DNA of 64,000 nucleotides from Azolla caroliniana (taxonomy: Eukaryota; Plantae; Polypodiophyta), in the NCBI GenBank assembly GCA_043228905.1, contig JBHGNT010000011.1, positions 2,604,001 through 2,668,000 on the forward strand. The letters run 5' to 3'. The position numbers and the translations under genes are program-made. The notes under the pieces are model-generated. The model searched no databases, was not told the DNA's origin, and worked only from the letters and a program-made list of their open reading frames with translations. Positions 1-64,000 of the stretch are shown piece after piece (within the stretch, counting starts at the first letter, position 1; each line of letters opens with the position of its first letter).

Positions 1-284
1 ATACCTGGTACTTGAGAAAATCCTCGAGCAACAACACAAGCCTTGAAGTGAATTGGATTACCATTACTATCTCGCTTTATGCGTAAGACTCATTTAGAAC
101 CAATTATTTGACGATCTTTTGGAGGCTTAATGAGGGTCCATGTACCATTTTTAATTAAAGCCTTCATTTCTTATTCCATAGCCTTTCTCCATTTGATAGA
201 ATCCGATCCGGAAAGTGTATCTTTGGCCAATAGATTTGTGTCATCACTAAGGGTTGGAATATCTTCTTCTTGTATATAAGCTTT
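1..284 (-). mobile_element. 3' continuation (IN-RT linker and RT start) of old Copia B, split by insertion of Copia A
   Basis: Minus-strand peptide YIQEEDIPTLSDD...DSIKWRKAME joins in frame to ...DLDHEA of ORF 6723-8279 once 285-6756 and one TSD copy are removed. Confidence 0.8.
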
Positions 285-786
285 TGAAGTTAAAATCGTT
301 GCCGGCCACAACCGGTTTTGCATGTGCGGAATAATAGTCAATCTAATGGAAAGGAAAAAACAGAATACAGAAACTGAGAATGACACAGATTTTAACGTGG
401 AAACTCGAACTGGGAAAAACCACGTGGAGTCCACAAACTCTGAAACAGAACAGTATGAGAGAAAGGAATACAATCAAAGATCTCAGAGGCAACGACCTCG
501 AGATCCTGCTTCGCCAACTGGTGGCTATGGAGCTCACACTCGTTCACTCTCACAGTTATAGAGGCAACAACCTCGTCAACAGTAACTTTACAATAACACA
601 CTTATCTAACATGATTGCCCTAAGTATTTATATACTAATGTAACCTTTCGACTGTTTACAAACTTAGCCTTCCGTGTTGGCTATCTCCACGATTTCCGGT
701 TTCAGCTGAGGCCTATCCGCCTTGGCTGAGTTGCTCATCAACACGGTTCTTCTCACTTCCCATCCAGAGGGACCTGTTTCCTAACA
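285..786 (-). repeat. 3' LTR of Copia A
   Basis: Direct repeat of 6241-6756, lacking a 14-bp segment present in the other copy. Confidence 0.95.
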
Positions 787-1404
787 AAATCCCCCTTCAC
801 TCTGGCATGGGCTGTCTTACTAGTCTGATCCGCTTTCGACATGCATCCAGCTTGTCGGGTATTAGTACTTTGGTTAGCATATCTGACCCATTCTCGGTCG
901 TGTGGATCTTTGTCAGCGCGAACTCTCGATCTTCTACTCGCTCCCGGATCCAGTGATACCTACGCTGGATGTGCTTCGTCCTAGAATGGTATGTTGCGTT
1001 CTTAGCGAGGTGGATGGCACTTTGACTGTCGCAATAGAGCCGGTATTCATCTTGCCTGATACCGAGCTCTCCGATGAAGTCCTTCATCCATAATATTTCC
1101 TTGCTGGCTTCAACAACCGCCATGTACTCCGCCACCGTGGTTGACAACGCAACCGTCTTCTGCAACCTCGACTGCCACGAAACAGCTCCCCTTGCATATG
1201 TCATTACATACCCGGATGTAGACCAGCTGGTATCCACATCAGCCGACATATCCGAATCGGTAAAACCGTCAAGTTGAGGTTTACCGAAGCCAAATCGGAG
1301 ACACATATTCGAAGTGCCCTTCAAGTAACGGAGTATCCATTTGACCACGTTCTAGTGCTCCTTGCCGGGATTGCTCATAAACTGGCTCACCACTCCTACT
1401 ACGT

Positions 1405-2469
1405 TGTCGTGAAGTACGAAAGCTTCACATTAAAAGTCTACAATAAGATAAATACGTAACTAAAATAACATTTTGATAATGTTTTATATATAAAGATAAT
1501 ATTAACAACACATATGATAATATTATATATATGTAAAGAAAAATAATATATATATATATATATTACACGAACAAGAGAGGACTTGAACCAATAACCCCAC
1601 CCTATGACTTTCAAATCTTACCATTTACTCTATACTAATAATATATATAAAATAAAGGATTTGCTTCATGATATAAAAATGACGTTACATGTTGTAAATT
1701 CAATAATATTTGAGATACTCGAACCCACAACCTCATATACCACAGTCAACACACCTACCATTAGGCTAGGTCCTTTATTTTTAAAACTATATTTTCATGG
1801 TTATTCTTATGCCATATATTTTTTCATACATGAAAGCTCAAATGATCGAGATGCCTATCATGCATCACATGTAATGCATGAACGCCAAATGGCGATCATG
1901 CATCACATGCATTTCATGCACTACATGCATGACTTGTACCCTCCAATGCATCATATGCATGGGGGCACCTATTTAAATGGTGAAAGAGAAGATGAAAGGG
2001 GAGAAGTATGAGATATCAATCAAATATATATTACATAAGAGATACCATAAAATAGAGAAAGAAAGGAAGAAGTTCAACATAAAGGTGGAGCTCTCACTTG
2101 GCGATCGTGGTGGTCAACTCTCAACAAGAGAGAGGCGGTTTGAGGCTTATCTTCATCAAAATATTGAAGTGAAGATTGTTGTGGCCTACTATTAAGAAAG
2201 AGAAGATCGATTATCTTGTGAGACCAAGTTCGAAGGATCAACGACGCTTACAACCACTTTTGTAACTCTTTGATCAAAAAAAATTATAAATCTCTTTTAT
2301 TCCTTCAAATATCATTCAATATCCTATCTTGTCATATCTTGTTGATCTCTATTTACTCTATCTCTACTCTTTCGTCTCTTCCGTCCATAATCCCAGTGAT
2401 TCCTTCCTCACTTTCACAATATCTTTTGTCTATGCAACGCTACGCGTCTAGGCAAGCGACTTCACGACA
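1405..2469. mobile_element. Solo-LTR-like insert (1065 bp) inside the Copia A RT region
   Basis: 11-bp terminal inverted repeat TGTCGTGAAGT..ACTTCACGACA and 4-bp TSD ACGT (1401-1404, 2470-2473). The host frame RPDIGYVVGVVS is restored on removal. Confidence 0.85.
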
Positions 2470-4309
2470 ACGTATCCAATATCCGGTCGAGTACACACCA
2501 TTGTGTACATCAAGCTCCTGACGACAGAGGCATATGGAACCTTCATCATATCCGCCTTCTCTACTTTCTTCTTCGGGCTTTGCTCACCGGATAATCTGCA
2601 GTTTGCCGGGAGTGTTGATCCGACAGGTTTCTCTTGTAATATGTTGAACCACTGAAGCACCTTTGTCACGTATTTCTCCTGTGACAACCACAATTGCTTC
2701 TTTGACCGATCCCGGATGATGTGCATCCCCAGTATCTGTCTTGTCGGGCCCAAGTCTTTCATTGTGAAGGTTTGATTGAGGGCCTTCTTCAGCATCCGTA
2801 TTTCAGCTTGGTCCCGTCCAACGATCAACATGTCGTCCACGTACAGAAGGAGTATCAGGAAGTTGCCTCCTTCGAACTTCTTCACAAACACGTAGTGATC
2901 GGTTTGCGTTTTGTGATACCCTTGGTCGGTCATGAAGGAGTCGAACTTCCGGTACCATTGTCGAGGAGCCTGCTTCAATCCGTACAGGCTCTTCTTCAAC
3001 CGGCAAACCAAGTGCTCCTTCCCTTTCTCCACGAATCCTTCCGGTTGCTGCATGTAGATCTCCTCTTTGAGGTCACCGTGAAGGAATGTCGTCTTCACGT
3101 CCAACTGCTCTACCTTGAGGTCCATGCTTGACGCTATACTCAGCACCGTTCGGATGGAAGTCATCTTTACTACCGGGGCAAATATCTCGTTGAAGTCCAC
3201 GCCCTTCTTCTGCTGGAACCCCTTCACCACGATCCTGGCTTTGTATCTCGAGGGGTTGCCGGCATCTCCCGGTTTCAACTTGTACACCCACTTGTTTCGG
3301 AGTGCCTGCTTTTCTTTCGGCAACTCCACCAATTCGTACGTATGGTTCTCATGCAGGGAATCCATCTCATCCTGCATGGCACTTAACCATTTGTGGCTAT
3401 GGGCATCACTTTTAGCTTCCTCGAAGCTTTCTGGCTCCCCCTCATCGGTTAGCAACACATGCTCTGGATCCGGAAATCTCCGGGGGGGCCTTCTCTCTCT
3501 GAGAGGATATCTGCGTCCTTGGGCTTCGATAACCGGCTCCTTCATTTTCTCTTCATCCGAATCCGATTCTGGGTCTTGTCCGGTTTTGGTTTCACCTATT
3601 CCTTCTTCTTCAGCCGGTTTTGTCTCCTCATCGTCACCGGCCGGTTCATCGAGTGCTAACCGGCTTCTTGGTGGTTGGAACTGCATTTCATCAAATTGAA
3701 ATTTTTCCTTACCGGTCGACTCGGAGTTCATTATCTTCTTCTCTGACTCCCAGTCGGCGAGCGTCTTGTCCTCCATGAAGATAATATCTCGACTCCGGAA
3801 TACTTTCTGGTCGACCGGGTCCCACACTCGGTAGCTGAACTCATCGTCGCCGTAACCAAGGATCTAACTTTCCTCTCCGGTCCTTAGCTACATGCACGTA
3901 CGCAAGACACCCGAATACCTTCAGATGCCGGTAGGACACTTCCTTACCGGTCCAGACTCTCTGCGACGTGTCTCCGTCCAAGGGTACTGAGGGTGATCTA
4001 TTTATCACATATGTCGCCGTCGACAATGCCTCAGCCCAAAACATCTTGGGTAATTTTGCATGCGCCAACATACTCTGGACCCTCTCCATTATGGTCCGGT
4101 TCATCCTCTCGGCTAGCCCGTTTAGTTCTGGCGTCTTTTGCACAATAAATTCGAGTCGGATTCCCTTCGAGCGACAGTACTCCTCGAACTGCCCCCGGTA
4201 TTTTCCTTCGTTATCTACTCGAACCGCCTTCAGCTTTCGGACAGTTTCTCTTTCCACTCTCGTGTGGAGCTCTTTGAAGACGGATAACACCTGATCCTTC
4301 GTCTTCAAC

Positions 4310-5073
4310 GATGTGGCCCATAGCTTCCGGCTGTGGTCATCTATGAACGTCACGAAGTACTGCGATCCGGCATGTGACTTCGTGTCCACTTGACACACAT
4401 CAGTATGCACCAACTCCACGATGTGGCCCATAGCTTCCGGCTGTAGTCATCTATGAACGTCACGAAGTACTGCGATCCGGCATGTGACTTCGTGTCCACT
4501 TGACACACATCAGTATGCACCAACTCCAGTGGTGCATTACGTCTCATCGGTGGCCTCGATCGAAAGGAGGTCTGGTTTTGTTTACCGGCCAGAAAATCAG
4601 TGCACTTCTCCAAGTGCACGTTCTTCACTGGAATGATGTTGACGACTGCAAGCCTCTTCATCCCCTTCTCTCTCATGTGACACATCCTCTTGTGCCACAG
4701 CTCACCGACAGTGTTAGATACTACGTTCACTTCCTCCGGACATAACCGGGCATTCATCAGGTACAGAGTGTTGACTTTCCGGGCCCGAGCCACAATCAGG
4801 CTCCCTTTGCTGAACTTCATAACACCGTTCTGATGCTACTCATGTATCCTTCACTGGAATGAGGTTGACGACTGCAAGCCTCTTCATCCCCTTCTCTCTC
4901 ATGTGACACATCCTCTTGTGCCACAGCTCACCGGCAGTGTTAGATACTACGTTCACTTCCTCCGGACATAACCGGGCATTCATCAGGTACAGAGTGTTGA
5001 CTTTCGGGGCTTGAGCCACAATCAGGCTCCCTTTGCTGAACTTCATAACACCGTTCTGGATGCTACTCATGTA
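4310..5073. repeat. Two internal tandem duplications (about 110 bp and about 227 bp) in the Copia A integrase region
   Basis: About 4310-4418 repeats at 4420-4528, and about 4623-4846 repeats at 4850-5073. Duplicated peptides are visible in the ORF track. Confidence 0.85.
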
Positions 5074-6240
5074 GCCTTCATCATCTAACCGACCGGCTGA
5101 TATTAGGTTCAATCGAACCTCCAGAACATGTCGAACATCCTTCAGCAGCATCTCGCATCCGGTTGATGTCGTCAACCACACATCTCCTATGCCGACAATT
5201 CGGCATGTACCTTCATTCCCCATCCGAACACGGCCGTGGTCACCGGCTGAGTAGGATGAGAAGCATTTTCTATCCGGGGTCAGGTGGAACGACGCTCTGG
5301 AATTGACCACCCACGTCATCTCGTCGTCGGCAAGGTTCAACTCACTCTCCTCAGTGATAAGCATTAGCTCCTCTTCGTTTGTCGTGATTGTCGTCGTTCC
5401 TTTCCGGTCCTGCCCTTGCCGATCCGAACCGTTTCGGTCCGATGACTTCTTCGAATCGGTACTGTCGATTTCCTTGTCTTTCCGGAAATGCCGACAATTC
5501 TTCTCGAAGTGCCCCGACTTCCCGCAGTAGAAGCAAGTAGGCCTCCCTCTTGACTTTGACCGTCCGGGGATTCCGATTCCTTTGTCTTCCACGTTCCAAT
5601 TCGGAAAGGAGCGCTTTTGAGTCGGGGATCGGTTCCTTGTCCTTCCGACGCGCCTCCTCGTTCAGGATGCTTGTCTTCATCGTCTGCAAAGACAAGTTCT
5701 CTTCTTGGTAGGAGGTGCTGAGAGTAACCACCAAGTTCTCCCAGCTTTCCGGCAACATACACATCAACATGATTGCCTGCATTGCATCATCCAAGGGGAA
5801 CTTGATCGCTGCAAGTTGATTTACATACCACATGAATGTGCTTACGTGTTCAACCATGCTCTCGCCGTCTCTGTATTCCAGGTTTACTATTTTCCTCATC
5901 AATGAGGTTCTGTTGAGCGCATTCTTCCTCTCATAAAGACCCGACAGCTTCTGCCATATCTCGTGGGCATTCATGTCGTTCGCCACGTGCTGAAGGACAC
6001 TTACATCGACACACCGTCAGATAGTGGCCACGGCTTTCCTATTCAAAAGCTTCCAATCCGACTCCAATACCCCCTTTGGTTTTTTCGATCTATCGATTGG
6101 CTCGTACAGGTCTTTTACAATGAGAAGGTCTTCCATCTGAATCTTCCAGTCTACATAGTTCTGTCAATTTAGAACCATCATACTTGGGCAGCCACTCCCG
6201 CCTCCTTCCATTTTCTGTGTTGCTCACTCTGATACCAGTT

Positions 6241-6756
6241 TGAAGTTAAAATCGTTGCCGGCCACAACCAGTTTTGCGTGTGCGGAATAATAGTCAATCT
6301 AATGGAAAAGAAAACACAGAATACAGAAATTGAGAATGACACATATTTTAATGTGGAAACCCGAACTGGGAAAAACCACGTGGAGTCCACAAACTCCGAA
6401 ACAGAACACTATGAGAGAAAGGAATACAATCAGAGATCTCAGAGGCAACGACCTCGAGATCCTGCTTCGCCAACTAGCGGCTATGGAGCTCACATGCTTC
6501 CACTCACACTCGTTCACTCTCACAGTTACAAAGGCAACAACCTCGTCAATAGTAACTTTACAATAACGCACTTATCTAATATGATTGCCCTAAGTACTTA
6601 TATACTAATGTAACCTTTCGACTATTTACAAACTTAGCCTTCCGTGTTGGCTATCTCCACGATTTCCGATTTCGACCGAGGCCTATCCGCCTCGGCCGAG
6701 TTGCTCATCAACACGGTTCTTCTCACTTCCCATCCGGAGGGACCTGTTTCCTAACA
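6241..6756 (-). repeat. 5' LTR of Copia A
   Basis: Followed on the minus strand by PBS TGGTATCAGAG. Confidence 0.95.
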
Positions 6757-8850
6757 GCTTCATGGTCCAAGTCCACAAAATGTGCTTCCATTTGATCAAG
6801 TTCTTTATTTTGAAATTCATGAGACATACACTCACCACCACCATCGGTTTGACGACTTTTAATCTTTGATGATATTTGCACTTCGAATCGAGCCTTGTAT
6901 TCTTTGAATGCTTGATAAGCTTGAATTTTGTACTTGAGAAAATGCAAGATTGTAAATCTACTCAAGTCATCTATAAAGCTAATGAAATATTTGGCTCCAC
7001 TAAGAGAAGGGGTTGGAAAAGGTCCACATAGATCACTATGTACTAATGCAAGAGTGGTAGAGGCTCTTGATCTATGCTTTAGAAAGGGTTTTTGGGGCAT
7101 TTTCCCAAGGATACAACTTTCACACAAAGAGATGGGCTCGAAAGGTTCTTTTGGCAAACCATGGACTAGATTATTACATTGTAATGTTTTTCGAGCATTG
7201 AAATGCATATGGCCTACACAAAAATGCCAAAGAGAAGAGGGAGAATGTAGATTAGTTAAAGATATAGAGGATTGAATTGGGGTAGAGTGATGTGTTTCTA
7301 AAATAAGAGATGTAGGAATACATTTTATGGGATATAATCCTCCTTCTCGTTTGCAACAAGTTCTAATAAGTTCTCCATTTGTGGCTTTATGTTTAATAAT
7401 AACATGGTTAGGATGAAACTCAATGATAGTACCATTTGTTGTTGCTTGACTAACCGATAACAAATGTTTGGTGATGCCTGGGACATAGAGAACTTCATTG
7501 ATTGTGAAATGTCTTCCTCTTGTGACTTCAAAAGTAATATCACCCTTGCTAATAGCTTGTTTAGTCCCATTATTTCCAAATCTTACAATGATAGGGGGTT
7601 CAACTTCCTTATAATTACATAACCATTCTTTCCTATTAGTTAAGTGGTTAGCGGTACAAGTGTCGAGATACCATACGTCATTTACATTACTTGGATTTGG
7701 AATCATGGCGGAAAGTGATTCAATAATGAATGCTTGAAGAACATCGTCATACTTGTCACCATTTTGATATCCATCTCCTATGGTTTTATCATCATTCATC
7801 TCTTCTTCAACAAGATGGGCTTGCACACGCCTCCAAGGTTGATAGTTCTTGAAATTTGACTTTGCACGACAATCTTTTGTTGCATGATTAGAACGTTTGC
7901 ATATTTTACAATAGGTGTTGTTAAACCACATTCCTCCTTGTTTAGTGTTTTGATTTTTCTTTATCCATGGCTTTGAGCTTTCTCCTCTTTGAGTGAATCT
8001 TCGGTTTTTGTATGCTACCATTGCCACAATTGGAGTTGAATTTGAAGACCTTTGTGAACGCATTGTTTCTTCCTGTCTAATATTTGCAAGAAGATCAATT
8101 AGAGTTGGACAATTTATAGAGTTTTGGGTGGTTCTGAAAATGGACCACGAGTGACGAAGAGCACCAAGAAGGAGAATCTTTTGTAATTTATCATGAATTT
8201 CTAATCTCGAAGATAACAAATCATCTAATTTCTTTTGCCATATTAATATAAATTCACCAACCGGTTGTTCATAATTCATTTTGTAATTAACAAGCGCTTG
8301 AAGTGTATGTGCTTGTTGGGCATCGTTTTTTGGTTCGTAGATAGTTTATAAATGCTTCCACATTTCATGAGCCGTCTCCATTTTTCACAATGTTTCTCTG
8401 GTGCCATCACTTACGTCCATTAGAATTTCCATTTTTGCACATAGGTCTTTTTCCTCATATTCTTCAAGTTCTTCGCCTTTTTCCAGTTTTGTTGATGATC
8501 TTGAAATTATATCCCATAATTTATTATATTTAAAAATTAATTCCAATCTTGCCTTCCATATTCGATAATTTCTCAATCGTAAATTTTCGCGTGTTGAGTT
8601 ACGACGATGTCATAGATTGTGCCATTATTGCAGAGGGCTATCCGAATCCGCGCACGACAAAACACAAAATTGTCTTTCGTTATTTGACGATTTTGGACAC
8701 TACGAATATGACTCCTTTTATATGCGTATAAGAGTTAAATTATGATAAGGGCATGTGTTGTAATTTTGGAAAGGCATAGACTATAGGTTATAACTCGTTT
8801 GGCTCTAATACCATGTAGGAAAAAAAAAAAGAGTAGATAGAAAGAAAAGG

Positions 8851-8900
<50 letters not shown>

Positions 8901-9081
8901 CTTGAGGGAAACAGAAAACGTATTGTATTAATAGAATGCCCTAATAGTTACAACGTTGGTGGTGGCTTTCTAAGACCACCACCGATATAGTTACGGTTCC
9001 CTTCTCATGAAGGAAACCGTATTCCTAAGAACTATTAACTATTAATATTTATTTATTTATTTTCATTTATTATTTTCCACA
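6757..9081 (-). mobile_element. 5' part of old AT-rich Copia B (5' LTR 8814-9081, PBS, gag-PR-partial IN)
   Basis: LTR TGTAGGAAAA..TTTTCCACA with (AG)n and PBS TGGTATTAGAGCC at 8801-8813. ORF 6723-8279 has a CxxCxxxxHxxxxC knuckle, WYLDT protease motif, GAG-pre-integrase and VHSDLCGP integrase. The IN C-terminus is deleted. Confidence 0.88.
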
Positions 9082-10735
9082 GAAATTTCCTCTTCCATTA
9101 GTTCATCATAATGTTAAACGAAGGGCATAATAATACAACACCACTGTGTTGGTACTTTGTAGAGTAACCATAAGTTTTTGAATGTTTCTGTATTATGGAG
9201 GGATATTTCAGTAATGTCTTAAAAACTTTGTGGTTATTAGTTAAGTACTTGGTTGTATTTTCCTTTAATTTAGTTTTAATTAAAAAATAAATCACTAAAT
9301 TTGAGTACAAGTAAAACATATGTGATGGCTAATACCCATTGATGATTTGCGTGGCATGATCATCATATGCTATACATTATTACAATGAATAGAAGGACTT
9401 GATAGAGGCGTTTATGAACGCAATGGTGTTTTCAAGATTATGCCTTTCTTTTCTAGCCAACATAATTGGTGCATGTAATGACTGGTTAAAAACTTACTTC
9501 TGATATCTTTCTAGTGTCAAGGAATCAAACCTCAACCTTTACAAAGTTAGACTTGTTTAGTGATATAGTCCTTCGAATGTGTTAACATATGATACTTCAC
9601 AACTATAGTTTATGCTTCTATTGTTAATTCTTAGTTTTGTGTTTGATCTATACTCATAGGGTATAAAATATAGCTAATATTACATCCCTGCGTTTGACCC
9701 TTCTAATGGAAGATAATTTAGTGTTATATTTCAATCTCTTCCATTGATATATATATTTTTCTTAAATTTAACAAATGATGTTTCTTTTGTGGAAACTCTC
9801 AAACTCCACTAAACAATGTTGTAGCTCACTTCCAATGTTATTGAGCTGATTAAATATCATATTGATATAACTGTCATGATCAAGACTTTGATAAATTGAG
9901 TAAGTAATGCCACCAAATGTCACAAACATAAACATTTAATGGTGTGTGTGGCAAAGTTGAAGGACTTGTCATGGGCTATCAAATGACAAAAAGGTCAAAT
10001 GCTCAAATTATTCTATGTAGTGATATAGATGCCTCATAGTTAAGAATCTAGAACGATAAAAATCAATATGCATAAAAAGATATGAAGAATGAAAAGATAT
10101 TACTTCAATTTGTTACAATAAATCGTTGTCCAAAGTAATGGTGGAGGACCAAATCTCACTAAAGACCAAAAATATCATATGGAGGCAATGATGCTAAAAC
10201 AAACTAGACACATGGAACCAAGTCATGTGCATAGATATGAATGAACACACAAAGTCTAGTAATGGACAAGAAAGCTCTAAAGTCGTATAAAAGGTCTACG
10301 CTAGTGTTTTAAGGTTCTTTTTTTTCCATGAGTGGGTCGATTGAGTTTTTCCTTTCTTGTGAATCTTAGAGCTCAAGGATGGAGGAAATTTAAAGTTGGA
10401 AAGTTTACTTTGAAATCATGAGTTTTTAGAATTTATGAGGGTATGAGTGGTTAGGGGAGATTAATCTGATGAGATTTCATTGAAATACGAACCCGTGTCT
10501 CCTCCTAACTCACATTCAAACACCTTATTTGTAACTATGGGTCCCTACAACGACGCTTCATCTTTCTTACGCAATAGTGTCAAAGTAGGTAACCAGATAT
10601 TGCTTTCAATTTGGTATGTGGACCGGCCAACTTATAACTTACCTATATTTGAACTTCTTTGAGTGGCACGAGTGCACGACGAGGGTCACATTCACAAATT
10701 CGAAATACAAGTTGTGAGAAAAATTTACAAGTTAG
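9082..10735 (+). repeat. Copy 1 of a duplicated 1.5-1.65 kb non-coding segment (AKR 3' flank)
   Basis: Colinear with 14997-16460 from GAAATTTCC..CCATTAGTTCATCA to AAATTTACAAGTT. Each copy has a private block (about 9225-9598 and about 15145-15350). Confidence 0.85.
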
Positions 10736-10759
10736 GATATTTGTAAGCTCCATGTTTTA

Positions 10760-12805
10760 AATTTTCACTTGAAGCATAAGCTACCGTTCTTTTTCAGCAC
10801 AATGAACCATCGATTGAAGTATGGTACATTGGACGGTTCGAGGATCCCATCTTGATCTTCTCCTTGATTGGCTCAATCAACTTCGAGATGTGAGCTGTCA
10901 ATACTGTGATCGACTTGATGTTCCATGGTACATGCGATACTATGAAAATCACCATTGGCTCCATAATGGTTAGGGTTTATGCACCCTAGCTCGCTTGGCG
11001 AGAAGGCAAAAGCCCTTCCATGGCTTTCGATCATCCTTCTAAAATTTTCTTCCTCCCTAACCAATAAGAACCCACCCCCACCAATCGGGATCTTTCATCG
11101 CGTCTCGTTGGTGAACAAGTGCCCTATGCCTTTTGGGTCCCACAAGCTAGGATCAACCCCTACCCCCTTCATCCGCTCCCAATTGTCATCACGCAATGGG
11201 GTTGCCACATGCTTGACCTTCTTATCCATGGTCTTGTAGTTCTTTTGTATCTTGAGTGTCCTTTCTTCCTTGATCAATTGCCCAAGCTCTTCGATGGTAG
11301 TATTCATGTCAATGGAGTTGACTAGGATAGCCTCATTCTAATTAAGGCCCAAAGAAACCCCTCTCTCCATCTCTTCGAGCGTGTTGTCAAATGAGACCGC
11401 CTGCAGAACACCACTAAGTTATAATGTCATCTTCTTCTAATAGATTACATTGTTTCAAATACTTCTCATGTCTCTTAGCAATAGCCTGATACATACAACT
11501 TAACCTAGTAAATTTACAAGCTCCATTTTCGGAGACCCAAAACTTCTTACTACTATCTCTAATAATATTACAAGTTTGCAAGGGCTTGGGTTGGCTTGGG
11601 CTATTGCGGCCCCATGCCTTAATAGCCCACATTAAAAACCCTCTCGGCTTTCACTGTTGAGGGTGTCTCGGTTCCGCTCATGATTGGGCCTTACGGTGAG
11701 GAACTGCACAGAATGTTTTCCGCCATGGCTCTTAAACCATCCACCGACCCATTGTCAAGCACCTTCATCTCCATACGAGACGCCGTGATGTAAGGCTCCT
11801 CCAAGATGAATGGGTGGGAGGACTTCTCCTCAACAAAGTAGTGTTGGTCTATCTCCATATCTCCTACCTTCATGCATACATTTGGACAAGCCCGATGATA
11901 TCTTCCATCCATTTTTGGTATTGATCAACCATTTCCCCTTCTAACCCCTTCTTGTAGAAATCCATGGACATGAGGTTGATCTCGGATTTATGGTCGATCA
12001 ATGCCACCACGAGTTCCTTAACGTCTCCAATCCGCAATTGTGTTTCCGTGGTCACTCTTGCCCAATGTGGCCTCATGCAGTGACTATACCCATAGCCTTC
12101 CTCGGTGGCCAACTCAATCACCATCACCAGATTACGCTTGCAGATATTGCGCCCTGTTCCGTCGAGAGCCACTTTCTCTTCACAAGGTTAATGATGGTAT
12201 CGTGGAATTCCTTGGCAACACCAAGGACCTCCCATAATACTTTTTCGTTACAATACAAATGATGGTCAATGAATTCCAACTAGCTATCGAGGATCCTCTC
12301 CATCACCTTCTTCAAATTTGACACTTTCTCTATTTCTGAGCAAAGCTTAAAGCTTGGAGGCTTGCCCTTCTCTTTCCCCCTTTCTTTGCGTTTCTAGGCC
12401 AAGATGGCCTCCTCCTTCCTTTGCATCCCTCGGGTCTTGTACTTTCTTGAGGGGCGGACCCCTTCCTCATTCCCAACCCTCTTCTCTTTGACCTTCACCT
12501 TGTAATTTTGGCACACAATTTCTACTAAGCCCATCTTCTCCTCCACCGGGTCGTTCCACCTGGTCACCTCTTGAATGCTGTTCTTAGCTTGGTCCACCTC
12601 TTCTTTCTTGATCTTCACATGTGAGAGGCTCCCAAGGATAGCCGGCCAACACTCTAACTCCTCTTCTCAGCCCCTTGCTTCACTCCCTACTCGGATTCCG
12701 GCCGATGCCCACTCTTCCTCGTCCCCTTATTCTTCCATGATTGCACACCCCTTCTTGGCACTAATGCACCTGATTTTCCCACAGTTGGCGTGCCACATCA
12801 CGACA
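10760..12805 (-). mobile_element. Degenerate Gypsy fragment (end of gag, PR, RT start), same lineage as 54570-60282
   Basis: ALIDHKSEINLMS protease motif, HGRAFAFSPSELGC and YSNRWF-like RT start, all homologous to ORFs at 57910-59406. A possible TGTCGTG outer terminus is at 12805. Confidence 0.8.
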
Positions 12806-12844
12806 ACATAAACAAGAATGCGTAAAATACAATTCCATATAACT

Positions 12845-12935
12845 TACTTCATCTTGATCGAAATCACATTCATTCAATCTTATGCACGTACTTCATCTTG
12901 ATCAAAATCACATTCATTCAATCCTACGAACGTAT
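12845..12935. repeat. Tandem duplication of about 44 bp upstream of the AKR gene
   Basis: TACTTCATCTTGATC(G/A)AAATCACATTCATTCAATC occurs twice in tandem. Confidence 0.8.
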
Positions 12936-13196
12936 TGCATGGGTTTCGATGATCAAGGAGTCACTCAAATTGATGAGAACATGTAATGGGGACAACATTG
13001 GCAGGTGGACAAATTTTGGTTTTAGTATAAATTCCAGATGTTTTTTTGATGGTTCTCTTTTCGTCTTAGACAAACAAAATTGTGTTTGCTTGTGGCCCAA
13101 GTATTAGGGTTAGGGTCAAAGAAGCGTACAGTAACCAAATACTTGCTTATCACTCTTTGATAAGCTGCTGCATTTAATTGAGAAACTGCGCTGGGT

Positions 13197-13206
13197 TATA
13201 TATAAA
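13197..13206 (+). promoter_or_regulatory. Probable TATA box of the AKR gene
   Basis: TATATATAAA about 85 bp upstream of the ATG at 13284. Confidence 0.55.
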
Positions 13207-13283
13207 TTTGTGAGTTGGGATCGATTGCTCCATACAAATACGAGAGAGGATTGAAAGAGTGATCGTGGACTGTAGCAGCAGCT

Positions 13284-14899
<1,616 letters not shown>

Positions 14900-14996
14900 C
14901 CTGGGACAATGTTCCTTGCACATGGTTCATTTGTACATCTTCGCAAATCATCATTAGCCCATTGCATTAGAACCCAGCATATAGCTCAATAATGGT

Positions 14997-16460
14997 GAAA
15001 TTTTCCTTTTCCATTAGTTCATCACAATGTTAAACAGGGGACATAATAATACAACACCACTTTGTTGGCTACTTTGTAGAGGAACCATAAGTTTTTGAAT
15101 GTTTCTGTATTATAGAGGGATATTTCAGTATTGTCTTAAAAACTAGGAGCCGATTGGGATGAGAGTCGGCTGAGTGCCAAATAGGCTGAATCCGCTGACA
15201 GCCAATTAACGACCAAGAGTCGATCATTAATAATCGGCTCAGGACTAAAGAGTAATAAGTTATAATTATTTATAACTATATACCTATACATATGTATGAG
15301 GGGGGGTTTGTGGAAATTAAAGACAAACTCAAGGGTCTTTTTAGAGTTTTCCCAACTATAATTTATGCTTCTATTGTTAATTCTTACTTTTGGGTTTGAT
15401 ATATACTCGTAGGGTATAAAATATATCAAATACTACATCCATGGGATTGACCATTCTAATGGAAGATAATTTAGTGTTATATTTCAATCTCTTTCCATTG
15501 ATATATATATATTTTCTTAAATTTAACAAAGGATGTTTCTTTTGTGGAAACTATCAAACTCCACTAAACAATGTTGTAGCTCACTAGTGAAGTTGTTGAA
15601 ATGATTAAATATCATATTGATACAACTATCATGATAAAAGACTTGGATAAATTGAGTCAGGAAGGCCACAAATGTCACAAACATAAACATTTAATGGTGT
15701 GTGTGGCAAATTTGAAGGACTTGTCATGGGCTCTCAAATGATAAAAAGGTCAAATGTTCAAATTATTCTGTGTAATGATTTAGATGCATAAAAAGATATG
15801 AGGAATGAAAAGATATTACTTCATTTTGTAAGAATACATCGTTGTCCAAACAAAAGGTGGGGGTCCAAATCTTACTTTTACGACCAAAAATATCATATGG
15901 AGGCCATGCTGTTAAAACAAACTAGACACATCGAACTAAGTCCTCTGCATAGATATGAATGAACACACAAAGTTACGTAATGGACAAGAAAGCTCCAAAG
16001 TCTTATAAAAGGTCTAGGCTAGTGTTTTTAGATTCTTTTCTTTTCCATTAGTGGGTTGTTTGAGTTTTTCCTTTCTTGGGAATCTTGCAGCTCAAGGATG
16101 GAGGAAATTTAGAGTTGGAAAGTTTACTTTGGAATCGTGAGCTTTTAGAAATCATGAGGGTATGAGTGGTTAGAGGAAATTAATACAATGAGATGTGATC
16201 GAAGTATAAACCTGTGTCTCCTCCTAATCCCCCCCCAAACACCTTATTCGTAACTACGGGTCCCTACAACCACTCGTCATCTTACTTATGCAATCGGGAC
16301 AATTTTTCTTTTTACATTGTCAAAGTAGGAAACTTGATATTGCGTTCAAATTGGTATGCGAACTAAACAACTTGTAATTTACACTGAGTGGCATGAGCGC
16401 ATGACCAGAGTCACATTCACGATTTTTGAAATACAAGTTGTGACAAAAAATTTACAAGTT
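14997..16460 (+). repeat. Copy 2 of the duplicated segment (3' flank of the AKR gene)
   Basis: Colinear with 9082-10735 and starts about 100 bp after the AKR stop codon. Confidence 0.85.
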
Positions 16461-16921
16461 TCTAGTGGAGAGACTCCAATTGAATGCGATGGTGGTTGCT
16501 TGAGAGCACATAAATCGATCAAACAAAGTTGCTCACATGAAGCTCTAGGGTGCATAGGCTTAGATTGGACAAGAGGCAGGCCACTAGCAACCAACCCTCA
16601 ATTTGCGGTTAGTTAATTCTGGCGCATAGGCCTTGCTTGCTACATTTGGTTGAGGCCTCGCTTGCTTCGGAGGGCTAGGCCTCGGCTACCGAATGAGAGA
16701 AGCCTGATCTCAGAGGTTCTGCTATAAGCACCTACAGATCGCGATGAGTAGAAGGGAGGGTTGAACAAAGGCAATGGATGCGGGGGCATCAGACGTCTAT
16801 CTCGTCGACGTGCTTCGGATCCCCGAGCCTCGGTAAATGAAGCCAAACGTAGAAACCAAGCCTAAATTTAACACATATTTAACATTTCCCCACCTTTTTC
16901 TCCTACATACAACACTTAGAG

Positions 16922-19900
16922 TGTTGAGAGATCAAGCTCAACTTAGTTTAGTTAGTTAGTGAATAATGTAACTTCGTAGTTACCTTGATAGAATCTAGTT
17001 AGAAGTGTTGACTATAATGCCTTAAATAGGACCTTGTACTTAAGTGGGATATTCTAGATTCTCCACTCCTAAGTACATTTAATATAGGACTTACACATTA
17101 GTACGTATATTCTACTCACACATGTGCACCTTTGCACATGAGATGTATATATACCTCATTGTGGGTATTTTTGTATTTGATGATGATAATGCTAAGTTAA
17201 TATACTTACTCATCCCCCATCTTGTGTTATTCATAAGTGTATCTCTCTCTCTCTCTCTCTCTCTCTTCCTCTCACACACATACACACATATCACTTAATC
17301 TTCCGCGCTTAACTTCGTCACATAATTAGGTACTAATTAACCTTTAATTACCTACCTAATTCTTAACATGGTATCAGAGCGCGTGGTTTAGCATATCCAC
17401 TAAGCCCACCCGACAGTTCGTGATTGTGTGTTCAAAACGCCGACGACAAATTTCGGCCATCCGCTACCATAGTGCCGCTACGTAGCACAAGTACGTGATC
17501 GAAGAAAGAAGAGCCAACAAGGAAGACACAAAACAATATGAACACACAAATGGGTAGCTCGCTCCCTAGCGAAAAGCTAGACCGGAGCAATTATTCATCT
17601 TGGGAGTACAAGATGACCCAATACCTCGTCGGCCAAGGGTATTGGAGCTACATCAACGACGCACTCGAGAACAAGCCCGACAACACAAACGCCAACTACC
17701 CAACGTGGGAGCAAGGAGCGAGTCGGGTAATGTATTGCTTGGCAACATGTGTCCACGACCATATGCTTAGCCACATTCGAGACGCCAAGACGCCTAAAGA
17801 GGCGTGGGAGAACTTAAAGAAAATGTTCTCCACCAACACGACCGCCCGCAAACTTCAACTCTGACAAGAGTTGAATAACATTCGGCAAAAAGACATGTCC
17901 GTGTTGGACTACACTGCCAAAATCAAGAGTATTTGTAACTCGCTTGGCTCCATCAACATAAACATTGACAAAGACGAGATGGTTCAAATATGCTTGGGCG
18001 GCCTCGCACAACGATTTGATTCACTACGGATGACAATCTTGACGAGAGAAAACCCTCCTTCGTTCTTCGACCTCCAATCGACGTTATTAGTCGAAGAAAA
18101 CCACGTCTGAACCAAAAGCAAGGCACCAGAAGGACAAATGTTCTTCTTGAATTCGGACGGTGGTCGTGGAAGAGGTCGTGGCGGTAGAAGAGGAAGCCAT
18201 CAAGGAACCTTCGAAAGAAGGGGGAGCTTCCAAGCCGAACAAGGTCGGCAAACGAGGCCCGCAACTTGCAATTATTGCGGCAAAATCGGCCACTATGAGG
18301 CGGAGTGTCGGAAGAAAAGAAGCGAGTTGGTGTCAACAAGCCGACAACTCACAAACTACGCCAACAACTCCGAATACGAGGATTCTGGTGGACTATTCGT
18401 AATGCGGCATAGAGCGAACTCTATGACGGCCTCTGATTCCGCAAGCATCTCCAATCCGGAAGACGTGTGGTTTGTAGATTCCGGCGCCTCACATCACATG
18501 ATATTTCACGAAGAGTGGTTTTGTGATTTACGAACACCGGATCGACCCGGCTTCATAGAGACGGGAGATGACACCACGCACCCCATTCGGCACATCGACA
18601 ATGTCCCATTCGGGAAAGAAGGCGAGCAAACTTGCATCAAGAATGTCTTGCACGTGCCCACAATAACAAAGAATTTGGTCTCGGTCAGCCAAATCGTGGA
18701 GCAGGGCATGCAAGTCCGCTTCACCAAAGAAAGATGCTTCATCGAGAAAGGTGGTTGAGTCATAGCTAGGGGGCGGAGAGAAGGACGAATGTTCATCCTC
18801 GATTCGAACAAGGTGAAGTCGGCAATGTACGCTAAAGGTCTAAAAAACGAGACGAACATCGAGTTGTGGCACAAAAGAATCGGCCACATCAACCTCCAAC
18901 GACTCCAAGCTATGCAATCAAAGGGAGTCGTCATCGGACTTCCGACATTTGAGTTGAAACGAGTCGACCGAGTATGTGAAGCGTGTCAAATCGGCAAACA
19001 ACATCTACTCCCATTCCCGAAGGAGAGCCACACGAGCAAAGGCCTCCTCGACATCATACACTCGGATGTATGGGGACCGGCTCAAATGCCGACCATCAGT
19101 GGATGCCAATTCTACGTCACCTTCATCAATGACTACTCGCGCTACGCGTGGATCTTCCCAATGAAGAAGAAGAGCGAAGTGTTCTCCCACTTCCAAAAGC
19201 TCAAGGGCCAAGTCGAAAAAGAAATCGGTTAGCACATTCGATGCCTATGATCGAATGGAGGCAAGGAGTACTTCTCCGATGAATTCACCTCCTACCTCCA
19301 AAATGAAGGCATTCGGAGAGAATTCTCATGCCGACACACACCCCAACAAAATGGAGTTGCCGAAAGGAAGAATCTGGAAATACTCGAGGTAGCACGCGCC
19401 ATGATGCATGAGAAGCACATGTTGAACTTCTATTGGGCCGAACTGGCATCCACGACCATCCATGTCATGAATCGATGCACCACTAATGGAGTGCATGAGC
19501 TAACTCCCTACGAGCTCCTTGTTGGAAGGAAGCCGATCCTGTCGCACCTCAAGGTGTTCGGAAGCATTGCGAATGTACGCATCCCGAACGAACAACGACA
19601 GAAGCCTGACACGAAGTCGGAGGAATGTATCCTCATAGGATACTCGTCCGAGAAGAAGGCATACAAGTGCTACAACCTGTCGATGCGAGAAATTCGCGTA
19701 AGTCGAGATGTAGACATCGACGAGTACACATCATGGTACGCACCAGAGACCTCTTTGACTCCGACTACGCTCGATGTGGATTATGCTGAACAAGAGGTAG
19801 AAGCCGAGGATCAACTCGCGCATATGAACGAAGAAAGTCCGATTACGACCGAGCTTAGTGGCCCACAAGAATCTCCACGCGACCCAAGCACGTCGCGGCC

Positions 19901-20715
19901 AAGTACAAACTTGGACAAAGGCAAAGGTAAGATGCCCGAATACGAAGTCGATCACCCCGACGACAATGATTCGGATGGATTGGCTCCCTCACTAGACAGT
20001 GAGTTCGGTGTACCCATCATGCGTACACCCGGAGTAAAGAAGGCGCTCACATCAACGAGCGAAAAACTTCGACGCTCATCTAGAGCAAAGAACCCCGTCA
20101 CTCGGCATGGCTACAACGAGTACATGGCCCATCATTACACCTTCACGATGAAGGTAGCAGCCGAACAAGAGCCCAAGAGCTCCACCAAAGCGGCTCGTAA
20201 CCCACGATGGGTGGAAGTAGCCGACCTTCGCCCACACACTACAAGCCTTTGTCATCGGCTTGAGGGGGAGGACCTGAGATTGCCACAACGAAGAAAGACA
20301 AAGGTCGGACAGAAGCCACACAGAAGCCGACGTCGAAAGCCGGACAACGCCGAAAACAACGCCGGATGTCGGACGCCTCACACTTGAGCTTGAGGGGGCG
20401 TGTTGAGAGATCAAGCTCAACTTAGTTTAGTTAGTTAGTCAATAATGTAACTTCGTAGTTACCTTGATAGAATCTAGTTAGAAGTGTTGACTATAATGCC
20501 TTAAATAGGACCTTGTACTTAAGTGGGATATTCTAGATTCTCCACTCCTAAGTACATTTAATATAGGACTTACACATTAGTACGTATATTCTACTCACAC
20601 ATGTGCACCTTTGCACATGAGATGTATATATACCTCATTGTGGGTATTTTTGTATTTGATGATGATAATGCTAAGTTAATATACTTACTCATCCCCCATC
20701 TTGTGTTATTCATAA

Positions 20716-20756
<41 letters not shown>

Positions 20757-20855
20757 TCTCACACACATACACACATATCACTTAATCTTCCGCGCTTAAC
20801 TTCGTCACATAATTAGGTACTAATTAACCTTTAATTACCTACCTAATTCTTAACA
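16922..20855 (+). mobile_element. Copia E: internally deleted element (gag-PR-IN, no RT or RNase H)
   Basis: LTRs 16922-17368 and 20401-20855, PBS TGGTATCAGAGC at 17369, PPT GAGGGGGCG, TSD TAGAG/CAGAG. Coding stops just before RT (RNPRWVE) and jumps to the 3' end. Confidence 0.93.
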
Positions 20856-21227
20856 CAGAGAAACTCCTAAAATATCACATATTAGGAGTCCATAACAGAA
20901 CCTTGACTAGTACAGATCGCCAAAGAAATGGAGCCAAAAACTAGGACGACAATTTACTTGTTAAAAGAATATAAAGATGTAATCGCATAGTCTTACAAAG
21001 ATATGAAGGGGTTGGATCCACACTTTTGTTAGCACCAAATTTAGTTGCGTAAAGATGCCAAGCATGTGCAACAATGGTGTTACTAGATGAACCCAAACTA
21101 CGTGGCAAAAGTAAAAGAAGAAATCTAGGATTCATTTGGTCAGTAAAACGGGCCAACTAACTCAATGTTATCGTAGTCATACCGAAAAAGGACGAAAAAA
21201 TTAAGGTATGCATGGGTTAGAGGAAAC
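20856..21227 (+). pseudogene. Decayed Gypsy RT N-terminal fragment serving as host of the nested Copias
   Basis: Translates to SYKDMKGLDPHFC*HQI..MNPNYVAKVKEEI..IVVIPKKDEKIKVC, typical of non-chromovirus Gypsy RT. Confidence 0.65.
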
Positions 21228-24200
21228 TGTTGAGAATCAAGCTCAACCTAGTTTTGTGTGTGAACACACCCTTGAGAGTGTGCACTCAAAGGTCAAAAGT
21301 CACCACTCTTATCTACACATTAACTATGTGTCATAGAATCATATTCTATGACACATAACTAATGAGTTTTCACATTCCCCATGACCCATGAGCTTCGGTA
21401 GTTAATGAAGAGAGAGAGTGACTATATAAAGCACTCTCCTCCTACTTTGTAATTAGATTGGTTAATCTCCTTTGTAATATACATCGTCTTGAGTATTCTA
21501 TTGTTGTTCAAATCTATCTATCCTGTGTTTCTCTCTTGCTCTTTCTCTCTCTCTCTCTCTCTCATACACACACACTCACAGCACATATCTTTAGTCTATT
21601 CCGCTGCACTAGAATCACCATCGATTCTTTACATGGTATCAGAGTGGTTTGGTAGCTTGATCTCGCCCATCCGCGTGTGACTACATAGCTCGTATTCAAG
21701 AGAGAAGAAGAAGGAAGAAATCTACATTGAACACCATGAATACTCAAATGGGGAGCGCTCTCCCTAGCGAGAAGTTGGACCGAAACAACGTCGCATCTTG
21801 GGAGTACAAGATGCATTAATACCTTGTCGGTCAAGGCTATTGGAGCTACGTCAAAGGAGAACAAGAAAATCGACCCAATCCGAAAGACGCCGACTATGCA
21901 ACATGGGAGCCAACGGCGAGTCGAGTAATGTATTTCTTGTCGACATGTGTTCACGACCACATTCTCGGTTACATTCGAGAAGCCGAGACGCCAAAGGAAG
22001 CGTGGGAAAATCTACAAAAGATTTTCGCCGCCAACACGACCGCGAGGAAGCTTCAACTCCGCCAAGAGTTAAACAACATCCAACAAAGGGATATGTCCAT
22101 CACAAGATACACCTTGAAGATCAAGGAGCTTTGTGATGCAATCGGCTCAATAAGCGTCAATGTGGAGGATGATGAAATGGTGCAAATATGCCTCGGTGGC
22201 CTTGCACCACGATTCGGCGCGATGCAGACCGCCGTACTAGCACGGGAAAATCCACCCTCCTTCGATATTCAATCTATGTGTTGAGAGACAAGCTCAACAT
22301 CGGCCGGATCGGCTGAAGAAGCCGAGGACCGGATCGGTTGGGACCGATTGGTTAGGCCGAATGTGTAAACCGGTACGCAGACCGGTGCGTAGGTAGGGCC
22401 GGATCGGTGCGTAAACCGGGAGGCCATTAGGAAAGATATTCCGTGAGGAATATATTTGGGAGTTAGTGTAGGAGCTCTTAATGAGCATTGAAGTACTGTC
22501 AGTACTTCAGTCAGTCCTTCTAGGACTTGTATAAAAGCGTTCATTGAACACATATATGTACAGTGTGGTGAATAGAGATTGATGGTTTTTTGAATATAGT
22601 TCTTGTGTTTTCTCTCTCTCACTCTCTTTGTCTCTCCCACGTATATTGCGTAAGCTCAAGCTCTCCATTAAACCTGAGTTTTCTTCCTTCTGTTCGGTCT
22701 TTATACTTGCTTCCGTACGTTACTTTTACATGGTATCAGAGCGCGAGGGTTGAGAACCTCTCTGCAGCCGACACAGCTTGACGAAGAAGAACAAGAAGAA
22801 CAATGGATAGAGGCATGGCGAGCTCGCTTCCAACAGAGAAGCTCGACAGAACCAACTACGCGTCTTGGTCCTACAAGATGCACCAGTACCTGCTCGGGCA
22901 CGGCTACTGGAGTTATGTCAAAGGAGCTAATGACGCGGCACCCGAATCGACACACAGAGACTTCCCGTCGTGGGAGCAATCGGCGAGCAGGGTATTATAC
23001 TTCTTCGCGTCGTGTGTGGGCGAACAACTATTGAGCTATGTTCGGGATGCAAAGACGCCGAAGGGTGCGTGGGAAAATCTGAAGAAGATTTTCGCCGCGA
23101 GCACCATAGCCAGGAAGCTTCAGCTCCGACAGGAGTTGAGCAACCTGCGACAACACGACTTGTCGGTGGCGGACTATACCTTGAAGATCAAGGATATCTG
23201 CGACTCCCTCGCCTCCATAGGGGTGAACATCGAGGAGAGCGAGATGGTCCACATCTGTCTCGGAGGTTTGGTGTCGAAGTTCGGAGCGTTCTGAACGGGT
23301 GTGTGTACCCGGGAGAATACGCCGTCCTTTTTCGACTTACAGTCAATGCTCCTGGTAGAGGAGAACCAGGCGGGTGTGTCTACAAGCACGCACACCGAAA
23401 GCAGAATGATGTACACGGAGGGAGATAGGCCCCGTGGACGTGGAGGACGAGGCAAGTCGGCGCGCAATGGAGGCGGCCGACGAGATCAGGGAAGAAGGCA
23501 CCGAAGTGATGCCGACAGCAACTCCGGACCCTTTGGAAACAGGGGGAGTCGAAGCGATGAGAACTGGCAAGGGAAGGCCATCGCGGAGTGCTGGTACTAT
23601 GGCAAGAAAGGCCACAAGAAAAGTGAGTGCTGGAAGAAGCGCGCCGATTCGGAGAGAACCGGTTCCGTAAACGGCTCCGGACATACCGGCAAGGGAAATC
23701 GGCAGCGATCGCACTACGCCGAAGACTCCGGGAGAGCCGGAGAAGGGTCTGCCTTCGTGATGAGACACGAAGCAAACTCAATGAAATGGACCACCCCGAG
23801 GTCGGACGAGGTGTGGTACGTAGACTCCGGCGCGTCAAACCACATGACGAGCCATAAGGAGTGGTTCTCGTACCTTGAAAAACCGATACAACTTGGAGTA
23901 GTCGCAACTAGAGACGACACTCCGCATCCGATCGCGAATGTCGGAGAAGTTCCTCTTAGCCATGTCGGGCAGAAAGGGAAACTCATGAACGTGCTGCACG
24001 CTCCGACAATCACGAAGAACTTGGTCTCGGTCGGACAGATCGTCGACCAAGAGACGGGAGGATGTTCATCCTCGATTCCACTAACGGCGGCACCGCAATG
24101 TTCGCGAAGGGACAAAAATCCGAGTCGGACATCGACTTGTGGCACAAGCGGATAGGCCACGTCAACTACCAGCGGCTTCAAGATTTGCAATCGAAACAGG

Positions 24201-27200
24201 TAGTGTTCGGATTGCCCAAATTTAGTGGCCGAAAGGCACAAATTTGTGAAGCCTGCCAGCGCGGGAAGCAACACCGACTTCCTTTCCCCAACGAGCGAAA
24301 CCGGAGTCGGAACAAGCTCGACCTTATACACTCTGATGTATGGGGGCCGACACAAAACGTTAGTCTTGGCGGGAGCCGATATTTCGTCTCCTTCATCGAC
24401 GACCACACGCGGCACACGTGGATCTACCTCATTGAGAGGAAGAGCGAAGTCTTCGACAGTTTCTGGGACCTCAAAGGGTTCGTGGAAACAGAAACAGGAC
24501 GAAAGATCAAGTGCTTGCGGTTGGATGGCGGGAAAGAGTACTTTTCTGGTCAATTCAACGGTTATCTACAACAAATGGGAATTCAACGCGAATTCAATTG
24601 TAGATACACGCCGGAGCAGAACGGCGTGGCCGAGAGGAAGAATCGGTCAGTTGTGGAAGCGGCACGGGCAATGCTGGAGGAGAAGAGCTTGCCCAAGTTC
24701 TTCTGGGCCGAGGCGGTAAGGACTGCGGTATACATCCAAAACCGGATCGGAGACAAAGTGTCGACGCACGAGCTATATTTCGGAACCAAGCTGAACTTGC
24801 GACACTTGAGGGTGTTCGGTAGCATTGCGTATGTGCATGTACCGAAGGAGAAAAGGAGGAAGCTGGACGCAAAGGCCGAGAAATGCATCTTGGTCGGTTA
24901 CTCGGACGAGCAGAAGGGTTATAAGTGCTATAACCCTCGCACCAAACAAGCGCGTGTTAGCCGCGACATTGTGTTTGACGAGTCCGCGTCCTGGTACCAG
25001 CCCCCGACTCTGAACCCCGACTCCAATCCGAGTTCTGATGATGAGGTCAGCGAGGCCGAGATGCCTCCGGATGAGCCCGAAATCGAGACCCGCCAAGAGA
25101 GTCCGATTTCACTCCGTTTAAGTGGACCAATTGGATGACTGAGTCGGTACGATCAGTTCGATGAAAAGCCGGCGAGTAGTGGAGACTCGGCCGTGCATTC
25201 CCCGCGCAGGAAGCCGAGGAGACGGCTTAAGCGCAAAGAGAAAGGGAAGAAGAAGGTGTCGGATTCCGGCACGGATAAGAACGAGTTAGACCGACGTGAG
25301 TCTGACTCCGAGGGACCCGGTGACGGGTCTTTAAAGGTGAAGTCTGCGTCGACCGAGAAGGCCTCGACATCGGCTAATGTGAGATTACGCCGATCTACCC
25401 GCCAGAAGAACCTTGTTTTGCGGTTCGGATACAACGAGTACATGGCGCATCATTATGCGTACATGACCCGTATAGCGGAAGTGCGTGAGCCAGAGAGCTA
25501 CGCAGAAGTGGTGAAGGACGCGAATTGGCGCGCCGCGATGGAGGAAGAGATGCACGCATTGGCGGAGAACGAGACCTAGGACCTGGTTGACGCACCGAAG
25601 GGTGTGAAGCCGATCGGGTGTAGGTGGGTGTACAAGGTCAAGTACAACACCGATAGCTCGGTCAACCGGTACAAGGCTCGACTAGTGGCAAAGGGCTACA
25701 CACAGAAACACGACATCGACTACGATGAGACATTTGCGCCGGTCGCGAAAATGACGACCGTCCGTATTTTGCTCACAGTAGCTGCGGTGAAGGGGTGGCA
25801 CTTACATCCGATGGATGTAAAGAATGTGTTCCTGCAAGGTGACCTTGAGGAACAGGTGTACATGGTACAACCCCCCGGATTTCACTCTGGAACGAACTCC
25901 TCGGCAGTATGCCGACTGAAGAAGTCCCTTTACGGACTGAAGCAAACCTCACGTGCCTGGAACGCGAATATCATGCAACAACTATGTCGGATGGGCTTCG
26001 TCACGTCAAAATCAGACTCTTCCCTGTTCATCCGGAAAGGTCGACTTGGACCGGTTAGTATTGTACTATATGTTGATGACTTGGTCATCACCGGTGCCAA
26101 CCTAGGTGAAATCGACCGCGTGAAGCTCCAACTTGCGGCATCATTCGACATGAAGGATCTAGGGGACCTTCATTACTTCCTCGGGATCGAATTGATCCGT
26201 ACCCTCGAAGGCATATTGATTAGCCAACGTCATTACGTGCTAAGTATGCTCTTCAAATTTGGGATGGCCGACTGTAAGTCCGTCTCGACTCCTCTAGACA
26301 GAACCGTCAAGCTTCGTCCCGATAAGGGAAAGGTATGCGACCCAACGAGGTTCCGACAAATTGTCGGAAGCCTCATATACTTGACCATCACCCGACCCGA
26401 CCTCAGCTATCCGGTCGGAGTGATCAGTCAGTTCATGGCGCGACCTACCGAGGAGCACCTTCAGTGTGCGCAACGCATACTTCGGTATGTCAATGGCACT
26501 AAGGACCGGGGACTACTATATCGAACCGGTGCCGCCGCGCAGTTAGTCGGCTACACCAATGCTGATTGGGCTGGCAACGCCGCTGATCACCGATCCATGT
26601 CCGGATACGTGTTCTCCCTCGAGAGTGCCGCGATCGCGTGGAGCAGTAAGAAGTAGCCGACAGTTGCACTGTCGAGCACCGAAGCTGAGTACCGAGGAGC
26701 GGCCGTCGCAACATGCGAAGCCATATGGTTGAAGCGGCTACTTAGGGACCTGCAACAGGAGGTGTCAGATCCGATGACGATCTACTGTGACAACCTCAGC
26801 AGCATCCAGCTCGCGAAAAACCCTGTTTTCCACGCGCGGACCAAGCACATTGAGGTGCACTACCATTTCGTCCGTGAGCGTGTCCTTTCCAGTGAAGTCG
26901 AACTTCAGTACGTTCCAACGGATCGGCAGACTGCCGACATCTTCACCAAGCCTCTTGGTCTGGAAAAGTTGCGGCAATTCTCAAGTGCGCTCGGATTGCG
27001 TCACCTCGACGTGCCAAACTTGAGGGGGAGAACAGTCCCGAACGACCAAGACTGCGACACCGAGTCGGTTGACTCGGATGTCGAGTTCGACTTCCGATCG
27101 GCTGAAGAAGCCGAGGGTGGACCCACGGAAAAGTCCGGAAGCGGACAGAAGGGGAGCAACCGAAGGAGAGAGCCTAAGCCAACCACGCATGGGGAAGATG

Positions 27201-29147
27201 ACGCCATCGAGGGCAAGAAGAACGAAAACAAGTTGGAGACAGCCAACTCGGACGAGAGCGAAAACCGATCGGAGGTAGCCGAGTCGGTTCAGATGTTTGA
27301 TTCAGATACGCTGAATCAACCGAGGCCCAAGCGTAAGAAAAGGCAGCAGGAGAAGCGTCAACACCGCAACAACAGAAGAGCTGATAAGGGCCACATGAGC
27401 AGACAAGCCGACCGGAAGGGTCGAAGTGCGCGGAGTCGAACAGGTCGTGGAGCGCGAACGAGACGTGAAGCCAGGAGGAACCGGAGCTGTGAGCCCGAAG
27501 ATCCCGAAGAGCCTCAAGTTGAGCTTGAGGGGGAGTGTTGAGAGACAAGCTCAACATCGGCCAGATTGGCTGAAGAAGCCGAGGACCGGATCGGTTGGGA
27601 CCGATCGGTTAGGCCAAATGCGTAAACCGGTACGCAGACCGGTGCGTAGGTAGGGCCGTATCGGTGCGTAAACCGGGAGGCCGTTAGGAAAGATATTCCG
27701 TGAGGAATATATTTGGGAGTTAGTGTAGGAGCTCTTAATGAGCATTGAAGTACTGTCAGTACTCCACTCAGTCCTTCTAGGACTTGTATAAAAGCGTTCA
27801 TTGAACACATATATGTACAGTGTGGCGAATAGAGATTGATGGTTTTTTGAATATAGTTCTTGTGTTTTCTCTCTCTCACTCTCTCTATCTCTCCCGCGTA
27901 TATTGCGTAAGCTCAAGCTCTCCATTAAACCTGAGTTTTCTTCCTTCTGTTCGGTCTTTATACTTGCTTCCGCACGTTACTTTTACACTATGTTAATGGT
28001 CGAAGAGAATCATGTTCAAAAAAGGAGCAATGCCTTGGAAGGCCACATGCTGTACACGCATTCGAATGGAGGAAGAGGACGCAACCGAGCAAGAGGCCGA
28101 TTCGGCCAAGGATGAGGCGGCGGACGAGGTTCGACTTACGACGACAACTCCCAATTTCGGCAACAAGACGGAAGCCATCAAGTAACCTTCGGAAGAAGGG
28201 GGAGCTTCCATTCCGGTTTGAGTCAACAAAACTCGATCAAATGCAGATATTGTAGAAAAATCGGCCATCATGAAGAAGAGTGCCGAAAGAAGAAGCGTGA
28301 GTCGGCTTCCACAAGCCGACAACTCACAAATTATGCCACTAACTCCGATTGTGAAGACCTTGGCGGAATTTTCATGATGAGACATTGAGCAAATTCTATG
28401 TCGGCCTCTACTTCGACTAATGCCTCCAATCCGGAAGATGTATGGTTCGTCGACTCCGGTGCTTCAAACCATATGATGTCCCGTCAAGAATGGTTCTGAG
28501 ACTTACAAGAGCCGGATCGACCTGGTTATGTCAAGACCGGAGATGACACCACTCATCCTATTTGACATATTGGCAATGTCCCATTCGGGGGAAACGGCGA
28601 ACAAACTTGCATCAAAAATGTATTACATGTACCCACCATAATGAAGAATTTGGTCTCGGTCGGCCAAATAGTGGAGCAAGGGATGCAAGTTCGATTCAAC
28701 CAAGGTGGTTGCTTCATTGAGAAGGAAGGCCGACTCATCGCTCGGGGTGGAAGGGAAGGTAGAATGTTTATCCTCGAGTCAAACGAGGTAAAATGGATAT
28801 AGTCCACTCGGATGTGTGGGGACTGGCACAGACGGCTATGTTTGGAGGATGTCGGTACTATGTTACCTTCATCGACGACTTCTCTAGATACACATGGATC
28901 TTTCCCATGAGGATGAAGAGCGAAGTGTTTACGCACTTCCAAAAATTCGAAAGTGAAGTTGAAAGACAACTAGGCGTCATGTACGATGTCTTCGGTTAGA
29001 TGGAGGAAAGGAATACTTCTCCGATGCGTTCACAACATATCTTCGAAAAGAAGGAATTCGACGAGAATTCACTTGTCAACACACACCGCAACAAAAGGGA
29101 GTGGCCGAACGAAAGAATCGGCACATCCTTGAAGTAGCACGGGCCAT
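21228..29147 (+). mobile_element. Copia F (5' LTR 21228-21633, PBS, gag; interrupted by Copia G; continues 27993-29147 to IN, then truncated)
   Basis: TGTTGAGAATC..TTTACA followed by TGGTATCAGAG. Gag ..PSFDIQSM resumes as LMVEENHV after Copia G. WFVDSG protease and VHSDVWG integrase motifs are present. Confidence 0.88.
22279..27987 (+). mobile_element. Copia G: full-length, mildly degenerate Ty1/Copia
   Basis: 452-bp LTRs 22279-22730 and 27536-27987, perfect TSD CTATG, PBS at 22731, PPT TTGAGGGGGAG. Gag, PR (WYVDSG), IN, RT (YVDD) and RNase H are in Copia order with a few stops and frameshifts. Confidence 0.96.
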
Positions 29148-30650
29148 TGTGAATGTTAATGTGTGGAAGCATCAGATAGAACCGGCTCAACCGGATAGCA
29201 ACAGAAAATGAGTAGAAGATTTAATGGAAAAGCTTCAAGCACAGAGGAGACAGAGAGAGCAAAACATGAAACTATATTCAAAAATTAACTCTAAAACTCT
29301 GTACATACAACGTGCTAAACAACACTATTTATACAAGTCCATAAAGGACTAATAGAAGTACTGACAAGTACTTCAATGCTCACTTCTGTGATTGACACTA
29401 ACTATGAGACAATGATTACCTAGTAGTCTAGGCTACTATTAGGCTTCCGGTTCCCACTCGAATCCGGCTCCCCGATCCGGACGGTTGTTTCCGGATACCC
29501 TCCGGATACCGATTCGACTCATCCTTCCGGATGCCGATCCGGCTCAGGCTTATTCAGCTGATCCGGATCCGGTTGAGCTTGCTCGCTCAACACTCCCCCT
29601 CAAGCTCAACTTGAGGTCGGATCGTGGTATTAGTGTCTGCGGCAACCAGTTTTTCTACCCGGCTCCTTCTGGCGTTGCTCCGCCTTGCTTGCGTTCCTCG
29701 TCCGGTCCGGTCTTGTTTGTCGTGAACCTTCTAGTTCTACGCACCTCGACCTCCTCGATCGGCTTGTCTGCTCAACAAGCCCATTTCAGCTCCCTCGCTG
29801 TTGTGACTCCGGTGCTTGTCGACCCGTTAATTCCTTCGTGTTGGCGTCGACTTCCGTTGCGTTCGTGTCCACTTAGCCTTTAGTTGATCCAACTTCTCCA
29901 AATCTTGAACCGAATTGGTTTCCTTCGATTCGTTCAAGCTCTTGTCCAAGTCGGTGTTCTCCAACTCGTCTTCTGGTTTCAGGCCCTTCACCATACCGGA
30001 CCACATCCGGGTCTTGGCCGTTTTCTTTCGGTCGGCTCTGTCCTTCTTGACTCTACTGCCGCTGCCGTTTGTTCCGAACTTTTCGGATGTGGCGACTCCT
30101 TCGGTCGGCCTAGCTTCCTTTTTCCTCTTGTCTCCCCCTTTGTTGGTTCTTTCTTCCTCTCCGACTCCTTGTCCGGTGCCATCCGTTCCCTTTTCTTTTC
30201 TCCCCCTCAAGTGCGGCACATTGAGATGTTGAACACCAAGCATTTTGGTGAAGTGCTGCAATTTGTCCGATCCGAGTGGTTTGGTGAAGATATCGGCAAC
30301 TTGCCGATCCATCTGAACATACTGAAGGTCTACTTCACCGCTCAAAACCCGCTCATGCATAAAGTGATAATGGACTTCTATGTGCTTCGTCCGAGCACGG
30401 AACAGGGGGTACTTGGTGAGTTGAATGATGCTCATGTTGTCACAATAGAGCAGGATCGGGGTCTGTACCTCAAACTGCAGGTCTTGCAGCAGTCGCCGAA
30501 GCTAGATGGCTTCACAGGTGGTATTGGTAGTGCCCCGGTATTCAGCCTCAATGCTCGACAGAGCCACTGTTGGCTGCTTTTGGCTGCTCCACGTAACAGC
30601 CGCGCTACCCAGAGAAAACATGTAACTGGGGCACTGATGCATCGCCGTTA
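29148..30650 (-). mobile_element. Copia H 3' end (RNase H, charged tail, PPT, 3' LTR 29148-29592)
   Basis: RTKHIEVHYHF and VADIFTKPL motifs in ORF 29827-30435. PPT complement CTCCCCCTCAA lies next to the LTR. Truncated at about 30650. Confidence 0.88.
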
Positions 30651-30760
30651 AAATGACATGTATTTAACTAATTAGCTATTTGTTTAGCTAGTGTTTTGTG
30701 GGAAAATCATAAGGATGGTTTAAGAAATTTTATGTTTTATTAGTTAAATACATGTCATTT
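30651..30760. repeat. 22-bp perfect inverted repeat at the Copia H truncation point
   Basis: AAATGACATGTATTTAACTAAT (30651-30672) and ATTAGTTAAATACATGTCATTT (30739-30760). Confidence 0.85.
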
Positions 30761-32914
30761 AATTGATTAGAATACTCAAATATTTGAACTTTGGTTTCTG
30801 ACGTAGTGGAACATGGGGAATAATGCCATCATCTAAGGTCAACTTGAATGTCATTAAATTCTTGGTAATCCTGAGTTCGAGTTCAAACTCCAAACGAAGC
30901 CCCCGCAGCAGCACAAAAACTTTGAGATCGACATTGCACCTTAAGAGCTACAACACACGAGCTAGTTGATCCTCGTTCAGGTATATATTAAAAAAACTTT
31001 TTTTTTCCTTTCTGATAACTGTTTGTAACTTTGGTGCCTATTCATCTTTCCCAAAAATCAAATAGGGCGAAGTCGTTGGAGTCCCAAACAAGGATGTCTC
31101 GAAGATCGGGGTGTAGCAGCAGGTGTGTTTTTGATTGACAGAATTTCGTAGTACGGTTGATTTCTGCCTTTAGTGATGATTAGGGTTTGTGTTTCCCTTC
31201 AGTGGTTTAGGGTTTCTAATTACAAATTTTAGATTACAAGTTTTTGGTTGCAAATTTCTATTACAAATTTCTGATTACTATTGCAATCTGTTGTAATTTT
31301 GCACCAATTCTCATGACAAATTCTGATTAGGGTTTTTGATTTTTTAAGTGGTTGATTTTTGATACATGTTGAAAAGGATAGATTACAAATTTCAGATTAC
31401 TGTCTCAAAGTGTTGTAATTTTGCACCAAATTCACATTAAAAATTCTGTTTTTGCACCAATTCTTATTACTGATTTTCTATTTCAGGTGACTCGTTCCTC
31501 CCTATCCTAGAGTATTGAACTTCGCAAAATTTTGTGAGACAAAGGAGGACTTTCACAACATATATGGTCTGTCGCTCAAGGGTATTCACCCTGCTATTCT
31601 AACAGATAGATTGATTAGTGATGTAGACTGGATATCAGTATATAAAGTGCCTAGAGTGAAAGGCAAGGTCAAGCTCAAGCATGTACAACTGGACCTGTAC
31701 GATGACTACATGAGACTGCACCAGAAAGTACATCAAGAGATCCCGGTCAACAACGAGTTGTCTGTTTCATTTGCCAGAGCTTTTGCATACGAGGATTGCA
31801 AAATAGCGAAGGAATCTCTTGACCCTGAAATGTACAAGGTAGCTTGGGCAATTTATGGTGAGGCATCGGTAGAAAGATGTCGGAAGATGGGGAACTTGTA
31901 GTAGCTAATGGCAAGATTTTGGAGCATGGCAGTTGATGATGCAACTGCCGACTCCCAACAAACCCGCAAGTATACGCCACACTAACACACAATGAAAGTC
32001 AATGTCGATGATACAGGTGAGACATTGATTAGCTATATGCTAAAAAATGTCCATGAAGCCTGTGAGACATTGGAGTTTTTTAAGACTGATTTAGAGAAAG
32101 CAACATTGGCTACTGCGATGAAGAGCAAAGTCACTTTGGCAGTTACAACAATCGGAAATAAGATTCAAGTACCTATTGTTTTGCTAGTATGTAATATGTT
32201 ATAAATAACTTGTACATGAAAATGTGCTAGTGAGGCATTATCTGGAATAGGTTGCTCAACATGAACTTGAAATTGAGGGGTCGTTGGATCCCCAGCGGAA
32301 AATTCAACTGCAGACAGAGATCCAAGTTCTTTCAATGAACGAGGACCTTCTAGGTGTAAATACTGTCGCTGATTACAATTGGGAAAAGCTACAAGTAAGT
32401 TAATGATTCTTGTTTCTTGTTGTTGTATCTTCCTCATTAAGGAATAATTAATCGGTAAATTTCTCGGTTGCGTTGAAGGAACAATACTCCCGTCAAGAAC
32501 AGGTAGTTAGCTGCCTTAAGAAGCAGCTACATTTTGCGGAGGGGATGGTAAAGAGCATACAAGAATTGGACCTGAACATTCTTGCTCCCTTGCCAAATGA
32601 AGGAGAACCAGGAAACGATATATTGACTGTTCAAGCACGTTGCATCGCTTGTGGATTACGTGTAGAGGACAAATCTGCTACTCTGATGGTTCACCTACAA
32701 CCATGCCAACACACATACCATATCGTTTGTTTTCAATATGCATGTCGCATTGATGCATTCTGTTTGGGGGATTGTGGTACAGCTCTCCCAGATGAGTGGA
32801 GAAAACACACAGATAAAATTGTTGCTTGTGACCATATTGTAGCTGATTAGTTCCATCTTTGATAATTAGGTAAGTTGTATAAAGTGTGGAAACTATTTAG
32901 CCATTATGGTTGTA

Positions 32915-33682
32915 GTGTAGTAGCTAATTACTTAACATGTAGTTAATTAGCTAAGTGGTAACTAATTAGCTACTACCATACTTTAGCTGAGTAGCTAATT
33001 AGCTACTATCATAGTTTACTACAGTAGCTAATTAGCTACTGCCATACTTCAGCTAAGTAGCTAATTAGCTACTACCATAGTTTAGTACAGTAGCTAATTA
33101 GCTAAGTGGTAGCTAATTAGCTACTACTATAGTTTAGTGTAGTAGCTAATTACCTAAGTGATAGCTAATAAGCTACTACCATACGCTAGCTAAGTAGCTA
33201 ATTAGCTACCACTTAGCTAATAAGCTACTACCATAGTTTAATACATTAGCTAATTAGCTAAATGATAGCTAATTAGCTACTACTATAGTTTAGTACAATA
33301 TCTAATTAGCTAAGTGGTAGCTAATTAGCTACTACCATAGTTTAGTACAGTAGCTAATTAGGTAAGTGGTAGCTTATTAGTTGTTTAGTACAGTAGCTAA
33401 TTCTTAACTAATTAGCTACTAGCATACGTTAGCTGAGTAGCTAATTAGCTACCACTTACCTAATTAGCTACTACCATAGTTTAATATGATAGCTAATTAG
33501 CTACTACCATAGTTTAGTACAGTAGCTAATTAGCTAAGTGGTAGATAATTAGTTACTACCATAGTTTAGTACAGTAGCTAATTAGCTACCAGTTAGCCAA
33601 TTAGCTACTACCATAGTTTAGTACAACAGTTAATTAGCTAAGTGGTAGCTAATTAGCCACTGTACTAAACTATGGTAGTACC
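32915..33682. repeat. Degenerate satellite built on the palindrome TAGCTAATTAGCTA (left part)
   Basis: Many TAGCTAATTAGCTA copies alternate with CTACCATAGTTTAGTACAG or AGTGG spacers. The array continues at 39454-39710. Confidence 0.92.
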
Positions 33683-33815
33683 TGTCAGGAACTCTATTAA
33701 GGCAGAGAAGGAATTAGTACTAAAAGAAGGATTAGTACTATTGTTGGGGAATAGTACTAAGACAGAGAAGGATTAGTACTATGAGAGGTGTCGAACTTTG
33801 AGAGAAGGAATGAGT

Positions 33816-33853
<38 letters not shown>

Positions 33854-34135
33854 TGATGCGAAAGATATATGTATTATATGAAGGAAGATATACAACAGTA
33901 GTTAGAAGGCTTAAGACTGGCGTTGAACCGATTTGGTTCGAACTAATGCCTTGCGCCTCCTTTTATAGTATCTTCAGGAATACTCCTGAAGTTTCTAGAA
34001 TGTTCCAGAGAAATCTGGAATATACATCAATTTCCCAATAAAACCTAAATGAAAATAATATCTTTCAAATTACAATTCATAACCTAATGGTAAAGTCTCG
34101 ACCCGTGTAACAAAAGGTTATGGGTTCGAGTCTAG

Positions 34136-37100
34136 TTATGACACTATCCCCCCTTTAAAACGACGAGTTCCACGAGTCGTTTTGGATTGAGGACCCGGTT
34201 TCTCGGGAGATCGTCGATGGAAGTCTTCTAGAAGAGCACGAGCATTGGTCACATTCTCGATCGGTTCCCAAGTACGCTCGCTGGGACTATATCCTAGCCA
34301 ATCGACTAGATAGTAGAGCTTGTTGCGAACAATCTTGGAATCGAGGATGGCAGCGACCTCATACTCAGGTCCATCTTCGAGCTCGATAGGAGGTGGTGGT
34401 TGTATAGTACGTCCTGGGATAGTGCTCTCGTGATAGGGTTCGAGGAGAGAACTATGAAACACCGGATGTATCCGAAGTTGCGGAGGTAGCTCGAGACGAA
34501 AAGCGACATCATTAATCTTCCCGATAATACGGAAAGGACCTAATCGCCGATAATCCAACTTCTCACATGGGCGAGTAGTCTTGATGTGTCGTCGTAGCAG
34601 CCACACCCGATCTCCAATGTTAAAACTGGATGGAAGTCGATGACGATCTGCGTAGTCCTTGTGTGATTGTTGAGCTTGCTGGAGTTGAGTAGATAAATCC
34701 GCTTGTATCTTGCGTAACCGCTCCAAACGATCCTCCGCGCAAGGATTTGTGGACACTTCTGGGGTTTCAAGGACACACCACCGGGGATGATATCCCGTAT
34801 AAGCGTAGAATGGCGTGACTTTAGTCGATGCGTGGATAGCGTTATTATAGGCAAATTCGGCGAACTGAAGAATATCTGCCCAGTCATTCTGATGATAGTT
34901 GAGAAAGCACCGCAGATACTGCTCCAGTGTTTGATTTGTTCGTTCGGCTTGACCGTCGGTTTGTGGGTGGTAGCCGGAGGAGAGGTTACAAGTGACCTTC
35001 AGCATTTTAAAAAGGTGCTTCCAGAATTTTGACACAAACTGGGGTCCACGATCGCTGATGATATTATCAGGGAGTCCATGATGCCGACATACTTCCCGCA
35101 TGACAATTTCGGCGGTGTCTTCACTAGATATTTCTTTAGTACATGGTAAGAAATGAGCCATCTTCGTATATCGATCCACCACTGTGAGAATCGCACTGAA
35201 TCCCTTAGAGACTGGAAGATCTGTAATGAAGTCAAGAGCAATGGATTGCCATGGCTTGCTTGGAATTGGTAATGGTTCTAATAAACCATATGGATGATGT
35301 CTTGGCATTTTCGCTCTGCAGCATGTATCGCAAGTCCGAACAAAATCTTCGACAAATTGTCGCATACGGGGCCACCAGAATGATCGTTGTACTAAATCTA
35401 ATGTTTTAGTACTACCAAAATGTCCTGCTGTATATGTGTCATGGCAGTTTTGTACTACTCGAAGGCGGCAAGAACCATTAGGAACATACAAAAGTTCTTT
35501 AAAGAAGAGTAATCCATCACAGTATTTGAATTGCCGATAATCCGTACCTGGTGATTGTGATTGTGAACATGACGCTCGAGAGGGGTCAATTTGTGCTAGT
35601 ATAGCTTGGGCGAAAGCGTCAGTCTTCAAGTCCTCACGTATAGTATTGGTAATGTCGGAATCCACGGGCATGTCAAAGACCTGTGCTGCTTGCAGTCGTG
35701 CTGGACCCAAGATTACTTGTTTCTGGTTATCGAAAGCTGGCTCACGGGGACGTGGTGTTAGATACGAACGCCGTGATAATGCATCTGCCTTCCCTTGGTG
35801 CTTCCCCGGACGATATGTAATTTTGAAGTCGAAGCGTGTGAGGAAGTGGGCCCACCGAGCTTGACGTCGATTCAGTACACGAGCATCTTGAAAGTAGGCA
35901 AGGTTCTTGTGGTCACTGAATACAGTGACCTGATGAGGAGATCCCTCCAGGAAATGCCTCCATTGCATAAAAGAATCAACTATTGCTAATAGCTCTTTAT
36001 CATGAATTTCGTAGTTGATTTCGGCGGCGTCAAACTTACGGGAGTGGAAAGCCACAGGATGTAGCTTCTCGTCGTTACCCTGTTGTGACAGAATGCTCCC
36101 CAATGCGAAATCCGATGCGTCAGCTTCGATAATGAATGGTTTTTCCGGATCCACATGACCTAAAATTGGAGCTGATGTAAACGCCTTCTTAAGACTCTCG
36201 AAAGCCATGTCCGTCTCTCTAGACCAAATGAATGATTGTCCCTTCCTGGTGAGCTGTGTGAGAGGCAGCACAATTTTTGAGTAATTTTGTATGAACTTCC
36301 GGTAAAAATTTGCAAAGCCTAGGAAGCATTGCACATCCCGCACCGAACGCAGAGTGTGCCATTCTATCACCGTTTTGACCTTGGCTGGGTCCATAGATAT
36401 GCCTTCTGAGGAGATGACATAGCCGAGAAATTCCACTTGGTTGCACCCGAAACTACATTTCTCTAACTTTGCATACAGACCATGTTCTCGAAGTCGTTTT
36501 AGTACTAATAGTACATGAGAATCATGTTCTTCTTGGGTCTTTGAATAAACCAGTAGATCATCCAAATAGATGATCAAAAAATCATCCAAGAGATCTCGAA
36601 ATATATCATTCGCCATGTGCTGGAAGACTGCCGGCGCATTAGTGAGTCCGAACGGCATGACCGTATACTCGAAGTGCCCATATCTGGTGCGAAACGCGGT
36701 CTTCCATTCATCTCCTGGTCGGATCCGTACGAGGTTATAGGCTCCTCGTAAGTCGATCTTCGTGAAGAACCTGGCACCGTTGATCCGTTCTAAAAGACTT
36801 GAGATAAGGGGAAGAGCATACCTATTTCTTACTGTGACCTTATTCAAGCCACGGTAATCTACAACGAGTCGAAGCGAGCCATCTTTTTTCTTGACGAAGA
36901 AAATGGGTGCGCCGGCTGGAGATTTCGAATGCCGAATGAAACCGTTCTCCAAATTCTCCTCTATATAGGCTCGAAGGACTTCTAGCTCGGTTGGTGACAA
37001 ATTGTAGATCGGCCCCCATGGCGGCTCTTTTCCCGGTTGTAAGTCGATGGCGCAATCGTACGGCCGATGATGAGGAAGTGTGTTGGCTTGTACTTTATCG

Positions 37101-37732
37101 AACACATCAGCATACTGACGATACTTCTCGGGAAGTTGAACGGTGGACTCCTCTTTGGTGGTGCTGGAGGGTTGTACTGATATTGCGAAGAGAAACATTT
37201 CCTCCTTGCGCCCTTCCTCACGCAACTGACGTAGCGAAATGGTTGCAACCTTCTGGGTAGATCCTTGGGTTTGTCGCAACCGGATTTCCCTTGTCCTCCA
37301 ATCTATGTCTGGGTTATGTAACTCGAACCATGGTAATCCTAAAACTATGGGATGTTCTGGAATACTAATAATATTAAATGATACTACACATGTTAAGTTA
37401 TCTAGGACAATATTAACGGGTTCCGACTCTTCTATGATATTGCCAGAAGCAATGGGACGACCATCAATGACTACTACTGAGGCTGGACATGGGAGTTTTC
37501 TGAGAGATATCTGATGAGCTCGGGCAAAATTCCTATCCATGAAGCAAGAATTAGCTCCGGAATCTAGAAGGGCTAAGGTATGTACTGGAGGGGTACTTTT
37601 AGTACTAACTGCTACTTGGGCTACGAACACATCACTAACTTGCTTAGAGGGAATGGAACCACTAATGGGCTGCACAGATCTAGGGCTGTCCAACCAAACG
37701 GCTCCTATTTTGGTTGGACTTAGTCGTTTAAC
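34136..37732 (-). CDS. pol: Pol polyprotein PR-RT-RNase H-IN-chromodomain, in the -1 frame relative to gag
   Basis: 1185-aa open ORF with LLDSGA, YLDD, ADASDFA, GHFG..CDTC, LDFITDL, GPF and EYEVAAILDS..YLVDWLGY..TWEP. The frame is open back to the slippery site at 37726-37732. Confidence 0.95.
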   Translation of the reverse strand, partial: VKRLSPTKIGAVWLDSPRSVQPISGSIPSKQVSDVFVAQVAVSTKSTPPVHTLALLDSGANSCFMDRNFARAHQISLRKLPCPASVVVIDGRPIASGNIIEESEPVNIVLDNLTCVVSFNIISIPEHPIVLGLPWFELHNPDIDWRTREIRLRQTQGSTQKVATISLRQLREEGRKEEMFLFAISVQPSSTTKEESTVQLPEKYRQYADVFDKVQANTLPHHRPYDCAIDLQPGKEPPWGPIYNLSPTELEVLRAYIEENLENGFIRHSKSPAGAPIFFVKKKDGSLRLVVDYRGLNKVTVRNRYALPLISSLLERINGARFFTKIDLRGAYNLVRIRPGDEWKTAFRTRYGHFEYTVMPFGLTNAPAVFQHMANDIFRDLLDDFLIIYLDDLLVYSKTQEEHDSHVLLVLKRLREHGLYAKLEKCSFGCNQVEFLGYVISSEGISMDPAKVKTVIEWHTLRSVRDVQCFLGFANFYRKFIQNYSKIVLPLTQLTRKGQSFIWSRETDMAFESLKKAFTSAPILGHVDPEKPFIIEADASDFALGSILSQQGNDEKLHPVAFHSRKFDAAEINYEIHDKELLAIVDSFMQWRHFLEGSPHQVTVFSDHKNLAYFQDARVLNRRQARWAHFLTRFDFKITYRPGKHQGKADALSRRSYLTPRPREPAFDNQKQVILGPARLQAAQVFDMPVDSDITNTIREDLKTDAFAQAILAQIDPSRASCSQSQSPGTDYRQFKYCDGLLFFKELLYVPNGSCRLRVVQNCHDTYTAGHFGSTKTLDLVQRSFWWPRMRQFVEDFVRTCDTCCRAKMPRHHPYGLLEPLPIPSKPWQSIALDFITDLPVSKGFSAILTVVDRYTKMAHFLPCTKEISSEDTAEIVMREVCRHHGLPDNIISDRGPQFVSKFWKHLFKMLKVTCNLSSGYHPQTDGQAERTNQTLEQYLRCFLNYHQNDWADILQFAEFAYNNAIHASTKVTPFYAYTGYHPRWCVLETPEVSTNPCAEDRLERLRKIQADLSTQLQQAQQSHKDYADRHRLPSSFNIGDRVWLLRRHIKTTRPCEKLDYRRLGPFRIIGKINDVAFRLELPPQLRIHPVFHSSLLEPYHESTIPGRTIQPPPPIELEDGPEYEVAAILDSKIVRNKLYYLVDWLGYSPSERTWEPIENVTNARALLEDFHRRSPEKPGPQSKTTRGTRRFKGGIVS

Positions 37733-38889
37733 TCTTCTTCTAATTGGCTAAGGACATCAAATTTGTTTGCGAGATTCAGACTATTAGTACTATTAGGACT
37801 ATTGTGACTATGAGGACTATCAGAGATTCCTACTGAAATAGACTCGGGTTTAGTATAGTCAGAACTAACAACGACTTGGTTTACCTGCCTTCTTGGTCTA
37901 TGGGGACAGTTTATCGCGATATGCCCTGGTCCACCGCAATAAAGGCATAATCGGTTTGTTCGGCGTCGTTGCTTTTCCTCCTCCGATAGCGGCCCACGAC
38001 GACGTGTAGTGTCAATTTCCATTGGAGTTGGAGTACTTACTGGAGGCGCATTATGTGACTCCCTTTGAAAAGGTTTCGCTACCACTGAGGCATAGGTCGG
38101 CTCGGATCTTGCCCTCGGCATCTGAAATTGTCGTTCCGAACGTCGCTCGAAGAGGCGGTTGTCACATCTGACCGCTCGACTGATTGCTTCTGTTAATGAT
38201 TTTGGCTCTTCAGGGAAAGTCAAGAGTAAATCCTTGACATCGTTGCGTAGACCATAGCGGAACTGCTCCATCAATGCTTGATCATCCCAGGGGATATCGG
38301 CGGCGAGTAGGCGGAAATCTGCAGCATATGCGGAGGCTGGACGGTCACCTTGGCGTAATCGCCGGATTTTGTTGATTGCAGTCCTTATGCTGTCAGTATC
38401 TCCAAAACATGCTTTAAACTCACTTATGAATTCTTCAAAATTATTTAGTACTGGAGATTCCTTTTCTAGTAGCGGAGCGAACCATGCTAATGCTGAGCCA
38501 TTTAACAACGTGCCTACTAAACCCACTCGTGATGCATCGGTGGGATATCGGGACGGATGCATTTGAATAACTAACCGTACCTGGTTAAGAAACCCTCTAA
38601 ACTGCGATCGCGTTCCATCGAACTTCGTGGGAAGGCCAATCTTGGGTTCTTTATGAATCCCTTGTGCTCCGTGCCCTTGTTGTTGCATTGCTACGATGGT
38701 TGCTTCGAGTTGTTGCACGCGTAACGCAAGTTCCCCATGTTGTTGTTGCGTTTGCTGCTTTTCTAAGGAAATTTGCTGAAGATCCCCCAACAAGCGTTGA
38801 TTTTCTTGTTCCAAAGCATGGAACTTCTCTTTCAAGCATTGAAATTCCGAGAAAACGGATTGATACTCTTCAGCGCTAACGGTGGCCAT
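37720..38889 (-). CDS. gag: Gag (PEG10/Tf1-like capsid with CCHC knuckle)
   Basis: 389 aa with an N-terminal coiled coil, KFDGTR..F, LRQG..YAADF, PMEID and CLYCGGPGHIAINC. Confidence 0.95.
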   Translation of the reverse strand: MATVSAEEYQSVFSEFQCLKEKFHALEQENQRLLGDLQQISLEKQQTQQQHGELALRVQQLEATIVAMQQQGHGAQGIHKEPKIGLPTKFDGTRSQFRGFLNQVRLVIQMHPSRYPTDASRVGLVGTLLNGSALAWFAPLLEKESPVLNNFEEFISEFKACFGDTDSIRTAINKIRRLRQGDRPASAYAADFRLLAADIPWDDQALMEQFRYGLRNDVKDLLLTFPEEPKSLTEAISRAVRCDNRLFERRSERQFQMPRARSEPTYASVVAKPFQRESHNAPPVSTPTPMEIDTTRRRGPLSEEEKQRRRTNRLCLYCGGPGHIAINCPHRPRRQVNQVVVSSDYTKPESISVGISDSPHSHNSPNSTNSLNLANKFDVLSQLEEELND

Positions 38890-39123
38890 GGGATGAAGGA
38901 AAAGGGAAATAAGAGACTAGTAGGAAAGGAGGGAGACAGAAGGAAGAGGGAGAGAAAAGACCAGACAGGCACCCGAAAATCGGTTCAAACTGTCAGGAAC
39001 TCTATTAAGGCAGAGAAGGAATTAGTACTAAAAGAAGGATTAGTACTATTGTTGGGGAATAGTACTAAGACAGAGAAGGATTAGTACTATGAGAGGTGTC
39101 GAACTTTGAGAGAAGGAATGAGT

Positions 39124-39163
<40 letters not shown>

Positions 39164-39453
39164 TGATGCGAAAGATATATGTATTATATGAAGGAAGATA
39201 TACAACAGTAGTTAGAAGGCTTAAGACTGGCGTTGAACCGATTTGGTTCGAACTAATGCCTTGCGCCTCCTTTTATAGTATCTTCAGGAATACTCCTGAA
39301 GTTTCTAGAATGTTCCAGAGAAATCTGGAATATACATCAATTTCCCAATAAAACCTAAATGAAAATAATATCTTTCAAATTACAATTCATAACCTAATGG
39401 TAAAGTCTCGACCCGTGTAACAAAAGGTTATGGGTTCGAGTCTAGTTATGACA

Positions 39454-39710
39454 GTACCTAATTAGCTACCACTTAGCTAATTAGGTACTACCATAGTTTA
39501 GTACATTGGCTAATTAGCTAAGTGGGAGCTAATTAGCTACTACCATACTTTAGTTATAGTGGCTAACTAGCTAGTACCATACTTTAGTTGAGTAGCTAAT
39601 TAGCTAGTACCATACCTAAGCGAAGTAGCTAATTAGCTCAGTGGTAGCTAATTAGCTACTGTCATAGTCTAGAAGAATAGCTAGTTAGCTAAGATGTAGC
39701 TAATTAGCGA
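39454..39710. repeat. TAGCTAATTAGCTA satellite (right part)
   Basis: Same units as 32915-33682, split by the chromovirus insertion. Confidence 0.9.
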
Positions 39711-41593
39711 CCATGTTGTTGTAGAATCTTGTGGATTAAGGAGGGCGCATGAGCTGTCTGGTGCTTATGATGCTGCAACTGATGAGGAGATAGTTGCCAA
39801 CGTGGCTGAAAGTAAGAGTCTTGCTATCACATCTCCTTCAGATCAGCTCCACCCTATTCTTTTGGAAGATGGTAATGAATTAGGCAACGATGTGAAAAGC
39901 CATGAAATATTGGAAACAACATGTAAATCTGAGATTCACAACAATAGTGTTTTTGAACACTTGATGCAATATTTCTTCGAATCCCAAAACCTTGATTCCA
40001 CCCCACTGAGCCCAACTACTTATAATGTCCAAACAGATCCCACTGTACTGGAAAAGCTAGTGCAAGACGTGGCTGACCTGCAAGCCGCTGGTGAGGTGAT
40101 GGAAAGGTTGTCGGAGGAGGACACACTTGCACAATGGGTCAAAGAAGCAAGGCTAAATGGGTTACCAGCTAAAAAATGGCTGAAGAAGGGACAATGATCG
40201 GGGACAAGACCAGTTACTCGGTCAAGGGGCTCTTGAATTGGAGCGAAATACTTATTAGTGGGATATGATTGTTAGGGATTTTCCTAGGGTTTTATGAAGT
40301 TTTACTATGATCTATTTGGACAAGTAAAACCTCAGATTGGTTATTGCTTGATCCACATTATGTAATGGAACTCTATGATGTTTCTCCAAGATAATTATGT
40401 TCATGTTTCTATGATGGAAAATATTTCATGTTCATTATGTTGTTTTGTGAGACTGTTAGTTACTTTGTGAGTGTGAATATGTTGGTGTTTTCTGATGTTT
40501 CAAAGTCTAAAGGGTTTGAATATATTGCTCCTAAGGCTGATGGCAGTGAGGAAACTATTGATGTTGCTACGTGTTTAGAAGGCCACATCTTGAAAGTAGA
40601 TGTAGCAACTAACACAAATGATCTGGTCACGCAAGTTGATCAAGCATGTTGCATAGATGATCTGATTTTGTAGGTAGATGCAGCATGTGATACCAGTGGG
40701 CTGATATCGACCAGATCAGTATCTACATGCACTGAGCCAATGACTAAGTCGACAACACAAGAGCACCAGAATGTGAAGCCAGGCCCAACACAGTCGACTA
40801 GGGGTTTGAAGAGGAAAAGGACACCAATTGTGCCGACAGAACCTGAGTTGGTTGAAATTGATCATGTGCTACCAGTAATTGGTGTAACTACAGGAATGGA
40901 AACCTAAACCATTAGAAGTAGAAAGAAGAGCCTTGATCTTGGAGCTTGATAAAGTCCTGATGAGTGTGCGATATATGACACCAAGGAGGGACGCAAATCA
41001 ATTTCTTGAGTGGGTTGTGCAATATTTTGATTTGTTTATTGTTATTCCTTAGGGCCGGACAATGGCCTAACACAAGGTGTCTATGGAAGACACTTCACCA
41101 AAGGGGTGCTACGGCGAGATAACTTAAGACTCAACGATTAATCAGACTTTAATTGGTTACTTAGCAATATGGCATTAAACTTGATACACGCATATGATAA
41201 AACAATTAGCACAGAACGATAATCAACACTTAAAGATAAAACAAGAAGCTCTATTAATTATCCGTCAAAGTTTTACATTGTAACCGGGCCTTTATATAGG
41301 TCACCGGTGCTGAGTACAAAACGGTGTCAACCGGCACCTGTTCAGAACCGGTCCGGATCCGGATCGGCATACCAATTCCGGTCCGTCCGTTTACGTCTCA
41401 TAAACTACTTAATTATAATAGATTCCGAATATACAATCCTTTTCACATTCTGGTCTAGGTAACACATGGCACGCCCGTGGGACAATACCTTGTACGTCGA
41501 ATCCCACTATCCAGCCCCTTAGCCTTCGTCCAAGATATCCAGAATACTCTACTCCAGGGTATCCAATGGTTCTTCAGGAATCTGTTGTTGCTG

Positions 41594-44203
41594 CTATTGT
41601 GGCTGTTGTTGCTCCGGCTCCGGCTCCTCCGACTGTTGCTCCTTGGATGGCGTCTGTTTGGCTCCCGGTACCGGCGGTAGTGGCGATGATTCCTCCGTCA
41701 GCTGTTTTGCTGGATTTGACTCCGGTTGACTCGCCCCAGCCTTGTCCCCGTCGGGTCCTTGCCCCGGCGATGACTCCTCATCGCTGAGGTTGAAGGTCGT
41801 CGCCTGCCTTGCTTCTTCTTGCCGTAGCCTAGTCCGCTCATAGCTTTCAAACTGGATTTGAGCATTGTCGTAGCCTAGTCTGCTCATAGCTTTCAAACTG
41901 GATTTGAGCATCCAGTCAATCATCGTCCAGTTGTGCTACCAGTTGCCGGACCACTACTGACTGTTCCTCCACCAGAGTTACAAAGTCTTCTGCTCACTCA
42001 TCTCTTACGGCAGTGAAGTCCTCCTTTGTTAGCATGTAGCAGTTGTTGCCATCCTTCTGCTGGTTTTCTGCGTTCGCCCTTAGCAACTGGACCTCGGTTG
42101 TGTGCTTTGCCCATTTGTCCCACCATTGCACGGAGCTTTTGTCAATCAAGAATTTTGTCTTGTTCCTCCATGCCTGGACAATGAACTAGATCCGCTCAAG
42201 TCCCATCTTCGATTTGTCCTCCACGGCGTGTCGTTCTTCCTTCAATTGCTTGATCAGCTTCACCGTGTCCGCCTCTTGCTCCCGGTAATGTGACAATTGG
42301 TTTTGGTAGGTGTTCTGCAACCTCTGCAATACCATTGTCGCTCTTTCCTTTTCTTCATAATGCTGCTTCTGGAGCTCCATACATTCCTGTGCGGCTTCCT
42401 CCAGTAGCGTTTTTCTTTCAGCTCGTTCTTCAGCTAGCGCTGTCTCGGCTCGATGAACTTCTTGCCGGAGCTCTGCCATCTTCTCCTGCTGCTTCTTATG
42501 CTCCGTATCCAGGTGCTTATAGTCCCGGTGTAGGTGCTCAAAAACATCGGTCTTCAGCTTCAGCTTCTGGTTGAGTTGTCGAAGAGCGCGGTCTCCCCGA
42601 TCTTTCTGTTGACGGAGTTCTTCTTTAAGTCTTTCAATCTCCGTTTCCGGCATCTGTCACAGCTTATCCTTTTCTTGCAACACTTTCTCTTTCTCCTCCT
42701 TAAGCCGGTCATATGCCTGATGTCCTTTCCATAGATTCTCTTCTGCCCGGCGGAGGTTCTCAAAAGTCTTTCTTTGTTCTTCTTCTGCCACTTTCTTCAA
42801 GTCCCTTTCTCGGGTGCGTAATGCTTCTTGTGCGGCCAGTTCATCTTTCAATTTGGCAAGCTCTTTCACTTGTGCCGCCACTGTCTCCGGGACTGGTTCC
42901 GTTTTCAGGGTCTTATTACTATGTACAGGTGCTGGTGTGTCTTTATTCTGTACATCTACTGGAGTCAGTGACTAGCAACTAGTCCATCTACGCTTTCTCT
43001 TCCGCCTCTATGTAGTGCACCACTCCGGCAATCTACTCTCCAATCCACCGGAGCCATTGGTTGTCGGTGCCCTGTTGTTGCGTCTGCACGGAGGGTTGGC
43101 TGTTGGTTCCGTTAGCCAGTGATCAGTCTTGTCCGGTTGTGTCGAGCTGCAACTCTGTCTCTGGTTGGTGACCACTTTGCCGTTATGGTTCCGGTTGCAC
43201 CTCCGTTGGCCGCTCTGCCTCTGATTGCTCTTGACCTGCTGGTGAGGGTGGCAATTGTACTACCGGCGCTTGAATTTCGGGTCTTGCCATATCCTGACCT
43301 GCCGGTATAGCTTGTTGTGCATGGAGCTCTGTGACCGGTTCGGTCCGAACCAATTCCGGTTCCACCCTTGGTGCGGGATGCTTAGTGCGGGATAGAGGCG
43401 TTCCATCCTTCTTTGGGTCCGAACGCTCCCCAGCCTGTTCTGCGGTGCTTGCCTTCTGGCGCCGCTGGAAGTGCTCTAACGGTTCCTCCTCCGCTTCCTC
43501 CTCCTGAGTCCCGATGTTGACTTTTGTTGCCAAGGGGTCCGACTCTTGTTGAACCGGTCGATGAAATATGATCTTGATTGGCCGTGCCGGTGTCTCCTCT
43601 TGCATTTCCGCCTGCCGCTTCCTATGGGCGCACTCTTTTGCCGCCTTGTCCGTGTCAGCCGCCTTCCCTTTGGGTGCCTTAGAGACCAACAGATGCTGCC
43701 GTTTCGAAGCCATTTTCGGGGTGCCTTCGGTCGTTCTCCCCCGCTTCGTGGTCTTGGCGGGCTCGATAGGTGGCGCCAATAGGGTGAGCCATTGCGCCAC
43801 TGCAGTCCATATTTTCCGACCCTCCTTGCCTCTTACAGAGTCGATGGCCGCACAGAGGCCGTCCGCAATCAGTACCGGCCAGTCCACCTTCACACCTTCA
43901 TACTTTGTTATGACTAAGCCGGCTCAGTTCTGAGGCATGCACGGGGGTTGAGGGTATACATGTCCAAATTCATGCAGCACACGGGGAATCTCTCGAAATA
44001 ATGTATCTTCGTCGTCTTGTGTCCTGTAGGCCTTGCTGACCAAAGAGTATTCGCCAAAATATTTTTGGAGCTGCTCCGGGGTAGGGTTGTCGATAGTGAA
44101 GATGCCCCCCTCCGGAAGGCCAATCAAAGCATGGATGGCCTCCTCCGTGATCAGTTATGTGTCGATTTCCTTTACGTCGTGTGCTAGAATAGAATGTCGT
44201 GCC
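41594..44203 (-). pseudogene. Extra 3' ORF of the Gypsy: globular N-terminal domain, Pro/Glu-rich linker, long coiled coil
   Basis: Same-strand ORF pieces 43924-44127, 43183-43893, 42657-42881, 42186-42653 and 41594-41923, broken by stops and a small duplication. Confidence 0.65.
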
Positions 44204-45463
44204 ATGTGGCGGCGGTTTAATACCCTATTAATAGCCCACTACGTCCCTTTTCAAAGTGCCTGTTCACTCCGCGTTCTTGCATGTGTCCGTTCACACCTCG
44301 CCCTTGCATGATTTACTTTGATTTGATTTGATTTGATTTTTTATTATTTTTATTTTTATTTTTATTTCGCATCCGGTCCCACTGGACCCCTATCCGAATT
44401 GTGGGACTTGTCGGCCGCTGGACTGCTTGCCGTCGCGCCGTTCTTGCCGTTTGCCGGCTCGTGCTCCCTCTTACCGACTTCGCGCTTGCCGATTGCTAAA
44501 TGTGTTGCCGTCTCTTTCGACCTACCGGTATCCGGTTCTATGTCGGCCTTTAGTTGTTCAAATGGGTTTCTTGGCATGGGTCCATTGTATGGTTTGAGGC
44601 GGAACCCATTGACCCATTTACCCAGAACCTCGCCGGCGAGTGTCCCTAACTGGTAAGAACTATTGAACTCACGCGTGATCCAGTATGAACCGGTCCATCG
44701 AAACCGTAGCTTCCCCGGCATCTTACCCATTCGGGTCTAGAATACTAGTACCGGCTTACCGATTTCGAACATCTTTTCGTTCCCTTTTCGGTGACGATCC
44801 ACGAACGTTTTCTTTCGCCGTTGCTCTAGTTCTAGGTGCATGATGTTGGCTAGCTGGTGTTCTTCCAATTCACATAGCGCGGCTAACCGGATTGCTTCTG
44901 ATTCCTTCTCATTTAGGTGTTCCTGAATCTGTATTTGTAAACTCGGTACCTGGAACTCAACCGGCATCACTGCTTCTAATCCGAATGCTAGGCGAAATGG
45001 TGTTGTGCGGATACTTGTCTTATATGCCGTTCGATAGGCCCAGAGTGCACTATGTAGCTTTGTATCCCAATCCGTCCGGTTCTCATTGACGATTTTTCGA
45101 AGGATGTTCTGTAGTGTTTTATTTGTTTACTCGGCTAATCCGTTGGCTTGCGGATAATAGGGAGTGCTCCGTTTATGCACCACCGCATAGAATGTCGTCA
45201 AACTTTCCACCACTTGCCCTAAGAAGTGGCCACCTTGGTCACTTATTAGCTCTATCGGACATCCATACCGGCACCAGATGTATTCATATAAAAATTTTGC
45301 CGCGGTGTTGTCGCGTAGTGCTTTGGCTTCCACCCATTTGGTGCAATAATCTGTAGCGATAATCACGTACCGGTTGCCGGTTCTCATTGCTGGTGGTTTG
45401 AATGGACCAACAAAATCCAGCCCCCATTTCTGAAATGGTTCTAACGGTAGCACAGGCTGGTGA

Positions 45464-45848
45464 GGCATCCTGGCTTGTTCGGTTGGTTGGCCCATTCGTT
45501 GACATAGGCCGCATTCTTTAGCGTACCGGACTGCATCCTTCAATGTTGTTGGCCACCATAGTCCACTCTGCCATATTTTCCTTGTCGTAGCGGCATCCTG
45601 GCTTGTTCGGTTGGTTGGCCCATTCGCTGACATAGGTCACATTCTTTAGTGTACCGGACTGCATCCTTCAATGTTGTTGGCCACCATAGTCCACTCTGCC
45701 ATATTTTCCTTGTCGTAGCGGCATCCTGGCTTGTTCGGTTGGTTGGCCCATTCGCTGACATAGGTCACATTCTTTAGTGTACCGGACTGCATCCTTCAAT
45801 GTTGTTGGCCACCATAGTCCACTTTGCCATATTTTCCTTGTCGTAGCG
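45464..45848. repeat. Three tandem copies of a 128-bp unit inside the integrase zinc finger
   Basis: GGCATCCTGGCTTGTTCGG..CTTGTCGTAGC recurs at about 45464, 45592 and 45720. The peptide KIWQSGLWWPTTLKDAVRY appears three times. Confidence 0.9.
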
Positions 45849-46378
45849 TCTCCGGCATAATGTCCTCCGGCCACTCCGCAGTGTTCTTCGCACAATATTA
45901 TGTCCTTTTCGTCGTTGCGCACTACACACCGCCATATGCCATCTGCACCTTTGTGGTACAATGTGTCCTATAATAGACAGAAGTGTCGGCTTTTAACCAC
46001 TAAGCGTTTCCTCTCGTCTCTGTTCATCTCCTCCGGAGGTAAGCTGGTGCTCACAAATTGGTGCATGTTGGTGAGCCACTTGTCTTCCTCTACGACCGTA
46101 CCATCTGTTGTCGTTTCTGTTGTGACTCTAAACAACTTGGCATCCGGGAACTTGTCTGCGACGCCGTCACCGGTTTCGCCGGAATCTAACCGGCTCAAAT
46201 AGTCTGCTACTGCATGTTGTATGCCGGGTCAGTGGAATATCTCAAACTCAAATTCTTGTAATAGTAACATCCACTAGGCCAGCTTACCGGTGAGTGATGC
46301 TTTGGACACCAAATAGAGGAGCGTCGAATGATCTACGTGAATGGAAAATTTCCTTCCCAACAGATAGTGTCTAAAGTT

Positions 46379-47292
46379 GGTACTTGTGCATCTTGTATGT
46401 TGTTCAGCTCTTGTCGAAGCTGCAACTTACGGGTTGTGGTACTCGCGGTGAAAATCTTCCTTGGATTTCCCCAGGCCTCCTTCGGCGTTTTTGTATCCTT
46501 TATGTAGTCGAGCATCTGCTCATGCAATCAGGACATGAGGCATTACAATACTCGGCTTGCTCCTTGCTCCCATACTAGGAAGTCCTGGTGTGCCGGCTCC
46601 GGCACTAACTCATTCGTTCCTTCCACGAAGCTCCAATATCCATGCCCCAGTAGGTACTGGTGCATCTTGTATGACCAGGACGCGTAGTTGCTCCGGTCGA
46701 GCTTCTCTGTTGGAAGTGAACTCGCCATTCCTCTATCTATATCTTCTCTCTGTCTATTGTTATCGGGTCCTAGGGTTCATTTACGAAAGCAAGTGTCGGT
46801 TGCAGAGGTTCTCAACCCTCGCGCTTTGATACCATATGAATGTTAACGTGCGGAAGCGTTAGACAGAACCGGCTCAGTCGAATAGCAACAGAGAATAAGA
46901 TGAAGGTTTAATGGAGAAGCTTAATACACAGAGAGTATACGCTGGAGAGACAGAGAGAGCAAAGCATAAATGTAGATTCAAAATATAATAAAAACACTCT
47001 GTACATATAACGTGCTAAACAACACTATTTATACAAGTCCTCAAAAGGACTGACAGAAGTACTATGTATATCAATGCTCATACGGGCGACTAACACTAAA
47101 TACGAGACAATGACTACCTAGTAGTCTAGGCTACTACTAGGCTTCCAGTTCGCACTCGAATCTGGTTCTCCGATATGTCTCCCCGATCCGGCCGATTCTT
47201 TCCGGATACCGATCCGGCTCATCCTCCCGAATGTTGATCCGGCTCTGGCCTATTCAGCCGATCTGGATCCGGTTGAGCTTGCTCGCTCAACA
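46379..47292 (-). mobile_element. Copia I 5' end (5' LTR 46835-47292, PBS, gag start), same family as Copia G and H
   Basis: PBS TGGTATCAAAGC and gag MASSLPTEKLDRSNYASW. The LTR is similar to 29148-29592. Confidence 0.88.
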
Positions 47293-47363
47293 AAATCATA
47301 TAAATCTGTGTCAGAGAGCATCATTCCCATAACCCCCCTTTGGTGAAGTGATCCGGAAAGACA
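47293..47363 (+). repeat. Terminal remnant of an LTR related to the 41078 LTR
   Basis: CCCCTTTGGTGAAGTG..AGACA matches the minus-strand end of the 41078-41466 LTR (CCCCTTTGGTGAAGTGTCTTCCATAGACA). Confidence 0.55.
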
Positions 47364-47711
47364 CCCTGTGTTTGTGGCTAGTCCCGCCCAGGATAAACAA
47401 TTATCTCAACAACATTATGTGTTGAATATGCTATACAAATTCGGCATGACGGATTGTTGGGAAATCGGTCCTTCCGGATGGGATCCGATGATGAATGAAG
47501 AGGACCTAGTGAGGACTAGAAGAGACCCGGAAACAAGATTGGATGGACCCGGTGAGAACCGGAAGTGAAGGCATATTTGTAAATATGTTTTGAGTAAGCC
47601 TATTGAGGCTATATTTGTAAATAGCCCTAACTTCATATAAGTATAAATATGATTTAGGGCGATCACTTTGAGGGTGTTGTTGTTGTCATATTGTTGTATG
47701 TGCACAACTGT

Positions 47712-47752
<41 letters not shown>

Positions 47753-49416
47753 ATCGAGCGATACCCTGTTGTAACCACCGGCTAGCGAAGATATAGAGCT
47801 CGAGGTCGTTGCCTCCGAGTCTCTGTTTGTACCTTTCTTATATATAGAGACAGTTTGGAGTTTGTGGACTCCCATGGTTTTTCCCTATTAGGGTTTTCCA
47901 CGTAAGCATCCTGTGTATCCTCTATCGGTGTTTGTGTGTGTACGTGCGTTCACTCCCTACTTCCCATTTCTGTGTTTTGATTCTCATAGAAGTAATTCAA
48001 GACTTGGTTGCGGCCGAGCAATCTTCCACACTATTCTCAACAATCTGGTATTAGAGTGAACAATACAGGAAATGGAAGAATCGTTCAACGACATGTTCAA
48101 GCTCACCGGCTCCAACTACTCAGTGTGGAAGTCGAAGATGAGGGATATGCTGGTGGTTAAAGATCTTTGGTTGCTGGTTCAGTTCGGGGACAAGAGACCA
48201 GATAAGATCGACGCCATAGTGTGGGAGGTGATGCACATGAAGACGACGGCATACATCCGGTGCTTCATCGACATGACTCTGTATAACAACTTCAATGAAG
48301 AAAGTAAGGCTCATGAACTCTGGGAGAAGATCGGCATCATGTTCCAGAACAAGAATGTCATTAATCGGGTTTCGGTATTCTAGAAGCTAGTGAGGCTCTG
48401 GTACCAAGACGCCTCCAGTATGGCGGAGCACATGAATGCCTTCTAGGGACTGATACACCAAGCCACCTCGTTGGAAGTACCTCTCGCAGATGAGGTACTC
48501 ACATTGCTCCTGCTTGGTTCCTTCCCGAATAGTTGGGACACGTTAGTTGTCATGTTGGGCAACGCCGGACTGGAAGGAAAGCAGTTGTCCCTAGCAAGGG
48601 TAAAATCAAGCTTGCTAGATGAAGAAGCTCGCCGAAAGGACCGGGAGTCCGGAACCGATCCGAGGGACTTGGTTATAGAAGATGACCACAACCAAGGAAG
48701 ACGCCAGTATCGGAGTCCCCAAAACTGGGACAAATCGAGGACGAGGACAAAGTCAAGGGGGAGGCCTACTTGCTTCTATTGTCGGAAGCCAGGGCACTTC
48801 CAAAAGAATTGTCGGCATTTCCGGAAAGAGAAAGGATCCGACCAAAATGGTTTGGACCGAAGAGGCCCAGATCGGAAAGGAACGTCGGCGATCACGACAA
48901 GTGAAGAAGAACTGATGATCATTACTGAGGAGAATGAGCTAAACCTTGTCGGCGGCGAGAAAAACGTGGGTTGTCCATTCCGGAGCGTCGTTCCACCTAA
49001 CACCGGACTGGAGGTGCTTCTCATCCTACACAACAGAAGATCACAGTTGTTTCTGGATGGGGTATGAAGGGACCTGTCGAATTGTTGGCATAGGAGATGT
49101 GTTGTTGACGACATCAACCAGATGCAAATTGTTGTTGAAGGATGTCTGACACGTTCCGGAGGTTCGGTTGAACCTAATATCAGTCGGTCGGCTAGATGAT
49201 GAAGGCTACACGGGTACCATCTGGAACGGAGTCATGAAGTTCACGAAAGGGATCCTAATAGTGGCTCGATCCCAGAAGGTCAACACATTGTACTTGATGA
49301 ATGCTCAAATACGCCGGGAAGAGGTGAATGTTGCATACGACACTATCGGTGAGTTGTGGCACAAGAGACTGTGTCATATGAGCCAGAAGGGGATGAGAAG
49401 ACTTGCCGAAGGCATC

Positions 49417-49843
49417 TGTCAAGATTCGAACTCTTGACATAACCATGTTATAATCGAGTGTTATGTGTTAACCGCACATCTAGTATATAATCATGTATAT
49501 ACTTCCTCATTGTAGGTTTTAGCTAGAATCATGTGCATAATTTCTCCCTTGTATTATTAACACTTGGCACATGCATGCGTACCTACTACCTACATGCTCT
49601 ATTGTATCACATGCATGCAACAGGTATGCATGCCACTTAGTATAAATAGTTGAGTTCACCTTGAAGGAATTCTGAAGGTGAACAACGCCAGTCATGGACA
49701 TATCAATCTAGTATTCCCATTTCGCCCATCCTCTCTCCTTGATCTTCATCTCTATCTTTATGCTCTTGTTCCTCGCGTCATCGCTCCGTCATAGCCTCAC
49801 CATCCGTGCTCTGTCTTAGTCCACGCTTGGTGTGTCCATGACA
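49417..49843. mobile_element. Solo LTR (427 bp) inside Copia C
   Basis: TGTCA..TGACA ends and perfect 5-bp TSD GCATC. The host frame RRLAEGI|LIPEV is restored on removal. Confidence 0.9.
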
Positions 49844-51853
49844 GCATCCTCATTCCAGAGGTGAAAGACATGCATCTTGAGAAGTGCACCGATTGCTTGG
49901 CCGGCAAGCAGAACCGAACCTCCTTCCGGTCAAGACCGCCGATAAGACGGAATGCACCACTGGAGCTGGTGCATAACGATGTGTGTCAAGTGAACATGAA
50001 GTCACATGCCGGATCGCAGTACTTCGTGATGTTCATAGACGACCACAACTGGAAGCTATGGGTCTCACAGTTGAAGATGAAGGATCAGGTGCTATCCGTC
50101 TTCAAGGAACTCCACACGAGAGTGGAAAGAGAAACCAGTCGGAAGCTAAAGGCGGTTCGAGCGGACAACAGAGGAGAATACTAGGGGCAGTTCAAGGAGT
50201 ATTGCCGGTCGAAGGGAATCCGGCTCGAATTTACCGTTCCGAAGACGCCGGAACTAAACTGGTTAGCCGAACGGATGAATCAAACTGTGATGGAGAGAGT
50301 CCGGAGCATGTTGGCACATGCAAAATTACCCAAGATGTTTGGGGCTAAGGCGCTGATGACGGCGACCTATGTGATAAACAGATCACCCTCAGCACCCTTG
50401 GAAGGAGACTCACCATAGAAAGTATGGACCGGTAAAGATGTATCTTACCGGCATCTGAAGGTGTTCGGGTGTCTCACTTACATGCATGTGGCGAAGGACA
50501 AGAGAGCAAAGCTGGATCCGAAGTCTCGGCCATGCATATTCCTTGGATACGGCGATGATGAGTTCGGTTACCGGGTGTGGGATCTGGTCGACAAGAAGGT
50601 GTTTAGGAGTCGGAGAAGAAGATGATGAACACCGGATCATCCAATGAAAACCAGTTTGAGGACACAAGGACCTATCTGGTTGAAAACCGGATGTTGGACG
50701 GCAACCAGATGACACTCGACGAACCGGCCGGATACGGACAAGAAACGGAACCGACCGAAGAAGAAGAAGACGAAGACAGTGGAACCGAACAAGATCCCAA
50801 ATCGAACTTGGATGAGGAACAAACGGAGGAACCGGTTGCCGAACACCAAAGAAAGAGATACCCTCTCCGAGAAAGAAGAGCCCCCCGATGCAAAGCATGT
50901 GTTGCTAACCGATGAGGGGGAGCTGGAAAGCTTCGAAGAAGCAAAGACAGACACCCACAACCGCAAGTGGTTGAGTGTCATGTAGGACAAGATGGATTCC
51001 CTACATGAGAAACGCACGTATGAACTGACGGAGTTGCCGAAAGGGAAGAGAGCACTCTGTAACCAGTGGGTGTACAAGCTAAAACCGGGAGACACCGGAA
51101 ATCGACCAAGGTACAAAGCTTGGATCGTGGTGAAGAGCTTCCAGTAGAAGAAAGGAGTGGACTTCAATCAGATATTTGCCCCGGTAGTAAAGATGACATC
51201 CATCTGGATGGTATTGAGCATAGCGGCAACCATGAACCTCGAGGTAGAGCAACTAGACGTCAAGACGACATTCCTACATGGCGACCTCGAAGAAGAGATA
51301 TAGATGCATCAACCGGAAGGATTTGAGAAGAAAGGAAGGAGCACCTGGTGTGCCGGCTGAAGAAGAGCTTATACGGATTGAAGCAAGCTCCCCGGCAATG
51401 GTACTGGAAGGTCAACTCCTTCATGACCGACCAAGGGTACCACAAGACGCAAGCTGATCACTGCATGTTTGTGAAAAAATTTGACGGAGGAGATTTCCTC
51501 ATACTCCTCCTATATGTGGATGATATGTTGATCGTTGGACGAGACCAAGGCAAGATTCAGGTGCTGAAGCAGGCTCTGAACCGGACCTTCTCAATGAAAG
51601 ACTTGGGTCCGGCAACACAGATATTGGGAATACACATCATCCGGGACCGATCGAAGAAGCTGTTGTGGTTGTCACATTAGAAGTACGTGACAAAGGTGCT
51701 TCAACAATTCAACATGTCGGAGGCAAAATTGGTCGGATCGACACTTTCGGCAAACTGCAAGCTATCCGGAAAACAAAGCCCGAGGACAAAGATGGAGAAG
51801 GCGGATATGATGAAGATACCATGTGCTTCTACCGTCCGGAGCTTCACGTACGT

Positions 51854-53226
51854 TGTCGTGAAAATCCGTCACTATGTGCGGATCGTGAAACGGAACCGCC
51901 GGGGTTCTGGACTAGAAGGATTTAGTGCAACACGTACAACACAAGCAAGTTTTAAGCATAAGACAAGTGGGAGAGACAAATCATTAGTTTATTACAAAAG
52001 AAAATCGATTCTTTATAATTTCAGAATCGTGTTACAATGGGTTGGGTATGGAAATGAGAGATTAATTTTTCAAAGAAAGGAGCCAACAACCATGCAAGGA
52101 GTGGTCTTATATGAATACAAGAGATACTTTTTTGACAAGAAAGATCGAGTCAACAAAGCTAGGAGTTTGATATCAATATGTGAGATAATTTGTTTCTCGA
52201 AACCGAGAGGGAAGAAAAAGGAAGGAAAAAAAATTAGGAGGGAAAAAATGGGACATATATCGAGCTCCTTATTGATCCTCCTCCCCAATGTTACTTTGCA
52301 TGCCCACTTTTAGTTGGATGGCCTCTATTTTTAGTTGCATGGCCTCTCCTTTTAGTTGCATGCTTCCATTTTTAGATGCATGCCTTTTACTTTTAGTTGC
52401 ATGGCCTTGGCTTTTGGTTGCATGAGAATGTCCGTATAATTCAGCCAAATGACACAATCATCCATAAATTTTAACCCGTGCGCAATCCGTACGTGCGTCG
52501 CAACCAAACCGTAGACGCGTCCGCGCGCAAAAGTCTTGGCCGCGTAGTGTACGCATCCACGCGCGTGCGCGTCCAACCTGCACCGTGTACGCATCTGCGC
52601 ACAAAAGTCTTGACCGCGTGCAAAAGTCCCGACCGCATAGTGTACACATCCACACGTGCGTGCGTCCAACCCGCACCGTGTACGCATCCGCGCGCAAAAG
52701 TCCCGACCGCATAGTGTACACATCCACACGCGCGCGCGTCCAACCCGCACCATGTACGCATCCGCGCGCAAAAGTCTTGACCGCACCGTAGTGTACACAT
52801 CCACGCATGCGCGTGTGCGCACACACGCGTTCGTCCGAAACATGCACACGCGCGTACGCCCGAAGCGTTAACACAATCGTGCATACACACGTATGCCTGA
52901 ATCATGCACACCACACAGTGTAGCCCAAGTCACCTTAAACATTCTATGCTCCACACATTGATAGAATGAATATGTTTTGGTTTCCCTTATATATTCTGGG
53001 TTCCAATGTTGTCCTATCTATGTGGGATATCTCACAATTTTGTCTTTTCTTTTCTTTTCTTCAAACTTCACACTCACATAACTTGATACTTGTTTATCCG
53101 TTTTATGCGTACTAAAATATGCTATGAAGCTCTTAAACACATCTATATTTCCATATCAATATATTAAGCTAATTGTAAATAATTATTTTACTAGTTTTCA
53201 TATCGTGTGTGAAAAACCACACGACA
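51854..53226. mobile_element. Solo-LTR-like insert (1373 bp) with internal minisatellites, inside the Copia C RT region
   Basis: TGTCGTG..CACGACA ends and 4-bp TSD ACGT/ACGC. The host frame SFTYAIVCTWPDI is restored on removal. Confidence 0.85.
52310..52860. repeat. Minisatellites inside the insert: about 21-bp TTTTAGTTGCATGGCC units and about 80-bp CG-rich units
   Basis: TTTTAGTTGCATG recurs about 6 times (52310-52423). GCGCAAAAGTC..CCGCATAGTGTACACATCCACACG..GTCCAACCCGCACCGTGTACGCATCC recurs about 4 times (52520-52810). Confidence 0.85.
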
Positions 53227-54569
53227 ACGCGATTGTATGTACCTGGCCGGATATCAGATATGTAGTCAGAGTGGTGAGCCAGTTCATGAGCAATCATGGA
53301 AAAGAGCATTGGAACGCGGTCAAGTGGATGCTCCGGTACTTGAAAGGCAGCTCGAGTATGTGCCTCCGGTTCAGCTCTGATAAACCCCAACTTGACGGAT
53401 TCACGGATTCGGATATGTCGGTTGATGCGGATACCAGTCGGTCTACATCCTGATATGTCATGACTTATGTAGGGGGAGCTGTATCATGGCAATCAAGGTT
53501 GCAGAAGACGATTGCGTTGTCAACCACAAAGGCGGAGTACATAGCAGATGTAGAAGTCAGCAAGGAGATAATCTGGATGAAGGACTTCATCGGAGAGCTA
53601 GGGATCCAACAACAATAATACCGGCTCTACTGCGACAGTCAAAGTGTCATCCACCTTGCAAAGAACGCGGCCTACCATTCCCGGACGAAACATATCTAGC
53701 GTAGGTACCACTGGATCCGGGAGAGAGTAGAACATCAAGAGTTCATGTTGACGAAGATCCACACGGAGGAGAACGGGTCGGATATGCTATCAAAGGTGTT
53801 GACAACCGACAAGTTGGACGCGTGCCGAAAGCGGATCGGGCTGGCGAGACATCCCATGCCAAAGTGAAGGGGGAGATTGTTGGGAAATCGGTCCCTCTAG
53901 ATGGGATCCGGTGATGAATGAAGAGGACCCGGTGAGAACCGAAAGAGACCCGAAAACCGGATCGGATGCACTCGATGAGAACCGGAAGAGATCCGGAAAC
54001 CGGATCGGATGGACCCGATGAGAACCGGAACAGAGGACATATTTGTAAATATGTTTTGAGTAAGCCTATTGAGGCTATATTTGTAAATAGCCCTAACTTC
54101 ATATAAGTATAAATATGACTTAGGGCAACCACTTTGAAGGTGTTGTTGTCATATTGTTGTATGTGCACAACTACTATATATATAGAGAGAGAGAGATACA
54201 AAGGCATACTCTGTTGTAACCGTCGGCTGGCGAAGAAATAGAGCTCGAGGTCGTTGACTCCGAGTCTCTATTTGTACATTTCTTATATATAGAGACAGTT
54301 CGGAGTCTGTGGGCTCCTGTGGTTTTTCCCTATTAGCGTTTTCCACATAAACATCTTGTGTATCCTCTATCATTGTTTGTGTGTGTACGTGCGTTAACTC
54401 CCTACTTCCCATTTCTGTGTTTTGATTCTCATAGAAGGGATTCAAGTCTTGGTTGTGGCCGAGCAATCTTCCGCGCTATTCTCAACATGGATTTTCCATC
54501 TGCCTCCACTCCTCTCAACAAAAACCTAAAGCTACGTCCTGACTCGGAAGTGGCTTGCGATGAGAAACG

Positions 54570-57500
54570 TGAAGTTAAACTCATTGCCGGCCACGACCAG
54601 TTTTACGTTGTTGAGTTGTTACGCTCTTCGCGTGTGGAAAGAGGCGGGACCACGGGGGCCTTGAACCAAGGAGCATGAGAAAGGAGAGAGAGAGAGAGAG
54701 AGAAAAAACCCAGCTTGCAGAAACACAAAGGGAGAAAGAGAACAAATTCTTAATTACAAATCAATAACGAATACAACCAGCAAGCCGGCAACGAACCCAA
54801 CTCAGGCGAACGCACACGCACACGACCCCGACTGCACTGTGGAGCTTCTACCGGAAGCACACGGGCTGTCCACAAAGCATAGGCAACTCAGTCCGGAATC
54901 CTGCAGAGAATGACGAACGATGGAGGAGAGAGCTCGGTCCCAGTCCGGCAGCACTTCGTCCTCGCTCTCCAAAACGTGATACCTCATCCGCCTTCTTCCT
55001 TCCCTTTTGTAGGCCCTCGAGGCAGGCCGTTGCACCCTCATTTTCATCAAGTTATTCTCTGTCCTTTCGAGCAGAGATACTCTTTGATTTCCAAGACATT
55101 CAATGCGTCACATCTAGTCTCTTTGCTCCCACTGTCCTACTCCTAGTTATTTACAAGGTATCAATTGGTGTGGAAAAGTGTAGGCCTGGTTCATGCGCCT
55201 TGCTTCGCTGATTCCGCTTCTGGCTAGTTTTCTTCACGACATCCACCCCCACCAAACCGTGCATCCACCAGTATGCGCCGGAGAGGGTTAGATACCGGAG
55301 AAAACTGGCTCGCGTTCACTCGTCGCCCTCCGGACTATCGGCGTCCCCGAACCGATCGTCATCGTTATCGCTCGCCCGCTCCGGCTCGTCTTCGTACCGC
55401 TTCTTGAACGCTTTAATCCGCTTCCCGGCTACCGGCACCGCCAATCGTGTCCCGTCAAGCTCCGCAAGATGGTACGTGTCGTTGTCATTCGTGCTCGTCA
55501 CCGTGTAGGGCCCGAACCATCTCCTCGCAAATTTGCGAGTCGCCTTGTGCTGGTTGTCGAGGCTGCTATCGTAAACCAACACCCAGTCGCCTTCCTCGAT
55601 CTTCTTCGGTCGTAGTCAGTGCGTCCTGTCGAACTGGGTTTTGTTTTGTTCCCTTGCCGCGTGCAGCTTCTCCTTCGCCTGTTTCACGTCCTCCGGCCTC
55701 CGCTCAAGTTGCCGGATCCGCGCCGTCAACAACTCTTCCCGGCTCATATTGTCCTTCCAGCCCACCGCAGCCCATGAAGAAATCGTCCGTTCCGCCGGCA
55801 TGATTGGCTTCTGCCCGTACATTAGTTCTGCCGGCATGAACCCTGTTACCGAACTGTGCATAGTCCGGTCTACCCACAGCCCATAGGGTAAAAGCCGCGG
55901 CCAGTTCCCGACTTGGCCTCCACACGCCCGTACTAACGCTTTGACGATCGGCCCATGCCCTCGTTCCACCTTCCCGTTAGCCTCCGGATTGTACGCCGTG
56001 GTGAGCGAGAGTTTAACCCCTAGCCGGTCAAACAACTCCTCAGCCTCTTGCGCGTCTAGTTCTCCTCGGTCGGCCACGATCTTGCCGACGCACCCATACC
56101 GGCATACCACATCTTCGATTAGAAACCGGCACACGACCGCAGTTGTTTTGTTCTGCAATGCTCGGCCTGCCACTTGGTTCGTCAGGTCCTCCCGAGCCAG
56201 CACCAGATATCGCGTCTGCCCTTCCCCCATCGGCATCGTCACCAGATCCACCATCCACTTGAAGTGGACGGTTAGAGGGTAGGTTGGGTGAAGCTCGTCT
56301 CGATGTCGGACTATGGAGTGCATCTTACAGCTTTCACAAGTCGTTACGAACCGATGCACATCCCGATATAGTCCTGGCCACCAGTACTTCCCCTTCAGCT
56401 TCTCGAATGTGGCCCACGTCCCGCGGTGTCCGGCCCAAGGACTCTCGTGGTATGCCATCAGCAGCGCTTTCTGCTCGTCCTCCCTCACCATTACGCGGAC
56501 TGGGGTGCCGCTTCGCTTCTTCGGGTGCTTCCATATGCGCCCTTACCGTAGGAAGAACCGGTACGCCCTCTTCCACACCTGGCAGGCCTCTTCTCTCGTC
56601 CACGCCGCGTCCAGTGTCATCGTCCACAGGAACCTCCCAATTCGGAGCCACTCTCCGTCGTACTCGCTCTCGTCAAACTCATTTAGCGTCGGAGTGCTCC
56701 CCTTTCTTGTTGTTACGTTGGCTGACCCGAAGAAGTCCTCTCCGACTTCCTCGTTATCCGAAACCATGCCATCCTCGTCACTGAACCGCGCCCTTGAAAG
56801 CATATCGGCCATGGCATTATCCTTCCCGGAGATGTGTCGTATCTCCGAGTTCAGGGACTTGATGTACGTGATCCACCTGAGCATCGCCAGGTCAGGAGTC
56901 GCGCATCCGGAGACCATACCCAGAATCGGTAGGCAGTCCGTCTCGATTATCACTTTCGTCCCGATCAGATAGTCCTTGTCGGCCTTGACGACCGAAACGA
57001 TACCCCATAGCTCGCGCTTAACTTGGGCGTATCCTCGCTGCCGCTCGCTCAATACCTTCACCCCGAACCGGATCGGGAACCGTACGCCGTCCTTGCCCTC
57101 TTGACTGATCACCCACCTGATCCTAGTCCGGCTCGTGTCCACCATCACGTAGATGGGGACTTCCTGGCCGTAAACTGCTTCCCGGAGAGCCGGTACCGCA
57201 GCAAGCGCCTCCTTCAATCTCCGGACCGACTCCGCGTGCTCCGTCCTCCACTAGAACCTACGCCCATTCTTCAATAGCCCATAGAGCGGTTCCGCAACAT
57301 GTGCATAGTGCGGAATCCAGATGTGGTAGAACGCGCATGCACCCAAGAATCGGCGAACCTTCATAACCGACCCGCAATCGTCTTTCATCACGAAGATGGC
57401 TTCTACCTTGGCCGGGGACGGTTTCCAGCCATAGGGCCTGCACAGGTGTCCAACTACCAGGATCTCCATCTGCCCGAACGTTGATTTCTCTCCGGAGAAG

Positions 57501-60282
57501 GTGAGCCGCGCGCTCTCGAGCCTCTGCAGCACCTTCTCGCAGTCGTTGATGTGGTTCACGACGAACCTCCGGCATCCATCCGGCCCAACCGTTTCGTCCA
57601 CGTCCTCCACCAGACACCCCTTTATCGGTACGTTGTCTAGGAATGACATAGTGATGTCTGGGATGCAGTCCCTCAGCACTTTGTTCATTGCGTTCACCAT
57701 GTGCGCCACCGAATTCATTCCTCCTTGCGGTAGGGTACACATCCGCACCAAGCCGAGAGGAGTCCGCATTGTCGTGATGTCCCTGCTCTCTACAACCAGT
57801 TGGAACTAGTCGTACCCTGAGTATAAGTCACCGACCGAATAGATCGACCTTCCAGTGAAGGCCTCCACGAACTCATCTATGGTCGGCCCGATTCCTACGT
57901 TACGGATGGTCACCTTGTGACTGGTTGCAGGTCCTGTATGAAACGCAACGTGTCATTCTTCTTTGGCACCGTGAACCACCGATTCGAGTATGGGGCACTC
58001 GATGGTTCGAGGATGCCCATATTGAACTTCTGCTTCAATAGCTCCATCAACATCGGGATGTGAGCTCTGGGCACTGGAATTGGTTTGAGGTTCCACGGCA
58101 CATGCGGTACCATGAAGATTGCCATTGACTCGACGATTGTCGGGTCTACGCACCCGATCTCCTCCGGTGAGAATGCGAAGGCCTTCCCGTGCCTTCCGAG
58201 CATCCTCCGAAACCGGTCCTCCTTCTCCGGCAATAGAAAGCCACCCCCACCAACCTTGACCTCCCGTAGCATTATGTCGGTGAACGTGTGTCCTATGCTG
58301 GCTGGATCTCGTAAACTGGGGTCCGACGCGACCCCCTTTATCCGTGACTCGCTGCCCTCCGGCAAGGGCACCACAACTGGCCTCACCTTCCGGTCCACAA
58401 TCTTATACTTCGTGTCCACGTGGGCCGTTCGATCCGACCCGATCTTCTCCCCAAAGTCCGCAATGACTTCGTACATTCCCATCGAGCTAACCGGAATGGT
58501 TCGGTCTTTGCTAAGGCCTTTACCGACCACCTCTTGCAATTCGCCCAAGGTGTCGTCAAAAGAGACCGCCTCCACGGCGCTGCTAATTTCTTCATCGTGG
58601 GAGAGGACCTCACACTCCCTTAGTCGTCTCTCCGCCCGCTTCCTCTCCTAGCTACTGACGTTGGTTAGTGTCCAACCTCCGTTTTCGGAGAGCCAAAATT
58701 TCCTACCTATAATACATGTGTGGGGTTCTTCCGGGGTGTCTAGACTATCGCGGCCCCACGCCTTGATAGCCCTCTCTAAAAATCCCCTCGGTTGTCGCCG
58801 CCGAGGGTCTCGTGGTTCCGTTTGTGGTTGGGTCGCACTGTCATGAATTGGACGGAATGCCGACCGTCTTGGCTCTTGACACGCACATACGCCGAACCGT
58901 TTCGTCTCCATGCGTGCTGCCATAATGTACGGTTCGCCGAGAATTACCGGGTGCGAGGAAGTCTCCTGCACGAAGAAATGTTGATCTATCTCGACGTCGC
59001 CGATCTTCATGCGTACATTTGGGCACGCACCATGCAGCTCCTCTGTAGCGCGCGGCGCCGCGCGTATCTTCCACCCGTACTTGGTGTTGATCGCCCATTT
59101 CCCCTTTTTATAGAAGTCCATGGACATCATGTTGATCTCCGAACCGTGGTCTACTAATGCCACCACCGGCTCCTAGACGTCGCCGATCCGAACGGGGGTT
59201 TCCATAGTGGCCCTAGCCCAATGCGGCTTCACGTAGTGGCTTACCTCCAACTCATCCTCTAGGGCCATGTCTTCTAAGTGCGTCGTCCACACTTCCATCG
59301 GCCTCTCCGGTTCCGACTCAGTCGAGAGCCTCTTCCGCTTCACCAAGTCCACGATGGAGTCATGGAACTCCTTCTTGGCGATTCCCAACACCTCCCGTAA
59401 CGACACCTCGACCTTGCTGTCGAGAATTCTCTCTTCCAGGACCTTCCGCAGGTCCGTTGTTCGTTTGATTTCGGAGCTCAGCCGGAAACCGGCCTACTTC
59501 TTCTTCTCCGGTGCGCCGGTGTTGGCGGCCTCATTCGGCTTCGGTCCGAACCGGGTCTCGTACCGCTACGAGGGGCCACCCCCTCCGGCCTTTCCCGCAC
59601 GCTTGTCTTCTACCAGAACCTCGTAGTTCTAGCATGCGGCTGCCATGAAGCCAGTTTTTTCTTCCACCGGGTCGTCCCATCCGGTGACCTCCCGGATCCG
59701 TTATTCCGCGCGGTCTGCCTCTTCCTTCTTCAGTCGTACTCCGGAGAGACCTAGCACCAACGACCAGAATCCAGAGTCCTTCGCTTTCCGGGCCTCATCA
59801 CCCCCGACCCGGATTCCCGCCGACGCCGAGTAGTTAACGGCCTCTACATGTCGTGTCGCGGCCTCTTCCATCAACCGCTTCATTCCGTCGCGCCCCGTAT
59901 TCAATTCTAGGGCTTTCCGGGTCTCGCTCGCGTGCACCCGCCCGTTCTAGAGGTACACCACGTTGGTCCCGAGTGCCTCGGCGAAATCCGTGCATTCTTT
60001 CTGGATGTGGCCGACCACGTCGCACCACATGCACCGCTGCCCCGCCTGCGACCTTTGGTCACGAGACTGTTCGTCGATGTCCCTCCGGGCCTGTGCGATT
60101 TGGAGATCTCGCACCATCTGCGACAACTCTTCTAGAGCCGCACCTCCGGAGGGACCTTTGACCACTCCGCTCGGGGCTGAGCCAGTCTCAAGCCAACTCC
60201 GAGTTTCTTCCTTCCTAGCCAGTACCGATACCGGCTCCTCGAGCTCCCTCGCCGGTACCGGCCTTGCCGCCGACGAGCCCTC
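54570..60282 (-). mobile_element. Degenerate Ty3/Gypsy (gag knuckle, PR, RT, RNase H, IN, 3' LTR 54570-55241), cut by Copia D
   Basis: CMWCDVVGHIQKEC, LVDHGSEIN, LPQGGMNS..FLDN, GHRG..CESC, AYNPEANGKVER and RWFGPY motifs. PPT GGTGGGGGTGGA precedes the LTR start TGTCGTGAAG. Confidence 0.9.
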
Positions 60283-60747
60283 TGTTAGGAAACCGGTCCC
60301 TCCGAATGGGAAGTGAGAAGAACAGTACTGATGAGCAAACTCGGCCAAGGCCGATAGGCCGAGGCCGAAAGCGGATGTGGAGGACCCGGTTACGGAAGAC
60401 CCGGTGAGAACCGGATGTGGAGTACCCGGCTACGAAAGACCCGGTGAGAACCGGATGTGGAGTACCCGGCAACGAAAGACCCGGTGAGAACCGGATGACG
60501 AGTACCCGACAATGGAAGACCCGGTGAGAACCAGATGACAAGTACCCGGCAACAGCCGGATGGTGAAGGCCCGGTGAGAAGTGCTCACCGGATGAAGGGA
60601 CATATTCGTAAATATGTTTTCTGAGAGTCCATCGGGGCTATATTTGTAAATAGCCGAAAAGTCATATTATTATAAATATGACTTAGGGAAAACTTAGTAT
60701 TGTTGTTGTCATTCTTGTTGGCGCAAGATTAGAGCGCAACAGTGTAT

Positions 60748-60778
<31 letters not shown>

Positions 60779-63700
60779 CGAAGAGTTCGTATCTCTGTTG
60801 TAACCGCCGCTTGTGGCGAAGACAGTGAACAAGAGGTCGTTGCCTCTGTGTTCATCTATTGTACATTGTTATATAGTGATAGCTAGCAGTCAGTGGACTG
60901 CCGTGGTTTTTCCCGTGTTTGGGTTTTCCACATAAACATCATGTGTACTCTTCTCTCCATTGTGTCGTGCATTCATTCCTCGTTTTCTGCGTTTTGATTC
61001 TAAGCTCGGTTGTGGCCGAGCGTTGCTCATCGAGAGAGTGTAGTTCCTGTCAAAGTGGTATCAAAGCGAAACGACACAAAAAATGGACGAATCGTTGGGT
61101 GGCATGTTCAAGCTCACCGGCTCCAACTATTCAGTGTGGAAGTCGAAGATGAGGGACATGCTCGTGGTTAAAGATCTTTGGTTGCCGGTTCAATTCGGGG
61201 ACAAGAGACCGGATAAAATCGACGCCACGATATGGGAGGTGATGCACATGAAGACAACGGCGTACATACGGTGCTTCATCAACATGAGTCTATACAACAA
61301 CTTCAATGAAGAGAGCAAGGCTCATGAGCTCTGGGAGAAGATCGGCATTATGTTTCAAAACAAAAATGTTGTTAATCAGGTTTCGGTATTTCGGAAGCTA
61401 GTAAGACTCCGGTACCAAGATGGCTCTAGCATGGCGCAGCACATGAATGCCTTCCAGGGGCTGATCCACCAGGCAACATCATTGGAAGTGCCTCTCGCTG
61501 ATGAGGTACTAGCACTACTCCTGCTCGGTTCCCTCCCAAATAGCTAGGAGACGTTGGTTGTCACTTTGGGCAACGCCGGGCCGGAAGGGAAGCGGTTATC
61601 CCTAGCAAGAGTGAAGTCGAGCTTGCTAGATGAGGAGGCGCGTCGAAAAGATAAGGATACGAGATCCGACTCCAAAGCGCTTCTTACCGAATCGGAACGC
61701 GGAAGACAAAGGAACCGTAGTCCCCAGAACCGGGAGAAGTCGGGGACACGGTCAAAGTCAAGGGGGAGGCCTACTTGCTTCTATTGCGGCAAGCCGGGAC
61801 ACTTCTAGAAAAACCATCGGCACTTCCGAAAGGACAAGGAAACCGACAGCACCGATTCGAAGCAGACACCGGACCGAAACAGTAAAGACCGGAGGGGGCC
61901 GGACCGGAAGGGAGCGACGGCATTCACGTCAAGTGAAGAAGAGTTGATGCTCATCACCGAAGAGAGTGAGCTAAACCTTGCCGGCGACGACATGATCTGG
62001 GTGGTCAACTCCGGAGCGTCGTTCCACCTTACCCCGGACCAGAAATACTTCTCATCCTATTCAGCCGGTGATCACGGCTGTGTCCGGATGGGGAATGAAG
62101 GTACATGCCGAATTGTCGGCATAGGAGACGTGTGGTTGACAACACCAACCAGATGCAAGTTGTTGCTGAAGGATGTCTGACACGTTCCGGAGGTTCGTCT
62201 GAACCTGATATCAGCCGGTCGGCTAGATGATGAAGGCTACACGGGTAGCATCCGGAACGGTGTTATGAAGTTCAGCAAAAGGAGCCTGATTGTGGCTCGG
62301 GCCCGGAAGGTAAACACGTTGTACTTGATGAATGCCCGGTTATGCCCGGAAGAAGTGAACATGGCATCCGACACTGCCGGTGAGCTGTGGCACAAGAGGC
62401 TGTGTCACATGAGCGAGAAGGGGATGAAGAGGCTTGTAGACGACAACCTCATTCCAGTGAAGAACGTGCACTTGGAGAAGTGCACTAATTGTCTGGCCGG
62501 TAAACAAAACGGGACCTCCTTCCGATCGAGGCCACCGATGAGACGTAATGCACCACTGGAGTTGGTGCATACTGATGTATGTCAAGTGGACACAAAGTCA
62601 CATGCCGGATCGCAGTACTTCGTGACGTTCATAGATGACCACAACCGGAAGCTGTGGGCCACACTGTTGAAGACGAAGGATCAGGTGTTGTCCGTCTACA
62701 AAGAGCTCCACGCGAGAGTGGAAAGAGAAACCGGCCGGAAGCTGAAGGCGGTTCGAGCAGATAACGGAGGTGAATATCGGGGGCAGTTCGAGGAGTATTC
62801 TCGCTCGAAGGGAATCCGACTCGAATTTACCGTGCCGAAGACGCCGGAACTAAACGAGCTGGCCAAGAGGATGAACCGGACCATAATGGAGAGGGTCCAG
62901 AGTATGTTGGCGCATGCAAAACTACCCAAGAAGTTTTGGGTTGAGGCATTGTCGACGACGACATATGTGATAAACAAATCACCCTCAGTACCCTTGGACG
63001 GAGACACGCCACAGAGAGTCTGAACCGGTAAGGAAGTGTCCTACCGGCATCTGAAGGTATTCGGGTGTCTTGCGTATGTGCATATAGCTAAGGACCGGAG
63101 AGGAAAACTAGATCCGAAGACCCGGCCATGCATATTCCTCGGTTACGGCGATGATGAGTTCGGCTACCGAGTGTGGGACCTGGTCGACAAGAGGATATTC
63201 CGGAGTCGAGATATTATGTTCATGGAGGACAAGACGCTCGCCGACTGGGAGTCGGAGAAGAAGATAATGAACTCTGAGTCGACCGGTAAGGATCGATTCT
63301 ACGATGAGCAGACCCAACCGGCAAGAGACCGGTTAGCACTCGAGGAACCAGCCGGTTACGGTGAGGATACCGAACCGGCAGAAGAAGAAGTAGAGGAAGC
63401 TGAAACCAGAACCAGCCAAGACCCCGAATCGGATTCGGATGAAGATCAAATGGAGGGGCCGGTTACCGAAGCCCAAAGACGGAGATATCCTCTCAGAGAG
63501 AGAAGGGCCCCCCAGAGATTTCTGGATGCAGAGCATGTGCTGCTAACCGATGAGGGGGAGCTAGAAAGCTTCGAAGAAGCGAAGGATGATACCCACAACC
63601 GCAAATGGTTAAGTGTCATGCAGGATGAGATGGATTCCCTGCATGAGAACCATACGTACGAATTGGTGGAGTTGCCGAAAGGAAAGCGGGCACTCCGAAA

Positions 63701-64000
63701 CAAGTGGGTGTACAAGTTGAAAAAGGGAGATGCCGGCAACCCCCCGAGATACAAAGCCAGGATCGTGGTGAAGGGGTTCCAGCAGAAGAAGGGCGTGGAC
63801 TTCGACAAGATATTTGCCCCGGTAGTAAAGATGACCTCCATCCAGACGGTGCTGAATATAGCGGCGAGCCTGGATCTCGAGGTAGAGCAGTTGGACGTGA
63901 AGACGGCATTCCTTCACGGTGACCTCGAAGAGGAGATCTACATGCAGCAACCGGAAGGATTCGTGGAGAAAGGGAAGGAGCGCCTGGTTTGCCGGTTGAA
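60283..64000 (+). mobile_element. Copia D (5' LTR 60283-61052, PBS, gag-PR-IN-RT), running off the window
   Basis: TGTTAGGAAACC..CCTGTCA and PBS TGGTATCAAAGC at 61056. ORFs are highly similar to Copia C and to the pol of Copia A. Confidence 0.93.
60372..60580 (+). repeat. 40-bp tandem repeats in U3 of the Copia D LTR
   Basis: GAAGACCCGGTGAGAACCGGATG(TG)GAGTACCCGGC-like unit repeated about 5 times. Confidence 0.85.

What the first reader, a model, noticed from the sequence alone, without database searches (positions are those of the whole stretch)
41440..41520. Gypsy element with a tRNA 3' half ending in CCA where the polypurine tract should be
Seen: IN and the extra ORF read on the minus strand toward an LTR that also appears minus-oriented (GC-rich U3, CCTATATAAAGG, T-rich U5), so it should be the 3' LTR. 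Directly before it there is no PPT. Instead the strand reads GATAGTGGGATTCGA-cgtacaaggtatt-GTCCCACGGGCGTGCCA|TGTGTT. Knowledge, recalled rather than searched: plant tRNA-Arg(UCU) ends ..GATTGTGGGTTCGAGTCCCACCGGGCGTG-CCA. The match covers the T-arm (GTGGGA/TCCCAC still pairs) and extends beyond an ordinary 18-nt PBS. Inference: this lineage may prime plus-strand DNA with a tRNA or an encoded tRNA mimic rather than a PPT, or carry its own primer. I am not aware of this being described.
Basis: partly seen in the sequence, partly recalled or inferred. Interest (0 to 1): 0.85.

Follow-up and report, generated by a model that had tools for sequence, protein, structure and literature searches.

The report
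tRNA site replaces retrotransposon's polypurine tract
A clade of plant (probably fern) Gypsy retrotransposons has no polypurine tract and instead carries, two bases before its right-hand repeat, a conserved copy of an arginine tRNA's 3' end split by a small hairpin, which likely lets a second host tRNA start the second DNA strand, a route we found no description of.

Summary
Observation confirmed and family-wide. The window holds the broken 3' half of a non-chromovirus Ty3/Gypsy element (RH-IN-eORF-3' LTR, minus strand). No polypurine tract precedes the LTR. A 41-nt cassette (41467-41507) does: it equals the last 28 nt of a tRNA-Arg(UCU), minus base 66 and with a 13-nt hairpin between bases 58 and 59, and ends 2 nt before the LTR's TGTT. 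All 43 of 43 copies, across five LTR groups with no detectable LTR similarity to each other, keep this layout, and the hairpin covaries. The LTR's other end carries an ordinary PBS followed by gag, so this is no rearrangement. A full-length relative with only 53% pol identity (L045) again lacks a PPT and has hairpin + tRNA-like end + CCA + 2 nt + LTR. Best reading (about 60%, untested): host tRNA anneals to minus-strand DNA and primes the plus strand. Main rival (20%): the element's own tRNA-shaped RNA fragment primes. The host tRNA was not obtained. Ten literature searches found no description. This scan noted the same feature before on other DNA of the same genome (8 unreviewed notes).

The parts
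41467..41507 (-). tRNA-end cassette at the PPT position: on the coding (minus) strand identical to tRNA-Arg(UCU) nt 49-76 except for missing nt 66, one extra A and a 13-nt insertion; on the opposite strand it is a split tRNA-binding site
   Evidence: conserved island
41467..41483 (+). 17-nt PBS-like segment (10 nt + 7 nt, one base short of a canonical 18-nt PBS)
   Evidence: one-base form in 43 of 43 although the search pattern allowed one or two bases
41485..41495 (.). 4-bp mini-hairpin with 3-nt loop inside the 13-nt insertion (outer pair mismatched on + in this copy)
   Evidence: 92% of cells paired, 3 of 4 pairs with changes on both sides
41497..41507 (+). T-arm box complementary to tRNA nt 49-58
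   Evidence: also kept with one change in 3 of 3 copies not picked by the pattern
41465..41466 (-). 2-nt spacer between CCA and the LTR start
   Evidence: (43 of 43 are 2 nt; sequence varies)
41040..41464 (-). 3' LTR, 425 bp, TGTTA..TAACA, followed by unrelated flank; 88% identical to the L041 LTR
41290..41299 (-). TATA-like box CTATATAAAG, found by the scan on the coding strand only
   Evidence: window and L041
41582..44175 (-). extra ORF (aligned part; about 1000 aa and open in L041 and L034; here with 12 stops and 2 frame changes); acidic and coiled-coil-like, no Pfam hit
44365..46381 (-). RNase H - integrase part of pol, broken, with a 128-bp triplication at 45464-45848; gag, protease and RT are lost in this copy
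46382..47292 (-). truncated Copia (LTR 46835-47292, Met-type PBS at 46834, start of gag) joined to the Gypsy RH; not part of the cassette family
47293..47399 (+). right-hand end of a diverged relative LTR (73% over 79 nt) in opposite orientation, cut by the Copia insertion

Best explanation
This Ty3/Gypsy clade has a conserved tRNA-Arg 3'-end cassette where the polypurine tract should be, and likely uses a second host tRNA, bound to the new minus-strand DNA, to prime the plus strand. Shown: LTR - PBS - gag-pol - eORF - cassette - 2 nt - LTR, no PPT, and a covarying mini-hairpin at the 58/59 boundary. Inferred: (1) a tRNA at the 5' PBS primes the minus strand as usual; (2) RNase H clears the RNA over the cassette; (3) tRNA-Arg(UCU) anneals to the exposed DNA by 10 bp, a one-base bulge, 7 bp and a further 8-10 bp of its T-arm, with the mini-hairpin looped out as a three-way junction; (4) RT extends the CCA end, copying 2 nt and then the LTR; (5) the tRNA is removed as at the other end, and integrase trims the 2 nt.
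For: Position: CCA lies exactly 2 nt before the LTR in 43 of 43 copies. The non-autonomous family has the same geometry at both ends, CA + 2 nt + TGGCACGCCC (both sites in one contig with a 5' flank in L038). No PPT: purine fraction 0.45-0.50 in the last 20 nt and longest purine run 8 or less in 60 nt, whereas 6 of 6 control LTRs of other elements in the window have a G-rich purine tract. The cassette is shared by five LTR groups with no blastn similarity between groups (26 LTRs tested) and stands as a sharp conserved island in 4 of 4 runs carrying four organism codes. The spacer is 13 nt in 40 and 14 nt in 3 of 43 though 5-25 was allowed, and its stem covaries (score 0.485 against 0.207 +/- 0.041, 0 of 500 shuffles; slid controls 0.295 or less). 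The tRNA-identical parts do not covary with each other: the cis T-stem falls to 3-4 bp in 10 of 22 distinct cassettes with no compensation. That pattern is expected if the partner is an invariant outside molecule. The full-length relative L045 (pol 53% identical, LTRs 93%) has an 18-nt 5' PBS, no PPT, and hairpin + 18 nt ending CCA + 2 nt + TGTT; that 18-mer is the best match to the tRNA end of 44,344 positions in the locus (13 of 18).
Against: No experiment. The host tRNA set was not obtained. The tRNA used is from a viral contig, found with a pattern made from the cassette (2 hits, 1 a tRNA), so that match is partly circular. The fixed 3' strand and TTCGA box were partly forced by my search pattern (only 3 unselected copies support them). 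RNase H acidic motifs look intact, so a tRNA end on DNA should be a substrate, and how it would survive is unexplained. In L045 the T-arm box is degenerate and the coding strand can fold on itself (-12.9 kcal/mol, no shuffle control), which suits the rival. Two of the five covariation measures did not beat shuffles (107 and 443 of 500), and related copies inflate the others. Most loci come from one series of metagenome assemblies, and several are probably collapsed repeats. No target-site duplication was established.
Confidence: 0.6

Rival explanations
1. The primer is the element's own RNA: the cassette folds into a T-arm-like hairpin that escapes RNase H, stays paired to minus-strand DNA by its last 10 nt, is cut after CCA and is extended as a tRNA mimic that replaces the PPT.
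For: Same position and 2-nt spacing. The window, L001 and L002 copies fold with the T-stem closed and most of the 3' tail free. The 10-nt tail equals the length of the 5' PBS match in the non-autonomous family. The L045 coding strand folds into a multi-helix with a free GTGCCA tail.
Against: Whole-cassette folding is no better than shuffles (z -1.5 to +1.2 for 9 RNA, -0.5 to +0.5 for 9 DNA). The cis T-stem erodes without compensation in 10 of 22. Strict identity to a host tRNA end would not be needed.
Confidence: 0.2
2. The cassette is a helper for first-strand priming or packaging: it pairs with the 5' strands of the primer tRNA (or with the 5' PBS), opens the tRNA and bridges the two RNA ends, while the plus strand is primed by some other RNA fragment.
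For: Ty3 uses a bipartite PBS split between the RNA ends (PMC5371799, passages). The 5' PBS match is short (10 nt by recall for the autonomous family; 10 nt for the non-autonomous one). In the non-autonomous family the 5' PBS is complementary to the cassette tail.
Against: Ty3's 3' part is complementary to tRNA, this one is identical to it. The autonomous family and L045 have 5' PBSs of other sequences, and L045's is a full 18 nt. This reading does not explain CCA 2 nt from the LTR or the missing PPT.
Confidence: 0.1
3. Polarity is reversed: an RNA antisense to gag-pol is the template, the cassette is the first-strand PBS and the short site near gag serves the second strand.
For: The cassette is the longer and better tRNA match in the window's family.
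Against: The TATA-like box was found on the coding strand only. Gag starts 43 nt after the 5' PBS. L045 has a full 18-nt PBS in the ordinary place. The constant one-base deletion argues against regeneration of the site by copying an 18-nt tRNA end.
Confidence: 0.06
4. Rearrangement or assembly artefact: the 5' LTR and PBS of a plus-strand element were joined to an unrelated minus-strand pol.
For: The window is a nest of broken elements, and this copy is fused to a Copia upstream. Several loci look like collapsed repeats.
Against: IN-eORF-cassette-LTR is collinear in L041 and L034 with open frames. L038 and L045 hold both LTRs and both sites in single contigs. The junction recurs in hundreds of contigs per run.
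Confidence: 0.02

Closest known systems
Plant non-chromovirus Ty3/Gypsy, Athila side of the OTA superclade (Neumann et al. 2019, PMC6317226: passages, section 13, supplementary table file 3; ATHILAfinder bioRxiv 10.64898/2026.03.20.713144: passages)
   Same: gag-PR-RT-RH-IN order, no chromodomain, no additional RNase H found, a 3' forward extra ORF, a non-Met PBS separated from the LTR by a short T-rich spacer.
   Different: Athila uses tRNA-Asp/Asn/Ala and has a conserved PPT at the internal-3' LTR junction. This clade has Arg-like sites, a short LTR and no PPT.
Ogre, Retand and TatIII (tRNA-Arg PBS users)
   Same: tRNA-Arg-type primer site next to an LTR; L011 shows the ordinary 18-nt form of the same motif.
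   Different: They carry an additional RNase H, not found here, and their Arg site is the first-strand PBS, in sense, after the 5' LTR.
Yeast Ty3 and Ty1 reverse transcription (PMC5371799, passages)
   Same: tRNA-primed first strand; bipartite tRNA contacts that include the T-arm, in Ty1 split by a small internal loop.
   Different: The plus strand is primed by an RNase H-resistant PPT; no second tRNA site on the minus strand.
Helenus and Cassandra TRIMs (PMC10886601, passages)
   Same: LTR elements that carry a small-RNA-derived (tRNA or 5S) sequence.
   Different: There it lies inside the LTR as a promoter-type sequence and a normal PBS and PPT are kept. Here it is outside the LTR, ends in CCA and stands in place of the PPT.
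Self-priming Tf1/Tcn1 and half-tRNA Copia lineages (PMC6317226 section 13)
   Same: Known departures from the standard priming scheme.
   Different: All three primer types listed there concern the first strand; none replaces the PPT.

Membership tests
Ty3/Gypsy LTR retrotransposon | gag-PR-RT-RH-IN order between direct LTRs | tested here: met
   Pfam on P0003, L041 and L045; LTR pairs in L045 and L038
Ty3/Gypsy LTR retrotransposon | PBS just inside the 5' LTR | tested here: met
   9 of 12 autonomous LTR ends are followed by CAGTTTT-TGGCGACC, the other 3 by flank; 18-nt PBS in L045. The tRNA identity of these two sites is recalled, not tested (one search found nothing).
Ty3/Gypsy LTR retrotransposon | polypurine tract just inside the 3' LTR | tested here: not met
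   0 of 43 family copies and not in L045; 6 of 6 control LTRs have one
Ty3/Gypsy LTR retrotransposon | 4-5 bp target-site duplication | tested here: inconclusive
   Only L045 has both flanks; they share 3 nt next to TG..CA
Chromovirus | chromodomain after integrase | tested here: not met
   no PF00385 hit in P0003, P0014, L041, L045; control Tcn1-type element in the window has one
Tat (TatI-III, Ogre, Retand) | additional RNase H domain | tested here: not met
   one RNase H region only in P0003, P0014, L041, L045 at E<=0.05
Athila | RT/RH/IN clusters with reference Athila sequences | not testable with these tools
   no labelled reference set was available; a quick IN tree places the family and L045 in a 24-row clade (SH-aLRT 96) with three Adiantum proteins, apart from Pinus and Riccia relatives
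Athila | tRNA-Asp/Asn/Ala PBS and conserved PPT-3' LTR junction | tested here: not met
Phygy / Selgy | no extra ORF; tRNA-Trp or tRNA-Ala PBS; 4-bp TSD | tested here: not met
   about 1000-aa extra ORF present; features
tRNA gene | complete cloverleaf | tested here: not met
   ARAGORN 0 in the window and 0 in 42 loci; Rfam 0 in 41000-41800 at E<=5

The most novel reading that the evidence does not exclude
A whole clade of fern and related plant Ty3/Gypsy elements, with its non-autonomous parasites, has abandoned the polypurine tract and primes both DNA strands with host tRNAs, the second annealing to DNA through a hairpin-containing three-way junction: a symmetric, PPT-free mode of LTR reverse transcription.
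Probability: 0.6. Interest if true: 0.9.

Novelty: new variant of a known kind. Interest (0 to 1): 0.8.

Why it matters
PPT priming of the second strand is treated as general for retroviruses and LTR retrotransposons (PMC5371799, PMC10886601, passages), and the known exceptions in priming concern the first strand (PMC6317226 section 13). A high-copy natural clade without a PPT makes it testable what RT and RNase H really need in a second-strand primer, and how an RNA end on DNA escapes RNase H. It would also mean that annotation tools which demand a PPT, or take orientation from the best PBS, miss or invert these elements.

Tried and rejected
No whole genome was held, so there is no genome-wide catalogue and no host tRNA set. 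No RNA holder was listed, which says nothing on expression. ARAGORN and Rfam found no tRNA gene in the window or loci. Viral-contig scans for the cassette, for a tRNA matching the 5' PBS and for pol relatives found nothing. L011 was dropped from all counts as an ordinary 18-nt PBS with a 23-nt gap. L013's upstream pol (27% identical) first looked like a second pol lineage with the cassette; it is a nested element of another family with its own PPT-like junction. The 47293-47399 LTR piece first suggested plus-strand polarity; it matches the LTR end that precedes the PBS, so it is the right-hand end of a separate relative. Co-folding with the L043 tRNA end gave -26 to -36 kcal/mol with RNA parameters; it shows the geometry only, since complementarity was the selection. 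The careful IN tree did not finish; the quick tree used 54 of 59 rows (4 short, 1 no hit). The other 9 of 10 loci showed no cassette in motif scans; most are short or belong to other lineages. Literature: searches listed no paper on tRNA-primed plus strands or a tRNA copy in place of the PPT. One search was swamped by a poor term and one search returned unrelated primers. The library lacks most subscription journals and Repbase reports. Of Neumann et al.'s supplements only 17,418 characters were searchable, so the per-element table may hold such elements unseen.

Full report
What is in the window. The minus strand carries RNase H and integrase of a Ty3/Gypsy element (46381-44365), a long broken extra ORF and an LTR at 41464-41040. 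Gag, protease and RT are missing: a truncated Copia is joined to the RNase H. Directly before the LTR the strand reads GTGGGATTCGA-CGTACAAGGTATT-GTCCCACGGGCGTGCCA, then 2 nt, then TGTTACC. It is not a tRNA gene. Against a tRNA-Arg(TCT) gene from a viral contig (L043) it matches 27 of the last 28 nt. Base 66 is missing, one A is extra, and 13 nt are inserted between bases 58 and 59, the edge of an ordinary 18-nt PBS. The one-base shortfall can be read from tRNA geometry alone. The host's own tRNA was not available.

Is it a family trait? A metagenome scan with a pattern that left the spacer free (5-25 nt) gave 43 matches in 42 loci. One, L011, is an ordinary PBS and was dropped. With the window this leaves 43 cassettes. 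All 43 have the one-base-short form. The spacer is 13 nt in 40 and 14 nt in 3. CCA is followed by a variable dinucleotide and then TGTT in 42 of 43. The 26 LTRs long enough to compare fall into five groups with no blastn similarity between groups. Three further copies not picked by the pattern keep the layout. Logan contigs of four runs with four organism codes pile up on 41458-41505 at hundreds of times the depth 30-50 nt away and diverge on both sides; the depth is a sum over contigs, not a copy number. These loci come mostly from one series of assemblies and are not independent samples.

Which LTR is it? Loose ends at the other LTR end showed a second PBS-like motif, and the loci confirm it. 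Nine of 12 autonomous LTR ends continue CAGTTTT-TGGCGACCA; the other three, the window among them, run into flank. Gag follows on the same strand in L041, L015, L022, L034, L002 and L036, 43 nt after the PBS in L041. L041 and L034 hold IN, an open extra ORF of about 1000 aa, the cassette and the LTR in order, and the window is collinear with them at 80-88%. A TATA-like box was found on the coding strand only. L041 and similar contigs may be collapsed repeats, but each junction stands on its own. A non-autonomous family shows both sites in one contig: L038 has flank, 5' LTR, CA, TGGCACGCCC, internal part, cassette, GG, 3' LTR.

No PPT. The last 20 nt before the LTR are 45-50% purine, and the longest purine run in 60 nt is 8 or less in all 43. 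Six of six LTRs of Copia and chromovirus elements in the window have a G-rich purine tract.

Structure. The insertion holds a 4-bp stem with a 3-nt loop. In 22 sequences picked to cover the distinct forms, 92% of cells pair and 3 of 4 pairs change on both sides. The covariation score is 0.485 against 0.207 for shuffles (0 of 500) and at most 0.295 for slid controls; two of the five measures did not beat shuffles, and relatedness inflates the rest. The whole cassette folds no better than shuffles as RNA (9 copies) or DNA (9 copies). The tRNA-like T-stem in cis has 5 bp in 12, 4 bp in 5 and 3 bp in 5 of 22 distinct cassettes, with no compensating change, though my pattern fixed much of the 3' strand. 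Co-folded with the L043 tRNA end, most copies give 10 bp, a bulge, 7 bp, the looped-out hairpin and 8-10 bp more; this illustrates geometry and is not a test.

Depth of conservation. A scan of genome contigs with a pol alignment gave 10 loci. L045 is a full-length element, pol 53% identical, LTRs 93% identical, in a probably misbinned contig of unknown host. It has an 18-nt PBS 2 nt after the 5' LTR and gag behind it. Before the 3' LTR it has no PPT but a 7-8 bp hairpin, then GCTCCACCAGGTGTGCCA, 2 nt and TGTT. That 18-mer is the best match to the tRNA end among 44,344 positions (13 of 18). Its T-arm box is degenerate, base 66 is present, and its coding strand can fold on itself, which counts for the rival. 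A quick IN tree (54 of 59 rows; the careful search did not finish) puts the window's family and L045 in one 24-row clade (SH-aLRT 96) with three Adiantum nelumboides proteins, apart from Pinus and Riccia relatives. The best named relatives are from that fern, so the host is probably a fern (inference). The Adiantum DNA could not be fetched, so the cassette is untested there.

Mechanism. Shown: the layout, the missing PPT, the 2-nt spacing, the symmetric ends and the covarying hairpin. Inferred: the strand complementary to the cassette is the minus-strand DNA, which a tRNA-Arg(UCU) could bind so that its CCA sits 2 nt from the LTR, where a PPT primer would end. I put this at 0.6, an element-derived tRNA-shaped RNA primer at 0.2, a helper role in first-strand priming at 0.1, reversed polarity at 0.06 and artefact at 0.02. 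RNase H acidic motifs look intact, so either primer must resist or outrun cleavage by an unknown means. No target-site duplication was established. The tRNA types behind the two 5' PBS sequences are recalled only; one search found no matching gene.

Comparison with what is known. The clade lacks a chromodomain and an additional RNase H, which leaves the Athila side of the non-chromoviruses in Neumann et al. (PMC6317226; passages, section 13 and supplementary table). Athila has Asp/Asn PBSs and a conserved PPT (bioRxiv 10.64898/2026.03.20.713144, passages), so I do not file it there. Ty3 and Ty1 have bipartite tRNA contacts but PPT-primed plus strands (PMC5371799, passages). Helenus carries tRNA-like sequence inside the LTR and keeps its PPT (PMC10886601, passages). 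The Retand paper gave nothing on this (PMC11963269, passages). Ten searches (listings only unless named above) found no description; subscription journals, Repbase reports and most of the Neumann supplements were not visible. Eight earlier unreviewed notes of this scan report the same feature elsewhere in the same genome. My reading was recorded before I saw them, and they are not independent support; a look-up for look-alikes in other genomes returned nothing.

Verdict. A real, conserved, clade-level feature: a new variant of LTR-element replication with a strong structural case and an untested mechanism. Interest 0.8.

Noticed in passing
L045:7895-15226: In the distant relative, pol runs without a stop from protease through integrase into the extra ORF as one 2444-aa frame; in the window's family the two are separate ORFs.
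   Followed up: no
L045 / G001:C10: The element lies in a contig of a bacterial MAG whose one side is GC-rich with bacterial-looking ORFs and whose other side is plant-like: probably a chimeric or misbinned contig. Host unknown.
   Followed up: partly
window 33682-39456 (-): Near-intact chromovirus of Tcn1 type: LTRs 99.4% identical, gag 398 aa, pol 1203 aa with chromodomain, normal PPT.
   Followed up: partly
window 32917-33683 and 39447-39711: AT-rich, partly palindromic tandem repeat with 19, 33 and 52 nt spacings, split by the chromovirus insertion.
   Followed up: no
window 54500-60500 (-): A second, unrelated Gypsy family; its relative nested in L013 (66-67% DNA identity) has a PPT-like junction.
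   Followed up: partly
L012, L016, L026, L029, L037, L038: Non-autonomous family with the cassette, a 330-380 bp LTR holding a long palindrome near its right end, and the same tRNA 10-mer at both inner ends; tandem units in L003 and L012.
   Followed up: partly
window 45464-45848: 128-bp segment of the integrase zinc-finger region present three times at 96-98% identity.
   Followed up: no
window 46380-46420: The Copia-Gypsy junction contains a near copy of about 20 bp from 270 bp upstream in the Copia gag, like filler DNA at a repair joint.
   Followed up: no
L041:3319-6327: The extra ORF has no Pfam hit and only 7 homologues (42-79% identity), all unnamed, among proteins of similar length.
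   Followed up: partly
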